DNA of 64,000 bases from an uncultured Alphaproteobacteria bacterium (GTDB taxonomy: Bacteria; Pseudomonadota; Alphaproteobacteria; Rhizobiales; Xanthobacteraceae). The notes beneath the pieces were generated by a model. It was given only the letters and a program-made list of their open reading frames with translations, did no database searches and had not been told where the DNA came from. Every line of letters begins with the position of its first letter. Positions within the stretch are counted from its first letter, which is position 1. Below are positions 1 through 64,000 of the stretch, piece after piece. The position numbers were made by a program, and so were the translations under genes. The stretch lies in the NCBI GenBank assembly GCA_963721025.1, contig CAVRHN010000014.1, forward strand, positions 87,835 through 151,834, written 5' to 3'.

Positions 1-2
1 CG

Positions 3-779
3 TACGCGGTGGCCCGGCGGATAGCGGCGCAAGCGCAAGGCGACCTTCTCGTCATCGAACGCACGCTCAACGAAAAGGGCAACCTGCGACAGCAGATCGC
101 CGTGGACGACGTGCGCCGGACGGTGTCGTTTTTCGGCGCCACGGCCGGGGAGGGAGGCTGGCGAGTCGCGATCGTCGACGCGGTCGACGAGCTCAATCGG
201 TCGGGCGCCAATGCGCTGCTCAAGGTCCTCGAGGAGCCGCCGCAACGGGCGTTGTTGCTGCTGGTGTGCCATTCCGCGGCGCGCGTGCCGGCGACGCTGC
301 GCTCACGCTGCCGCGTGGTGACGTTGCGGCCTTTGGCGCAGCCCGAGGTCGCGGCGGCGCTTGCCGCGGCGGTCGGGCTTACGGCAAGCGATCCACAGAT
401 TCAGGCCGCCGCTGCCGCCGCGGAGGGCAGCGTCGGACGGGCGCTGACCTTCCTCGACGAGGGGGCTTTGGCGCTCCGCCAGCGCGCGCTCGATCAGCTC
501 GACCGCTTACCGGCGCTCGACGCCAACGCGTTGCACGGGCTGGGCGAAGCGCTCGCCGGCACCGACCCGCAGCCGCTTGCCGCCTTCGTCGATACCGTCA
601 ATGCCTGGCTGTCGCAGCGGCTTCATCGCAACCAGGGTGAAATAGACCGGGTGGCGCCCCTGGCCGAAGCCTGGGAACGCATCAACCGCGCCGTCCGCGA
701 CGCCGAGACCTACAATTTGGAACGAAAGCCGCTGGTCTTCAGCGTGTTCGGCTTGCTTGCCGAGGTTACGCGCGGTTGA
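3..779 (+). CDS. holB: DNA polymerase III delta-prime subunit, 3' part (5' end outside window)
   Basis: Frame is open to the window edge. Motifs GANALLKVLEEPP and LRSRCRVV are typical of clamp-loader delta-prime. Lies upstream of metG-tatD. Confidence 0.8.
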   Translation, partial: YAVARRIAAQAQGDLLVIERTLNEKGNLRQQIAVDDVRRTVSFFGATAGEGGWRVAIVDAVDELNRSGANALLKVLEEPPQRALLLLVCHSAARVPATLRSRCRVVTLRPLAQPEVAAALAAAVGLTASDPQIQAAAAAAEGSVGRALTFLDEGALALRQRALDQLDRLPALDANALHGLGEALAGTDPQPLAAFVDTVNAWLSQRLHRNQGEIDRVAPLAEAWERINRAVRDAETYNLERKPLVFSVFGLLAEVTRG

Positions 780-851
780 TACCTATGCGCCGTCCTTGGC
801 CGGGCCTGTCCCGGCCTTTGGTCATTCGAGGCATCCCTGGCGCGGAATGAC

Positions 852-2411
852 ATGGCTGCCAAGCCCTACTACATCACCACGGCGATCTCCTACCCGAACG
901 GCCCGCCGCATATCGGCCACGCCTATGAGGCGATCGCGACCGACGCCATCGCCCGCTTCATGCGGCTCGACGGCTATGACGTGTTCTTCGTCACCGGCAC
1001 TGACGAGCACGGCCAGAAGATTCAGCAGACCGCGGCACGCGAAGGCCTGACGCCCCGGCAATTACTCGACCGCAATGTGCCGTTGTTCGAGGCCATGGTG
1101 AAGCGGCTCAATTGCTCGAACGACGACTTCATCCACACCACCGAGCAGCGCCACCACCGGTCGTCGGAAGAAATCTGGCGGCGTATGGAGCGGAACGGCG
1201 ACATCTATCTCGGCAAATATGCCGGCTGGTATTCGGTGCGCGACGAGGCGTATTACGCCGCGGACGAAACCCACCTCAACGAGCAAAAGCAGCGCATTGC
1301 CACCGAGACCGGGACGCCGGTCGAATGGGTGGAGGAGGAGAGCTATTTCTTCAAGCTCTCGGCCTACCAGCAGAAGCTATTGGACCTCTACGAGCGGCCG
1401 AACTACGTGCTGCCAAAGGAACGCCTGAACGAAGTCGCGAGTTTCGTGCGCGGCGGTTTGCAGGACCTCTCGATCTCGCGCACCACCTTCGACTGGGGCA
1501 TCCGCGTGCCCGGCCGCGACGGCCACATCATGTACGTGTGGGTCGACGCGCTGACAAATTACATAACCGCGGTTGGCTTTCCCGATGCGGACAGCGAGAA
1601 ATTCCGCAAATACTGGCCCGCCGATCTGCATGTCATCGGCAAGGACATCGTGCGCTTCCACGCCGTGTACTGGCCGGCCTTTTTGATGTCGGCGGGTATT
1701 GCCGTGCCGCAGCGCATTTTTTCCCACGGTTTCTTGTTCAACCGCGGGGAGAAAATGTCGAAGTCGGTCGGCAACGTCATCGATCCGTTCGCGCTGGCCG
1801 AGGCCTATGGCGTCGATCAACTGCGCTACTTCTTGCTGCGCGAGGTGCCGTTCGGCCAGGACGGCAATTACAGCCACGAGGCGATCGTCAACCGCATCAA
1901 TGCCGATCTCGCCAACGATCTCGGCAATCTGGCGCAGCGCTCGCTGACCATGGTGCCGCGCAATTTCGCCGGCGTGTTGCCGCAGCCGGCGGACTTCAGC
2001 CCCACCGACCAGGCGATCCTCGGCGCCGCCGATGCCATGATCGGCAAGGCGCGCGACGCCATGGCGACCCAGCAATTGCATCAGGTGCTCAACGCCGTCT
2101 GGGCGGTGGTCGCCGATGCCAACCGCTATTTCGCCGGCGCGGCGCCGTGGGCGCTGGCCAAGACCGATCCGCACCGGCAGGGCACCATCCTCTACGTGAC
2201 CGCGGAGGTGTTGCGGCAGGTCGCGATCCTGGCGCTGCCGTTCATGCCAGGGTCGGCGGGGAAATTGCTCGATCTTTTTGCGGTGCCCGCCGGCGAGCGC
2301 AATTTCTCATTCCTCGGGGGCGCCCATCGCATCGCCGCCGGCGCCAAACTTCCGGCACCGGCGCCGGTGTTCCCGCGTTATGTCGAGCCGGAAACGCGCG
2401 CGGCGCAATAG
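852..2411 (+). CDS. metG: Methionine--tRNA ligase
   Basis: ATG at 852. Class I HIGH-type motif (PPHIGHAYE) and KMSKS motif present. 519 aa. Confidence 0.95.
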
Positions 2412-2413
2412 CC

Positions 2414-3244
2414 ATGCTGATCGACAGCCATTGCCATCTCGATTTCCCGGATTTTGCCGCCGAGCTTGACGCCGTCGTCGCGCGGGCGCGTGGCGCTGGC
2501 ATCGCCCGCATGGTCACAATCTCGACGCGGGTTCACCGGCACGCCGAGGTGCTCGCGATCGCCGAACGCTTTGCCGATGTTTATGCTTCCGTCGGCACGC
2601 ATCCGCATTACGCCGACCAGGAAGCGGATGTGACCGCGGCCGACCTGGTCGCCCGCACCCGCCATCCCAAAGTCGTCGCGCTCGGCGAAGCAGGGCTCGA
2701 CTACCATTATGACAACTCGCCGCGCGCGGCGCAGGAGCGCGGATTTCGCACGCACATCGCCGCGGCGCGCGAGACCGGATTGCCGCTGGTCATCCACACC
2801 CGCGAGGCCGACGACGACACCGCGCGGATTCTCGAGGAGGAGACGGGGCAGGGCGCCTTCCCCGCCGTGTTGCATTGCTTTACCGGCAGCCATGAGCTTG
2901 CGCAGCGCGCAGTCGCGCTTGGGCTTTTCATCTCTTTCACCGGCATTCTGACCTTCAAGAATTCGGCGGCGCTGCGCGCCATTGCCGCCGAGCTGCCGGC
3001 CGACCGCATCCTCATTGAGACCGATGCGCCCTACCTCGCGCCTGGCCGGTTTCGTGGCAAGCGCAACGAACCGGCTTATGTGGTTGAAATCGCCAAGCTG
3101 CTCGCCGAATGCCGCGGCACCTCATTCGACGAGATGGCGCGCCAGACCTCGGACAACTTCTTTCGGCTGTTCAGCAAGGTGCCACGGCCAGCGGCCAGCG
3201 CGGATGCGTATCATTCGCCCAAACTTGGTGCGCCGGCGGCATGA
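2414..3244 (+). CDS. TatD-family metal-dependent hydrolase
   Basis: ATG at 2414, 3 nt after the metG stop. N-terminus MLIDSHCHLDF is the TatD/YcfH signature. The 710-aa track ORF 1112..3244 is an artefactual upstream extension of this frame. Confidence 0.9.
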   Translation: MLIDSHCHLDFPDFAAELDAVVARARGAGIARMVTISTRVHRHAEVLAIAERFADVYASVGTHPHYADQEADVTAADLVARTRHPKVVALGEAGLDYHYDNSPRAAQERGFRTHIAAARETGLPLVIHTREADDDTARILEEETGQGAFPAVLHCFTGSHELAQRAVALGLFISFTGILTFKNSAALRAIAAELPADRILIETDAPYLAPGRFRGKRNEPAYVVEIAKLLAECRGTSFDEMARQTSDNFFRLFSKVPRPAASADAYHSPKLGAPAA

Positions 3245-4041
3245 CGCTGAAATTCACGATTCTCGGCTGCGGTTCTTCCGCCGGCGTGCCGCGGCCGGCG
3301 CTGGGCTGGGGCGCCTGCGATCCCAACAATCCGAAAAACCGTCGCCGGCGCACGTCGCTCCTGGTCGAGCGTCACAATTCCGGCGGCGTGACGCGGGTCC
3401 TGGTCGACACACCGCCCGATCTGCGCGAGCAGCTCCTCGACGCCGAGGTCGATTGGGTCGACGGCGTCCTCTACACCCACGAGCACGCCGACCACACCCA
3501 CGGCATCGACGATCTGCGTTCGCTGTTCATGAAACGGCGGCGATTGGTCGACGTCTACCTCGACGAACAGACCGCGGCGATGATGCACACCCGATTCAGC
3601 TATTGCTTCAAGTCGCCGCCCGGCAGCGAATATCCGCCGATGGTCAGCGAGCATCGCCTGGTGGCCGGGCGCGAGATCACGATCGAAGGGCAGGGCGGCA
3701 CCGTCACGGCCCTGCCCATCCTGCAGCAGCATGGCGACATCGCCTCGCTGGGCTTTCGCTTCGGCAAGGTCGCCTATTCCTGCGACCTCAGCGGCATGCC
3801 GTCCGCGAGCGTCGCGGCCTTGGCCGGCCTCGACGTCTGGATCGTCGACGCGTTGCGCTACCGGCCGCACCCGAGCCATTTCTCGCTCGACGACGCCCTC
3901 GCCTGGATCGAGCGGCTGAAGCCCCGGCGCGCGATCCTGACCAACTTGCACGCCGATCTCGATTACGAAGCCGTGCGCAAAGCGGTGCCGCCGCATGTCG
4001 AACCGGCCTACGACGGGATGGCGTTTTCGGTCGCGGAGTGA
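3241..4041 (+). CDS. MBL-fold metallo-hydrolase (PhnP-like)
   Basis: ATG at 3241 overlaps the tatD stop (ATGA). HxHxDH motif (THEHADHTHG). N-terminus MTLKFTILGCGSSAGVP. Confidence 0.8.
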   Translation: MTLKFTILGCGSSAGVPRPALGWGACDPNNPKNRRRRTSLLVERHNSGGVTRVLVDTPPDLREQLLDAEVDWVDGVLYTHEHADHTHGIDDLRSLFMKRRRLVDVYLDEQTAAMMHTRFSYCFKSPPGSEYPPMVSEHRLVAGREITIEGQGGTVTALPILQQHGDIASLGFRFGKVAYSCDLSGMPSASVAALAGLDVWIVDALRYRPHPSHFSLDDALAWIERLKPRRAILTNLHADLDYEAVRKAVPPHVEPAYDGMAFSVAE

Positions 4042-4202
4042 TCGTCGCCCGGCGAATAGTGGCGTCTTATCAGAGGCCTGCCGCGAGCTCTTAAACGCAC
4101 GATCGGCCCAAGTATCCTGCATCGCACAAAATATTCCATAATATGTCTTATGCGAACGAGATGCTCGAATGAGGCTGCCGCCGCGGGGCTCCGCGCTGCC
4201 CT

Positions 4203-4907
4203 TCACCAAATTCCCGGCAGCAGCCGCCAGCGCACCCGCTCCCCGTAGTTGCGATAGCCCGGCAATTCGGCGAGCAACACACGGTCCTCCGTCGCGGCGC
4301 GATACAAGAGTAACGGCAAAGTGGAGACCACGAGCATGGCCGCGGCGATCCAGGAGTCGAGCGCCGGACCGCTCGCCACCACGATGACGATGCCGGCGAG
4401 ATAGCCCGGGTGGCGGATGATGGCGTAAGGCCCGGTGGTGATGACGACCTGCCCGCGATCGTTTTGGATGCGCACGATCGACGAGAAGAAGCGGTTCACG
4501 CGCATGGCCCACAGGCAGAAGGCGTAGCCGGCAGCGAGTGCGATCAGCGCCGTCCATTGCAGCCAGATCGGCACAGTGTCGCTCCAATGGAGGCGGCCGT
4601 GGTCAAGACCGGCAATCACCCAATGCATGAACAGGACCCCGGAAAACAGCCGCAGCGCCAGCGGGGGCTTCTTTCCGCCTGGACGCATTCGCTCGCGCGC
4701 CAGATCGGGATCCAGCCACAGGAACGATGCGACGAACACGGCGGCGAAAATCGCGAGATAAACCCAGTAGGTGACGATGGCGACTGTACCGGCCGCGGCA
4801 AACAGGGCCACGGCAGCCAAAACGAAGAAAGCGACCGACTGGATGTAAGCGGAAGCGGGCACTGGTAGAGCCCTCACCTTGCCGAGGCACGGAACCAAAG
4901 TCGTCAT
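4203..4907 (-). CDS. Isoprenylcysteine carboxyl methyltransferase (ICMT)-family membrane protein
   Basis: Multiple hydrophobic helices. C-terminal motif IIRHPGYLAG is typical of ICMT/phospholipid methyltransferase family. Start placed at the internal ATG (MTTLVP); the alternative is 4958. Confidence 0.7.
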   Translation of the reverse strand: MTTLVPCLGKVRALPVPASAYIQSVAFFVLAAVALFAAAGTVAIVTYWVYLAIFAAVFVASFLWLDPDLARERMRPGGKKPPLALRLFSGVLFMHWVIAGLDHGRLHWSDTVPIWLQWTALIALAAGYAFCLWAMRVNRFFSSIVRIQNDRGQVVITTGPYAIIRHPGYLAGIVIVVASGPALDSWIAAAMLVVSTLPLLLYRAATEDRVLLAELPGYRNYGERVRWRLLPGIW

Positions 4908-4994
4908 GCCGGCGTTGCTTGCCAAGGCCGCCCCGCCGCTTCGGCTGAGCGGCCGCACCGGTTTGTCATCCCGTCATAACCCGAAGGTGATGCC

Positions 4995-5537
4995 GTGAAC
5001 AACAAAGTCCGAGCCCTCGACACGCGCCGCAAGCCGGCCGCGCCACTTGATACGCCCACCGACCTTTCGGCAGACGCCGTGAGCCAGATATCCGCGAAGC
5101 TGAACGAAATCCTGGCCACCACATTCGCGCTCTACCTCAAGACCAAGAACTTCCATTGGCATGTCAGCGGCCCGCATTTCCGCGACTATCATCTGCTGTT
5201 CGACGAGCAGGCCGAGCAGATTTTCGCCTCGACCGACGACCTCGCCGAACGCGTCCGCAAGGTCGGCGGCACTACGTTGCGGTCGATCGGCCAAATCTCC
5301 AAGCTGCAGGACATCGAGGACAACGACGAGAGTTACGTAGCGCCGGGCGACATGCTCAGCGAGCTGATGGCCGACAACAAGAAGGTCGTCGCGGCCATGC
5401 GCGCGTGCCACAAGATTTGCGACGACCACGAGGACATCGCCACCGCGAGCCTTCTCGAAAACTTTATCGATCAGGCCGAGCGGCGCCTTTGGTTCCTGTT
5501 CGAGGCGAGCCGCAAAGCGGACCAGTCCGGCCACTGA
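4995..5537 (+). CDS. dps: Dps DNA-protection/ferritin-like protein
   Basis: Motif KTKNFHWHVSGPHFRDYHLLFDEQ is typical of Dps. GTG start at 4995; there is no in-frame ATG upstream of the domain. Confidence 0.9.
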   Translation: MNNKVRALDTRRKPAAPLDTPTDLSADAVSQISAKLNEILATTFALYLKTKNFHWHVSGPHFRDYHLLFDEQAEQIFASTDDLAERVRKVGGTTLRSIGQISKLQDIEDNDESYVAPGDMLSELMADNKKVVAAMRACHKICDDHEDIATASLLENFIDQAERRLWFLFEASRKADQSGH

Positions 5538-5617
5538 CGGCCTTGACGAATACCGCGACGACAGTCGCCGCGGCATAAGGGGTCTGGTAGCTTCCCGCTG
5601 CCATTTGGGAAACTGCC

Positions 5618-6409
5618 ATGACAGCTTCGCGCGATATCGGCCGGCTCCTCGACATCATGGCGGCGCTGCGGACGCCGCAGAGCGGCTGTCCGTGGGATTT
5701 GGCGCAAAACTTTGCTAGCATCGCGCCCTACACGCTTGAAGAAGCGTATGAAGTCGCCGACGCTATCGCCCGCAACGACCTCGGGGATCTCGAGGAGGAA
5801 TTGGGCGATCTGCTGCTCCAAGTCGTCTTCCACGCTCGCATGGCCGAGGAACAAGGCGCTTTCGATTTCGGCGATGTGGTCGAGACCATTACCGACAAGC
5901 TCATTCGCCGCCATCCGCACGTCTTTGGCGACGAGCGCTCGGCCGATCCGCGCGCCGTCGAAGGCCTGTGGGAGCGGATCAAGGCAGAGGAAAAGGCGGC
6001 GCGCGGCGGTTCGCCCGAGCAGGGCGCGCTTGCCGGCGTGCCGGTGACGCTCCCTGCCCTGACGCGAGCGCTTAAGCTACAGACCAACGCGAGCAAGTTC
6101 GGCTTCGATTGGAACGATCCGCGCGCCGTGCTGCGCAAAATCCGCGAAGAGGCCGACGAAATCGAGGCCGCGCTCGACGGCGACGTGGCCAATGCCGCGG
6201 CCGAGGTCGGCGACCTGTTGTTCGCCGCGGTGAATCTCGCGCGCCATCTGCGCGCCGACCCGGAGGCGCTGTTGCGGCAGACCAACCATAAGTTCGAACG
6301 CCGCTTTTCGGCAATAGAGCGGGCGCTCGCCGCGCGCGGAAAAGCGCTGCAGGATGCCACGCTCGCCGAAATGGATGCGCTGTGGGAAGAAGCGAAGGCG
6401 AGGGAGTAG
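5618..6409 (+). CDS. mazG: Nucleoside triphosphate pyrophosphohydrolase MazG
   Basis: Tandem MazG domains with EExxE-type motifs ([21 protein letters not shown]). 263 aa. Confidence 0.9.
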
Positions 6410-6444
6410 CACTCCTTCTCCCCGCCTATGACCCGCGCAGCGGG

Positions 6445-7809
6445 TTATCGGCCAAACTTCTCCCTTACTGCCGTAGCCTTTTCCGGCCCGACCCGCACCG
6501 TCATGGTCATCCGGCCGGTCTTCTCGTCCGCCGCCTTGCGGATCACCTCCGTGTGGCGGTGCAGCCAGCTCACGCCCGCGCCGTCGGCGGCGTCGAGGAC
6601 AAGCTCGATGAGGACGCGCCCAGCGGCGAGCCGCGCCTCGATTGTCGCGGACAGCGCCGCGATCCCCTCCCCGGTCAAGGCCGAAACCAGCACCGGCCGT
6701 TCCTCCGCCGGGCGCCGTTCAGCGAGGTTTCGCAATCGCACCCGTTCATCGGCATCGAGCCGATCGAGCTTGTTCCACACCTCGATCAGCACGCGCTTGT
6801 GCTGCGACCCGTTGTGCGGATCGATGCCGAGCTGCCGCAGGACGTTCTCCACGTCCTGCGACTGCGCTTCGGCGTCTTCATGCGAGACATCGCGCACATG
6901 CAGGATGACGTCGGCCTCGATCACTTCTTCCAGCGTGGCGCGGAACGCCGCGATCAGCATCGTCGGCAGATCGGAAATAAAGCCGACCGTATCGGACAGG
7001 ATCATCCGCGCGCCGTGCGGCAGGTCGACGGCGCGCAGCGTCGGATCGAGCGTCGAGAACAGCATGTCGGCGGACAGCACGCTCGCTTGCGTCATGCGGT
7101 TGAACAGCGTCGACTTGCCGGCATTGGTGTAACCGACCAGCGCCACGATCGGATAAGGCACGCGGCGGCGGCTCTCGCGATGCAGTTCCCGTGTGCGCTT
7201 GACCTTGGCAAGCTCGGCCTCGATCTTGGCGAGGCGCTCCTCGATCAGGCGGCGGTCGGCTTCGAGTTGGGTCTCGCCGGGCCCGCCGAGAAAGCCGTAG
7301 CCGCCACGCTGGCGCTCGAGATGGGTCCAGGAGCGCACCAGCCGGCCTTTCTGGTAGGTCAGGTGCGCATGCTCGATCTGTAACGCGCCTTCGCGGGTGC
7401 GCGCGCGCCGGCCGAAGATCTCCAGGATCAGGCCGGTGCGGTCGAGCACCTTGGCGTTCCAGGCCTTTTCCAGATTGCGCTGCTGCACCGGCGACAGCGC
7501 GCAGTCCATGACCACGATGCCGGCTGCATGCGTTTTGATGAGTCCGGCGATCTCCTCGACCTTGCCCTTGCCGAGGTAGGTTGCCGGCCGCACCGCGTTG
7601 AGCATCACGATGCCGGATTGTTCGACATCGAGAGCGATGGCGCGGGCCAGCCCGACCGCCTCGTCGAGCCGCGCCGCGGGCGTGCGCTCGGCCGCTGCGG
7701 CGCGCGCCACCGTCCGCCGCAACGCCGGCTCGATGACGAGCGCGCGGCCGGTTGCCGAGCCCGCGGAGCTTAGCCGATCGGAGCGCGTGTCGCGGCGGCG
7801 CGGCTCCAA
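6445..7809 (-). CDS. hflX: GTPase HflX
   Basis: G1 motif GYTNAGKST and DTVGFI motif. Immediately downstream of hfq. The first codon at 7809 is TTG, so the exact start is uncertain. Confidence 0.9.
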
Positions 7810-8070
7810 TCAGACCTTTTCCCCGGCCGGTGCATCCTCGGCGCCTTCGAACAGCTGGACGGGATGACCCGGCATGATGGTTGAAATGGCGTGCTTGTAG
7901 ACGAGCTGCGAATGCCCGTCGCGACGCAACAGTACGCAGAAATTATCGAACCAGGTTACCACGCCTTGCAGCTTCACGCCATTCACCAGAAAAATGGTGA
8001 GCGGGATTTTGCTCTTGCGGACGTGATTGAGAAAGGTGTCTTGCAGGTTTTGTGCGCGGTCGGCTGCCAT
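7810..8070 (-). CDS. hfq: RNA chaperone Hfq
   Basis: Sm-like sequence [40 protein letters not shown]. 86 aa. Confidence 0.97.
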
Positions 8071-8367
8071 GGCCGTTGTTTCCGTTCTTGTACCGCGGGC
8101 CCCTGCCCCGCGGGTCTTTTCTTACGCTGCTTCACATGGGGGTGGGTCGAGCGAAGCGAAACCCACCGTAGCTGCCGTACCCGACGCAATGGGCGCGCTT
8201 CGCTCAGCCCATCCTCCAGGTTTACGCTCCGCCCATCCCGGCCGACGGAGCCAAGCTGATTATTAGAGGGCACTGCGAGAGGCGATGCAAGCCCAAGTTG
8301 GCAGGGAATGCGAGCCTCCTGTGCTCGCCGACGCCCCACGGAGAGTACAAAACCCCCTATTTCATGC

Positions 8368-9225
8368 TCATCCAGTCTCCGCATAGCGGTGAAACTCGCG
8401 CCGCAACGCTGTCGCCACCGGGCCGGGTTTGCCGTCGCCGATCGGGCGGCCGTCGATGCGCACCACCGGCAGCACGATTTGGCTGGCCGCGGTAACGAAG
8501 GCTTCGCGCGCGGCATACGCCTCTTCCAGCGTGAACGGCCGCTCCTCGACGGCAAGCCCCTGCGCCTTGATGGCTGCCAACAGGACCATGCGCGTAATGC
8601 CGCGCAGGATGCCGTGATCGGCGGGCCGGGTCACGACCGTGCCGGCCGGCGTGACGATCCAGGCGTTCGCAGAAGCGCCTTCCGTGACGGTGCCGTCCTT
8701 GTCGACGAACCAGGCATCGCGCGCACCCCGCTCGATCGCGGCCTGGCGCGCCAGGACGTTGGGGAGGAGCCCGATCGTCTTGATGTCGACGCGCCCCCAG
8801 CGGTTGTCCGGCACGCTGACGACCGCGATACCCGTGGCGGCGAGCGCCTCGTTACGCGCGCTGTTGAGAGGCCGCGCGGTCACCACCACGCTCGGCGGCA
8901 CCTCCGGCGCCGGGAACGCATGGTCGCGCCGCGCCACGCCGCGGGTGACCTGCAGGTAGACAATACCGTAGCCGATGCGGTTCTTCGCAATCACCTCGCG
9001 CAGTATGGTGCCGAGCGCGGCGGGCGACATCGGCATGCGGATGCGGAGTTCGGCGAGCGAGCGCTGCAGCCGATCGACATGGCGCCGCTCGTCGATCAGC
9101 CGCCCTCCCCTCACCTCGCAGACTTCGTAGACGCCGTCGCCGAACTGATAGCCGCGATCCTCGATGTGGACCTTTGCGGCGCGCATCGGCAGGTAGCGGC
9201 CGTTGACGTAAGCGATCCGGGACAT
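8368..9225 (-). CDS. dat: Class IV aminotransferase, D-amino-acid aminotransferase-like
   Basis: Fold-type IV PLP enzyme pattern (EDRGYQFGDGVYE, GILRGITR). 285 aa. Confidence 0.8.
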   Translation of the reverse strand: MSRIAYVNGRYLPMRAAKVHIEDRGYQFGDGVYEVCEVRGGRLIDERRHVDRLQRSLAELRIRMPMSPAALGTILREVIAKNRIGYGIVYLQVTRGVARRDHAFPAPEVPPSVVVTARPLNSARNEALAATGIAVVSVPDNRWGRVDIKTIGLLPNVLARQAAIERGARDAWFVDKDGTVTEGASANAWIVTPAGTVVTRPADHGILRGITRMVLLAAIKAQGLAVEERPFTLEEAYAAREAFVTAASQIVLPVVRIDGRPIGDGKPGPVATALRREFHRYAETG

Positions 9226-9328
9226 CAGTGTCCGGGTATCAGTAAAGGGTAATCGGTAATCAGAAAGAAAAAATTCGGCATAAGCATCAGCTCAATCGTC
9301 TGATTGACCACCGATGACCGAGTCCTGG

Positions 9329-10699
9329 TCAGTCAATCCCCAGCGCCTTGAGCTTGCGGTGGAGCGCCGAGCGCTCCATGCCAACAAACTCGGCGGTGCG
9401 CGAAATATTGCCGCCGAAGCGGTTGATCTGCGCCAGCAGATACTCGCGCTCGAACACTTCGCGCGCTTCGCGCAGCGCCAGGCTCATGAGGTGCTCGCCG
9501 CCATTGCCGTTCGGCATCGAGGGAATCATCGAGCCGACGTCCTGCGGCAGCATCGACGCAGAGATCACAGCATCCGGCTCGCCGCCCGCGAGGATCATCA
9601 GCCGCTCGACGTTGTTGCGCAGTTGCCGCACGTTGCCCGGCCAGTCGTGCGACTGCAGCACCGCCAGCGCGTCGCTGCCGATATTGCGCTTCGGCAGGCC
9701 GGTGGTCTGCGAAATCTGCGCCATGAAATAATCGACCAGCTCAGGAACGTCCTCGCGGCGCTCGGCCAGCGGCGGCACCCGGATCGGCACAACCGACAGC
9801 CGATGATAGAGGTCCTCGCGGAACTTTCCGGCGGCGATATCGGCTTCAATGTTGCGGCTGGTGGAAGAGACGATGCGCACATCGACCGTGACTTTGGTGC
9901 TGCCGCCGACGCGCTGGAAAGTCTGGTCGACGAGCACGCGCAAGATCTTGTTCTGGGTCTCGCGCGGCATCTCGGCAATCTCGTCGATGAACAGCGTGCC
10001 GCCATGGCCCTCTTCGAGCGCGCCGACCTTGCGGCTTTTGCTGCCGTTTCCCGCTTCGACGCCGAACAGCTCGACCTCCATATGCTGCGGCATGATGGCG
10101 GCGGCGTTGATCACCACGAACGGTCCGTTGGCGCGCGCCGACAGCGCATGAATTGTACGCGCCGCAAGCTCCTTGCCGCTGCCCGACGGGCCGACGATAA
10201 GGACGCGGCTGTTGGTCGGTCCCACTTTCTCGATCGTCTGCCGCAACTGATTGGCGGCGGGCGAATGGCCGACCAGCATTGCCGACAGCGGGCCGAGCTG
10301 TTTGAGTTCCCTCACCTCGCGGCGCAACCGCGAGTGCTCGAGCGTGCGTTCGGCGACGAGCAGCAGCCGGTCGGCTTTGAACGGCTTCTCGATAAAGTCG
10401 TAGGCGCCGCGCTTGATCGCCGAAACCGCGGTCTCGATGTTGCCGTGCCCCGAGATCATCACCACCGGCAGCTCGGGGTGGTCCTGCTTGAGCACGTCGA
10501 GCAGTTGCAGCCCGTCGAGGCGGCTGCCCTGCAGCCAGATATCGAGGAACACCAGACCAGGCCGGCGCGCCACGACCGCCGCCAGCGCTTCGTCGCTGTC
10601 GGCCGCGGTGCGGGTGCCGTGGCCTTCGTCCTGCAGAATGCCGGCGACCAGTTCGCGGATATCCGCCTCATCATCCACGATCAGGATATCGGAAGCCAT
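9329..10699 (-). CDS. ntrX: Response regulator NtrX (receiver + AAA+ + HTH)
   Basis: Receiver (ILIVDDEADIRE), Walker A GPSGSGKE, and no GAFTGA loop, as expected for NtrX. C-terminal Fis-type HTH. ATG at 10699 lies 3 nt after the ntrY stop. Confidence 0.9.
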   Translation of the reverse strand: MASDILIVDDEADIRELVAGILQDEGHGTRTAADSDEALAAVVARRPGLVFLDIWLQGSRLDGLQLLDVLKQDHPELPVVMISGHGNIETAVSAIKRGAYDFIEKPFKADRLLLVAERTLEHSRLRREVRELKQLGPLSAMLVGHSPAANQLRQTIEKVGPTNSRVLIVGPSGSGKELAARTIHALSARANGPFVVINAAAIMPQHMEVELFGVEAGNGSKSRKVGALEEGHGGTLFIDEIAEMPRETQNKILRVLVDQTFQRVGGSTKVTVDVRIVSSTSRNIEADIAAGKFREDLYHRLSVVPIRVPPLAERREDVPELVDYFMAQISQTTGLPKRNIGSDALAVLQSHDWPGNVRQLRNNVERLMILAGGEPDAVISASMLPQDVGSMIPSMPNGNGGEHLMSLALREAREVFEREYLLAQINRFGGNISRTAEFVGMERSALHRKLKALGID

Positions 10700-10701
10700 G
10701 A

Positions 10702-12948
10702 TCAGACCGTTACTCTGCGCGGCTCGGCCGGTTCGGCGGCGGGTGCGATCGTCTCCGCGGTAAAGCGCAACTGCATCCACGCGCCGCGCGCGCCCGGAAC
10801 CATCTCCGACGCGTCGCGCAGCTCGAGACGCCCGCCATGCTCTTCGAGAATGCGTCCGACGATGGCGAGCCCAAGCCCGGTGCCCTTGTCGCGCGTCGTC
10901 ACGTAGGGTTCGAGCAGCCGCGCGCGGTTCTCCTTGGGCAGGCCGACGCCGTTGTCGACCACGTCGATGACCACGTCCTTGCCGTCGCGCCGGGCGCTTA
11001 CCGTGATGCGGCCGCGACCGATGTCGGCAGCCGGCACCGCGCCGATCGCTTCGGTCGCGTTCTTGATGATGTTGGTGAGGGCCTGCGAGATCAGCCGCCG
11101 GTCAAATCGCGCCGGCATCGCCTCGGCCAGCAGCTCGACCTCGAAGTCGATGTCCGGATGACCGACGCGCATCAGGAAGACCACTTGGCGCACGGTATCG
11201 GCCAAGTCCTCGGCGGCGATCACCGGCTTCGGCATGCGCGCAAAGCGCGAGAATTCGTCGACCATGCGTTTGATATCGTCGACCTGCCGCACGATGGTCG
11301 CGGTGCACTGCTCGAAAACGGCGGCGTCCTCGACGATCACCTTGCCGTATTTGCGGCGCAGCCGCTCAGCCGAAAGTTGGATCGGCGTCAGCGGGTTCTT
11401 GATCTCGTGGGCGATGCGCCTTGCAATATCGGCCCAGGCCGAGGAGCGCTGCGCCAGCACCAGCTCGGTGATGTCGTCGATGGTGATGACGTAGCCGTGC
11501 TCGGATTCGGCGGCCTGTTCGCTGGTGACGCGGACCGAGAAATTACGCTCCTGGCCGTTGCGGCTGACCGTCACCTGGCGCTGCACCAGGCGCTGCACGC
11601 CACTGCGCGCCGCTTGAAAAATGTCGGCGAGCTCGGGCGCGACCTCGGCGAGGGGCAGCCCGAGCACCTCGCTTTCGCTTCGCGCGATCAACTGCTCGGC
11701 CGAGCGATTGAGGATGGTGATGCGGCCGTCGGCATTGACGCCGATGACTCCGGCGCTGGCGCCGGCGAGCACCGCTTCGGTGAATCGTCGCCGGCTATCG
11801 ATCATGTCGCGCGCGCGCACGATGTCGTCGTGTTGCGTGCGCAGCTCGTGCGTCATCTTGTTGAAAGTCTCGCCGAGCTGGGCGAGATCGCCTTCCGAGC
11901 GCCGCACCGGCACCTGGACCTGAAGATTGCCGGTCGAGACGATGTTGGCTGCACCGATCAATCGGCGGATCGGGGCGACCAGCCGATTGGCAAAATCCAG
12001 CCCGATCCAGGTGGAAGACAGCAGGACGATGAGCGCGATGACCGCGAACATCAGCCAAAAGGCGATCTGGATGCCGAGGCGGCGCGCTTCGAGATTGGCG
12101 TACTCACCGACGCTTTCTTGCGTGGCGCGCAACTGTTCGACGACGCGCGGATCGAGCAAGCGCGCAACGTAGAGATAGGTGTCATCGTAGCCGTGCAGCT
12201 TAATGGCCGCGGCGACGTGATCGCCTTCGGGAATAAGCGCGACCTGCGGCTCGGTCTCGGTGATCCGCTGCAGCAGCTCCTTGGAGGGGAGAACGATCGC
12301 CTTATCCATCTTGACGTCGGCGCGTTCCACGGTGGAGCCGTCGGCGTGGATCATCATGGCGGCCGAGAGCCCGCGGGCGGTGGCCTGCGCGGTGAAGAAT
12401 TTCTGGAATCGCTCGCGATCGGAATCGAACATCGGCTTGGCGCGGCCAAGGTCGAAGGCCATGGCCATGATCTCGCCGCGGATCGCCTGGAAATGCTCGG
12501 TCACATAAGCGTTGGCCACGACCAGCGACTGCTCGATCATGGCCTGCGTGCGGGTCGAGAAGAAGCGATCGAGCGCTCGGTCGAGCGTCGTCGACGCCAC
12601 CACGGCGACAAGGATGGTCGGCACCGCGGCGATCACCGCGAACAGGCCGACAATCTGCACGTGGAGCCGCGATCCCGCGTAACCGCGCCGGCGCGCCTGC
12701 ACGACCACCCAGACCTCGCGACCGATGATGGCGAGCAAGAACAGCCCGGTCGCGGCGTTGCCGAGGAGGAGCTTGACCACAACCTCGTGCACCGGCGCGA
12801 TCGGAGTCATGCCGGAAAGCACCAGGAAGGTGGCCGTGGCCGAGAGGAGCGCAACGCTGACTGCGATCGCCCCGATCAGCCGGGAGGCGACCGGCCTCGG
12901 CGCCGCTGCGGCCGGATCGAGCGGAGCGACCTGATCGATAGTCGTCAT
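10702..12948 (-). CDS. ntrY: Sensor histidine kinase NtrY
   Basis: N-terminal TM helices, HAMP/PAS region, H-box HEIKNPLTPIQLSAERL and a C-terminal ATPase domain. 748 aa. Confidence 0.9.
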   Translation of the reverse strand: MTTIDQVAPLDPAAAAPRPVASRLIGAIAVSVALLSATATFLVLSGMTPIAPVHEVVVKLLLGNAATGLFLLAIIGREVWVVVQARRRGYAGSRLHVQIVGLFAVIAAVPTILVAVVASTTLDRALDRFFSTRTQAMIEQSLVVANAYVTEHFQAIRGEIMAMAFDLGRAKPMFDSDRERFQKFFTAQATARGLSAAMMIHADGSTVERADVKMDKAIVLPSKELLQRITETEPQVALIPEGDHVAAAIKLHGYDDTYLYVARLLDPRVVEQLRATQESVGEYANLEARRLGIQIAFWLMFAVIALIVLLSSTWIGLDFANRLVAPIRRLIGAANIVSTGNLQVQVPVRRSEGDLAQLGETFNKMTHELRTQHDDIVRARDMIDSRRRFTEAVLAGASAGVIGVNADGRITILNRSAEQLIARSESEVLGLPLAEVAPELADIFQAARSGVQRLVQRQVTVSRNGQERNFSVRVTSEQAAESEHGYVITIDDITELVLAQRSSAWADIARRIAHEIKNPLTPIQLSAERLRRKYGKVIVEDAAVFEQCTATIVRQVDDIKRMVDEFSRFARMPKPVIAAEDLADTVRQVVFLMRVGHPDIDFEVELLAEAMPARFDRRLISQALTNIIKNATEAIGAVPAADIGRGRITVSARRDGKDVVIDVVDNGVGLPKENRARLLEPYVTTRDKGTGLGLAIVGRILEEHGGRLELRDASEMVPGARGAWMQLRFTAETIAPAAEPAEPRRVTV

Positions 12949-13101
12949 GGAGGCCTTGAAAGGCGCGGGATTTGAGTGGTGCAGACCGAATAGTACCCCA
13001 AACCATCCGGCCGGTGATGCTTTTATACAACAATGTTGCCAGATTGCGACAATTCCTGGGCGTCAGGCTTCGTCTGTCAACGCCGACCCGGAATGAGGCC
13101 G

Positions 13102-14547
13102 TCAGCTACTGCCGGTGCGATAGATCTGGATTTCCAAGTCGCGGATTTTCTTGCGCAGCGTATTGCGATTAACTCCGAGAAGGTCGGCGGCGCGGATTTG
13201 ATTGCCCCGCGTCGCCGCGAGTGCCGCCGAAAGCAGCGGCGCTTCAACCTCGCGGAGAATGCGGTGGTATAGGCCGGGCGGCGGCAAGCCCTCGTCGAAG
13301 CCGGAGAAATAGCGCGCGAGATAGCGCTCGACCGAATTCGCCAGATTCTCGTCGCCGCGCTGGCTCTCGCCGGGCGCGGTCAGCGCCGGCTGCGACAATT
13401 CGGCGTCGACCACGGCGGCCGTGATCGTCTCCTGCGGGTAGAGGGCGGCGAGGCGGCGGGCGAGATTTTCCAATTCGCGGACGTTGCCGGGCCAACGATG
13501 CCGCTTGAGGCGATCGAGCGCGACTTGGTCGATCTGCTTCGCCGGCAAGCCCTCGCGCTCGACCTGGGCGAAGAAATGCCGGATCAGATCGGGAATGTCC
13601 TCGGTGCGCTCGCGCAGCGGCGGCAAGCGCAACGGCACCACGTTGAGACGGAAAAACAAATCCTCGCGGAACAAGCCCTGCTGAATGAGCTGCCGCAGGT
13701 CCTTGTTGGTCGCCGCGATGATGCGGACGTCGGCCTTGATCGGCGTGCGGCCGCCGACCGTGGTGTACTCGCCCTGTTGCAGCACGCGCAAAAGTCGGGT
13801 CTGCGCCTCCATCGGCATGTCGCCGATCTCATCGAGAAACAGCGTGCCGCCTTCGGCCTGCTCGAAGCGGCCGGCGCTGCGCGTGTTGGCGCCGGTAAAG
13901 GCGCCCTTCTCGTGGCCGAACAGCTCCGATTCGATGAGGTCGCGCGGGATTGCCGCCATGTTGATGGCGACGAACGGCCCGGTGCGACGCTTGCCGTAAT
14001 CGTGCAGCGCCCGCGCTACCAGCTCCTTGCCGGTGCCGGATTCACCAGAGATCATGACGGTCAAATCCGTCTGCATCAGCCGCGCCAGCACCCGGTAAAT
14101 TTCCTGCATTGCCGGCGAGCGGCCGACCAGCGGGATCGCCTCGAAATCCTCCACTTTGACCGGCTGCCGCGGCCGCTCCTTCGGCTCCGACAAAGCGCGG
14201 CCGACGATCGCGATCAGCTCCTTGAGATCGAACGGCTTCGGCAGATATTCGTAGGCGCCCCGCTCGGAGGCGCGGATCGCGGTCATGAATGTATTCTGCG
14301 CGCTCATGACGACCACCGGCAGATCCGGCCGCACTTTCTTGATGCGCAACAACAGATCGAAGGCGTTTTCGTCCGGCAGTACCACGTCGGTGATGATGAG
14401 ATCGCCGTCGCCCTGGCTGACCCAGCGCCACAGCGTGGCGGCGTTGCCGGTCGAGCGGACTTCATAGCCGGCGCGCGACAACGCTTGATTGAGCACGGTG
14501 CGGATCGCTGCATCATCATCGGCAACGAGAATATTTCCCGCTGGCAT
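13102..14547 (-). CDS. ntrC: Sigma54-dependent response regulator NtrC
   Basis: Receiver domain, Walker [15 protein letters not shown] loop (EKGAFTGA) and C-terminal HTH. ATG at 14547 overlaps the ntrB stop (TGATG). Confidence 0.92.
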
Positions 14548-15671
14548 CAATGATCCCCTCGTGGCTGAACCGCGCCGTTACCGGTGTACATCGGCATCAG
14601 CACGCGAAAGATGGTTCGGCGCGGCTGCGACTCGCATTCGATGATGCCGCCATGATCGCCGACGATCTTGGCCACCAACGCCAGCCCGAGGCCCGAGCCG
14701 GTCGGTTTGGTGGTGACGAACGGATCGAATAGATGCGGCATCAATTCCTCGGGCACGCCGGGCCCGTTGTCCTTGACGCAGAATTCGAGCGGCAACGAGA
14801 TGCGGGTCTTGGCGCCCGGCACCGACAGCCGCACGCCGGGACGAAATGCGGTCGACAGCACGATCTCGCCGCCGTTACTCTCGCCGATCGCCTCGGCCGC
14901 GTTCTTCACCAGATTCAAGAAAACCTGGACGAGTTGATCGCGGTTCGCCCAAACCGGCGGCAGCGAGGGATCGTAGTCCTCGACGAATTTGACATGGCGG
15001 GCGACGCCGGATTGCGCTAGCCGCTTTACGTGGTCGAGCACGACATGGATGTTGATCGGCTCGCGCTCGACCGGACGCTCGTCGGCGAACACTTCCATGC
15101 GATCGACCAGCTTCACGATACGGTCGGCTTCGTCGCAAATCAGCCGTGTCAGCGTGCGATCGTCGTCCTCGACCGACTGCTCGAGCAGCTGCGCCGCGCC
15201 GCGGATGCCGGATAGCGGGTTCTTGATCTCATGCGCCAGCATGGCGGCGAGCGCGATCACCGAGCGCGCGGCGCCGCGATGGGTGAGCTGGCGATCCATC
15301 TTGTCGGCGATGGTGCGCTCCTGCAGCATCACAACCACAAAATCCGGCCGCTCCGGCAGCGGGGCGACGTGCAGGTCCACCGCGCGGTCGCCGGGATTGC
15401 GCGGCGTGCCGAGATCCACCTTGTACTCGTTGACCGCCGCGCCGCTTGCCCGCACCTGCTCCACCAGAGTCAACAAGGGACTGCCGAACGGAACGAGATC
15501 GCTCAGCAGGTGACGCCGCAGCAGCAGCGCCGAAACCTCGAAGAAGGCTTCCGCCGCCACATTGGCGTCCACGACCTTGCCGTCGGACGACACGACGATC
15601 ACAGGATGCGGCAACGCGTTGAGCACCGCGTCCGCAGGCGTTGCCGTCAACAATGGCTCGGCGGTCGTCAT
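14547..15671 (-). CDS. ntrB: Nitrogen-regulation sensor histidine kinase NtrB
   Basis: PAS-like N-domain, H-box [17 protein letters not shown] and G-boxes (GSGLGLA). 374 aa. Confidence 0.9.
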
Positions 15672-15998
15672 GCCACGCTTCTCGCCGCTATCTTGGAACG
15701 CGATGGCAGGCTTGCCGGGAAGGCTTGAGGGATTTCCAAAGGCCTAGCGAGCCGGTAATAGCCGAAGGTTCCTCTAGAATTTGTGCACACGAATTAGGCG
15801 CCGGTTTCGTTCTGCTTAGAGTTTAGCCAAATTTGCGACTGACGCAAGCGCTGCACTGCAATATCGCCTATTTCATTCCCAGACGGTTACCGATCGAAAC
15901 CCGGCCTAATCCCGCGGATTAGCGGCTCAGGGGTGGGCAATTCGCACATTTGAGGGACATGCGCTAAAGCGGTGCCGGCATAACGAACGGAGTCATTC

Positions 15999-17180
15999 AT
16001 GACCGGGGGGGTTGCGGCTGTCATTGTCGCAGCCGGGCGCGGCCATCGCGCCGGCAGTGAGGTGCCCAAGCAATATCGGACCATCGCCGGGGAGGCGGTC
16101 ATCCGCCCTGCCCTGCGTGCCTTCCTCACGCATCCACAGATCGGCGCCGTGCAACCGGTCATTCACCCGGACGACGAGGACCTGTTTCGTGCCGCGACCG
16201 CCGGCCTGACAGACCTGCTGCCGCCGGTCGCGGGGGGCGCGACACGACAGGCCTCGGTGCGCGCCGGCCTCGAGGCGCTCGACGGCACGGCGCCCGACAT
16301 CGTGCTCATCCATGACGCGGCGCGGCCGTTCTTGACCGGCGCCCTGATCTCGCGCGCGATCACTGCCGCCAAAGCGCATGGCGCGACCGTGCCGGCTGTC
16401 GCCATCGCCGACACCGTCAAAATGATCGACGAGAACGAGGTGGTTACCGAAACGCTCGATCGCGGCCGGCTGCGCATCGTGCAGACACCGCAGGCCTTCG
16501 CCTTCGGCCTCATCGCCGATGCGCATCGGCGCGCGGCCGCGGCCGGCCGCGAGGATTTTACCGACGATGCCGCACTCGCCGAATGGGCCGGCCATCGTGT
16601 CACCGTGTTCGCCGGCGACGCCGCCAACGTGAAACTGACAACGAACGACGACCTCGCCCGCGCCGAAGCGCTGCGCCTGGCGGCGCTCGCCGACGTGCGC
16701 ACCGGAAACGGCTTCGACGTGCACGCCTTCGCCGACGGCGATCACGTCATGCTTGGCGGCATCCGCATCCCGCATTCGCGCGGACTGACTGGACATTCCG
16801 ACGCCGACGTGGCGCTGCACGCCTTGGTCGACGCCATTCTGGGCGCGCTTGCCGAGGGCGACATCGGGGTGCACTTTCCGCCGAACGATCCGCAATGGCG
16901 TGGCGCCTCGTCGGATCGCTTTCTCGCTTTCGCTTGCGAGCGCGTGCGCGCGCGCTCCGGCATGATCGCGCATCTCGACGTCACCGTCGTGTGCGAGGCG
17001 CCGCGGGTCACTCCGCATCGCGATGCGATGCGGGCGCGCATCGCCGCGATCGCCGGCATTCCCGTCGGCCGCGTGGCGATCAAGGCGACGACCAGCGAAA
17101 AACTCGGTTTCACCGGCCGCGGCGAAGGCATCGTGGCGATGGCGACGGCGACCGTGCGGCTGCCGTGGAGCGCGTCGTGA
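15999..17180 (+). CDS. ispDF: Bifunctional MEP cytidylyltransferase / MEcDP synthase
   Basis: IspD N-half ([12 protein letters not shown]) fused to IspF C-half ([19 protein letters not shown]). 393 aa. Confidence 0.95.
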
Positions 17181-17680
17181 TCGACGACGAGCTGCGTACG
17201 GCGACCAAGCGTGTGCTCGATCTTTTTCGCGCGCGTGGCTTGAAGGTTGCCACGGCCGAGTCCTGCACCGGCGGCCTTGTGGCTGCGACGCTGACGGAAA
17301 TCGCCGGTTCCTCCGACGTCGTCGATTGCGGCTTCGTCACCTATTCGAATGAGGCGAAGCAGGCGATGCTCGGCGTGCCGGCGGCAACGCTCAAGCGGCA
17401 CGGCGCGGTGAGCGCGCCGACCGCGGCCGCCATGGCGGCGGGCGCGCTGAAAAATTCACAGGCCGATGTGACGGTAGCCATCACCGGCATCGCCGGCCCA
17501 GGCGGCGGCTCGAAAGCCAAGCCGGTTGGCCTCGTCTATTTCGCCGCCGCCAGCAGCGACGGGCGGCGGCTGGCGCGCGTGCGGCGCTACGGCAAAATCG
17601 GCCGGCGCCGCGTGCGCGAGCGCTCGGTTGCCGAAGCGCTCGAACTGGTCACGCAGCTGGCGCAGCTGGCGCGCCGATAG
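17177..17680 (+). CDS. CinA-family nicotinamide-nucleotide amidohydrolase (PncC-like)
   Basis: Motif [25 protein letters not shown] at 17177 overlaps the ispDF stop (GTGA). Confidence 0.85.
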
Positions 17681-17690
17681 GGTCTATTGA

Positions 17691-18071
17691 TCACTTGTGT
17701 TCGACGAACACCGCCCGACAGATGTGCCGGGTCAGGTTAGTGGCGGTATGACTGGCCGTGTATGGGACGGCCGCGGCGCCGCCGGCCTTGGTGTGGACGA
17801 TGTGTTTCGCGCCGTCCGCCGAGCGAAGCAATAGGGTGCAGTTGGTCAGCGGATAGACGACTGCCGGAAGAAAGTGCGAATGACCGGCATCGGTTTGGCC
17901 GGGCAGCCAGGTCGCCGCTATGACGCGGAAGCGCTCGTCCTCAAAAACCACCTTATAGACACCAGGGGCGGCCTTGTAGGACGGCGGCGCCTCCTGCGCG
18001 AAAGCGGGAAGCGGTGCGACCAAAGCGAGGGCAGAAAGGCATAACAGGGCCGTCGTGGCGGCACGGATCAT
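17691..18071 (-). CDS. Secreted hypothetical protein (cupin-like?)
   Basis: Signal-peptide-like N-terminus (MIRAATTALLCLSALALVAPLPAFA). ATG at 18071 is preceded by GGAGAG. Confidence 0.55.
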   Translation of the reverse strand: MIRAATTALLCLSALALVAPLPAFAQEAPPSYKAAPGVYKVVFEDERFRVIAATWLPGQTDAGHSHFLPAVVYPLTNCTLLLRSADGAKHIVHTKAGGAAAVPYTASHTATNLTRHICRAVFVEHK

Positions 18072-18176
18072 GGCGTTTCTCTCCAAGTCAAGGGTTTAGG
18101 GTCAGGCGCAAGCCTATCCTATCGGTGACCGAGCGGTCGAAAAACATTTTTTTATGCTTGAGAGATTGCAGCCGTT

Positions 18177-18635
18177 TTACGCTGGCTGCTTGCCGTAGAC
18201 CTGATCGGCGCGGCGCTCGAAGGCGGCGGAGAAGCGGCGGAAGGCAGCGTCGAACACGGCGCCCATCAGCATGCCGAGCGTGCGGCTGCGAAATTCGTAG
18301 GCGATGAAAAAATCGACATCGCAGGCGCGGTCGCCGGCCAGGCGGAATTTCCAGCGGTTGTTCAAACGGCGAAACGGTCCTTCGAGGTATTCGACCAGGA
18401 TTTCCAGATTGGGCCGGTCGAGCGTGACGCGGCTGGTGAACGATTCCCGGATCATTTTATAGGCGACGGTCATGTCGGCGATGATGACGTCCTTGTCGTC
18501 CACCTGCATCCGCTTACGAACTTTCAGCGATTGGCACAGCGGCACGAATTCGGGATAGCGCTCGACATCGGCGACCAGGTCGAACATCTCGGAAGCGGCG
18601 TGCCGCACGCGCCTGGTGGTGGACAATTGCGGCAT
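18177..18635 (-). CDS. SRPBCC-family protein (RatA / CoQ-binding COQ10-like)
   Basis: 152 aa. START/polyketide-cyclase-like pattern. Lies directly upstream of lipA, a common arrangement in alphaproteobacteria. Confidence 0.75.
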   Translation of the reverse strand: MPQLSTTRRVRHAASEMFDLVADVERYPEFVPLCQSLKVRKRMQVDDKDVIIADMTVAYKMIRESFTSRVTLDRPNLEILVEYLEGPFRRLNNRWKFRLAGDRACDVDFFIAYEFRSRTLGMLMGAVFDAAFRRFSAAFERRADQVYGKQPA

Positions 18636-18638
18636 GGA

Positions 18639-19589
18639 TCAACGCGCCGCCCGCAGCGCCTTCAGCCGTGCGAAATCTTCACCGGCATGATGCGAGGAGC
18701 GCGTCAGCGGGCTGGCCGCGACCATGGAAAAGCCCTTGGCATAGGCGATGGTCGCCAGCGCCTTGAACTCGTCCGGCGGCACGAAGCGCACCACGGGGTG
18801 ATGCTTGCGCGAGGGCTGCAGGTATTGGCCGATGGTGAGAAAATCGACATCGGCGGCGCGCAAGTCGTCCATCACTTGCAGCACTTCGTTGCGCTCCTCG
18901 CCGAGCCCCACCATGATCCCGGATTTGGTGAAGATCAGCGGGTCGATCTCCTTGGCGCGCTGCAACAGCCGGATCGAGGCGAAGTAGCGCGCGCCGGGCC
19001 GCACGGTCAGGTAATTCGACGGCACGGTTTCCAGGTTGTGGTTGAAAACATCGGGCCGCGCCGCGGCCACCGTTTCCACCGCGCCCGCCTTGCGCAAAAA
19101 ATCTGGCGTCAGCACCTCGATCGTCGTTTGCGGGCAGCGTACGCGGATGGCGCGGATCACCGCGGCGAAATGCGCCGCGCCGCCGTCATCGAGATCGTCG
19201 CGATCGACCGAGGTGATCACGACGTGGGCGAGGCGGAGTTTGGCGGTCGCCTCGGCGACATGCGCCGGCTCGGCGGCGTCGAGCGCGCCCGGTATCCCGG
19301 TCTTGACGTTGCAGAAGGCACAGGCGCGCGTGCAGGTGTCGCCCATGATCATGAACGTGGCGTGCTTCTTCTCCCAGCATTCGCCGATATTGGGGCAACT
19401 GGCCTCTTCGCACACCGTGTGCAGGCCGTTCGTCCGCACGATCTGCCGCGTCTCGCCATAGCCCGGCGAGACCGGCGCCTTGACTCTGATCCAGTCCGGC
19501 TTGCGCAACACCGGCTGGTCCGGCCGATGCGCCTTTTCCGGATGGCGGGGCCGAGTTGCGGCGCCGACCGTGTCGATCAGGACCGTCAT
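18639..19589 (-). CDS. lipA: Lipoyl synthase
   Basis: Two Cys clusters ([13 protein letters not shown] and radical-SAM [10 protein letters not shown]). 316 aa. Confidence 0.95.
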
Positions 19590-19668
19590 GAAAGCTCCAA
19601 TGCGTCAGTCTTTACTTACGAGTCGGAGCGCCGCTCCGCAAGGCGGCCGCCCATGGGCCTGACGAACC

Positions 19669-21090
19669 TCAAATATTCAGCACCCGCCCGTAGGCATCGA
19701 GCACCGCTTCTTTCATCATTTCCGACAACGTCGGATGCGGGAACACGGTGTGCATCAGCTCTTCTTCCGTGGTCTCCAGATTCATGGCGATGACGTAGCC
19801 CTGAATGAGCTCGGTGACTTCCGCGCCGACCATGTGGGCGCCGAGGAGCTGCCCGCTCTTTTTGTCGAAGATCACCTTGACCAGGCCCTGGTCCTCGCCG
19901 AGCGCAATCGCCTTGCCGTTGCCGACGAAAGGAAAGCGGCCGACGCGGATATCGAGTTTCTTCTCTTTCGCCGCCTGCTCGGTCAGCCCCACAGAAGCGA
20001 TCTGCGGGAAGCAATAGGTGCAGCCGGGAATGAGCTGCTTGTCCATCGGATGCGGGTGCAGCCCCTTGATCGCCTCGACGCAGATGACGCCTTCGTGCTC
20101 GGCCTTGTGCGCCAGAAGCGGTGGGCCGGCGACGTCGCCGATGGCATAGATGCCGGGCACATTGGTCTTGCCCAGGCCATCGATGACGATAGCACCGCGC
20201 TCGATCTTCACGCCGAGTTTCTCCAAGCCGAGATTCTCGGTGTTGCCGACGACGCCGACCGCGGAAATAACGCGCTCGACGTTAAGCGTCTGCGTGCCGC
20301 CCTTGCCGTCGTCGATGGTCGCCGTCACGCCGTCGCCCGCCTTGTCGAGCTTGGTCACCTTGGCGCTGGTGTAAATCTTAATGCCCTGCTTCTCGAAGCT
20401 TTTCCGCGCGAAGGCGGCGATCTCGGCGTCCTCCACCGGCAGGATTTGCGGCAGCACCTCGACCACCGTCACCTCGGCGCCGAGCGTCCTGTAGAACGAG
20501 GCGAACTCGATACCGATCGCGCCGGAGCCGACGACGAGCAGCGACTTCGGAATGCGATCCGGCACCATGGCCTCGAAATAGGTCCAGATCAGCTTCTTGT
20601 CGGGCTCGAGCCCGGGCAGAACCCGCGGCCGCGCGCCGGTGGCGATAATGATGTGCTTGGCCGCATAGGAGCCGGGCCCCAGCGCGTCCTTCGGCGCTTC
20701 GCTCTTTGCCGCCTTCACTGCGACTTTGCCCGGCGCCTCGATCGCCGCCTCGCCCCAGATCACGGCGACCTTGTTCTTCTTCATCAGGAAGCCGACGCCG
20801 TCGTTGAGGCGCTTCGACACCGCGCGCGAGCGCTTCACCACCGCAGCCGGATCGTAGGTCACGGTGCCGGCCGAGAGGCCGTAATCCTTGGCGTGCTGCA
20901 GGTAATGAAAAATCTCCGCCGAGCGCAGCAGCGCCTTGGTCGGAATGCAGCCCCAGTTCAGGCAAATACCGCCCAAATACGCGCGCTCGACGACGGCGGT
21001 CTTGAAGCCGAGCTGCGCGGCGCGGATCGCGGTGACATAGCCGCCCGGACCGGAGCCGATGATGATAATGTCAAAGGAAGTCTCAGGCAT
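19669..21090 (-). CDS. lpdA: Dihydrolipoyl dehydrogenase (E3)
   Basis: FAD motif IIIIGSGPGGY and redox-active CLNWGCIPTK. ATG at 21090; the track ORF extends 38 codons further into a repeat element. Confidence 0.95.
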   Translation of the reverse strand: MPETSFDIIIIGSGPGGYVTAIRAAQLGFKTAVVERAYLGGICLNWGCIPTKALLRSAEIFHYLQHAKDYGLSAGTVTYDPAAVVKRSRAVSKRLNDGVGFLMKKNKVAVIWGEAAIEAPGKVAVKAAKSEAPKDALGPGSYAAKHIIIATGARPRVLPGLEPDKKLIWTYFEAMVPDRIPKSLLVVGSGAIGIEFASFYRTLGAEVTVVEVLPQILPVEDAEIAAFARKSFEKQGIKIYTSAKVTKLDKAGDGVTATIDDGKGGTQTLNVERVISAVGVVGNTENLGLEKLGVKIERGAIVIDGLGKTNVPGIYAIGDVAGPPLLAHKAEHEGVICVEAIKGLHPHPMDKQLIPGCTYCFPQIASVGLTEQAAKEKKLDIRVGRFPFVGNGKAIALGEDQGLVKVIFDKKSGQLLGAHMVGAEVTELIQGYVIAMNLETTEEELMHTVFPHPTLSEMMKEAVLDAYGRVLNI

Positions 21091-21514
21091 CGCCGTCAAC
21101 TCGTTTCCCCTCTCCCCTTGTGGGAGAGGGTGGCTGAGCGCCATGAGGCGCGAAGCCGGGTGAGGGGGATTTTGTGATCGTGGCGGCCAAGTCTTCGAGC
21201 ACACTTTGCGGGCGCGTCAGGATGTCATTGTTCCAGTATCGGAGAACGCGAAAGCCGCGCGCGGCGAGATCGCTGTCGCGTCGCAGATCAGCTCTACTCT
21301 CGTTATGCTGTCCGCCGTCCGCCTCGACGATCAAGCGAAGTTCGAAGGTGACAAAGTCGACGACCCACGGCCCCACAGGAACCTGCCGCCGGAACTTGGC
21401 GCACGCGAAACGACGGTTGCGAAGGACTCGCCATAGCGCTTGTTCGGCTCGCGTCGACCGCTTACGTAGCGATTTAGCAAGCATGCGCCTTTGATGGGAC
21501 ACTCTTTGCCGCAT
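21083..21514 (-). CDS. DUF559 (Vsr-like endonuclease fold) domain protein
   Basis: Pattern AEQALWRVLRNRRF..KFRRQ..VGPWVVDF......LIVEADGGQH is typical of DUF559. The 3' tail runs through a repeat unit and overlaps the lpd start by 8 nt. Confidence 0.75.
   Translation of the reverse strand: MRQRVSHQRRMLAKSLRKRSTRAEQALWRVLRNRRFACAKFRRQVPVGPWVVDFVTFELRLIVEADGGQHNESRADLRRDSDLAARGFRVLRYWNNDILTRPQSVLEDLAATITKSPSPGFAPHGAQPPSPTRGEGKRVDGDA
21107..21168. repeat. Hairpin-plus-GGGTGAGGGGG repeat unit, left flank of the DUF559 gene
   Basis: CCCTCTCCCC-TTGT-GGGAGAGGG hairpin followed by ...GCCGGGTGAGGGGG. Its reverse complement recurs at 21523..21581. Confidence 0.85.
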
Positions 21515-21522
21515 CTCGCACG

Positions 21523-21581
21523 CCCCCTCACCCGGCTCCTCGCTGCGCTCGGAGCCACCCTCTCCCACCAAGGGAGAGGGC
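21523..21581. repeat. Inverted copy of the same repeat unit, right flank of the DUF559 gene
   Basis: The reverse complement aligns with 21107..21168 through shared blocks CCCTCTCCC, TGGGAGAGGGTGGCT, GAGCGC and AGCCGGGTGAGGGGG. Confidence 0.85.
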
Positions 21582-21742
21582 AAAGTGCGAGCCGATGATG
21601 ATGTCGAAACTGGTGTCTGCCATTTAAGCCTCACACGCGCACTGTAGCCGTCAGGCCCGCGCTTGTCGCGGGTTCCACGTCCGTCGGTCTTGCCGTTTGA
21701 TAGACGTGGATGGCCGCAACAGGTACGGCCATGACGATGGGT

Positions 21743-22354
21743 CTAATCCGGAATGGGATGAAATTCGCCGTCCTCGCCCAGACGCTCCAAAATGCCGGAG
21801 CGGATATCGAAAAAGCAGCCGTGGAGCGTCAGCGCTTTGGCCGCCACCGCCTCTTTGATCCAGGGAAACGTCATCAAGTTCTCCAGCGACAGGCGGACCG
21901 ATTCATGCTCGCAGACGTCTTGTTGCTTCTCCGGCGGCGCGGCCATTGCGCGCTGGCGCGCCCGTTCCGCCAAGCGCACCCACGGACCGACAAAGTCGGA
22001 AACCTCCGGCGGCGCGCCGTGGAGCAGCGCCTGGATGCCGCCGCACATGGCGTGGCCCATGATCACGATCTCGCGCACCCGCAGCGACCGTACCGCGAAT
22101 TCGATCGCCGAACTCACGCCATGCGGCCGGTCGTCGGGACCGTAGGGCGGCGCCAGATTGGCGACGTTGCGGATGACGAACAGCTCGCCGGGCGCGGCGT
22201 TGAACACCATCTGCGGATCGGTACGGCTGTCCGAGCAGGCGATGACCAGCGCCGGCGGGTGCTGGCCGAGGCGGCTCAATTCCTCGAACCGGGCGCGTTC
22301 GGCACGCCAGGTGCCGGCGCGAAAGCGGCGATAGCCTGCGATCAGGTCGTCCAT
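21743..22354 (-). CDS. can: Beta-class carbonic anhydrase
   Basis: Zinc-ligand motifs CSDSR and HAMCGG. ATG at 22354; the TTG at 22357 is the alternative start. Confidence 0.9.
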   Translation of the reverse strand: MDDLIAGYRRFRAGTWRAERARFEELSRLGQHPPALVIACSDSRTDPQMVFNAAPGELFVIRNVANLAPPYGPDDRPHGVSSAIEFAVRSLRVREIVIMGHAMCGGIQALLHGAPPEVSDFVGPWVRLAERARQRAMAAPPEKQQDVCEHESVRLSLENLMTFPWIKEAVAAKALTLHGCFFDIRSGILERLGEDGEFHPIPD

Positions 22355-22427
22355 CAAGAAAAGCCTACCGTCTGACGATCCGATCGCGGACTACACTTCC
22401 AAGACGCAATGGCAAAGCCGGCAACGA

Positions 22428-23882
22428 CTACACCAGCATCATCACTGGGTTCTCGATCAGTGCCTTAAACGCGCCGATCAATTGGGCGCCGAGCGCACCG
22501 TCGACTGAGCGGTGATCGCAGGACATGGTCACGCTCATGATCGGCGCTGCCTCGATCTTGCCGTTGCGTACCACCGCACGCTCTTCGCCGGTACCGACGG
22601 CGAGAATCGTCGACTGCGGCGGGTTGATCACGGCGGTGAAATCCTTGATGCCGTACATGCCGAGGTTGGAAACCGACGATGTGCCGCCCTGATATTCCTG
22701 CGGCTTGAGCTTTCTCGCCCGCGCCCGCGCCGCCAGATCCTTCATCTCGTTGGAGATCGCTGCCAGCGATTTCACTTCGGCGTTGCGGATGATCGGCGTG
22801 ATCAAGCCGGCCGGCAGCGCCACTGCGACGCCGATGTCGGAATGCTTGTGTTTGAGCAGACCGGCCTCGGTCCAGCTGACATTGGCGTCCGGCACGCGCT
22901 GCAAAGCAAGCGCCAAAGCCTTGATGACGAAGTCGTTGACCGAGAGCTTATAGGCCGGTTTGCCGTCCTTATCCTTCGGCGCCGCGACGTTGATCTCCTC
23001 GCGGGCGGCGACAAGCTTGCCGATGTCGCAGTCGACGGTGAGATAGAAATGCGGAATGGTCTGGATCGAGGCGGTGAGCCGCTGCGCGATGGTGCGGCGC
23101 ATATTATCGTGCGGGATGAGCTCGTAGCTGCCGTCTTCGTAGAGCGCGCGGATTTGCTGGTCCGACATCAACGGCGCAATCGCGGGAGCGCCCGCAGCCG
23201 CCGGCACTGCGTTCGGCGCCGCTCCCGGTGCGCGCAGGCCCTTGCCTTCTTTCGCCGCCGCCACATCGCGGGCAATCACGCGGCCATGCGGGCCAGAACC
23301 GGCGATGCGGGCGATCTCGATGCCGGCTTCCTTCGCCAGCCGCCGCGCCAGCGGCGAAGAGAAAATGCGGGCGGCGGCGTGGCCGTTGATCTGAGCCCCC
23401 TCACCCGCCGCGCGGATCTTGTCATCGGGCCGGCCACTTCGGGCCGGACCCGTTGACGCGGCGACCTCTCCCGCCGGGGGAGAGGTGGGTTTGGGACCCG
23501 GCGGCACGCTCGGCGTGACTCCCTCTCCCCTGGTGGGAGAGGGTTGGGGTGAGGGGGGTCCGGCGCTGGTCGGCTTCGCAGCTGGAGTCCCCTTCCCTGC
23601 TGCCGCTGCCGCTGCCGCTGCCGCTGCCTTCGGGTCCTCACCCTCTTGCACCAGCACGGCGATGAGCTGGTTGACCGGCACATCGTTGGTACCTTCCGGC
23701 ACCACGATTTTCGCCAGCACGCCGTCATCGACGGATTCGACCTCCATCGTCGCTTTATCGGTCTCGATCTCGGCGATCACGTCGCCGGTCTTGACCGCTT
23801 CGCCTTCCTTCTTGAGCCATTTGGCGAGGTTGCCCTTCTCCATCGTGGGCGACAGCGCCGGCATGAGGATGTTGATGGGCAT
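22428..23882 (-). CDS. pdhC: Pyruvate dehydrogenase E2 (dihydrolipoyllysine acetyltransferase)
   Basis: N-terminal lipoyl domain ([11 protein letters not shown]), PSBD (SSPLARRLAKEAGIEI) and catalytic DHRSVDG motif. 484 aa, with an unusually long linker. Confidence 0.93.
   Translation of the reverse strand: MPINILMPALSPTMEKGNLAKWLKKEGEAVKTGDVIAEIETDKATMEVESVDDGVLAKIVVPEGTNDVPVNQLIAVLVQEGEDPKAAAAAAAAAAGKGTPAAKPTSAGPPSPQPSPTRGEGVTPSVPPGPKPTSPPAGEVAASTGPARSGRPDDKIRAAGEGAQINGHAAARIFSSPLARRLAKEAGIEIARIAGSGPHGRVIARDVAAAKEGKGLRAPGAAPNAVPAAAGAPAIAPLMSDQQIRALYEDGSYELIPHDNMRRTIAQRLTASIQTIPHFYLTVDCDIGKLVAAREEINVAAPKDKDGKPAYKLSVNDFVIKALALALQRVPDANVSWTEAGLLKHKHSDIGVAVALPAGLITPIIRNAEVKSLAAISNEMKDLAARARARKLKPQEYQGGTSSVSNLGMYGIKDFTAVINPPQSTILAVGTGEERAVVRNGKIEAAPIMSVTMSCDHRSVDGALGAQLIGAFKALIENPVMMLV
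23396..23558. repeat. Two inverted copies of the hairpin/GGGTGAGGGG repeat unit, embedded in the pdhC linker coding region
   Basis: CCCCCTCACCC...CCTCTCCCGCCGGGGGAGAGG...CCCTCTCCCCTGGTGGGAGAGGGTTGGGGTGAGGGGGG. Same unit as the DUF559 flanks. Translated in the pdhC frame as PSPQPSPTRGEG...PPAGEV. Confidence 0.8.
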
Positions 23883-23905
23883 CGCGCGAAAGTTTCACCA
23901 CATAA

Positions 23906-25345
23906 TCAGCGGTAGCAGACGGCTTTTGCCGCCTCGACTACTTCGGTGACCGACAGCAGCGCCAGCTTTTCCAGATTAGCCGCATAAGGCATCGGCACAT
24001 CCTTGCCGGTCACCCGCATCACCGGCGCGTCGAGGTAGTCGAAGGCTTCTTCCATGACGCGCGCGGAAATCTCGGCGCCGACGCCGGACTGCTTCCAGCC
24101 TTCTTCCACGGTGACCAGGCGCCCGGTTTTTTTCACCGACTCGACAACGGTCTCGCTATCCATCGGCTTGAGCGTGCGCAGATCGATCACCTCGGCGTTG
24201 ATATTGTCTTTCATCAATTCGTCGGCGGCCTTGAGCGCGTAGGTCATGCCCATTGACCAGGCGACCAGCGTCACGTCGCTACCGGCGCGCACCACCCGCG
24301 CGCGGCCGATCGGCAGCACGTAATCGTCGAGCTTCGGCACCGGCGAGGACACGCCGTAGAGGATTTCGTTCTCCAGGAAGATCACCGGACTAGGGTCGCG
24401 GATCGCGGCCTTGAGCAATCCCTTGGCATCGGCGGCGGTCGAGGGCGCGATCACTTTCAGGCCGGGAACATGCGAATACCAGGATGAATAATCCTGGCTG
24501 TGCTGGGCGGCGACGCGGGCGGCGGGACCGTTCGGTCCACGAAAGACGATCGACACGTCGGCCTGGCCGCCGGTCATGTAGTGCGTCTTCGCCGCGGAAT
24601 TGATGAGGTGGTCCATCGCCTGCATGGCAAAATTCCAGGTCATGAACTCGACGATGGGCTTTAATCCGGCGAATGCGGCGCCGACGCCGAGGCCGGCAAA
24701 GGCATGCTCGGTGATCGGCGTATCGATGACGCGCCGCGCGCCGAACTCCTGCAGCAGGCCCTGCGTCACCTTGTAGGCGCCTTGATATTCGGCGACTTCC
24801 TCGCCGATCACGAACACGTCGCCGTCGCGGCGCATTTCCTCGGCCATGGCGTCGCGCAACGCCTCGCGCATAGTCATGGTGACCATCTCGGTGCCTTCCG
24901 GCACCTCAGGCTCGGGCATCGCCTGAGCCGACGGCGGCGTTACAGTTCCGGTTTTCGCCGGCGCCGGGGCTTCGGCTTTCTTCGCCGGCTCCTCCTTCTC
25001 CGCGGGCAGCGCGGATTCCGCGGCCTTTTGTTCTCGCGCCGGTTGGGTGGCGGCGGTACCTGCCGTTGCCGACTTGCCGTCCTTGAGCGCGGCTTTGTCC
25101 TCGCCCTCGGCGAGGATCATGGCGATCGGCGTATTGACCGCGACATCGTTGGTGCCTTCCGGCACCAGAATCTTCCCCAGCGTGCCCTCGTCGACCGCTT
25201 CCACCTCCATGGTGGCCTTGTCGGTTTCAATTTCCGCGATGACATCGCCGGACTTGACGGGGTCGCCCTCCTTCTTGAGCCACTTCGCAAGATTGCCCTT
25301 CTCCATGGTGGGGGAGAGCGCGGGCATGAGGACCTGAATCGGCAT
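23906..25345 (-). CDS. pdhB: Pyruvate dehydrogenase E1 beta subunit with N-terminal lipoyl domain
   Basis: Lipoyl domain ([11 protein letters not shown]), Ala/Pro linker and a transketolase-like beta-subunit body. 479 aa. Confidence 0.93.
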
Positions 25346-25413
25346 GGCGGGCTAACTCGTCGAATCGTCACGCCGGAGGAAATCGCGGGCGCGGCGCACA
25401 GGCATGATCGCTG

Positions 25414-26457
25414 TCACCGGTACACGTCCGTGTAAAGTTCCGCGGGATCGGGCTCGGGATCGTTGGTCGCAAACTCGGACGCTTCGTTGACGACGGCGCG
25501 CACCCCGGCGTCGATCTTCTTCAGTTCGTCCTCGGTCGCCCATTGCTTGGCCAGCAGCCGCGCGCGCACCTGCTCGATCGGATCGTGTTCGGTGCGGACT
25601 TTGTCGACCTCTTCCTTGCTCCGGTATTTTGCCGGATCGGACATCGAGTGCCCGCGATAACGGTAGGTCATCATTTCGACGATGGTCGGGCCGTTGCCGG
25701 CGCGGCACCAGGCGATCGCCTCGTCGCCGGCCGCCTTGACCGCGCGCACGTCCATGCCGTCGACCTCTCTCCCGGGGATGTTGAAGGACAGTCCGCGTTT
25801 GGAGAGATCGGTTTGCGCCGACGAGCGCGTCACTGATGTGCCCATGGCGTAGCGGTTGTTCTCGATGACGTAGACCACGGGAAGCTTCCACAGCTCTGCC
25901 ATGTTGAAGCTCTCGTAGACTTGGCCCTGGTTCGCGGCGCCGTCGCCGAAATAGGTCAGGCACACGCTGTCGTTGCCGCGATATTTGTTGGCGAAGGCGA
26001 GCCCGGTGCCGAGCGGAACCGGCGCGCCGACGATGCCATGCCCGCCATAAAAATTCTTCTCGCGGGAGAACATGTGCATCGAGCCGCCTTTGCCCTTGGA
26101 ATAGCCGCCGCGCCGCCCGGTGAGCTCCGCCATCACGCCCTTCGGATCCATGCCGCAGGCCAGCATGTGACCGTGATCGCGATAGCCGGTGATCATCTGG
26201 TCGCGGTCGCGTTTGGCCATCTGCATGCCGACGACGACGGCCTCCTGGCCGATATAGAGGTGGCAGAACCCCCCGATCAGCCCCATGCCATACATCTGAC
26301 CGGCCTTCTCCTCGAAACGCCGGATCAGCAGCATCTGGCGCAGCGCCTGGAACTCCTCTTCCTTGGTGAATTCCGCGGCCCGGCTTGCCTGGCTAGCCGC
26401 GCCTGGGCGGCGTTCATCCGCGATTTGATCCGCGTCTTTGGTTTTGGCGACTGCCAT
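25414..26457 (-). CDS. pdhA: Pyruvate dehydrogenase E1 alpha subunit
   Basis: TPP-binding pattern GDGAANQGQVYES. Start placed at the internal ATG (MAVAKTKD). Confidence 0.92.
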   Translation of the reverse strand: MAVAKTKDADQIADERRPGAASQASRAAEFTKEEEFQALRQMLLIRRFEEKAGQMYGMGLIGGFCHLYIGQEAVVVGMQMAKRDRDQMITGYRDHGHMLACGMDPKGVMAELTGRRGGYSKGKGGSMHMFSREKNFYGGHGIVGAPVPLGTGLAFANKYRGNDSVCLTYFGDGAANQGQVYESFNMAELWKLPVVYVIENNRYAMGTSVTRSSAQTDLSKRGLSFNIPGREVDGMDVRAVKAAGDEAIAWCRAGNGPTIVEMMTYRYRGHSMSDPAKYRSKEEVDKVRTEHDPIEQVRARLLAKQWATEDELKKIDAGVRAVVNEASEFATNDPEPDPAELYTDVYR

Positions 26458-26563
26458 CAGCGTCCTCGAGACATCGCGGGTTTCCTCCCATAGCCGAAAT
26501 CCGGCGATGGCGAAAGTCGCCGTCCGGCGACCGGTTCCTGGCGCCAAACCGTTGGCAATAAAG

Positions 26564-26932
26564 TTATTTCGGCAAGGGACCCGGAGAGGTCAAGGCCCGG
26601 CGTCCGCCGGCCGCCGGGGGCGTGTCGAACATCAATGTCAAATCATTGGGATGCACGTAGTCGAGGAGCGCCCGGGCCCGTTCGTCGAGCATGTCGGGAT
26701 CAAGCCCGCTCGACTTGAGCAGCGCCACACGGCGTTGCCATTGGGCGCGCTCGATTTGCAGCCGGCCGAGCTCGGTAGAGAGCGACGCAATCTGCCGGTC
26801 GATGTCCTGCTTCGCCTTCAGCCCGTGATTGCCGCTGAACGCATTCACGCCAAAATAGCCGATCAGCAAGGCCGCCGTGACGTAGAGGCCGAGCGCGGTG
26901 AGGATCGAGCGAAAACGCTTGCGTGTAACCAT
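26564..26932 (-). CDS. ftsB: Septum formation initiator (FtsB/DivIC-like)
   Basis: Single N-terminal TM helix plus a coiled-coil. Conserved position between eno and pdhA. Confidence 0.8.
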   Translation of the reverse strand: MVTRKRFRSILTALGLYVTAALLIGYFGVNAFSGNHGLKAKQDIDRQIASLSTELGRLQIERAQWQRRVALLKSSGLDPDMLDERARALLDYVHPNDLTLMFDTPPAAGGRRALTSPGPLPK

Positions 26933-27006
26933 GCCGCAAGCATGCGAGGACGCCGCTTAAAGCGACCTTAATGGCCGAGGCGCGGTCGGCACCAAACTTG
27001 TCGCCG

Positions 27007-28870
<1,864 letters not shown>

Positions 28871-28881
28871 AGGTTTTAGTG

Positions 28882-28930
28882 GCGCATGATCTTTTCCGAA
28901 AACCGGTGGCCACTTTTCGGGATCATGCGC
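28882..28930. repeat. Palindromic intergenic element GCGCATGATC...GATCATGCGC (copy 1)
   Basis: 49-bp imperfect palindrome between convergent queF and thiE. Its right arm abuts the thiE stop codon. Related copies at 47364..47411 and 59187..59260. Confidence 0.85.
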
Positions 28931-29569
28931 TCACGCTCTGATAGCGAGCGAGCCTTGCAGGGTGGCGACGAGCGCCCTCACCTCTTGTGCCGGATCGGCT
29001 GCGCGCATCACGCCGCCCATGACCGCGACCCCGGCTGCGCCCGCGGCGACAAGGTCACCAACCCGCACCGTATTGACGCCCCCGATCGCCAGCACCGGCA
29101 CGCACGCGGCGCGCGCAATCTCGGCCAGACCCTTGCGGCCGATCTCGGGGCCATAACCCGGCTTACTGGCCGTCTCGAAGGCCGGACCCGCCAGCGCATA
29201 GTCGGCGAAGGCCGGAGCGATCGCCTCCGCTTCATTCACGGTATGGATGGAAACACCGACGAGCTTGCCAGGACCAAGGAGCCGGCGAGCCGCTGCGGCA
29301 TCGCTACCCGCCGGCAGATGCACGCCATCGGCACCGGCCGCCTTCGCCAGCGCCGCCTCGCCATGCACCATAAGGGTCGCGCCCTGCGCATGCGCCATGC
29401 GCGCGAGCGCCTGCGCCAGCAGGACTTGTTCGTCTCGCGGCAAATCCTTTTCGCGCAGGCTCACCCAGCGGCACCCCGCCTCAAGCGCGGCCGCTACGAT
29501 TCTCGTCAGCGGCTGCCGCGCCTGCCGGCGGTCGGTCACCAAAAGCAGCGGCGGGTCGGGAAGCTGCAT
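28931..29569 (-). CDS. thiE: Thiamine-phosphate synthase
   Basis: TIM-barrel ThiE pattern (LLLVTDRR..., GADGVHL, AIGGV). Start placed at the internal ATG (MQLPDPPLL), giving 212 aa. Confidence 0.85.
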
Positions 29570-29693
29570 TCGAACGAAGCTATCGCCACGGGCGCGGCTT
29601 GAATACTGCCTCCGCGCTTGCCACTTCGGTAAGACTCCCGCCGCCGGCGCCTTGAATTTAGCGGCAAGCCGCGCCAGGAAGCCTTCGAGACCC

Positions 29694-31031
29694 TTGATAA
29701 ATCGCCCTCCCCGCATCTCTTTCGTATCGCTTGGCTGCCCGAAGGCGCTGGTCGATTCCGAGCGCATCGTCACCCGGCTGCGCGCGGAGGGTTATGAGCT
29801 GTCCCGCGACCACGCCGACGCCGACGTCGCCATCGTCAATACCTGCGGATTCCTTGACAGCGCGCAGGCGGAATCGCTGGCCGCCATCGGCGCGGCGCTG
29901 GCGGAGAACGGCAAAGTCGTCGTCACCGGCTGCATGGGCGCCGAACCGCAAAAAATCACCGCGGTGCATCCGAAGGTGCTGGCGGTGACCGGACCGCAGC
30001 AATATGAGAGCGTGCTGGCCGCGGTCCATCGTGCCGTTCCGCCGCAGCACGATCCGCATTTTGATCTGATTCCGCCAGAGGGCATCAAGCTAACGCCCCG
30101 CCACTATGCTTACCTCAAGATTTCAGAGGGTTGTAACAATCGCTGCACGTTCTGCATCATCCCTTGGCTGCGCGGCAACCTGGTCTCGCGGCCGGCCGCC
30201 GATGTCTTGCGCGAGGCTGAGCGGCTCGTCGCCGCGGGCGTCAAGGAGCTGCTGGTCATTTCCCAGGACACGTCCGCCTATGGCGTCGATCTGAAGTACG
30301 CCGCCAGCGTATGGCAGGGCGGCGAGGTGCGGGCAAAATTCATTGACCTCGTGCGCGCGCTCGGCGAGTTCGGCGTCTGGGTCCGCCTGCACTATGTCTA
30401 TCCCTACCCGCACGTCGACGAGGTGATTCCGCTGATGGCGGAGGGCAAGGTGCTGCACTACCTTGACGTGCCGTTCCAGCACGCCAGTCCCGCCGTGCTC
30501 AAACGCATGCGCCGGCCGGCGGCGCAAGAAGAAACGCTGGAACGGATCCGGCGGTGGCGGGCGGGTTGCCCCAGCCTGACGCTGCGCTCGAGCTTCATCG
30601 TCGGCTTTCCCGGCGAGACCGAGGCGGATTTTTCCCTGCTGCTCGATTGGCTCAGCGAGGCCGAGCTCGATCGCGTCGGCTGCTTCCGCTACGAGCCGGT
30701 CGCCGGGGCCGCCGCGAACGATCTCGCTGTGCCGGTACCCGAGGCGGTCAAGCAGGAGCGCTATCAGCGCTTGATGCAGCAGCAGCAGGAGATTTCGCGC
30801 AGACGCCTGCAGCGCAAGGTCGGCGCGCGCGAGCGCGTCATCATCGACGAAGTTGGTCCGCCGGGATCAAGCCCGAGGACCGCCAAGGGCCGCAGTAAGG
30901 GCGATGCGCCGCAGATCGACGGCAGCGTCTACGTGCAAAGCCGCCGGCCACTCCGGGTCGGCGAAATCGCGACGGTGAAAATCGAGCGCGCCGACGCCTA
31001 CGACCTTTACGGCACCGCCGTCGGCTACTGA
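29694..31031 (+). CDS. rimO: Ribosomal protein S12 methylthiotransferase
   Basis: MTTase N-domain ([16 protein letters not shown]), radical-SAM CNNRCTFC and TRAM domain. TTG at 29694 is the only plausible start just before the conserved N-terminus. Confidence 0.88.
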
Positions 31032-31107
31032 TCCGCGGCTGCGGCCGCGCTTGCGCGGCGGCCGGATCGGTTGTTTTCTCTGGTATTGCCGAACATTCGG
31101 CGCTTTC

Positions 31108-31764
31108 ATGCCGGGCACCAGGCGCCGAACCGTGACCGCGATCTTCATCACTGCCACCGGGACCGACGTTGGAAAGACCTTCGTCGTCGCCTCGCTCATC
31201 CGACTGTTGCGGCAAATGGGCCGTACGGTCGACGCCATCAAGCCGATTGTCAGTGGATACGATGCGACGCTGGTGGCGGCCAGCGATCCCGGCATCCTCA
31301 TCGACGCGCTCGGCCTGCCGCTGTCACCGGAGGCGGTCGATCGCATTTCGCCCTGGCGCTTTCGCGCCGCCGTCTCGCCGGACCTGGCGGCGCGGCGCGA
31401 GGGTCGCAGCATCGATGTCGACGCCGTGGTGGCCTATTGCCAAAGCGCGATCGAACGCCGCCGCGATCTCCTGCTGATCGAAGGCGTCGGCGGCATCATG
31501 GTGCCGCTCGACGAGCGCCGCACCATCCTCGACGTCATGATGGCGCTGCGCGTGCCGCTCATTCTGGTTACCGGCTCTTATCGCGGTACCATCAGCCATA
31601 CGCTGACCGCGCTCAACTCGCTGTTCCGGCGCGACTTGAACGTTCTCGCGACCATCGTCAGCGAGACCGCCGGCAGCAACGTGTCGCTCGGCGACGTGGT
31701 TGCCACGATCGCGCGTTTCACCGAGCCGGTGATCGGATTGCCGCGGCCGCGTCGCCAGGGTTGA
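31108..31764 (+). CDS. bioD: Dethiobiotin synthetase
   Basis: P-loop FITATGTDVGKT and EGVGG motif. 218 aa. Confidence 0.85.
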   Translation: MPGTRRRTVTAIFITATGTDVGKTFVVASLIRLLRQMGRTVDAIKPIVSGYDATLVAASDPGILIDALGLPLSPEAVDRISPWRFRAAVSPDLAARREGRSIDVDAVVAYCQSAIERRRDLLLIEGVGGIMVPLDERRTILDVMMALRVPLILVTGSYRGTISHTLTALNSLFRRDLNVLATIVSETAGSNVSLGDVVATIARFTEPVIGLPRPRRQG

Positions 31765-31786
31765 CGGCGCCCGCCGCGCCGATCGC

Positions 31787-32494
31787 TCAGGAGAAAAACC
31801 GGACCTGCAGCACGGTTTCCAGCGTGCCCTCGAGATTGAACAACGCGTGCAGCGCAAACGTCAATAGCGTCGATCCGCTGCGCCAGCGCATCCAGCCGAG
31901 GAACAGGCCGATGACGAAGATCTGCAGCACGCCGGCCCAGTCGTATTGGACGTGGAGCGCCGCCCACAATATCGAGATCGCCACGATGGCCGGCCACGCC
32001 GAACGGTCGGAACGGGCCCAGCCGCGGAAAAGGAATCCGCGGAACATGATCTCCTCGCCGGCCGGCGCCACGATGATGGCACCGGCGAGCAGCGCCGGAA
32101 GCCATCCCTCGGCGGCGGCCGTGGTGTAGGACTGCAGCTGAAACGGCGAGACCAGCGCACGTCCGCTGAGATAAAGCAGCGCGTCGCCGATCGCGATCAG
32201 GCCGACCAGCCCGAGGATTCCAACAGTCAGGGAACCCGCGCGCGGTAACCCGAGTGCCAGATAATCGGCTTGGGAGCGCCCGGCGAGCCAAACGGCAAGA
32301 CCGATCACGGCGATCATGATCGGATTGGCGATCATGATGAACAGCGTCACCGCGGCGCCGTCGAACGGCGTTGCGAGCAGCGAGTTCAAATCGCCGATCT
32401 GCAGCCACAGCAACACCGCCAGCGCGATAAATTGGCCGACGAGGAAGCCGAGTAACGCCCAGCCGAGCGTGGCCCAATAGCCCCAAATCCTCAT
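31787..32494 (-). CDS. CPBP-family intramembrane glutamic endopeptidase
   Basis: Motifs EEIMFRGFLF and FALHALFN in a polytopic membrane protein. ATG at 32494 avoids overlap with qor. Confidence 0.8.
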   Translation of the reverse strand: MRIWGYWATLGWALLGFLVGQFIALAVLLWLQIGDLNSLLATPFDGAAVTLFIMIANPIMIAVIGLAVWLAGRSQADYLALGLPRAGSLTVGILGLVGLIAIGDALLYLSGRALVSPFQLQSYTTAAAEGWLPALLAGAIIVAPAGEEIMFRGFLFRGWARSDRSAWPAIVAISILWAALHVQYDWAGVLQIFVIGLFLGWMRWRSGSTLLTFALHALFNLEGTLETVLQVRFFS

Positions 32495-32510
32495 GAATTC
32501 CCGCACGTCC

Positions 32511-33488
32511 TCACGGCAGCAGGATCGAGGCACCGGTGGTGGCGCGCGCTTCGAGATCGCGGTGCGCCTTAGCGGCATCGCGCAGCGGGTATTTCTGATT
32601 GATCGGGATTTTCACCGCGCCGTTGCCCACTACCGCGAACAGGTCGTTGGCGATGGCCAATAAATCCTCGCGCTTGGCGGCATATGTGTTGAGCGTCGGC
32701 CGCGTGGCGAACAGCGAACCCTTGAACTGCAACAAGTTGATATCGAAGCCCTGGATAGGTCCCGAGGAGGCGCCGAAGCTGACAAACATGCCGAGCGGGC
32801 GAATACAATCGAGCGAAGCGGGAAAGGTGTCCTTGCCGATGCTGTCATAAACCACATCGCAGAGCTTGCCGCCGGTGATCTCTTTCACCCGCGCGGCGAA
32901 ATCCTCCTCGCGGTAGAGGATGGTGTGATGGCAGCCGTTCGCACGGGCGAGCGCGGCCTTCTCCTGCGAGCCCGCCGTGCCGATGACGTTGGCGCCGAGA
33001 TAGTTGGCCCATTGGCAGAAAATGAGACCGATGCCACCGGCCGCGGCATGAATCAGCACGTTCATGCCCTTCTCGACCTTGAAGGTTCGGCGCAGGAGAT
33101 ATTCCACCGTCATGCCCTTGAGCATCATGGCGGCGGCCTGCTCGTAGCTGATATTCGCCGGCAGCTTCACCACCCGCTCGGCGGGCACCACGCGTTCCGC
33201 CGTGTAACAGCCAGGGCCGGCGACATAGGCGACGCGATCGCCCACCTTGAATTCGCTGACGCCGGGACCGACCTCGACGACCTCGCCCGCGGCTTCATTG
33301 CCGGGGATAAACGGCAAGCCGCCCGGCGCCGGGTACTGGCCGATGCGGAAATAGATGTCGATGAAATTGACGCCGATGGCATGCTGCTTCACCCGGATCT
33401 GACCCGGCCCAGGAGCAGGAACGGCCACATCCTCGTAGGTCAAGACTTCAGGACCGCCGGTCTTATGAACGCGCACCGCCGCAACCAT
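32511..33488 (-). CDS. qor: NADPH:quinone oxidoreductase (MDR superfamily)
   Basis: Zeta-crystallin-like pattern with nucleotide motif AAAGGIG. 325 aa. Confidence 0.88.
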   Translation of the reverse strand: MVAAVRVHKTGGPEVLTYEDVAVPAPGPGQIRVKQHAIGVNFIDIYFRIGQYPAPGGLPFIPGNEAAGEVVEVGPGVSEFKVGDRVAYVAGPGCYTAERVVPAERVVKLPANISYEQAAAMMLKGMTVEYLLRRTFKVEKGMNVLIHAAAGGIGLIFCQWANYLGANVIGTAGSQEKAALARANGCHHTILYREEDFAARVKEITGGKLCDVVYDSIGKDTFPASLDCIRPLGMFVSFGASSGPIQGFDINLLQFKGSLFATRPTLNTYAAKREDLLAIANDLFAVVGNGAVKIPINQKYPLRDAAKAHRDLEARATTGASILLP

Positions 33489-33776
33489 TTTCTTCTCCTG
33501 TCACTGCTGCTCGCTTCGGGGTGCGCGATCATAGGTAGTCGCCAAGGCAGCGCAAGGCATCAGTCGCCCACGCGCAACGGGTCGACGATCACGGCATAAG
33601 TCGCGATCTTGTGAAGCGAATTGCTGCTGCCGCGCGCTGTCCTTTGCACCTAATTGGCCGGTAATTGCGTATCTTGGCCAAGGAGAGGCCTATTCTCGCT
33701 ATCCAGAACGGCTGCAACCCGAGAACTAATCCGCGAGGATAGGCCGGATATTTTTTCTCGCGGAGAGAGGTCCGCC

Positions 33777-35684
33777 ATGCTGCGCCGTGCGCTCGCGATC
33801 CTGTTCGTCCTGCTCATTCCGCCTTGCGCTTACGCCGCCGAGGTCCGGATAGCGGTCCCCAAGCTCTATCTGCAAGACGTTTTTCTGAAATCCCTGCTGG
33901 CCTCGAAGGAACTGGCCGCGGTCGGCATCCAACCGGTGGCGTTGCCCACCACGACCGAGCACGAGGCCATGGCCGCGGTGAACTCCGGCACGGCCGCTCT
34001 GAGCGTCTTCAGCGTTGCCGAGGCGGACCGCCGCGCTTTGCAAAAGTCGGGGTCCGAGGCCGCGCTCCTGGCGCAGCCGTTCTTGTTCAAATCGGCCGAA
34101 GAAGTCGTGCTGATGCAGAAATCATTTCTGGGACAGGCCACCGTCACCGATGCGGGGCGGTCGGGCCTTTTCCCTCTGCAATTGTGGAATCACAATGTCA
34201 CCTATTTCCTCACCAAAGACCCGATCCGCAGCGAAGGCGACTTTAAGAAGCTGACGATTGCATCGGACGCCAATGCCCACGACGTCAAGATTATTTCCGC
34301 TGTCGCAGCCTCCGCAAAGGTCTCCGCTGCGGGAGGCATGCATTCCATGATGGCTGGACCGGTCAACGGCTTTGAAACGCAACTCGACGCCGCCACGCAG
34401 GAGTTTGTCGCGAAATATGGGCACAAGCTTTATTTGACGACCGGCTGGCCGGTGACCGGAATACTGGCGGCGGCGCCAAAGTATTGGCTGGGGCTCAGCG
34501 AGGCCGAGAAAAAAGCTTGGCAAGCGGCGGCGAAGGCGGCCCTGGCCGCGTCCGACGCCGAAATCCTGGCCAGAGAGGACGCCATCCGCAAGAACCCGAA
34601 CATAGAAGTGACGAGCCTGGACCATTCCTCGCAAATGGGGCTGGCGAAGCGGGCGGCCGGCGATGGCGTGAAAAAGCTGGAAAACAGCATGGGCTTGTGG
34701 GTCAAGGCCGAAACCGAGGTCCACAGTCAACCGGCCGCTAAGCCGATCCCGGAAGCCGCCCTGCCGCCGCGGAAACATGGAAATTCGCCGGTGCTTTTCG
34801 TCACCGATCGCGACGATGAGCATACCCTCGACTATGCGACACGGTTCGGTTCGAAGCGCCTCGATCCTTTCGAGCTGACCTGCGGCCTCCTCGGCACGCC
34901 GGCCCCGTCAATGGACGAACCGCATCTGCCGCCGGCGCCGAAAAATCTTACCAAGGGCGAGGACGCCTGCGTGCGCCTGATCGTCGACCAGGCCAAGGCC
35001 GCCGGCTTTTCCAAGGTTTTGTTCTTAATTCACGGCTTCAATAATGACTTCGAGTATGTCGCCACGCGGGGCTTGAAGCTTGCCGCCAATCTCGATTACG
35101 CGGGAGTGATCGTAGCCTGGAGCTGGCCGTCGGAAGGTTCCGCCTTCGGCTACGCCTACGACGAGGATTCCGCCACCTGGAGCGAACCGCATGTCGCTGA
35201 ACTGGTGCGCGACGTTGCGGAAGCGGCGCCAGATCTGCAGCTCGATTTTGCCGCCCACAGCATGGGCAATCGCATCCTTTTGCAGATGCTGCGCGAGTTC
35301 GGTCAGAGCCGTGCGAACTTGCCCATCGGCTTGGCGATATTTGCCGCACCCGACGTCGCGCAGGATGTTTTCAAGGAGCAAATTCGGCTCGCTCGCAAGG
35401 TCGCGACGGTGCGGACGCTTTATGCCTCGGAATACGATCGCGCTATCCTGATTTCGCAAAGCTATCACAACGCGCCGAGGGCCGGCAGCGGCGGCGCCAA
35501 TATTCTGGTCACAGGCGGCGTCGACTCAGTCGACGCCAAGCTCAGCGGACATTCGTACGTTTTCGACGAACCCAAGGCGATGCACGACTTCAAGCAGCTT
35601 CTCAATAAGGAGACTCCGGCGGCGAAGCGCGGTCTCGAATCGCGTGTCAAGGCCGCAGGCACCTATTGGGTGATCGAGCCCTAG
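33777..35684 (+). CDS. Secreted fusion protein: DctP-like (TRAP solute-binding) N-domain + DUF900 alpha/beta-hydrolase C-domain
   Basis: Signal peptide (MLRRALAILFVLLIPPCAYA). DctP-like stretch (LAQPFLFKS...LWNHNVTYF...). C-terminal part has LIHGFNN...WSWPSEG...YDEDSA...AHSMGN, typical of DUF900 esterases. RBS GGAGAGAGG lies before the ATG. Confidence 0.7.
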   Translation: MLRRALAILFVLLIPPCAYAAEVRIAVPKLYLQDVFLKSLLASKELAAVGIQPVALPTTTEHEAMAAVNSGTAALSVFSVAEADRRALQKSGSEAALLAQPFLFKSAEEVVLMQKSFLGQATVTDAGRSGLFPLQLWNHNVTYFLTKDPIRSEGDFKKLTIASDANAHDVKIISAVAASAKVSAAGGMHSMMAGPVNGFETQLDAATQEFVAKYGHKLYLTTGWPVTGILAAAPKYWLGLSEAEKKAWQAAAKAALAASDAEILAREDAIRKNPNIEVTSLDHSSQMGLAKRAAGDGVKKLENSMGLWVKAETEVHSQPAAKPIPEAALPPRKHGNSPVLFVTDRDDEHTLDYATRFGSKRLDPFELTCGLLGTPAPSMDEPHLPPAPKNLTKGEDACVRLIVDQAKAAGFSKVLFLIHGFNNDFEYVATRGLKLAANLDYAGVIVAWSWPSEGSAFGYAYDEDSATWSEPHVAELVRDVAEAAPDLQLDFAAHSMGNRILLQMLREFGQSRANLPIGLAIFAAPDVAQDVFKEQIRLARKVATVRTLYASEYDRAILISQSYHNAPRAGSGGANILVTGGVDSVDAKLSGHSYVFDEPKAMHDFKQLLNKETPAAKRGLESRVKAAGTYWVIEP

Positions 35685-36388
35685 CCGCGCAACAGACCGA
35701 CAATCACGAAATAGATGGCAATCGCCGCGAGCGCCGCGCCGACCCACGCGGGCGGATCGAGATTCTGCTCGAGCGCAAAAAGCGCCAGCACGGCCCACAG
35801 CACCAGCGCCGCCAGATTGAACATGCGCCAGCGCGGCACGCGGACCGGGTGGACAAAATGGATGGGCGCGAATGTCGCCGCCGCCAACACGGCGATCGCG
35901 GCTGCGCCCAACCAGGGCGGCGGCTTAAGCAAGAACAGATAGAACGCCGCGACGTTCCACAGCGCCGGGAAGCCGCGGAAATAGCTGTCCGGCATCTTCA
36001 TGCGCCGGTCGGCGAAATAGAGCGCTCCGGTCACCGTGACGACGAGGCCGAGCGCCAGCGCCGCAGCCGGCGGCAACAGCCCGCCGGCGGCGATGGCATA
36101 GGCTGGCACGAACACGTAGGTGGCAAAATCGACGACGAAATCGAGAAGTTCGCCCGACCAGCGCGGCAAGAGCTCAGCCACCCGTAGTCGCCGTGCCAAG
36201 GTGCCGTCGACTCCGTCGATGACGAGCGCCACCCCAAGCCAAAGGAACATGCGCGCCCATTCGGCGCGGACCGCGGCGATCAATGCCAGTAGCGCGCAGG
36301 CAGCGCCGCAGGCGGTAAAGACGTGAACCGCGAAAGCGGCGACGATGCGGGGCGCCGCCGGCTTTGCCGGTGCCTCGGTCGGGTCCAT
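35681..36388 (-). CDS. pcs: Phosphatidylcholine synthase (CDP-alcohol phosphatidyltransferase family)
   Basis: Motif DGVDGTLAR-x12-GELLDFVVD. About 8 TM helices. 235 aa, as for rhizobial Pcs. Confidence 0.82.
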   Translation of the reverse strand: MDPTEAPAKPAAPRIVAAFAVHVFTACGAACALLALIAAVRAEWARMFLWLGVALVIDGVDGTLARRLRVAELLPRWSGELLDFVVDFATYVFVPAYAIAAGGLLPPAAALALGLVVTVTGALYFADRRMKMPDSYFRGFPALWNVAAFYLFLLKPPPWLGAAAIAVLAAATFAPIHFVHPVRVPRWRMFNLAALVLWAVLALFALEQNLDPPAWVGAALAAIAIYFVIVGLLRG

Positions 36389-36497
36389 TCTGTCACCCTA
36401 CACCGGAATGGAGGGATCGTGCGCAATCTGTCTGTTATTGCTAAGCTTTCGACATACATTTGCGGAAGCGGCTTCACCAGGACCGCAGAGGGCATTC

Positions 36498-37706
36498 GTG
36501 GACGGCGCGAGGGAAGGTAAGACGGCCGAAGTGGCGGTGGTCGGCGGCGGGCCGGCCGGTCTCATGAGCGCGATCGCGCTCGCTGCGGCCGGCGTCGATA
36601 CGCTACTCATCGCCCGTCAGCCGGAGGACGATCACCGCACCACCGCGCTACTCGCGGGCTCGGTCACCGCGTTGACGACGCTCGGCATATGGGAGGTCTG
36701 CAGCCCGCACGCCGCGCCGCTCGTTACCATCCGCATCATTGACGACACGCAGCGGCTCTTTCGCGCGCCGGAAGTCACCTTCACCGCCGCGGACATCGGC
36801 CTCGACGCCTTCGGCTACAATATCGAGAACCGGCATCTGCTCGCAGCGCTTTATGCGCGCGCGGCGCAGTTGAAGATCACGCGCAGCGGCGGGGCAGCCG
36901 TCGCCGTCGACAGCGATGCCACGGGCGTCACGATCAAGCTCGATGACGGCACCGCTCGCGTGCAGCTTGTCGTCGGGGCCGACGGCCAGCGCTCGATCTG
37001 CCGCGCCGCGGCCGGGATCGCCACCGATCGCCGCGCTTATCCGCAGACGGCGTTGACGCTCAATCTCGCGCACGACAGGCCGCATCAGGATACGGCGACG
37101 GAATTTCATACCGAGAGCGGCCCATTCACTCTCGTGGCGCTGCCCGGCCGCCGGTCGAGCCTGGTCTGGGTGCTCGACCCGGCACGCGCCGCTGAATTGT
37201 CCACCGCCACCGACGCCGAGCTTTCTGCCGAGATCGAGCGCCGCGCGCATTCGATTTTCGGCGCGGTGCGGGTCGAGCGCGGCCGCGGCATGTTTCCGCT
37301 CGCGGTCGAAACCGCGCATTCCTTCGCCCGCACCCGCATTGCCCTTGTCGGCGAGGCGGCGCACGTGGTGCCGCCGATCGGCGCGCAGGGCCTCAATCTC
37401 GGACTTCGCGACGCCGCGACGCTGGCCGAGCTTGTCGCCAACGCGCGCCGCCGGCAGCTCGACGTCGGATCGCCGGCTCTGCTCGCCCGCTACGACGCCC
37501 AGCGCCGCACCGACGCGACGACCCGGAGGATCGCCATCGACCTCCTCAACCGCAGCTTGTTGTCCGATTTCATCCCTGTGCAGGGCGTTCGCGGGCTTTC
37601 CCTGTTCCTGGTCGACCGCATCGCGCCGCTGCGCCGCGCGCTGATGCGTGAAGGCGTCGCCCCCGCCGCGTCGCAACCGCGCCTGATGCGCGGCGAAATG
37701 GTGTGA
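36498..37706 (+). CDS. UbiH/UbiF/VisC/COQ6-family FAD-dependent hydroxylase
   Basis: FAD motif VAVVGGGPAG and GEAAHVVPPIGAQGLNLGLRD. Start ambiguous: GTG at 36498 preferred, ATG at 36408 possible. Confidence 0.85.
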   Translation: MDGAREGKTAEVAVVGGGPAGLMSAIALAAAGVDTLLIARQPEDDHRTTALLAGSVTALTTLGIWEVCSPHAAPLVTIRIIDDTQRLFRAPEVTFTAADIGLDAFGYNIENRHLLAALYARAAQLKITRSGGAAVAVDSDATGVTIKLDDGTARVQLVVGADGQRSICRAAAGIATDRRAYPQTALTLNLAHDRPHQDTATEFHTESGPFTLVALPGRRSSLVWVLDPARAAELSTATDAELSAEIERRAHSIFGAVRVERGRGMFPLAVETAHSFARTRIALVGEAAHVVPPIGAQGLNLGLRDAATLAELVANARRRQLDVGSPALLARYDAQRRTDATTRRIAIDLLNRSLLSDFIPVQGVRGLSLFLVDRIAPLRRALMREGVAPAASQPRLMRGEMV

Positions 37707-37716
37707 GGGACCGGTA

Positions 37717-38016
37717 TTATGGCTCAAACGCCACAAGCCGATACAGCCCAAAGCCAAACAACCCGACGCCAATTGCGTCTAGCAACAGACCAAAAAAATA
37801 AGGATACCACGGGTAGCTTTCTGCGGTGATCCCGTCAGATCGTTTTATATGAATGGCATGGTTGCCCCATTCGCCGGCGCCGAAGAACAGCAGCCCTAAT
37901 CCCATCAACACACCGGCAACGAATTGCACAGGAGCGGAAGCGATAGCGAGCAGCACGCCGGCCGCCCCAATGAAGTTCCACCATTGCTTCAAATCCCATT
38001 TGCTCCGGATTTGCAT
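37717..38016 (-). CDS. Small hypothetical membrane protein
   Basis: 99 aa with three or four hydrophobic segments. No recognisable motif. Confidence 0.45.
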   Translation of the reverse strand: MQIRSKWDLKQWWNFIGAAGVLLAIASAPVQFVAGVLMGLGLLFFGAGEWGNHAIHIKRSDGITAESYPWYPYFFGLLLDAIGVGLFGFGLYRLVAFEP

Positions 38017-38089
38017 GGACGCCCTTCAAAATGTGGACTGGCACGCGCTGGTGCGGCACCGCCATAATGCCCTGAACGCCCACCGCTTC

Positions 38090-38166
38090 CTAGTGCGGTG
38101 GATTTGAAGTTTCTACAGCCCAGCCGCAAACTGGCATAGGAACTTCAAATCCAAAAACCGCACTAG
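38090..38166. repeat. 77-nt long-stem palindrome bounded by CTAGTG...CACTAG (unit 1)
   Basis: Left arm CTAGTGCGGTGGATTTGAAGTT pairs with right arm AACTTCAAATCCAAAAACCGCACTAG, with a 4-nt bulge. Confidence 0.85.
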
Positions 38167-38179
38167 AATCGTAAATTTG

Positions 38180-38255
38180 CTAGTGTCCCTTTGATTCCGA
38201 AGTTCGCATGAGAGTGTGCCGCAAGCACTTGCGAACTTCGGAATCGGGACACTAG
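38180..38255. repeat. 76-nt long-stem palindrome bounded by CTAGTG...CACTAG (unit 2)
   Basis: Left arm CTAGTGTCCCTTTGATTCCGAAGTTCGCA pairs with right arm TGCGAACTTCGGAATCGGGACACTAG, with a 3-nt bulge. The arms share the GATT-yS-GAAGTT core with unit 1. Confidence 0.85.
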
Positions 38256-38336
38256 ACACGCGTGACGGCAAAATCGGCTTGGCGGGTCCAGCCGTTCATC
38301 CTACGGTCTGCTTCGAGAACGCTTTCGAGGTCATGC

Positions 38337-39389
38337 ATGAAACTGCCGCGCAATTTTTTTAAACCGCTTGCAATCGGAGCTCCTGCGCCGCTGCGCGAAT
38401 TGCCGGTGCGGCTCGAGCGCATGATTCACTTCGTACCGCCGCACCTCGAAAAGCTGCGCGCGCGCGTGCCGGAGCTCATTGAGCAGGTCGATGTGGTGCT
38501 GGGCAATCTCGAGGACGCCATTCCCGCCGACGCTAAGGCGGCGGCCCGCGCGGGATTTATCGCGATGGCCAAAGCGTCTGATTTCGGCAACACCGGCTTG
38601 TGGACCCGCGTCAATGCGCTCAATTCACCATGGGTGCTCGACGACATCACCGAGATCGTCGCCGCCGTCGGCGACAAGCTCGACGTCATCATGTTGCCCA
38701 AGGTCGAGGGCGAATGGGACATTCATTATCTTGACCAGCTGCTCGCCCAGCTCGAAGCCAAGCACGCGGTCAAAAAGCCGATCCTCGTCCACGCCATCCT
38801 CGAAACCGCCGAGGGCGTCAACAATGTCGCCGCCATCGCCACCGCCTCGCCGCGCGTGCATGGCATCAGCCTCGGGCCCGCCGATCTCGCGGCTTCCCGC
38901 GCCATGAAGACGACGCGCGTCGGCGGCGGCCATCCCGAGTACAAGGTGCTGGCCGATGCTGCTTCCGGCAGCGCCGCCGATGCGCCGCGCGCCGCCTATC
39001 AGCAGGACCTGTGGCATTACACCATGGCGAAGATGGTCGACGCCTGTGCCGCCGCCGGCATCAAGCCGTTCTATGGTCCGTTCGGCGACATCGCCGACAG
39101 CCCCGGCTGCGAGGTGCAGTTCCGCAACAGCTTCCTGATGGGTTGCGTCGGCGCCTGGTCGTTGCACCCGAGCCAGGTACCGATCGCCAAGCGCGTGTTT
39201 TCACCCGACCCGGCCGAGGTCGCTTTTGCCAAAAAGATCATCGCCGCCATGCCCGACGGCAGCGGCACGGTGATGATCGACGGCAAGATGCAGGACGACG
39301 CCACCTGGAAACAGGCGAAGGTACTGGTCGATCTCGCCCGCCTGGTCGCCGCCAAGGACACGGAAATGGCGGCACGCTACGGGCTATAA
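38337..39389 (+). CDS. HpcH/HpaI aldolase / citrate-lyase-beta family CoA-ester lyase (malyl-CoA lyase-like)
   Basis: 350 aa. N-terminus [24 protein letters not shown] and GNLEDAIP / LPKVEG motifs. From memory it resembles the long (Chloroflexus-type) malyl-CoA/citramalyl-CoA lyases; not searched. Confidence 0.8.
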
Positions 39390-39480
39390 ACGCGCCGGGA
39401 ATCGTGCCATGAAATGTACCATGAACAAACAGTCAACGTCCGGCCCGCCGGCCGCCACAATCGTGTAATCTGATTTTCGC

Positions 39481-39813
39481 ATGAACAAGCTCCGCACCGC
39501 CAAATACCAGATCGGCCAGGTGGTCCGCCACCGGCTGTTTCCGTTCCGCGGCGTGGTGTTCGATATCGATCCGATCTTCAGCAATACCGAGGAGTGGTAC
39601 GAGTCAATTCCCGCGGAAGTCCGGCCGCACAAGGATCAGCCATTCTATCATCTGTTCGCCGAGAACGACGAAACCGAATACATCGCCTACGTCTCCGAAC
39701 AGAATCTGCTGCCGGATGACAGCGGCGAGCCGATCCGGCATCCGCAGGTCGCAAAAGTGTTCGTGCAGGACGGCCATGGCGGTTATCGCCCGCGTCACGC
39801 GACAACGCACTGA
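39481..39813 (+). CDS. hspQ: Heat-shock protein HspQ (hemimethylated-DNA-binding YccV family)
   Basis: Motif YQIGQVVRHRLFPFRGVVFDIDP matches the HspQ N-terminal pattern. 110 aa. Confidence 0.88.
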   Translation: MNKLRTAKYQIGQVVRHRLFPFRGVVFDIDPIFSNTEEWYESIPAEVRPHKDQPFYHLFAENDETEYIAYVSEQNLLPDDSGEPIRHPQVAKVFVQDGHGGYRPRHATTH

Positions 39814-39884
39814 TTAGATCAATTTCGCTCATTCCCGCGCCGACGCGGAATTGCAAACAACGACGCTGATAGCGGCGGCGAGTG

Positions 39885-39910
39885 CGCGTGTCCGCCTGAG
39901 CGGACACGCG
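39885..39910. terminator. GC-rich hairpin between convergent hspQ and ialB-like genes (possible bidirectional terminator)
   Basis: CGCGTGTCCGC-CTGA-GCGGACACGCG, an 11-bp perfect stem. There is no U-tract on either side, so function is uncertain. Confidence 0.35.
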
Positions 39911-39927
39911 TAGAGACCAACAATGAA

Positions 39928-40794
39928 CTACTGCGTCTTGCCAGGTGCCGGTGGCGTGGCCGACGACGGCGGTCCGCCCTGCTGGCTTTCCAGCTTCTTG
40001 CGCGCTTCATCGGCGCGCCGTTGCAGCTCTTCCTGCAGCTTCTTTTGCTGCTCCTCGAACACCTTGGGATCGGTCGGCGGCCCCTCATAGGCCTTGGCGA
40101 AATCGGTGAGCGGCATCTGCAAGCTGATCGGCTGGCCGGTCGAATTGATCGCCTGGATGATGAGTCCCTGCCCCTTCTTCATCTTGTTGATCATGTCGGT
40201 ATTGGCCTCGTAATCCGCCATGCAGCCATTGGTGAAGCAGATCACATAGGGCGCGGTCAGCGGCTGGTTCTGGTCGATGATGACGCGCGTGCCATGGGCA
40301 AGCTGCATGCCCAGGGGCAAGGTCACCCGCAAAATCTTGCGCTCTTGGCCCTCCGGCTCGATGAGCACGGCGGCAGCCACCGGCATCCCCAACTCGATGC
40401 GGGCGTCCTTGCCGGTGAAACAGATCTGCTTGGCCTTGGGATCCGGCGGCTGTCCCGGCGCACCCTTGAGGCAGAACTTGGTCCAAGGCGAAAAGATCAA
40501 TTGCACCGGCTGTTGGTTGCCCTGCGGCTGCTGGCCCTGCGGCGCCGGCGCCGGCGCCGGTTGCTGGGCGGGGGCCGTCTGCTGCGCTTCGGGTGCCGCG
40601 GCTTTATGCTTTCTGGGCTTCGCCTTCTCCTTCGCCTTCTCCTTCGGAGCCGGCGTCGTCTCGGCCTGTTGCGCCGATACAGGCGGGCCGGCCGCAATCG
40701 CCAGCGCGACCGTCAACGGCACAGTCAGGGCGATGATCTTGGCCAAAGCGAGCGTCCGGCTCGCCGGCTTTGCCGGCGCGGTCCAATAGGTCAT
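39928..40794 (-). CDS. Invasion-associated locus B (IalB)-family periplasmic protein
   Basis: Signal peptide, Pro/Ala/Gln-rich spacer, then an IalB-like domain (WTKFCLKG..., ...CFTNGCMADYEA). Confidence 0.78.
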   Translation of the reverse strand: MTYWTAPAKPASRTLALAKIIALTVPLTVALAIAAGPPVSAQQAETTPAPKEKAKEKAKPRKHKAAAPEAQQTAPAQQPAPAPAPQGQQPQGNQQPVQLIFSPWTKFCLKGAPGQPPDPKAKQICFTGKDARIELGMPVAAAVLIEPEGQERKILRVTLPLGMQLAHGTRVIIDQNQPLTAPYVICFTNGCMADYEANTDMINKMKKGQGLIIQAINSTGQPISLQMPLTDFAKAYEGPPTDPKVFEEQQKKLQEELQRRADEARKKLESQQGGPPSSATPPAPGKTQ

Positions 40795-41127
40795 GAGATC
40801 CGGTCCCTCGTTAATGCTGCCGCCCGCAAATCACCCTGATTTGCAACGGTTGTCACGTCGACCTGATATCGACCGGCGATTTCGCCGCGCCGCGCCAAGC
40901 GGGTAGCCCCACCGGACGGTCATTCGACGCAGATTACGGCAACAGCGTGACACCACGGCTCCGCCGCGACCCCCGAGATAGCCCACTTGGCGCGGCGGAT
41001 AAAGCTCGCGCTTCGGCCGCGGTGATAAGACGCTGTTGATCGATGTTCCGGGACTAAGCCACACGGTACCGCCGTGCTACATTTGTCCGCCCCCAGCTCC
41101 GAATCGCGTCGAGTTCCATTCCCACCG

Positions 41128-42957
41128 ATGCATGCCATCCGCAACGCCTGTGTCGCCTTGGGAACTCGCGCCGCTTTGTGCACGGCGTTTGCGGTGTTGG
41201 GCGCAACGGCGGCGGCGGCCGAAGCGGCTTACGCCATCGCCATGCACGGCGCGCCGGCCATGCCGGACGGCTTTAGCGTGCTTCCTTATGCCAATCCCGA
41301 CGCGCCGAAGGGCGGTCGGCTGGTGCAGGGCGTGCTCGGAACCTTCGACAGCCTCAATCCCCTCATCGTCAAGGGCCTCGCGGTGCAAGCGATCCGCGGT
41401 CATGTGATCGAAAGCCTGATGGCGCGCGGCTACGACGAGCCGTTCACGCTCTACGGTCTGCTCGCGCGCTCGGTCGAGACCGACGATGCGCGGAGCTATG
41501 TCACCTTCCGGCTCGACCCGGCTGCGCGCTTTTCCGACGGTGTGCCGGTCACCGCCGAAGACGTCATCTTCTCCTGGCAACTGCTGCGCGATCACGGCCG
41601 GCCCAACCATCGCGCCTACTATTCCAAGGTGGTCAAGGCATCGAGCCTCGATGCGCGCACCGTGCGTTTCGATCTCGGCGGCGGCAACGACCGAGAATTG
41701 CCGCTGATCCTCGGGCTGATGCCGGTGCTGCCGAAACACGCCATCGACGTCGCAACCTTCGAGGAAACGACATTGGCGAAGCCGGTCGGGAGCGGTCCCT
41801 ATGTCGTCGCCGACGTCGATCCGGGCAGGAGCGTCACGCTCAAACGCGATCCCCATTACTGGGGCCGGGCGCTGGGCGTCAATCGCGGCCTGTGGAACTT
41901 CGATGAACTGCGCTTCGACTATTACCGCGACGCCAATGCCTATTTCGAAGCCTTCAAGACCGGCCTCTACGATGTGCGCAGCGAGAGCGATCCCAGCCGC
42001 TGGCAGACCGGCTATGACATTCCGGCGGTACGCGACGGACGCATCGTCAAGGAATCGTTTGCCAACGGCTTGCCCAAGCCGACCTCCGCGTTCGTCTTCA
42101 ACACGCGACGGCCGATCTTCTCCGACATTCGCGTGCGCCAGGCGATTTCGCTGTTGTTCGATGCCGAATGGGTCAACCGCAACTTCTTCTTCGACCTGTA
42201 TCGGCGCAGCGCCAGCTTCTTTCCCGATTCCGAGCTGTCTGCCTATCGGCGGCCAGCTGACGCGCGCGAGCGCGCGCTGCTCGCGCCTTTTGCCGATGCG
42301 GTGCGCCCCGACGTGCTCGACGGCACCTGGTCGCTGCCGGGCGTCAACGGCTCCGGCCGCGACCGCGAAAGCCTGCGCCGAGCGCTGGCCTTGCTCGGCG
42401 CCGCCGGCTACGAGCTTCATGGAACGACGTTGCGCCAACACAACAGCGGACAGCCGTTGCGCATCGAGATCATGGTGACGAGCCGCGACGAAGAGCGGCT
42501 GGCGCTCGCCTTCGCCAGCAACCTGGCGCGCGCCGGCATCGACGCGCAAGTCCGCCTCGTCGACGCGGTGCAGTACGATCAGCGGCGGGTATCGTTCGAT
42601 TTCGACATGATCGAGTATCGCTGGGAGCAGTCGCTGTCGCCCGGCAACGAGCAGAGCTTCTACTGGGGCTCTGCCACCGGCGACGAAGCGGGCTCGCGCA
42701 ACTATATGGGCGTGCACAGCGCCGCGATCGACGCCATGATCGCCGCTATGTTGCGTGCGCGCGAGCGCGGCAACTTCGTCGCCGCCGTGCGCGCGCTCGA
42801 TCGGGTGCTGATGTCCGGCTGTTACGTCGTGCCGCTGTTTTATCTCCCCGCGCAATGGGTGGCGCGATCGGCCTTCCTCGCGCATCCGGGGCGCACGTCG
42901 CTGTCCGGCTACCTGCCGGAAACCTGGTGGTATCAACCGAAACGGGCGCTGCAATGA
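41128..42957 (+). CDS. ABC-transporter substrate-binding protein, family 5 (YejA-like)
   Basis: Signal peptide and an SBP_bac_5-type sequence (GGRLVQGVLGTFDSLNP..., FSDGVPVTAEDV). About 609 aa. No permease or ATPase genes are adjacent. Confidence 0.82.
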   Translation: MHAIRNACVALGTRAALCTAFAVLGATAAAAEAAYAIAMHGAPAMPDGFSVLPYANPDAPKGGRLVQGVLGTFDSLNPLIVKGLAVQAIRGHVIESLMARGYDEPFTLYGLLARSVETDDARSYVTFRLDPAARFSDGVPVTAEDVIFSWQLLRDHGRPNHRAYYSKVVKASSLDARTVRFDLGGGNDRELPLILGLMPVLPKHAIDVATFEETTLAKPVGSGPYVVADVDPGRSVTLKRDPHYWGRALGVNRGLWNFDELRFDYYRDANAYFEAFKTGLYDVRSESDPSRWQTGYDIPAVRDGRIVKESFANGLPKPTSAFVFNTRRPIFSDIRVRQAISLLFDAEWVNRNFFFDLYRRSASFFPDSELSAYRRPADARERALLAPFADAVRPDVLDGTWSLPGVNGSGRDRESLRRALALLGAAGYELHGTTLRQHNSGQPLRIEIMVTSRDEERLALAFASNLARAGIDAQVRLVDAVQYDQRRVSFDFDMIEYRWEQSLSPGNEQSFYWGSATGDEAGSRNYMGVHSAAIDAMIAAMLRARERGNFVAAVRALDRVLMSGCYVVPLFYLPAQWVARSAFLAHPGRTSLSGYLPETWWYQPKRALQ

Positions 42958-44549
42958 TGCTCGGCGATCCGGCAGCGGTCGCGGTCGAGCCGCCCCACGC
43001 GCGAAACCGCGTCACCATCGACGAGGTGTTCCGCCGCCTTGCCGAGCGGCGGCCGGACGCGCTGGCGCTCGCCGACGCGCCGAACCGGCAGAGCTATACC
43101 GACGCCGCGCCGCGTCGGCTCAGCTTCGCCGAGGCCGACCGCATGGTCTCGGCGATCGCCGGGCGGCTGCGCGGCATGGGCCTGCCGATCGACGCCATCG
43201 TCGGCATCCAATTGCCGAATGTCGTCGAGAACATCCTGGCGACGCTCGGCGTGCTGCGCGCGGGAATGATCGTTGCGCCGCTGCCGCTCTTGTGGCGGCG
43301 CGCCGACGCCGTCGCCGCGCTCGGGCGCATCGGCGCCAAGGCGCTGATCACCTGCGCCCGTGTCGGCGCCTTCGATCACGGCGGCCTCGCCATGCACGTG
43401 GCGGCGGAAGTATTTTCCATTCGCTACGTATGCGGCTTCGGCAGCAATCTGCCGGACGGCGTGGTAGCGCTCGACGACTTGTTCACCGCCGACAAGCTCG
43501 AGCCTGTTCCGCCGCTCGACCGCGAGCGGCAAAACAATGCCGCCGCGCATGTCGCCGCCATCACCTTCGAGGTCGGCGACGGCGGTATTGTGCCGGTGGC
43601 GCGCAACCATCCCGAACTGCTCGCGGCGGGGCTCGCCGTGCTGCTGGAAAGCCGCTTGCCGCAACATGCGAGCATTCTTTCGGCGTTGCCTCCCGCTTCC
43701 TTCGCCGGCATCGGCCTGACGCTGCTGCCGTGGCTGTTAAGCGGCGGCACGCTCGTCCTGCACCACGCGTTTGATCCGGATATTTTCGCCGCTCAGCGGC
43801 AAAGCGATCGCTGCGACGCGCTGATCCTGCCGGCCTCCGTGGCCTTTCGCCTCGCCGAGGCTGGCGCTTTCGCCGGCGGCGGCCCGGCCTGCGTGATCGC
43901 GGCCTGGCGTTCGCCGGAACGGCTCGCCGCGAGTCCAGCCTGGCGCGAACCGAGCGCCGTGCTCGTCGATGTTCCGATCTTCGGGGAAGCCGCGCTTGTT
44001 GCCTCACGCCGCGGCGCCGGTGGCGCACTGAACCCCGTTCGCCTCGGTCCGATCGTTGCGCCACGCGAAGGCACGGGCGGCGTCGCAGTCGCCGAACTCC
44101 TTCGGACCGACGCGGGCATGCTCGCGCTGCGCGGTCCCATGGTGCCGCACCATTCCTTCCCGCCGGGAATCGAACGCTCGGGCCTGCCCCATTTCAAGGT
44201 CGGTCGCAGGGGACTGGTCGAAACCGACTACGCCTGCCGTATCGATTCCGGCAGCAAGGCAATGGTGCTCATCGAAGCGCCCTCCGGGATCGCCTGCGTC
44301 GGCGGCTATCGTTTCTCGCTTCGCGCTCTGCAGGAGATGGTGCGCCTCATCGACAGCGGCGCGACGCTCACGGCGCTGCCGGATCCGCTTCTCGGCCAGC
44401 GTCTGGTCGGGGACGCCGCCATGCGCGAAACGATGCGGGCGGCGCTCGACGCCGCCGGCGTCAATCCCATCGTCGCCGCGGCCTTTCGCGACCGCGGCGA
44501 GTGGGAACTTGCCGGGACACCCGCCAGCGCGGCCCGAGCTTCGCGTTGA
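42954..44549 (+). CDS. ANL-superfamily (acyl-CoA synthetase-like) protein with degenerate adenylation motifs
   Basis: ATG overlaps the upstream stop (ATGA). Overall ANL layout is present (LSFAEADRMVSAIAGRL; IQLPN...GVLRAGMIVAPLP). The P-loop position reads ITFEVGDGGIVPVARNH instead of a T/S/G-rich TSGTTGxPKG. Confidence 0.65.
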   Translation: MMLGDPAAVAVEPPHARNRVTIDEVFRRLAERRPDALALADAPNRQSYTDAAPRRLSFAEADRMVSAIAGRLRGMGLPIDAIVGIQLPNVVENILATLGVLRAGMIVAPLPLLWRRADAVAALGRIGAKALITCARVGAFDHGGLAMHVAAEVFSIRYVCGFGSNLPDGVVALDDLFTADKLEPVPPLDRERQNNAAAHVAAITFEVGDGGIVPVARNHPELLAAGLAVLLESRLPQHASILSALPPASFAGIGLTLLPWLLSGGTLVLHHAFDPDIFAAQRQSDRCDALILPASVAFRLAEAGAFAGGGPACVIAAWRSPERLAASPAWREPSAVLVDVPIFGEAALVASRRGAGGALNPVRLGPIVAPREGTGGVAVAELLRTDAGMLALRGPMVPHHSFPPGIERSGLPHFKVGRRGLVETDYACRIDSGSKAMVLIEAPSGIACVGGYRFSLRALQEMVRLIDSGATLTALPDPLLGQRLVGDAAMRETMRAALDAAGVNPIVAAAFRDRGEWELAGTPASAARASR

Positions 44550-44572
44550 CGGCCCATTAACAGCGCTCTGGC

Positions 44573-45880
44573 ATGTTCGAGGCCTCGTCCTCGAATTCGT
44601 ATCCCGCCATGGCGCTGCAAGGTCCGTTTCTCGTCGTTGCCGACAACACGGCGCCGGATGTTGTCGAAGCGTTGCGCGCGGCGGGTGGTTTCCCGATTGT
44701 CGAAGCCGACTGGCGCGATGCCGCGGCGGCGGTCGCCTCGGTCGAACCGGAAGGCGTTGTGCTCGCCGACTCCTGCAGCGACAGCCAACGCGCCAGTGAG
44801 CACACTCAGGCGCTCGCCGATAAACTGAAAGCGGGTAGCGGCCCGTTCACGCCGGTCATCGCCCGCATGCGAGACGATGGTGCGAGCCTGGTGCCCGACG
44901 CGCTGGCCATTGCTGCGAGCACGCCGGCCGCGTCGATCGCGCGCCGGCTCGCCGCGGCCCTGCGCATCCGCGCGCTGCACGCCACGGTCTTGCGCCGCAC
45001 CGACACGCTCGCCTCGCGCGGCGAGCCGGTTCCCGCAACGCCGACCAGCGATCCGCTCGACGAGGCGACCGTGCTGGTCGCCGGCCGCGGCCGCTCCTAT
45101 CCGGGCCTCACGGTCGCCGTCGGCGAGCGGGTCGGCCTGGTCGGCGCATTGAGCGTCGAGAGCGCGGCGCGCGCGCTCAATGCGCGCGACATCGACGGCA
45201 TGGTGATCGGCGACGGGTTCAGCCCGCGCATCGTCGAAGCGCTGTTGACGGTGCTCGCCGAGGACGCGCGCTTTCGCGATTTGCCGGTCGCCGTGCTCGG
45301 CGGCCAGCCGAGCGTGGTCGAAGGGTTTTACGCGCTCTTGCCCAATCTCGAGCGCGTCGGCGAAGGCCACGGCCGCCTGGTCGAGCGTTTTCTGCCGTAT
45401 GTTCGGCTGCACGCTTTCGGCGAGCGGCTCAAGCGCATGCTCAAATCGCTCGACGCCAAAGGCATGATCGATCCGAACACCGGGCTGCTCGCCCACGAAG
45501 TGTTCTGGCGCGATCTCAACCGCGCCGTCGACGATGCCGAAAAGCGCGGCGTCGGCTTGTCGATCGCGCGCTTCTCCTTCGATCGCGGCGACCGCCGCGT
45601 GAGCCTCGATGCCGCGCGGCTGGTCGGCCGGCTGATGCGCCAGGTCGACTTCGCCTGCCGCGAGGTCGACGATTCGATCTTCGCGGTGTTCACCGAGACC
45701 GATCTGCGCGCGGCTCATGTCATTGCCCGCCGCATCGCCAGCGTGCTCAAGCACACCATGCTGGCGCCCGATCGCAAGCGCTCCGGCGTCGAAACCGCGG
45801 TGACGCTGGCGACGCTCAAGCCGACCGACAACGTCGAGTCCCTGATCGCGCGGGTGGCGAGCGAGGTTGCCGCGCGCTGA
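44573..45880 (+). CDS. PleD/PopA-like protein: receiver-like domains + degenerate GGDEF domain
   Basis: C-terminal GGDEF-fold pattern (DPNTGLL...F...L......GLSIARFSFD...). The signature position reads CREVDDSIF rather than GGDEF/GGEEF. Confidence 0.6.
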   Translation: MFEASSSNSYPAMALQGPFLVVADNTAPDVVEALRAAGGFPIVEADWRDAAAAVASVEPEGVVLADSCSDSQRASEHTQALADKLKAGSGPFTPVIARMRDDGASLVPDALAIAASTPAASIARRLAAALRIRALHATVLRRTDTLASRGEPVPATPTSDPLDEATVLVAGRGRSYPGLTVAVGERVGLVGALSVESAARALNARDIDGMVIGDGFSPRIVEALLTVLAEDARFRDLPVAVLGGQPSVVEGFYALLPNLERVGEGHGRLVERFLPYVRLHAFGERLKRMLKSLDAKGMIDPNTGLLAHEVFWRDLNRAVDDAEKRGVGLSIARFSFDRGDRRVSLDAARLVGRLMRQVDFACREVDDSIFAVFTETDLRAAHVIARRIASVLKHTMLAPDRKRSGVETAVTLATLKPTDNVESLIARVASEVAAR

Positions 45881-45969
45881 GGGCCGCCCCATTTATGCGG
45901 GGTCAATGCTGGCCGCTGTGGCAGCCGGTTGCCGCCCGCAAATTGCGCCAGCCGCGAAAGCTTGAAGCC

Positions 45970-46644
45970 ATGACCGATGACACCTCCGCGCCAGCGCCGT
46001 TGCGCATCGATGTCGTCTCCGACGTCGTGTGCCCCTGGTGCTATATCGGCAAACACCGGCTCGAAGCGGCAATGGCGCTCGTTCCCGACATTGCCGTCGA
46101 CGTCACTTGGCGGCCGTTCTTTCTCAATCCCTGGATCCCGCGCGAGGGCATCGACCGCAAGACTTATCTCGAAACCAAGTTCGGCTCGGTCGCGCGCTAT
46201 CACGCCATCGCCGAACGCGTCGTTGCCGCCGCCGCCGCGGAGGGGCTCGTCTACGCGCCCGACAAGGTCAGCCGACAGCCCAACACACTCGACAGCCATC
46301 GCCTCATCCTGTGGTCGCGCAGCGCCATCGAGCCCGGCCGCATGAAGCAGCGGCTGATGCAGCTCTACTTTGCCGAGGGCGCCAATCTGAGCGATCCCGA
46401 AACGCTCATCCAGGCGGCCGTCGATTGCGGCATGGACGGCGACCTGGTGCGCAAGCTCCTCGCCAGCGACGCCGACGTCGAGCGCGTCGAGCGCGAGGCC
46501 GACAGCGCCAAGGAAGCCGGCATCGACGGCGTGCCCTGCTTCATCTTCGGCGGCAGCATCATCGTCACCGGCGCGCAGTCGCCGGACTATCTTGCCGCCG
46601 CCATGAAGCAGGCGGCTGGACAGCAAGCGAGCGCGGGCGCGTAA
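45970..46644 (+). CDS. DsbA-family thiol oxidoreductase (FrnE / HCCA-isomerase-like)
   Basis: Active-site CPWC in LRIDVVSDVVCPWCYIGK. 224 aa. Confidence 0.85.
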   Translation: MTDDTSAPAPLRIDVVSDVVCPWCYIGKHRLEAAMALVPDIAVDVTWRPFFLNPWIPREGIDRKTYLETKFGSVARYHAIAERVVAAAAAEGLVYAPDKVSRQPNTLDSHRLILWSRSAIEPGRMKQRLMQLYFAEGANLSDPETLIQAAVDCGMDGDLVRKLLASDADVERVEREADSAKEAGIDGVPCFIFGGSIIVTGAQSPDYLAAAMKQAAGQQASAGA

Positions 46645-46770
46645 CTGCCCCGTCGTTGCGAGCGCGGCGCGCGGAAAGCCACGTCAAGCGCCGCATTGCG
46701 GCAGCGCGAAAGCCGAAATAAACTCTTGGCACAGAACTACAGAAATTATTTTCAGCACAGGGAAACGACA

Positions 46771-47067
46771 ATGCGCATGATGCTCAAGTTCACTCTTCCG
46801 GTCGAGAAGGGAAACGCAGCGATTGAAGACGGCGCGATCGCGCGAACTTTGGAATCGATCATGACCAAGCTCAAACCGGAAGCGGCCTATTTCGCGCCAT
46901 TAGACGGCAAACGCGGCGGCCTGATATTTTTTGATCTGGCCGATCCCTCGCAGATTCCCGAGGTGATCGAGCCGCTCTTCCTCAATCTCAATGCTGCAAC
47001 CGAGCTCACGCCGGTGATGAACGCCGACGATCTGCGCAAGGGACTCGGCAAAGCCGCACAGAAATAG
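46771..47067 (+). CDS. Small hypothetical protein (98 aa)
   Basis: ATG preceded by GGGAAA. Codon usage looks coding. No motif recognised. Confidence 0.5.
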   Translation: MRMMLKFTLPVEKGNAAIEDGAIARTLESIMTKLKPEAAYFAPLDGKRGGLIFFDLADPSQIPEVIEPLFLNLNAATELTPVMNADDLRKGLGKAAQK

Positions 47068-47097
47068 CGGCGTTCTCGCGGCGCGACCGCTTGTCTT

Positions 47098-47215
47098 CAC
47101 CTCCCTCTGGAGGGGGAGGTCGGCGCAGCAAAGGTGCGCCGGGAGGGGGTGAGCCAACTCACGATCTAATAGAAGATCACCCCACCCCGCGCCCTTCCGG
47201 GCGCGACCCTCCCCC
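47098..47215. repeat. Pair of hairpin + G-rich/C-rich repeat units (same class as the DUF559 flanks), with no gene between
   Basis: CCTCCCTCTGGAGGGGGAGG...GGAGGGGGTGAG ... TCACCCCACCCC-GCGCCCTTCCGGGCGC-GACCCTCCCCC. Confidence 0.7.
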
Positions 47216-47256
47216 AACCGAAGTCGGATGTTTCCGGCTTCGGTCACTCTTGAATT

Positions 47257-47284
47257 GCTGAACTCGGGAACACCCGAGTTCAGC
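47257..47284. repeat. Perfect 12-bp-stem hairpin
   Basis: GCTGAACTCGGG-AACA-CCCGAGTTCAGC. Confidence 0.8.
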
Positions 47285-47363
47285 GGGAAGGGTGAAGCGA
47301 ATGCGCAAGGAAAAGTCCATTTGTTCTCGCAACGCGATGCGCGCCCGAGGCATGCCGTACAAC

Positions 47364-47411
47364 CGCATGATCCCGAAAAGTGGCTACCGGTTTTCGCGCA
47401 AGATCATGCGC
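47364..47411. repeat. Palindromic element ..GCATGATC...GATCATGCGC (copy 2)
   Basis: Same arms and CCGGTTTTCG core as the copies at 28882 and 59187. Confidence 0.8.
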
Positions 47412-47513
47412 AAGAGACAGTCAACCACGTCGCTGCGCACCATCGCGTCACGCCTGAACCGGCGGTGGGACCGGTTTTGGGCTCGATCATGCTCGGCGAC
47501 AAATCCGTAGTCA

Positions 47514-47602
47514 GTAGCCCGGGTTGAGCAACGCGAAACCCGGGATGGACCTTTCAAGCCTTTCGATCGTCCCCGGGTGTCGCTTCGCTCCACCCGGGCT
47601 AC
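47514..47602. repeat. REP/MITE-like hairpin element GTAGCCCGG...CCGGGCTAC (copy 1)
   Basis: Left arm GTAGCCCGGGTTGAGCAACGCGAAACCCGGG is inverted against ...CCCCGGGTGTCGCTTCGCTCCACCCGGGCTAC. Confidence 0.8.
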
Positions 47603-48104
47603 AACCACAATAAAAGGAAGCAGAACGCCGGCAGGCGCATTTTTCCTTTGATGAGCCGCATCAGCGGATGCGGCGCGCACCTTAACGCGGCGCGCTCGCC
47701 TGACGGCGTTCCACCGCGGTACTTGCGGCCGCGAGCCAACGCCACCGCTCAGCTCCAGAACGCGCTTCCTGGGACGCGGCCTCCTCCAGGCGTTACCTGA
47801 AAGCGACCTATCCCAGTCCAGCGACAAAGTCGCAGACCGGTCATCGTGCCGGCCGGGCGTTTTCCCGTTAGCCGCCCGGGCGCGGAGGTGACGAGCCCCC
47901 GCCCGCGGGAACCGCTCCTGCCCCATCGGCCGATGTCACCCGGCCGACGTCCTTGCGTGGGCAAGATAAAGCACCGTAACATATACGGTGACTAATTGTC
48001 AAGGACCCGTCGCCAATCGCGCGACACATTCTTGTGATATACATTCCGCGGCGCGGCGCTGAACCCCGCGCATGGACATCGCGCAAAAACCCAAAGGAAT
48101 GCCG

Positions 48105-48680
48105 ATGATCAAGCCCAAGCTGCACCATGTCACGATGAAAACAACACGCCTGGACGAGATGATCGCGTGGTACGCGCTCGTCATCGGCGCCAAGGTCCAA
48201 TTCAGGGACAAGATGGCGGCCTGGACCACCAATGACGCGGCCAATCACCGCATCGCCTTTCTCGCCGTGCCGGGGCTGAGCGACGACGCCGACAAGGTCC
48301 GCCATAACGGCATGCACCACTGCGCCTTCGAATACGACAGCTTCGCCGATCTGATGGCGTCGTTCGACCGGCTGCGCCAGGCGGGCGTCGAGCCGGCGTT
48401 TTGTCTCGACCACGGCATGACGATTTCGCTCTACTACAAAGACCCCGAAGGCAACTTCGTCGAGTTGCAGAGCGACAGTTTTTCCGATTGGAACCTGTCC
48501 AGCGAATGGATGCGGACGTCGGCGGATTTTGCCCGAGATCCGATCGGCACCTTCTTCGATCCGGCGCGCGTCTACGACGCCTTCAAATCCGGCATCGATT
48601 TCAAGGCGCTGCAAAAGACGATCCGCGGCGGCGCTTATCTGCCCGACCCCATCCCCACCATCGGTTTGCCGACGCCGTGA
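48105..48680 (+). CDS. VOC-family protein (glyoxalase / extradiol dioxygenase fold)
   Basis: Pattern LHHVTMKT...H.AF.......HHCAFEY....... ...GMTISLYYKDPEGNFVELQ. ATG at 48105 has an AAGGA RBS; the upstream ATG at 48072 is the alternative. Confidence 0.78.
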   Translation: MIKPKLHHVTMKTTRLDEMIAWYALVIGAKVQFRDKMAAWTTNDAANHRIAFLAVPGLSDDADKVRHNGMHHCAFEYDSFADLMASFDRLRQAGVEPAFCLDHGMTISLYYKDPEGNFVELQSDSFSDWNLSSEWMRTSADFARDPIGTFFDPARVYDAFKSGIDFKALQKTIRGGAYLPDPIPTIGLPTP

Positions 48681-48707
48681 GGCCGGGCGATGGTGCCGGT
48701 GCCGTCG

Positions 48708-49118
48708 TTAGCCGGCCTCGCTCCACAGCTTCAAAGCGCAATGGCCGGCGATGCGCTTAAAATCATTGTCGGTTGATAGCATCGTCAGGCCATGGCGAAT
48801 GCAGAGCTGCGCCAGCAGAGCATCGATCGTGCCAATCTGGAGGCCGGCGCGACGACAAATGTTCCTCAACTCCGCCGCGCCGATGTGATCCTGGCGATCC
48901 GGCACAAGCAGCGGCACCGCGGAAAATCGATCCAAAATTTGCGCGCGGGCTCTCGGTCCTGAAAAACCTTGCAACAGCTCCTGGAGCACAAGGCCCGTGG
49001 TCAACAGCGTCTCCCCGGATTCGATCGCGCGGATCAACATCCGCAATGCCGCGGTTTGCGGCGGGGTGTCACGCCGCAGCGCCAGCGACCAAACACTGGT
49101 ATCGATGAACAAACTCAA
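48708..49118 (-). CDS. vapC: PIN-domain toxin VapC
   Basis: N-terminal FIDTSVW (first acidic residue) and C-terminal LSTDNDF. 136 aa. TTG start at 49118. Confidence 0.85.
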   Translation of the reverse strand: MSLFIDTSVWSLALRRDTPPQTAALRMLIRAIESGETLLTTGLVLQELLQGFSGPRARAQILDRFSAVPLLVPDRQDHIGAAELRNICRRAGLQIGTIDALLAQLCIRHGLTMLSTDNDFKRIAGHCALKLWSEAG

Positions 49119-49142
49119 TCGCGCGCCCGTTCCGCCTTATAG

Positions 49143-49316
49143 TCATAAGACAGAGTCCCACTCGAGCTTGCCCATCAGATCAAGCAGGCGCTTCTGCCGT
49201 CTGCGCGCGATAAATTCCTGCAGCGCTTTGGTGACGGCGGCCTTTTTGGTGCGCTCGCCGCTCACTTCCAGCGCACGGTCGATGAGTTCCGGATCGATCG
49301 ACAGGTTCGTTGCCAT
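49143..49316 (-). CDS. vapB: VapB-family antitoxin
   Basis: 57 aa. MATNLSIDPELIDRALEVSGERTKKAAVTKALQEFI pattern of the VapB / DUF2191-type antitoxins. Lies 24 nt upstream of vapC. Confidence 0.8.
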   Translation of the reverse strand: MATNLSIDPELIDRALEVSGERTKKAAVTKALQEFIARRRQKRLLDLMGKLEWDSVL

Positions 49317-49365
49317 GTGTGACTCTCCACACATCGTATGACACAAAGCACCAGGCCGAGCAATC

Positions 49366-49472
49366 GTCATTGCGAGGGGCCAACGGGTCCGGCCCGATGA
49401 CAGGCTCCGCGAAATCCGGGGAACGGCCGTGAGTTTGAACGCCGGATTTCGTTTTCACCCAATCCGGGCTAC
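49366..49472. repeat. Composite REP element (GTCATTGCGAGG...GATGACAGGCTCCGCGA + CCGGATTTCG...CCGGGCTAC)
   Basis: Shares CCAACGGGTCCGGCCC-GATGACAGGCTCCGCGA with 51449..51540, and the CCGGGCTAC-type arm with 47514, 49868 and 51541. Confidence 0.8.
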
Positions 49473-49530
49473 GCTTGCTCGGCGCCCTCACCGATCCAGG
49501 GGCGAACAAGTTCCACATGGGAGGTGCCAA

Positions 49531-49806
49531 ATGCCGTTATGCGTCGTTGTTCATCATCTCAAAGACTTCAATGAATGGATTACGCTGTTCACGGCCAACC
49601 CGCCGCCGCCGGTGGGGCGTTGGCGCCTGGCGCGCGGCATCGACGATCGCAACCGCGTTCACGTCGTCGGCGAAGTGAGCGCGGCGGAAGTCAAGGACGT
49701 AAAGGACTTCTTGAATTCGCCACGCATGCAGGACGTCTTTCGGCGCGTCAACGCGATGTCGACGGTGCCGCTCGAGTTCGTCTGGCTCGACGAGGTAAAA
49801 CCCTGA
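49531..49806 (+). CDS. Small hypothetical protein (91 aa)
   Basis: ATG preceded by GGGAGG. The ORF is bracketed by REP elements. No motif recognised. Confidence 0.45.
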   Translation: MPLCVVVHHLKDFNEWITLFTANPPPPVGRWRLARGIDDRNRVHVVGEVSAAEVKDVKDFLNSPRMQDVFRRVNAMSTVPLEFVWLDEVKP

Positions 49807-49867
49807 TCGTCGCGCACAACGCGCGCTGAAATTCGCGACGGCTGCAGGTTAGCGAGTAGATGAGCGA

Positions 49868-49948
49868 GTAGCCCGGATGGAGCGGCAGCGAAATCCGGGG
49901 GCGGCCGTGAGGTTGACCTCGGATTTCGTTTCACTCAATCAGGGCTAC
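49868..49948. repeat. REP/MITE-like hairpin element GTAGCCCGG...AGGGCTAC (copy 2)
   Basis: GTAGCCCGGATGGAGCGGCAGCGAAATCCGGG is inverted against CTCGGATTTCGTTTCACTCAATCAGGGCTAC. Confidence 0.8.
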
Positions 49949-50119
49949 GACCGCTCGATGAGAGCATTACCGGTTGTGACCATTTCGGGCATCAGCGGCT
50001 CAATTGATGCGGGTCAATAAAGCATTGGAGCGAATCAAATAGAAATCGAACTGGCCTCCGCGTGAGTCTGCACCTGGAAGCAAACGATTGCGTCAAGACA
50101 AACTGAAATCGCAACGGCC

Positions 50120-51337
50120 ATGAGAACTCTTTTTAAATCGTTTCGCAATGGATATGGGTTTGTCGCCGGCTGTTTCCTCTGTACTCTGCTCGCTGGGCTA
50201 TTCCTGCCTCTGACGGCCTCGGCCGGCGATCTGGAGAATGCAATCGCCAAATCGGCGGATCGTGAAGGATCGCCCGCACCATTCAGTCTTCCCAAACGCC
50301 CGCTGATCGAGAGCGCTCCGCGCTGGACTATCTCAGCCGAGGCCATTGTCTTGGGCCGTTTGGGCGGCGTCAATCAAACACTCGTTGAACGCGTGCCGGG
50401 CACCGTACCCTTCTTCACCTCACCACCCTACCCACCCTACAATACGTTCAACGCTCCTGGCGTCGAAGCGTTCAACAGCAACCAGTTTCGCCAGGGTTTT
50501 TCCGCAGGACCGAACATAAGCCTGACTTACCACGGCAATTCCGGCTACGGCGTGGAGTTGTCGTATTTCAACATCTTCGACCAAAGCGCCAGCAAAACTA
50601 TCGGTCCGGACAATCCGGCAGACTGGCTGGTGATGAAGGCTCCCGGCCTCTTTTGGCAAACTCAAGATTTTCCGTACCAAGGAATGGCATGGCGTGCCGC
50701 CACGAATCTTTATAACGTCGAGGCCAACGGGCGATTGGACATCACCAGCCGCGTGACGCTATTGGCCGGAGTCCGTTGGCTTCAGTTGAACGACGATCTT
50801 GAAGGGACGTTGACCCCCGCAGATCGCAGTCAGCCTACATGGAAGCAAAATCCTCTTTATCTTGACTCCAATCTTTTTCAGGTCGGCATGCTCGCCCCCG
50901 TTTTACCGGCAGTAAATTACCCGCCCTTCTGGAATACAAGCACGACGAACAATCTTTTTGGCGTCCAAATCGGCGCGGACGTAAAACTGCTGGAATTCGG
51001 CCGCTTATCGGTCAACGGCCTGATTAAGGCTGGGCTATTTGATAACTATGCCGAGCAGTCGACCGGAGTCAGCCTCAAGAAGCAGGTATTCCCATCGCAA
51101 GCCACGACCAACCACGCCGCCTTCGTCAGCGAAGCCGGCTTGCAGGTGAAATATCAGCTTCTCAACGGGCTGGCGCTCAAGGCAGGCTACGAAGTGCTAT
51201 GGCTCGACGGCGTTGCCTTGGCGCCTGGACAGATCCAGGAAACTTTGACTCTGGCGAATGTGCGCGCGCTTGGCGTCAACTGCGGGTCAAGCGTGCTGTT
51301 TCAAGGAGCCACAGCCGGGTTAGAGTATTCGTTTTAA
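50120..51337 (+). CDS. Putative outer-membrane beta-barrel protein
   Basis: Signal peptide ending ...LTASA. Alternating amphipathic strands, aromatic-rich. C-terminal ...AGLEYSF (terminal Phe). Visibly lower G+C than the core genes. Confidence 0.62.
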   Translation: MRTLFKSFRNGYGFVAGCFLCTLLAGLFLPLTASAGDLENAIAKSADREGSPAPFSLPKRPLIESAPRWTISAEAIVLGRLGGVNQTLVERVPGTVPFFTSPPYPPYNTFNAPGVEAFNSNQFRQGFSAGPNISLTYHGNSGYGVELSYFNIFDQSASKTIGPDNPADWLVMKAPGLFWQTQDFPYQGMAWRAATNLYNVEANGRLDITSRVTLLAGVRWLQLNDDLEGTLTPADRSQPTWKQNPLYLDSNLFQVGMLAPVLPAVNYPPFWNTSTTNNLFGVQIGADVKLLEFGRLSVNGLIKAGLFDNYAEQSTGVSLKKQVFPSQATTNHAAFVSEAGLQVKYQLLNGLALKAGYEVLWLDGVALAPGQIQETLTLANVRALGVNCGSSVLFQGATAGLEYSF

Positions 51338-51448
51338 GAAGCGGCCGGCGGGTCCGGCATGTCAGCTTTCGCACCGCTTTCGGGGGCAGAGCGGACGTTA
51401 TGCGCTTCCGATCAAGCACTCGAATTATGAGTGAGCAAGGAGCCGCAT

Positions 51449-51623
51449 GAGCCAACGGGTCCGGCCCGAAGTCGGGGCACTCCATCGCGCTCGCGCGATG
51501 GAGACCCCGGGCCGGCCGATGACAGGCTCCGCGACGAAGCAAGTGGCCGGGATTGAGCGGTAGCGAAATCCGGCAAGCAGCCGTGAAGCGGGTCCCGGAT
51601 GTCGCCCGGCCTATCCGGGGTAC
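51449..51623. repeat. Composite REP cluster with a nested palindromic insertion
   Basis: Same unit as 49366..49472, but with an extra ~50 nt after GGTCCGGCCC that carries the 10-bp-stem palindrome CTCCATCGCG-CTCG-CGCGATGGAG. Followed by a GGCCGGGATTGAGCGGTAGCGAAATCCGG...CCGGGGTAC arm pair. Confidence 0.75.
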
Positions 51624-51725
51624 GCTTGCTGAGGGGTGGCGGATTAAATCTTCGGCTGATCCGCCCGGCGCGCTGTGCTCAACCCTACTTGCACGCGCTG
51701 GCGGCGCGCGATGCCGCGGCGGCAA

Positions 51726-52661
51726 TCAGTCAGGCTTTTCGTCGGCATCGCTGATTGGCGGAATTTTGCTCATGATATATTTTGCTGCCGATTCTATCTC
51801 GGGGAACAACGTACTCGCGTTGATGTTGATACTGTCTAGCTCGTCCAGAAGCTTATTCTTTGCCGAGGCCGCGACCTTTGTTCGGACGATCTCAATTTCG
51901 AACCCGTTCGAGTCTTCAAGCGACGTCCGCAATCCGAAGATCAAAAATGCTCCCTGTTGGGCGAGAATGCGTCGATTAGTTTGCTTTGGCCGCACAGCGT
52001 GCACACTTTTCAAGTCTGATAGCTCGATCTTCGGGAGAAAGTAAGGTTTTTCAGCCTTTATAAAATGTAGAAGCCGTGTTCCGACCTCACTGTTGTTGAG
52101 AGCCGCCGAGTTCGCGAATCCTCGGATTTCGTCTCTTTCGCCACCTGTCAAATTCGACAAATTGGCAACGCAACTCACAGTATCGCTATCGAAATACCTA
52201 ATTCTTGATTTGCGCAGCTTGAATCTTATTAGTTCCCCATCTTTTTCCTCATCCTTCAAACAAGCAAAATAAAGGCCTACGAGTGGATTATAGGTTAGGT
52301 CAAGCAACCGTGTGGGTAGGCCATAGTGCTGCATTCTGACAAGCTGCTCGAACGACGTTTTGTCCTCCCGGAACTCATTAGGTTGAATTGCGATCAACTC
52401 GCGCAGAATGTTTCTTTCCAAGCGACGATATTCCTTCTTACGGAAGATTGAAGGCATCAAAGTGTGGGATCTATCGGGATGTCCGCGATATAGGTTGACA
52501 TGCCGACCGCCCGGCTGCGACTTGCCGAGCAAATCGAAGAGGTCGCTTAAACTCCGAATACCGGCACCAGCTTTCTTAATCGTAACGGGCACAGCTGCGT
52601 TCCTTATTATCGTTCGATCGGCAATGCCTAAACTAAGTCCGCATGGGGCGGCGACATACAA
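51726..52661 (-). CDS. FRG-domain protein
   Basis: Motifs LYRGHPDRSHTLMPSIFR, QHYGLPTRLLDLTYNPLVGLYFA and NRRILAQQGAFLIFG match the FRG (PF08867-type) pattern from memory. Three 60-nt lines in the gene hand-count to 37-47% G+C. The first codon at 52661 is TTG; a GTG at 52592 with an AAGGA RBS is the alternative start. Confidence 0.78.
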   Translation of the reverse strand: MYVAAPCGLSLGIADRTIIRNAAVPVTIKKAGAGIRSLSDLFDLLGKSQPGGRHVNLYRGHPDRSHTLMPSIFRKKEYRRLERNILRELIAIQPNEFREDKTSFEQLVRMQHYGLPTRLLDLTYNPLVGLYFACLKDEEKDGELIRFKLRKSRIRYFDSDTVSCVANLSNLTGGERDEIRGFANSAALNNSEVGTRLLHFIKAEKPYFLPKIELSDLKSVHAVRPKQTNRRILAQQGAFLIFGLRTSLEDSNGFEIEIVRTKVAASAKNKLLDELDSININASTLFPEIESAAKYIMSKIPPISDADEKPD

Positions 52662-52779
52662 AATTCCGTTCGGAAGAATATCCCCTCAACATCGCTCCGG
52701 TTATCCCAGGCTGCGCTTGCAACTCTTCAAACGATGTGAGTGCGAATTAGCATACACCAATCGCGGATCACAGTTGGCA

Positions 52780-53793
52780 TCAGCGGAATTGACTGAATGT
52801 TTTTAGCAATTTCATGGTGGAGTCATACTCAAGCTTGTCGCCCTCGAAGTCACATCGGTACAACCCCTGCAGGTTCGACGGCAGCGTTACACCGCGCTCT
52901 ACCAACAAGATGACCTTCTTGCCATATAAGGCCATGGCCGCTCCGATCTCGATGAGCACATTGTCATTCAGCTTGGTTAGCTCATTGCCATCCTTATCGA
53001 GATATTTTCCTTCAGCGCCCACATGGATCACGCCCGCGCTACAAGAACGCATGTCCTCGAACACCTTCTCTGGCACCGGAATGGCCGTTGCTTCGCGCTC
53101 AACAGAAACGACTGGGTCAAAACTGCCGAATGTCAACAACTCTTTGATTTGGGCGACGATGGCCTTCTGCTTTCCATGGGAAATGAAGACGCGATTGGCC
53201 TTCGCAGCCAGCGCCACCATAGCCTGAGGAGTTATCGCTGAGGGTGCGGGCGCTGGCTTCGCTACTTCGTCCGCGCCACCGGCCTCTGCCGCATCGAGCG
53301 TACCTTGTTCTGGAAATTCCGGGGTTGCCACCGGCGCAGGAACTCCAGGGGAGTCTAAGTTTATGAACGGACCTGTAGGCGTCTCGCGAATAATACCAGC
53401 ATAGCGCCCGTTCTCCTTGATGATCTCGAGCGCGCCGTCTACGCGATCTGCGGGCAAACTCATAGCTTTAAGAACATTTCCTGCAATTAGGTCGTTGGGA
53501 AGTTTGGCCCGCCGATATTTTTCAAAGAAGTCATGCAGAAGCCTCGGTTTCAATATTGCTTCGCGTCGCGCCACGAGGTCTTCCCCCTCCGCTTCCGGCG
53601 CCACCAACTTTCGGCCGAGCGGAGTAAGCGTCATCCTATTAGCATTCCACCCTCCGTCGATAAGGCCGTAGGCTATAGCTGCGCCGGTTAAGGCCTGCCA
53701 TCCGCTGCTCGTAGGACTAATACCGAGCGCGAGAGCTACATCAGGTGGAGACCCGCCATCGCCTGCGAAATTGTCGACTATGGCAGAGTGGCC
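52780..53793 (-). pseudogene. 3' portion (about 336 codons) of an IS-interrupted gene: putative winged-helix-like region + Pro/Ala linker + TIR-like (Cap12/PycTIR, PF10137-type) C-domain
   Basis: The C-terminal ~130 aa (RVFISHGKQ...VIHVGAEG...DNVLIEIGAAMALYGKKVILLVERGVTLPSNLQGLY) fit the predicted nucleotide-binding TIR-like domain pattern. The track ORF 52780..53814 takes its first 7 codons, including a GTG start, from the IS terminal repeat. Confidence 0.7.
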
Positions 53794-53818
53794 TGCACCC
53801 GGTTCGGTTGACACCCGC

Positions 53819-54685
53819 CTAAGCTAAACCCGACTGCATCTCGAACTCCATGGGGCTTCTGTAGCCGATTGTCGAGTGCCGGCGTTTAGCATTGTAGAAG
53901 CACTCGATGTAATCGAACACGTCAGCCTTGGCTTCATCACGCGTCCGATAGGTCTTGCGTGCCGTACGCTCGGTCTTCAGCGACGAGAAGAAGCTCTCCA
54001 TTGCCGCGTTGTCCCAGACATTGCCCGAGCGGCTCATCGAGCAGACGATGCCATGATCGGCCATCAGCTTCTGGAACTGCTCGCTGGTGTATTGGCTGCC
54101 GCGATCGGAGTGATGCAGCAGCGCATCGGGCTTGCCCCGGCGCCAGATCGCCATCACCAGGGCGTCGGTGACGAGCTGTGCCGTCATCTGTGCGCTCATC
54201 GACCAGCCGACCACGCGGCGTGAGAACAGATCGATGACGACCGCCACATAGAGCCAACCTTCCGCGGTCCACACATAGGTGAAGTCAGCGATCCATTTGC
54301 GGTTGGCAGCAGCTGCCGCGAAGCTGCGGTCGAGTACGTTGGGAGCGACGGCGGCGACCTGCCGCTCACCCAGATCGGGCGGCAGCCGACGCCGTCGCGG
54401 ACGGGCTTTGAGAGCCTGTAAGCGCATCAATCGCTCGATCCGATGCAGACCACACGAGAAGCCTTCCGCCAGCAGGTCGTGCCACACCCGCCTGGCGCCA
54501 TAGGTTCGATCGCTGGCAAGGAAGCTTGTCCGGACCTTGGCGCCCAGCTCTTCATCGCTACGGCTGCGCCGACTGCGCGGTCGTGTCAGCCAGGCATAGA
54601 ACCCACCCCGCGAGACACCGAGCGCCCCGCACAACCAATCCGCCGGCCAGATCCCCCGGTGCTTCGCAATGAAACCGAACTTCAC
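53819..54685 (-). CDS. IS3-family transposase OrfB (DDE integrase core), normally made as an OrfAB frameshift fusion
   Basis: rve-type core (WIADFTYVW..., HSDRGSQYTS, N-terminal HTH_21-like region). Reading frame is -1 relative to orfA. Confidence 0.9.
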   Translation of the reverse strand: MKFGFIAKHRGIWPADWLCGALGVSRGGFYAWLTRPRSRRSRSDEELGAKVRTSFLASDRTYGARRVWHDLLAEGFSCGLHRIERLMRLQALKARPRRRRLPPDLGERQVAAVAPNVLDRSFAAAAANRKWIADFTYVWTAEGWLYVAVVIDLFSRRVVGWSMSAQMTAQLVTDALVMAIWRRGKPDALLHHSDRGSQYTSEQFQKLMADHGIVCSMSRSGNVWDNAAMESFFSSLKTERTARKTYRTRDEAKADVFDYIECFYNAKRRHSTIGYRSPMEFEMQSGLA

Positions 54686-54972
54686 GTCGATTCCTTCGCG
54701 AAGTAGGCCGCGGCTTTTTTTAGGATGTCGCGTTCGGCCTTCAGCTTGATCACCTCGCGCGTGAGCCGCGCGATCTCCAGCTGCTCGGGCTTCATCTGAC
54801 CCTGGCCGGGGAAGGCATGCTGCGGATCGTCCGCAAATGCCTTCACCCAGTTGCGCAGCTGCGTCGGATGCACCTTCAGGTCTTCGGATGCCTGCGCATA
54901 CGACACCCCGCGATCCCTGATCAGCCGCACCGCCTCAAGCTTGAACTCCCGCGTAAACCTTCGTCTCTCCAT
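54682..54972 (-). CDS. IS3-family transposase OrfA (HTH)
   Basis: RRFTREFKLEAVRLI...LRNWVK...leucine-zipper-like...ILKKAAAYFAKE is typical of IS3-family OrfA. Confidence 0.9.
   Translation of the reverse strand: MERRRFTREFKLEAVRLIRDRGVSYAQASEDLKVHPTQLRNWVKAFADDPQHAFPGQGQMKPEQLEIARLTREVIKLKAERDILKKAAAYFAKEST
54715..54721 (-). promoter_or_regulatory. Programmed -1 ribosomal frameshift site (A AAA AAA)
   Basis: Run of 7 A on the coding strand within ...ATC CTA AAA AAA GCC..., near the end of orfA. A -1 slip reads into the orfB frame (KKSRGLLREGIDVKFGF...). Confidence 0.75.
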
Positions 54973-55028
54973 GACTTACCTCCGGTTCCATAAAAACACC
55001 TAACTCGGTGTCTTCGGAACCAGGTGCA

Positions 55029-55161
55029 GGCCAGAGGCGATTTTTTGCGCCTGCTGAAGTGAGGTGAGAGGGAAGTCAGATTGCTTATAGTAGGTTCGCT
55101 TGCCAGAGCTAGATTTCTTGCTGGCCTTATCTTTGAAAGCTCCCCGGGGTTTCTTCGCCAT
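55029..55161 (-). pseudogene. 5' portion (44 codons) of the IS-interrupted TIR-like gene
   Basis: ATG at 55161 with upstream AAGAGGA. Encodes MAKKPRGAFKDKASKKSSSGKRTYYKQSDFPLTSLQQAQKIASG, then runs into the IS. It is in frame with 52780..53793 once the IS plus one GGCC copy (1,239 nt = 3 x 413) is removed. Confidence 0.72.
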
Positions 55162-55182
55162 CCTTCCATCCTCTTTAGATGC

Positions 55183-55211
55183 AGAATATGAGCAACAGTT
55201 GGATCGGTCAA
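55183..55211 (-). promoter_or_regulatory. Sigma70-like promoter for the interrupted gene (-35 TTGACC, 17-nt spacer, -10 TATTCT)
   Basis: On the minus strand: TTGACC (55211..55206), N17, TATTCT (55188..55183). Lies about 20 nt upstream of the RBS and ATG at 55161. Confidence 0.4.
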
Positions 55212-55285
55212 CGACTGGTTGTATGCGCGATCGGAGCCTGCTTATGAAGGCCATGGAGGTGAACGATTTCGCTTCGTTGCGCAGT

Positions 55286-55321
55286 CTGGATTGCTTCGTC
55301 GCTGCGCTCCTCGCAATGACG
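55286..55321. repeat. REP element CTGGATTGCTTCGTCGCTGCGCTCCTCGCAATGACG
   Basis: Short element of the ...CCTCGCAATGAC class. The reverse complement of its end recurs at 49366. Sits between the island and the mfd stop. Confidence 0.7.
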
Positions 55322-55325
55322 AGAG

Positions 55326-58300
55326 CTACGCCGCCCTGGCCGCCTTCTCCGCGATCCCCGCCAGCGTGCGTAAAATGCCGGCGGCGCCTTTGAGGCGGGC
55401 GGAAGGCGTCTCCCATTCGTCGAAGAACACGACTTTCATGTCGGGGCGGACGCGGGCGCCCTCGGGGTGCTTGCCGATATAGGCGATGAGGCCTTCCGGG
55501 TTGGCGAAGATGTTGTCGCGGAAGGAGAGCACCGCGCCCTTCGGCCCGACCTCGATCCGCTCGACATTGGCGCGGCGGCACAACGATTTGATGGAAACCA
55601 CCTGCAGCAGATACTCGACCTCCTGCGGCAGCGGGCCGAAGCGGTCGACCAGCTCGGCGGCAAAGGCCTCGATGTCGCGCTCGTCCTCGATTTCCGCAAG
55701 CCGCCGGTAGAGCGCGAGCCGCACCGGCAGGTCGGCGACGTATTCCTCCGGGATCAGCACCGGCGTGCCGATGGTGATTTGCGGCGACCATTTGTCGGCG
55801 ACCGGGCCGCTGATGCCGGCTTTGAGACTCAAAACCGCCTCTTCCAGCATCTGCTGGTAAAGCTCGTAGCCGACTTCCTTGATGTGGCCGGACTGCTCCT
55901 CGCCGAGCAAATTGCCGGCGCCGCGGATGTCGAGATCGTGCGAGGCGAGCTGGAAGCCGGCGCCGAGCGTGTCGAGCGATTGCAGCACCTTGAGGCGTCG
56001 CTCCGCCTGCGGCGTGATCCGTCTATTGGCCGGCAGCGTCAAGAGCGCATAGGCGCGGAGCTTGGCGCGGCCGACGCGGCCGCGCAGCTGATAGATCTGC
56101 GAAAGCCCGAACATGTCGGCGTGATGCACGATCAGCGTGTTGGCGGTCGGGATGTCGAGGCCGGATTCGACGATCGAGGTCGAAAGCAGCACGTTGAATT
56201 TGCCGTCATAAAACGCCGCCATCACGTCCTCGAGCACGGTCGACGGCATCTGCCCGTGGGCGACGGCGACCTTCACCTCGGGCACGTTCTTGTCAAGGAA
56301 CGCCTTGGTCTCGGCCAGATCTTCGATGCGCGGACAGACATAGAAGGATTGGCCGCCGCGATAGCGCTCGCGTAACAGCGCCTCGCGCACCACGATCGGA
56401 TCGAACGGCGCGACGAAGGTGCGCACCGCCAGCCGATCGACCGGCGGCGTGGCGATGATCGACATTTCGCGCACGCCGGACAGCGCCAATTGCAGCGTGC
56501 GCGGGATCGGCGTCGCCGTCAGCGTCAAGACGTGCACCTCGGCGCGCAGCTGTTTCAGCTTCTCCTTGTGGCCGACGCCGAAATGCTGCTCCTCGTCGAC
56601 GACGATGAGGCCGAGGTCCTTGAACTTGATGGTCTTGCCGAGGAGCGCGTGGGTGCCGATGACGATATCGATTTGGCCGTCGGCGAGGCCCTTTTTCACC
56701 CGGGCGAGCTCGGCTGCGGAGACCAGACGGGATGCCTGCGCGATATTGACCGGATAGCCGCGCAGCCGGTCGGAAAAAGTCTTGAAGTGCTGGCGCGCCA
56801 GCAGCGTCGTCGGCACCACAACCGCGACCTGCTTGCCGTTCATCGCGGCGATGAAGGCGGCGCGCAGCGCCACTTCGGTCTTGCCGAAACCGACGTCGCC
56901 GCAAATGAGCCGGTCCATCGGCTTGCCGGAAGCGAGATCGGCGAGCACGGCGGCGATGGTGGCCTGCTGGTCATCGGTCTCCTCATAGGGAAAGCCGGCG
57001 CAGAACTCGTCGTAGAGGCCAGAGTCGACGGCGAGCCGCGGCGCCTCGCGCAATTGCCGCTCGGCGGCGATCTTGATCAGCTCGCCCGCCATCTCGCGGA
57101 TGCGGTTCTTCATCCGCGCCTTGCGCGACTGCCAGGCCGTCGAGCCGAGCCGGTCGAGCTCGACACCGGCTTCCTCGGAGCCGTAGCGCGAGAGAAGCTC
57201 GATGTTCTCGACCGGCAGGAACAGCTTGTCGCCGCCGGCGTAATGGATTTCCAGACAGTCGTGCGGCGCGCCGGCGGCCTCGATGGCGCGCAAGCCGACG
57301 AAGCGGCCGATACCGTGATCGACGTGGACGACGACATCGCCGGCGGACAGGCTCGTCACCTCGGCGATGAAGTTCTCCGCCCGCTTCGATTGCCGGCGCG
57401 GGCGAACGAGCCGCTCGCCCAAAATGTCTTCTTCGGTGATCAGCGTGACATCGGCGGTCGCGAAACCGGCGTCGAGGCCGACCACCGCGAGCGCGGTCTC
57501 GGCGCGCGAGAGCGCCAGCGCCTGCGGCCATGACGCGACCGGGGTAAGATTGAACAAGCCATGCTCGGCGAGGACGTGCGCCATCCTTTCGCGCGAGCCT
57601 TCGCTCCACAGCGCGATGACGACGCGCTTGCCGGCTGCTTGCAGCGTTTCGACGTGCTCCCTCACCGCCTCGAAGACGTTGCTGCCGGGCTCGCTTCTTT
57701 CGGCGGCGAAGTTGTGGCCGGCGCGGGCGCCGATCTCGATCGCATCTGCATTGCCCTCCGGCGCAGCGAACGGCGACAGCCGCGCCAGCGCGGATTTTTC
57801 CAAGCACTCACGCCATTCCGCTTCGGGCAGATAGAGTCGGTCGGGCGGCAGCGGCTTATAGGGCGCGCCACTTCCCCCTTGGCCCGCTTGATCGAGCGCG
57901 TCCTTGCGCGCCTGATAATAATCGGCGATCTGCGCCAGCCGCTCATGGGCCGCTTCTTCCGCTAGCGGCTCGATCGCGATCGGAGTCGCCTCGATATAAT
58001 CAAACAGCGTGTCGAGCTGCGGGTGAAACAGCGGCAGCCAATGCTCGACGCCGGCGGTGCGGCGGCCGTCGCTCACCGCCTCATAGAGCATGTCGTCGGG
58101 GCCAGCGGCGCCGAACGCCGCGACGTAGCCGGTGCGAAACAGCCGGATCGTTTCCGGCGTGAGCTGAAACTCCGCCATGGGAACGAGTTCGAGCGTGCGC
58201 AGCTCGTCGGTGGTGCGCTGGGTTTCGGGATCGAAGCGGCGGATCGATTCCAGCGTGTCGCCGAAAAAATCGAGCCGCACCGGCGCGTCCATGCCGGGCG

Positions 58301-58865
58301 CGAACAGATCGACGATGCCGCCGCGCACCGCGTAGTCGCCCGGCTCGCGCACGGTGGCGGCGCGGGTAAATCCGTTGAGTTCGAGCCATTGCGTCACGCG
58401 CGCCATCGGCAGCAGGGTGCCGGCGGCGGCCGACAGCGATTGCTTGGCGACGATCTCGCGCGGCACCACGCGCTGCAGCACGGCATTGACCGTCGTCAGC
58501 ACGACGGCCGGGCGTTCGCGGTCCTTGGCGCGGGCGAGCCGCGCCAGCGCCGCCATACGCTGCGCCGCGACGTCCGCATGCGGCGAAACCCGGTCGTAGG
58601 GCAAACAGTCCCAGGCCGGGAATTCGATCGTCTCGATGTCCGGCGCGAAAAAACCGAGAGAGCGCGCGAGCATCGCCATGCGCGCGCCGTCGCGGCAAAT
58701 CACGGCGAGGCTGATCGGCGGCGCGGCGGCGCCGGCCGCGCCCGCCGCAATCGTGCGCGCCAGATCGGCGAGCACCAGCCCTTCGGCGCCATCGGCGATG
58801 CCGGCGAGAAGAAACGGCCGGCCGGGATGCAGACGCCGCGCCGGCGATCGTTGCGGCGCCCTCAC
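55326..58865 (-). CDS. mfd: Transcription-repair coupling factor
   Basis: CarD-like domain and SF2 helicase motifs (GDVGFGKTEVALRAAF, DEEQHFG, TATPIPRTL). GTG at 58865 overlaps the sdhE stop (GTGA), giving 1,179 aa. The 1,288-aa track ORF is over-extended across sdhE. Confidence 0.93.
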   Translation of the reverse strand: MRAPQRSPARRLHPGRPFLLAGIADGAEGLVLADLARTIAAGAAGAAAPPISLAVICRDGARMAMLARSLGFFAPDIETIEFPAWDCLPYDRVSPHADVAAQRMAALARLARAKDRERPAVVLTTVNAVLQRVVPREIVAKQSLSAAAGTLLPMARVTQWLELNGFTRAATVREPGDYAVRGGIVDLFAPGMDAPVRLDFFGDTLESIRRFDPETQRTTDELRTLELVPMAEFQLTPETIRLFRTGYVAAFGAAGPDDMLYEAVSDGRRTAGVEHWLPLFHPQLDTLFDYIEATPIAIEPLAEEAAHERLAQIADYYQARKDALDQAGQGGSGAPYKPLPPDRLYLPEAEWRECLEKSALARLSPFAAPEGNADAIEIGARAGHNFAAERSEPGSNVFEAVREHVETLQAAGKRVVIALWSEGSRERMAHVLAEHGLFNLTPVASWPQALALSRAETALAVVGLDAGFATADVTLITEEDILGERLVRPRRQSKRAENFIAEVTSLSAGDVVVHVDHGIGRFVGLRAIEAAGAPHDCLEIHYAGGDKLFLPVENIELLSRYGSEEAGVELDRLGSTAWQSRKARMKNRIREMAGELIKIAAERQLREAPRLAVDSGLYDEFCAGFPYEETDDQQATIAAVLADLASGKPMDRLICGDVGFGKTEVALRAAFIAAMNGKQVAVVVPTTLLARQHFKTFSDRLRGYPVNIAQASRLVSAAELARVKKGLADGQIDIVIGTHALLGKTIKFKDLGLIVVDEEQHFGVGHKEKLKQLRAEVHVLTLTATPIPRTLQLALSGVREMSIIATPPVDRLAVRTFVAPFDPIVVREALLRERYRGGQSFYVCPRIEDLAETKAFLDKNVPEVKVAVAHGQMPSTVLEDVMAAFYDGKFNVLLSTSIVESGLDIPTANTLIVHHADMFGLSQIYQLRGRVGRAKLRAYALLTLPANRRITPQAERRLKVLQSLDTLGAGFQLASHDLDIRGAGNLLGEEQSGHIKEVGYELYQQMLEEAVLSLKAGISGPVADKWSPQITIGTPVLIPEEYVADLPVRLALYRRLAEIEDERDIEAFAAELVDRFGPLPQEVEYLLQVVSIKSLCRRANVERIEVGPKGAVLSFRDNIFANPEGLIAYIGKHPEGARVRPDMKVVFFDEWETPSARLKGAAGILRTLAGIAEKAARAA

Positions 58866-59164
58866 CGGCCCTCCTCGGCGCGCATTTCGCCGGTACGCCG
58901 GTGGAACGCCTTGAGCTTCGCCAGCACGGCGGTGTCGTAATCCGCCGGGATGGTCTCGGCGCCAACCACCCAGGCGTAGAGCGCCGCATTGGGCGCTTCG
59001 ATCAGGTGCTCGAAATCGTCGAGCCCGGTATCGTCGAGCGTCTCGATATGGGCGTCGGCGAAGCGGCCGATAATCAGATCCATCTCGCGCACACCGCGCC
59101 GCCAGGCCCGGAACAAAAGCTTGCGCCGCCGCACGTCCAGTCCGTCGCTCGATCGCTCGGTCAT
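58862..59164 (-). CDS. sdhE: FAD assembly factor SdhE (DUF339)
   Basis: RRRKLLFRAWRRGVREMDLIIGRF...LDDFEHLIEAPN is typical of the SdhE/SDHAF2 family. 100 aa. Confidence 0.85.
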   Translation of the reverse strand: MTERSSDGLDVRRRKLLFRAWRRGVREMDLIIGRFADAHIETLDDTGLDDFEHLIEAPNAALYAWVVGAETIPADYDTAVLAKLKAFHRRTGEMRAEEGR

Positions 59165-59186
59165 GGCTTCGCCCCGTTTTACGATG

Positions 59187-59260
59187 GCGCATGATCCTTT
59201 CGCAAAACCGGTAGCCACCCTCAGATCAAGTCCAAGGGCAAGCTTTTCGGGATCATGCGC
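59187..59260. repeat. Palindromic element GCGCATGATC...GATCATGCGC (copy 3, enlarged centre)
   Basis: Same arms as copy 1 but about 25 nt longer between the arms. Lies in the divergent sdhE/recG intergenic region. Confidence 0.8.
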
Positions 59261-59348
59261 GCCCAACGCCAAAAGCCCGGACGCGGCCGGGCAAGGGCGT
59301 ATATAGAGGGCGAGGCAAACGATGTCAGCAGGTGGCGCAGGGATTTAG

Positions 59349-61451
59349 ATGCGTCCGTCGGTTCTCAACCCGCTTTTTGCTCCGCTGTCGGCACTGTCCG
59401 GAATCGGGCCCCGACTGGAACAGCTGTTCGGGCGCCTCTTGGCGCGCGAGGGCGAACGGCCGCGCGTCGTCGATCTGCTGTTTCATCTGCCGATCGGCTT
59501 CGTCGATCGGCGCAACCAGCCCAAGCTCTCCGCCGTCGAGCCCGATACGGTGGTGACCGTCGCCGTCACCATCGATCGCCACCGGCCGCCGCCGCCGAAC
59601 CGCCCGCGCGCGCCCTACAGCATCGACGCTAGCGACGAGACCAACACGCTCACCATCACCTATTTCAATGCGCGCCGCGACTATCTGCAAAAGCTCTTTC
59701 CGGTCGGCGAGAAACGCTACGTGTCGGGCACCGCGACGCTGTATGACGGCCATCTGCAGATGCTGCATCCCGACCGCGTGGTCGACGAAGCCGGCTTTGC
59801 CAACCTGCCGCTGATCGATCCGGTCTACCCGCTCACCGAAGGGCTCCACCCCAACCAGTTGCGCAAGGCGCTCGATCTCGCGCTCGATCGCATCCCGGCG
59901 CTGCCGGAATGGCAGGACGCGGCCTGGCTCAAGCGCAACGCTTTTCCGGGCTTTGCCGACGCCTTGCGCAGCCTGCATCGTCCGGCGTCGCCTGACGACC
60001 TCAAGCCGGAAGGTCCGGCCTGGTCGCGGCTCGCTTATGACGAATTGCTCGCCGGTCAGCTGGCGCTGGCGCTTCTGCGCGCTCACCAACGCATACGGGC
60101 CGGCCGCGGCAGCGCCGCCGAGGGACGCCTACGCCAGCGCATCATCGCCGCGCTGCCCTATACGCTCACGCCGTCACAGCAACGCGCGGTCGCCGGCATC
60201 GTCGCCGATCTGGCGCAGCCCAACCGCATGCTGCGGCTTCTCCACGGCGACGTCGGTTCCGGCAAGACGCTCGTTGCGCTACTCGCCGCCGCGACCGTGA
60301 TCGAGGCCGGCCGCCAGGCGGCGTTCATGGCGCCAACCGAAATCCTCGCGCGCCAGCATTTTGCGACAATCGCGCCGCTCGCCGCCGCCGCCGATATCCG
60401 CCTCGCCATTCTGACCGGCCGCGAGCGCGGCCGCGAACGCGCGGAGATTCTCTCCGCGCTGGGCACCGGCGACATCGACCTCATGGTCGGCACGCACGCG
60501 CTCTTTCAGGAAGACGTGGCATTCCACGATCTTGCATTGGCCATCGTCGACGAGCAGCACCGCTTCGGCGTGCACCAGCGGTTGGCGCTGGCGCGCAAGG
60601 GCGAGGCGGTCGACCTTCTGGTGCTGACGGCGACGCCGATCCCGCGCACATTGGTGCTGACTTATTTCGGCGACATGGATGTCTCGGAGCTGCGCGAAAA
60701 GCCGGCCGGACGGCAGAAGATCGACACCCGCGCCGTGCCGCTGGAGCGGCTCGGCGAAGTCATCGAGGCGGTGCAGCGCGCGCTCGCGGACGGCCGGCGC
60801 GTCTATTGGGTGTGCCCGCTGGTCGAGGAATCCGAAAGCATCGATCTCGCCGCGGCCGAAGAGCGCCACACGGCGCTGAGAAAGCGCTTCGGCGACACCG
60901 TCGAGCTCATTCATGGCCGCATGCGCGGTCCCGAAAAGGACCGCGCCATGGCCCGCTTTGCCGAAGGCGCAGCGCGCATCCTGGTCGCGACCACGGTGAT
61001 CGAGGTCGGCGTCGACGTGCCCGAAGCCAGCGTCATGGTCATCGAGCACGCCGAGCGTTTCGGGCTGGCGCAGCTGCATCAATTGCGCGGGCGCGTCGGT
61101 CGCGGCGCCGCGCGTTCGACCTGTCTCTTGCTCTACAAAGCCCCGCTTGGCGAAACGGCCAAGGCGCGGCTGGCCATCTTGCGCGAGACCGACGATGGCT
61201 TTCGCATCGCGGAGGAGGATTTACGCTTGCGCGGCGAAGGCGACGTGCTCGGCACCCGGCAGAGCGGCATGCCCGGTTTTCGCCTCGCCCGCATCGAGGT
61301 CCATGGCAAGCTGCTCAGCGCCGCGCGCGACGATGCCGCGCTGGTGCTGGCGCGCGACCCGAAGCTCGGCTCGCCGCGCGGCGCCGCGCTACGCCACCTT
61401 CTTTATCTGTTCGCGCGCGACGAAGCGATCAGACTGCTGGGCGCCGGCTGA
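59349..61451 (+). CDS. recG: ATP-dependent DNA helicase RecG
   Basis: Wedge domain plus SF2 motifs (GDVGSGKT, DEQHRFG, TATPIPRTL). 700 aa. Confidence 0.95.
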   Translation: MRPSVLNPLFAPLSALSGIGPRLEQLFGRLLAREGERPRVVDLLFHLPIGFVDRRNQPKLSAVEPDTVVTVAVTIDRHRPPPPNRPRAPYSIDASDETNTLTITYFNARRDYLQKLFPVGEKRYVSGTATLYDGHLQMLHPDRVVDEAGFANLPLIDPVYPLTEGLHPNQLRKALDLALDRIPALPEWQDAAWLKRNAFPGFADALRSLHRPASPDDLKPEGPAWSRLAYDELLAGQLALALLRAHQRIRAGRGSAAEGRLRQRIIAALPYTLTPSQQRAVAGIVADLAQPNRMLRLLHGDVGSGKTLVALLAAATVIEAGRQAAFMAPTEILARQHFATIAPLAAAADIRLAILTGRERGRERAEILSALGTGDIDLMVGTHALFQEDVAFHDLALAIVDEQHRFGVHQRLALARKGEAVDLLVLTATPIPRTLVLTYFGDMDVSELREKPAGRQKIDTRAVPLERLGEVIEAVQRALADGRRVYWVCPLVEESESIDLAAAEERHTALRKRFGDTVELIHGRMRGPEKDRAMARFAEGAARILVATTVIEVGVDVPEASVMVIEHAERFGLAQLHQLRGRVGRGAARSTCLLLYKAPLGETAKARLAILRETDDGFRIAEEDLRLRGEGDVLGTRQSGMPGFRLARIEVHGKLLSAARDDAALVLARDPKLGSPRGAALRHLLYLFARDEAIRLLGAG

Positions 61452-61484
61452 TCTGCATGCTGACGGCGCCGAGTGGCGCAATTT

Positions 61485-61826
61485 TCAGAATTTACCCGCC
61501 CGCACCATCGCCTGCCAAAACTCGTTCCAGTCGGCGTAGGTTTGTTGGCCTTCGGCGGTCTTCACGGTCACCGTTTTGTCAGGATTCACGCGATAATAAA
61601 CGCCCTTATGGATCTGCGGAAAATCTGGGTCGGCGGAAACCTTTTGTTGGGCCGCATTTCTTTGCGGGGGCATCGCGAACAAAAATGCCCACGCGACCAG
61701 CGGTGAGCCTATGAGGGAGATAAAGAACCAAGCAGCCGACGAGCGTCCTCGCGCGGCTGCGGCAACAGCGATCGCTCCGGACAGAGCAATCCAGAAGTAG
61801 AAGGCGACAAGATATCCTAATTGCAT
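61485..61826 (-). CDS. Small hypothetical membrane protein
   Basis: Two N-terminal hydrophobic helices and a soluble C-terminal tail. 113 aa. No motif recognised. Confidence 0.5.
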   Translation of the reverse strand: MQLGYLVAFYFWIALSGAIAVAAAARGRSSAAWFFISLIGSPLVAWAFLFAMPPQRNAAQQKVSADPDFPQIHKGVYYRVNPDKTVTVKTAEGQQTYADWNEFWQAMVRAGKF

Positions 61827-61919
61827 GAGCCCCCACTACTCTCGCAGCAGCGCCCAACCAGAAAGTCGATTGAAAACACAACGTACGGGGGCCATGGACC
61901 TCGCCCGCCAGCCAATAGC

Positions 61920-62669
61920 CTACTTCGCCGGGCTGGGCGCCGCCTGGCGCGCCAGCTGTGCGGCGCGGGCGGTTTCGGCAAGCGCGGCAAGCTTGTTCTG
62001 CGGGTCGCCGCCGGGCTGAATGATGCCGGCGGAGATCAACAGCGTCATCGCCTGCTCGACGGTGATGTCGAGATCGATCACGTCGCGGCGCGGCACGTAG
62101 AAGAAGAAGCCCGTGGTCGGGTTCGGCGTGCACGGCAGGAACGCCGAGACGTGCTCGGTCTGCGGCAGATGTTTGGCAATCTCCGCGGTCGGCGGTTGGG
62201 TCAGAAACACCAGCGACCACATGCCCGGCGCCGGAAACTCGACCAGGCCGACGTGCCGGAAGCTCGAGTCCGAGCTGGAAAACAGCGTCTGGAAGATCTG
62301 CTTGGTGGTGCGGTAGATCGGCCGCACGATCGGCATGCGGTTCAACAGGCTTTCGCCGAAATCGACGAGCTTGCTGCCGACCAAGTTGGCGGTGAGAAAG
62401 CCGAGCAGCGTCAGCGCCGCGAGCACGATGATCAGGCCGAGACCCGGAATATTGACCGGCAGATAGGTCTCGGGGCGGTACGCCACCGGAAAAATCGGCC
62501 GCACCAGATTGTCGACCCAGGTGACGAACCACCAGATCAGCCACAACGTCACCGCCACCGGTCCGGCAACGATCAGCCCGGTCAAAAAGTAATTGCGGAG
62601 ACGGCTGACGATCCCGGCCTTGGCCGCGCCGCTGGATAGTGCCGCGCTGTGATCGTTGTCATCGATCAT
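61920..62669 (-). CDS. DUF502-domain membrane protein
   Basis: N-terminal LRNYFLTGLIVAGPVAVTLWLIWW pattern and overall layout are typical of DUF502. Start placed at the internal ATG (MIDDNDH). Confidence 0.78.
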   Translation of the reverse strand: MIDDNDHSAALSSGAAKAGIVSRLRNYFLTGLIVAGPVAVTLWLIWWFVTWVDNLVRPIFPVAYRPETYLPVNIPGLGLIIVLAALTLLGFLTANLVGSKLVDFGESLLNRMPIVRPIYRTTKQIFQTLFSSSDSSFRHVGLVEFPAPGMWSLVFLTQPPTAEIAKHLPQTEHVSAFLPCTPNPTTGFFFYVPRRDVIDLDITVEQAMTLLISAGIIQPGGDPQNKLAALAETARAAQLARQAAPSPAK

Positions 62670-62759
62670 GGTTTCGTCGCATCTGCCCGCTTCACAACTG
62701 CATCTATATAGCGACGCGACGTACGCGCCCAAGCGTCGCGCGGCGGCAAGCCGCGGCTG

Positions 62760-64000
62760 CTATTCCACCGTCACCGACTTGGCCAGGTTGCGCGGCTGAT
62801 CGACATCCGTGCCCAAGGCGACCGCGGTGTGATAGGCCAGCAGTTGCACCGGCACCGCATAGACCAGCGGCCCCACCGTCGCCGGCACGGTGGGAAGCGT
62901 CAGCGTCACCAGCGATTGGTCTGCTGCGGCGGCTGCACCCTTGGCGTCGGTCATCAGGATCAAGCGGCCACCGCGGGCGGCGACTTCCTGCATATTGGAC
63001 ACGGTCTTGTCGAACACCCGGTCGTGGGGGGCGATAACGATCACCGGCATGTTCTCGTCGATCAGCGCGATCGGGCCATGCTTGAGTTCGCCGGCCGCAT
63101 AACCCTCGGCGTGAATGTAGGAGATTTCCTTGAGCTTGAGCGCGCCTTCGAGCGCGATCGGATAGCTGGTGCCGCGGCCGAGATAGAGCACGTCGCGGCA
63201 TTTCGCCAGATCGCGGGCGAGTTGCTCGATCTGCGGCTCCAGCCTCAACGCCTCGGTCAGGTGGCGCGGTACTTCGATGAGGGCGTGCACCAGCCGCTTC
63301 TCGTCGCTCTCGCTAAGCACGCCGCGGGCGCGGCCCGCGGCGATCGCCAGCGCCGCCAGCGCCGCCAGCTGGCAGGTGAAAGCCTTGGTCGAAGCCACGC
63401 CGATTTCCGGACCGGCCAGCGTCGGCATGACGATGTCGCTTTCGCGGGCGATGGTCGAGGTCGGCACGTTGACGATGGAGAGAACGTGCTGCTTGTGCTC
63501 GCGCGCACAGCGCAACGATGCCAGCGTGTCGGCAGTTTCGCCCGACTGCGAAATGAAGATGGCAAGCTCGCCGGCCTCCAGCGGCACGTCGCGGTAGCGG
63601 AACTCAGAGGCGATGTCGACCTCGGCGGGCAAATGCGCCAAACGCTCGAACCAATACCGCGCGATCATGCCGGCGTAATAGGCGGTGCCGCAGGCGGCGA
63701 TCGAAATGCGCTTGAGCGCGCGGAAATCGAACGGCAGCGCCATCGGCAGCGCGACGCGCTCGGCCACCATATCGAGATAATTCGCTAGCGTATGGCCGAC
63801 GACCTCCGGCTGCTCGTGAATCTCCTTGGCCATGAAGTGGCGATGGTTGCCCTTGTCCATGAGCATCGCCGAAGCCTTCGACTTGAGCACGGCCCGATGC
63901 ACCACCTCGCCCTTGGCGTCGTAAATCTCCGCGCCGGTGCGGCTGATGACGGCGCAGTCGCCGTCTTCCAAATAGCTGACCATGTCGGTGAAGGGGGCAA
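62760..64000 (-). CDS. glmS: Glutamine--fructose-6-phosphate aminotransferase, C-terminal SIS-domain part (5' end outside window)
   Basis: Tandem SIS domains (SQSGETADT) and the canonical C-terminus ...AKSVTVE. The frame stays open to the window edge. Confidence 0.93.
   Translation of the reverse strand, partial: APFTDMVSYLEDGDCAVISRTGAEIYDAKGEVVHRAVLKSKASAMLMDKGNHRHFMAKEIHEQPEVVGHTLANYLDMVAERVALPMALPFDFRALKRISIAACGTAYYAGMIARYWFERLAHLPAEVDIASEFRYRDVPLEAGELAIFISQSGETADTLASLRCAREHKQHVLSIVNVPTSTIARESDIVMPTLAGPEIGVASTKAFTCQLAALAALAIAAGRARGVLSESDEKRLVHALIEVPRHLTEALRLEPQIEQLARDLAKCRDVLYLGRGTSYPIALEGALKLKEISYIHAEGYAAGELKHGPIALIDENMPVIVIAPHDRVFDKTVSNMQEVAARGGRLILMTDAKGAAAAADQSLVTLTLPTVPATVGPLVYAVPVQLLAYHTAVALGTDVDQPRNLAKSVTVE

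Follow-up and report, generated by a model that had tools for sequence, protein, structure and literature searches.

The FRG-domain gene and the TIR-like gene that lie side by side in the window, the 64,000-nucleotide stretch of DNA that was analysed, are probably independent of each other: two single-gene units, each acquired horizontally, that became adjacent by chance in a variable islet by mfd. The first unit would be a self-contained sensor-effector fusion in which a tail rich in Lys and Arg leads into a tandem winged-helix domain, and a disordered linker connects this to a Cap12/PycTIR-type TIR domain, and the second a stand-alone FRG protein of the PADLOC family PDC-S15, often prophage-borne and predicted to be an NAD+-using effector of the ART fold. 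A preliminary description of the locus had joined the two genes as a sensor/effector pair, a reading that does not agree with their distribution in other genomes.

Locus anatomy and the independence of the two genes

The genes are co-directional, with the TIR-like gene upstream, and the features of the region are as follows (positions are those of the window).

48708-49118: vapC
49143-49370: vapB
51726-52592, minus strand: FRG gene (PF08867), GTG start, 288 aa
51726-52661, minus strand: FRG gene with the alternative TTG start at 52661, 311 aa
52593-52779, minus strand: spacer between the FRG and TIR-like genes, 187 nt
52780-53788, minus strand: TIR-like gene, 3' part (from the last base of codon 42 through codon 377 to the stop), with one copy of the target duplication
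52843-53193, minus strand: Cap12/PycTIR-type TIR domain (PF10137), aa 241-357
52948-52950, minus strand: GAG codon of Glu322, inside NVLIEIG
53344-53788, minus strand: downstream part of the tandem winged-helix N-domain, aa 43-190
53789-55033, minus strand: IS3-family element, 1245 bp, borders placed by homologue alignment and orthologues
53819-54685: orfB of the element
54682-54972: orfA of the element
near 54721: A7G slippery site of the element
53789-53815 and 55007-55033: inverted repeats of the element, 27 nt, with TG...CA ends
53786-53788 and 55034-55036: target duplication GAG, 3 bp
55034-55161, minus strand: TIR-like gene, 5' part, encoding the basic tail (aa 1-21) and the N-domain up to codon 42, with the other copy of the target duplication
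55183-55211, minus strand: TTGACC-17-TATTCT, a promoter-like site preceding the TIR-like gene; two such sites were found in the region against 2.0 expected by chance
59349-61451: recG

The element that splits the TIR-like gene is placed in the IS3 family by its orfA and orfB (with HTH_Tnp_1 and rve/DDE domains, respectively), its slippery site, its TG...CA inverted repeats and its 3-bp duplication, and it occurs as a single copy within the window. Repair across the element gives an in-frame protein; the intact product of about 380 aa that had been described stands, with its length corrected to 377 aa by homologue alignment. The junction was confirmed empirically by two IS-free orthologues (L001 and L022), with which the 3' part of the window gene is collinear. 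The window copy is inactivated by the insertion, and other copies are disrupted by frameshifts, namely one in a complete Sphingopyxis genome (L160) and those at L163 and L164. The inactivation of several copies fits a costly or toxic gene, with the reservation that long-read MAGs are the source of many truncated copies, which may reflect sequencing errors.

The gap between the two co-directional reading frames, previously given as 118 nt, is more likely to be 187 nt because FRG homologues are 288 aa long and the sequence AAGGAA stands ahead of the GTG at 52592. The low G+C noted earlier for the two-gene block is real: G+C is 48% in the FRG gene, 55% in the TIR-like gene, 62% in the IS element and 64% in the window, and GC3 is 0.54-0.72 over 46.7-53.8 kb compared with 0.81-0.85 in core genes. 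The neighbourhood likewise contains the vapBC genes, IS element, short REP-like repeats and core genes ascribed to it, with mfd directly abutting the TIR-like gene (synteny and Pfam). Both genes are foreign by composition and conflict-related in flavour, FRG as a member of PADLOC candidate PDC-S15 and the TIR domain through its closest relatives, Cap12/TIR-STING.

It is very improbable that the two genes constitute one defence system, with FRG as the infection sensor or as a modulator of a TIR-like NADase. They are adjacent, co-directional and low in G+C, both proteins are predicted to act on NAD+, and co-transcription is possible given that no terminator-like site was found in the 187-nt spacer (52593-52779). 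However, a gene-neighbourhood survey by tblastn and HMMs revealed no conservation of the pair elsewhere: no FRG gene was present at any of 55 genomic TIR-like loci from many phyla and no TIR-like gene at any of 103 FRG loci (23 genomic or metagenomic and 80 viral). All-against-all clustering of flanking ORFs identified no conserved neighbour for the TIR-like gene, and none for the FRG gene in 20 genomic or metagenomic and 80 viral loci. In the syntenic relatives L001 and L022, an intact TIR-like gene adjoins mfd and is followed by unrelated genes, without FRG. The two genes also differ from each other in G+C (48% vs 55%), FRG is a single-gene candidate in PADLOC, and the TIR-like protein has a sensor-like N-terminal domain of its own. 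Because the two are never together elsewhere, they are regarded as separate single-gene candidate anti-phage units, whose independence and mobility are evident from the loci compared. A defined partner for FRG would have followed from a two-gene system; the idea can be dropped, sparing experimental effort, and interest shifts from the gene pair to the N-domain family.

The TIR-like protein and its N-terminal domain

The assignment of the C-terminal domain to the PF10137 type was borne out by Pfam (66.7 bits against a gathering cut-off of 24.7, E 2.4e-18, model positions 1-118 of 119). In the AlphaFold model this domain has a pLDDT of about 80-90, and its best Foldseek matches are the fibre-forming TIR-STING entries 7un8 and 9lmq (E 2e-6), which provides the structural match to TIR-like folds that had been anticipated. 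Glu322 is invariant in 38 sequences, and in the profile alignment it pairs with the glutamate of the 7un8 motif NVVFEFG, the catalytic residue of SfSTING; the conserved TIR glutamate has a catalytic-type counterpart here. The closest relatives of the domain are immune TIRs (Cap12/TIR-STING and PycTIR), and Foldseek also finds resemblance of the fold to nucleoside 2-deoxyribosyltransferase, DNPH1 and the CMP N-glycosidase BcmB.

The N-terminal half has the architecture that had been read from the sequence, beginning with a Lys-rich tail that is more precisely Lys/Arg-rich (9 basic residues in 22). AlphaFold predicts two winged-helix-like units for the N-domain (pLDDT 94, pTM 0.88), followed by a disordered Pro/Ala linker of ~40 residues. 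No Pfam, NCBIfam or PADLOC model matches the N-domain, and its Foldseek matches are weak (best E 0.03), all of them wHTH proteins of the transcription-factor type. Since no significant structural relative was found in PDB or BFVD, ligand binding by the N-domain is a guess from its fold class.

The N-domain is found in 795 clusters at 50% identity and is joined either to PF10137 or, in other proteins, to a Ser/Thr kinase, the kinase part of which matches PADLOC PD-T4-6 (E 4e-51). Short-tailed forms are followed by an overlapping gene of 175-192 aa that matches pP_pnuc_1 (E 1e-12) or, weakly, DUF4145, and forms with PD-T4-6-like kinase or nuclease-like partners occur in mobile-element contexts. 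This re-use with a kinase and with a small pP_pnuc_1/DUF4145-like gene suggests a sensor with swappable effectors. PD-T4-6 was reportedly validated as a defence protein by Vassallo et al. in 2022. In P0251 its models align to the kinase part only (residues ~236-526) and not to the N-domain, and other proteins with this N-domain gave no PADLOC match. What the window protein carries is a TIR domain and not a kinase, and the shared N-domain points to a common sensor with swapped effectors. It may tentatively be proposed, as a possibility short of an expectation, that the N-domain is a widespread sensor module, not described before, around which a modular immune family is built. Its interchangeable effectors would be a Cap12-type TIR NADase or a PD-T4-6-like Ser/Thr kinase, each as a fusion, or, behind a short coupling tail, a translationally coupled pP_pnuc_1/DUF4145-like partner, with the family spreading as a one- or two-gene unit over at least eight bacterial phyla. 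The first lead from this locus is a very widespread and strongly conserved single-gene TIR fusion, whose undescribed recognition domain is re-used with kinase and nuclease-like effectors. If validated, it would represent a new sensor type for bacterial TIR immunity and a one-protein model of how winged-helix ligand binding switches on a TIR NADase.

The TIR-like gene keeps a G+C content near 54% in hosts of 53-69% G+C, and at 41 of the 44 loci this is below the value of the flanking DNA. Identity within the family is 65-90% across phyla, with a dN/dS of 0.08; conservation this high is atypical for phage sensors, which evolve fast. Most of the genes around it have ordinary metabolic functions, and because no more than a handful among the 148 nearest neighbours match defence models (DRT, MADS and NERD-UvrD), defence-island enrichment of the family is weak.

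Known TIR systems and the role of the TIR-like protein

The window protein shares its Pfam TIR family with CBASS Cap12 and Pycsar PycTIR, and the best PDB matches of its TIR are 7un8, 9lmq and 8jsj. With a conserved Glu in the equivalent motif, its activity is by analogy likely to be similar, that is, an NADase switched on by clustering. Unlike Cap12 and PycTIR, it has no STING, SAVED or cNMP-binding domain and no CD-NTase or cyclase nearby, and its sensor-like domain is an N-terminal tandem winged helix. Membership in CBASS was rejected on the NCBIfam Cap12 score (16.8 bits vs 450), the winged-helix N-domain and the lack of a CD-NTase, and membership in Pycsar on the PADLOC PycTIR match (E 0.012), the lack of a cyclase neighbour and of a cNMP-binding domain (Pfam). 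The preliminary description was correct that no such partner is present, as neither a cyclase nor a CD-NTase occurs among 17 further ORFs scanned over 36-64 kb of the window, or among the top 25 neighbour families of 52 surveyed TIR-like loci.

PDC-S35, a PADLOC single-gene TIR-like candidate, is likewise encoded by one gene and has its PF10137-type domain at the C-terminus, and five of its models match the C-terminal part of the window protein (E 3e-9 to 3e-7, 28-35 bits). Membership was rejected because these models align over the TIR part only (roughly 109-237 of 264); the window protein's N-terminal half bears no relation to them and has no PADLOC model. Single-protein TIR defence systems include E. 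coli TIR-V, -VI and -IX (PMC11350192), a precedent that counts for the one-protein reading. Like the window protein, these and Bacillus SpbK, itself a weak PDB match of the TIR-like protein, hold a recognition region and a TIR effector in one polypeptide, but they belong to another TIR subfamily and use another recognition domain. Their targets are phage proteins, the portal for example, whereas the guess for the window protein is a ligand of the nucleic-acid type.

In the proposed mechanism, the winged-helix module would bind a nucleic-acid or other infection-associated ligand. Binding would cluster the protein and bring the TIR domains together, comparable to the ligand-induced filaments of TIR-STING, and the clustered TIR domains would then hydrolyse NAD+ and arrest the infected cell.

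Alternatively, the protein may not be immune at all, but may have a physiological role, either as a regulator bound to DNA or as an enzyme that processes nucleotides, for example with the N-glycosidase- or deoxyribosyltransferase-like activity of the TIR/NDT/DNPH1 fold class. The very high conservation across phyla and low dN/dS, the mostly housekeeping neighbours, the additional Foldseek matches to nucleoside 2-deoxyribosyltransferase, DNPH1 and BcmB, and the transcription-factor-type wHTH matches of the N-domain would all be compatible with such a role. It is nonetheless unlikely, considering that the gene is patchily distributed, keeps its own composition in any host, lacks a conserved genomic context and is recurrently disrupted, while the closest relatives of its TIR in both sequence and structure are immune and its N-domain is also joined to PD-T4-6-like kinase or nuclease-like partners in mobile-element contexts. 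It is more doubtful still that the protein is an orphan CBASS/Pycsar-type effector, with an N-domain that binds a second messenger of nucleotide type, or a signal from the host, produced by an enzyme whose gene lies elsewhere. Cyclic nucleotides do activate the PF10137 TIRs that have been characterised (Cap12 and PycTIR), and a stand-alone TIR-SAVED effector answering a host signal has been reported (bioRxiv 10.1101/2025.06.19.660554). Yet the N-domain belongs to none of the STING, SAVED or cNMP-binding types, the Cap12 equivalog score falls far below its cut-off, and the cyclase and CD-NTase searches in the window and at the 52 loci were negative.

The stand-alone FRG protein

The identification of the second gene product as an FRG-domain protein holds (PF08867, 73.5 bits against a cut-off of 25, E 2.7e-20), and the protein is an ordinary member of the PADLOC single-gene candidate family PDC-S15. 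Model PDLC04933 of that family is matched end to end (7-280 of 286 positions, E 1e-101), the protein also matches PHROG 4962 (E 6e-43), and the gene stands alone with variable neighbours and no obligatory partner, as the 'S' class implies. FRG has been predicted by the Aravind group to have an ART superfamily fold and to be an NAD+-using effector or NADase (PMC9503650), and the window protein, as the second lead, offers a clean stand-alone candidate for that predicted activity. It has no sequence relative in PDB. Invariant residues are R36, G37, H38, P47, H89, T94, R95, D98, Q212, Q213 and G214, and dN/dS is 0.05 (vs L056). The family is common on prophage contigs, with 137 matches on IMG/VR contigs, some adjoining P2-like portal and terminase genes, and many of the prophage versions carry an extra N-terminal ~170 aa that is absent from the window protein.

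Locus layout and the interrupted TIR-like gene

Two co-directional minus-strand genes, a TIR-like gene and an FRG gene downstream of it, follow mfd in the window. The preliminary description had placed both in a lower-G+C block and reported an insertion sequence (IS) inside the upstream gene. This observation is confirmed, since gene order, IS repair, G+C and GC3 all agree with it, while the interpretation drawn from it is partly supported.

Features of the locus (window positions)
51726-52592, minus strand, FRG gene, 288 aa, GTG start
53789-55033, IS3-family element, 1245 bp, inside the TIR-like gene
55326 to ~58900, minus strand, mfd, followed by the IS-interrupted TIR-like gene and then FRG
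59349-61451, plus strand, recG

FRG has a G+C content of 48%, the TIR-like gene 55% and the IS 62%, against 64% for the window. GC3 lies at 0.54-0.72 over 46.7-53.8 kb, compared with 0.81-0.85 in core genes, and the block 46650-55200 as a whole is atypical in this way. Besides FRG and the TIR-like gene, this block holds vapBC, two small unassigned ORFs and genes for a glyoxalase-family protein and a BBP7-type porin. In L001, an alphaproteobacterial MAG locus and one of the two closest relatives, other genes replace it between a DsbA-like gene and the TIR-like gene. A low-GC3 ORF at 61606-62544 was dismissed as a spurious Arg-rich frame. The FRG ORF has an alternative TTG start at 52661 (311 aa), but was placed at 51726-52592 because almost all homologues are 288 aa long and AAGGAA precedes the GTG at 52592. 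The spacer between the two genes is thus 187 nt, and the 118 nt reported previously holds for the TTG start. Sequences of 18-20 nt that look REP-like recur between the intergenic regions 51451-51534, 49379-49412 and 23436-23455, and also at 55270-55330, and the motif TCGTCATTGCGAGGAGCGCAGCGACGAAGCAATCCAG occurs upstream of the TIR-like gene.

The IS, present as one copy in the window, is apparently intact, with 27-nt terminal inverted repeats, TG...CA termini, an orfA with HTH_Tnp_1, an orfB with rve and an A7G slippery site near 54721. It is flanked by a perfect 3-bp duplication, GAG (53786-53788 and 55034-55036). With the IS and one copy of this duplication removed, the TIR-like gene is in frame and encodes 377 aa, as do its closest relatives, which corrects the ~380 aa estimated earlier. 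An alternative 4-bp GGCC duplication (380-aa product) was dropped, as it introduces a 3-residue insertion relative to an alignment of 40 homologues. In L001 and L022 (a Xanthobacteraceae MAG locus), orthologues that lack the IS are collinear over the junction and confirm it empirically. The insertion looks recent, the target gene being otherwise free of lesions. It falls after codon 42, inside the first helix of the N-terminal domain, so the window copy is almost certainly inactive, and the public annotation retains only a 284-aa remnant (P0026).

The TIR-like protein and its N-terminal domain

The repaired protein combines a basic tail, a predicted tandem winged-helix N-terminal domain (N-domain), a linker and a C-terminal TIR domain, in keeping with the architecture first read from the sequence. 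Nine of the first 22 residues are Lys or Arg, and homologues are basic but variable there. In the AlphaFold model (pLDDT 81), a disordered linker (aa 195-232) connects two domains, both of them well predicted. The TIR domain matches PF10137 (CAP12/PycTIR TIR) at aa 241-357 (E 2.4e-18, well over the curated cut-off), and a profile of the family matches Cap12/TIR-STING (7un8) and PycTIR (8jsj) in the PDB. Foldseek ranks TIR-STING fibres first (E 2e-6), then nucleoside 2-deoxyribosyltransferase and DNPH1, and then the SARM1 and SPARTA TIR domains. The TIR glutamate singled out for checking, Glu322 (NVLIEIG), is invariant and aligns in the profile to the Glu of NVVFEFG.

The protein is not a CBASS Cap12, scoring 16.8 bits against an NCBIfam cut-off of 450, nor, by PADLOC, a Pycsar PycTIR. 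Alignment to PDC-S35, a single-gene TIR-like candidate family in PADLOC, is limited to the TIR part, and the protein is therefore not a full-length PDC-S35. The PDC set comprises 145 ‘phage defence candidates’, all untested, that were obtained by guilt-by-embedding (bioRxiv 10.1101/2024.01.29.577857). Single-protein TIR defences are known, including E. coli TIR-V, -VI and -IX (PMC11350192); SpbK is another.

Modelled alone, the N-domain is predicted with high confidence (pLDDT 94, pTM 0.88) to form two winged-helix-like units. Nothing significant came out of Foldseek against the PDB (best E 0.03) and BFVD or out of a PDB profile search, and no model of the domain was found in Pfam or NCBIfam (E up to 1) or in PADLOC. 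The weak matches are all winged-helix: GntR, DtxR, MarR and IclR regulators, SelB and the FokI recognition domain. The domain spans 795 clusters at 50% identity. About a third of the top 150 N-domain proteins carry a TIR domain, and three (P0251, P0305 and P0366) are fused to a Ser/Thr kinase, which in P0251, the fusion checked against PADLOC, matches PD-T4-6 defence models (E 4e-51). Other proteins among these 150 have a short conserved C-terminal tail. For the tail type ‘...INIEIHIAAD...IF.NM..Y’, an overlapping gene of 175-192 aa came next in 3/3 contexts inspected.

Short-tailed N-domain genes with this motif, each followed by an overlapping gene (positions within each fetched locus)
L161, 6001-7417
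L162, 1807-3223
L168, 1344-2631
L169, 1204-2485

In Micromonospora, the overlapping partner is pP_pnuc_1 (E 1e-12), whereas its counterparts on two metagenome contigs match DUF4145 weakly and are found beside integrases. The short-tailed gene and its overlapping neighbor are possibly a two-gene relative of the fusion. Integrase genes occur in L168 and L169, with a primase and a methylase additionally in L168. A search of viral contigs for the TIR-like and short N-domain forms returned a single match, a Nitrobacter contig, and the proteins P0497 and P0490 had none. Conflict systems typically combine a single recognition-type domain with varying types of effector, and the varied effectors attached to the N-domain may mark such a system. 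By sequence, the TIR domain and FRG belong to known families, PF10137 and PDC-S15 (an FRG-type PADLOC candidate family), respectively. What is new is the undescribed N-domain, with the modular partners it is joined to, rather than an FRG/TIR pair.

Winged-helix/TIR homologues are often frameshifted or truncated, for which reason they are annotated as two parts, an ‘N-domain protein’ plus a short ORF with PF10137. Apparent ‘split’ N-domain and TIR operons in L160, L163 and L164 were rejected on three-frame inspection as frameshifted fusions. Such copies could be true pseudogenes, left by a gene that is costly to keep, or errors in long-read assemblies. L160 is from the complete Sphingopyxis sp. 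PET50 genome, where the frameshifted gene adjoins a PD-T7-4/DUF4145 gene and a Fic gene.

Frameshifted or truncated TIR-like homologues (positions within each fetched locus)
L160, 6001-7303
L163, 6001-7160
L164, 5001-6117
L022 and L037, also frameshifted or truncated

Independence of the two genes and possible roles

The TIR-like gene was surveyed in 55 loci from species-representative genomes at 26%-89% identity (mostly 50-89%, with a few partial matches). Hosts include Alpha-, Beta- and Gammaproteobacteria, Acidobacteriota, Nitrospirota, Verrucomicrobiota, Planctomycetota, Armatimonadota and Chloroflexota. The gene is mobile and patchily distributed, always as a lone gene, with ~54% G+C regardless of host and below its flanks in 41/44 loci. 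Purifying selection on it is strong, with a dN/dS of 0.08 versus L001, beyond which synonymous sites are saturated.

The two genes had been proposed to form a sensor/effector pair, an idea to be dropped if other genomes did not conserve the pairing, and the survey found no such conservation. None of the 55 TIR-like loci contained FRG by tblastn (E ≤ 1e-3; no more than chance-level fragments with E relaxed to 10) or by an FRG HMM (E ≤ 1), and neither tblastn nor a TIR HMM found the TIR-like gene in any of 103 FRG loci (23 genomic/metagenomic and 80 viral). With all flanking ORFs clustered, neither family had a conserved neighbor. In both L001 and L022, mfd is followed by an intact TIR-like gene and then by an unrelated gene. 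In L022 this gene is AlkB-like; in L001 it is a 222-aa membrane ORF (9325-9993, at the FRG position) to which no Pfam, PHROG or PADLOC model matched. Thus FRG is an addition specific to the strain at a variable position, and cargo appears to be swapped at this site, which follows the TIR-like gene. That the two genes constitute one system is very improbable.

For the TIR-like protein alone, we infer that the winged-helix module, aided by the basic tail, would bind nucleic acid or another infection-associated ligand. Binding would concentrate the protein, allowing TIR domains to pair and hydrolyze NAD+, by analogy with the ligand-induced TIR-STING fibres named in PDB entry titles, and growth of the infected cell would stop. 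A physiological, DNA-bound nucleotide-processing role is unlikely, yet deserves weight because several observations count against the immune reading: identity of 65-90% between phyla is unusual for a phage sensor, the neighbors are mostly metabolic genes, and only a handful of the 148 nearest neighbors match defence models. An orphan second-messenger effector is less likely still, since the N-domain fold is wrong for such sensing and, as already remarked from the sequence, no cyclase was found among the neighboring genes scanned.

The FRG family

The downstream gene is an FRG-domain gene, as first recognized (PF08867, E 2.7e-20, well over the curated Pfam cut-off), and an ordinary member of PDC-S15, whose models cover the protein end to end (E 1e-101). 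It has a dN/dS of 0.05 against an 86%-identical homologue, and no relative was found in the PDB by sequence. The Aravind group places FRG in the ADP-ribosyltransferase superfamily as a predicted NADase-type effector (PMC9503650). In the immune reading favored here, FRG would be a second effector directed at NAD+ and would need no partner. Publications that mention FRG, PDC-S15 or PDC-S35 were limited to lists of annotations, the prediction by the Aravind group and PADLOC's description of its untested candidates, and no functional tests were found.

The family corresponds to PHROG 4962 (E 6e-43) and has 137 matches on IMG/VR contigs. In some prophages, FRG lies beside P2-type portal and terminase genes, a site that is reportedly a hotspot for defence cargo. 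Among the viral loci (L080-L159), several FRG genes adjoin P2-like portal, terminase or tail-sheath genes, and the viral homologues often reach ~440 aa and carry ~170 additional N-terminal residues that are missing from the window protein.
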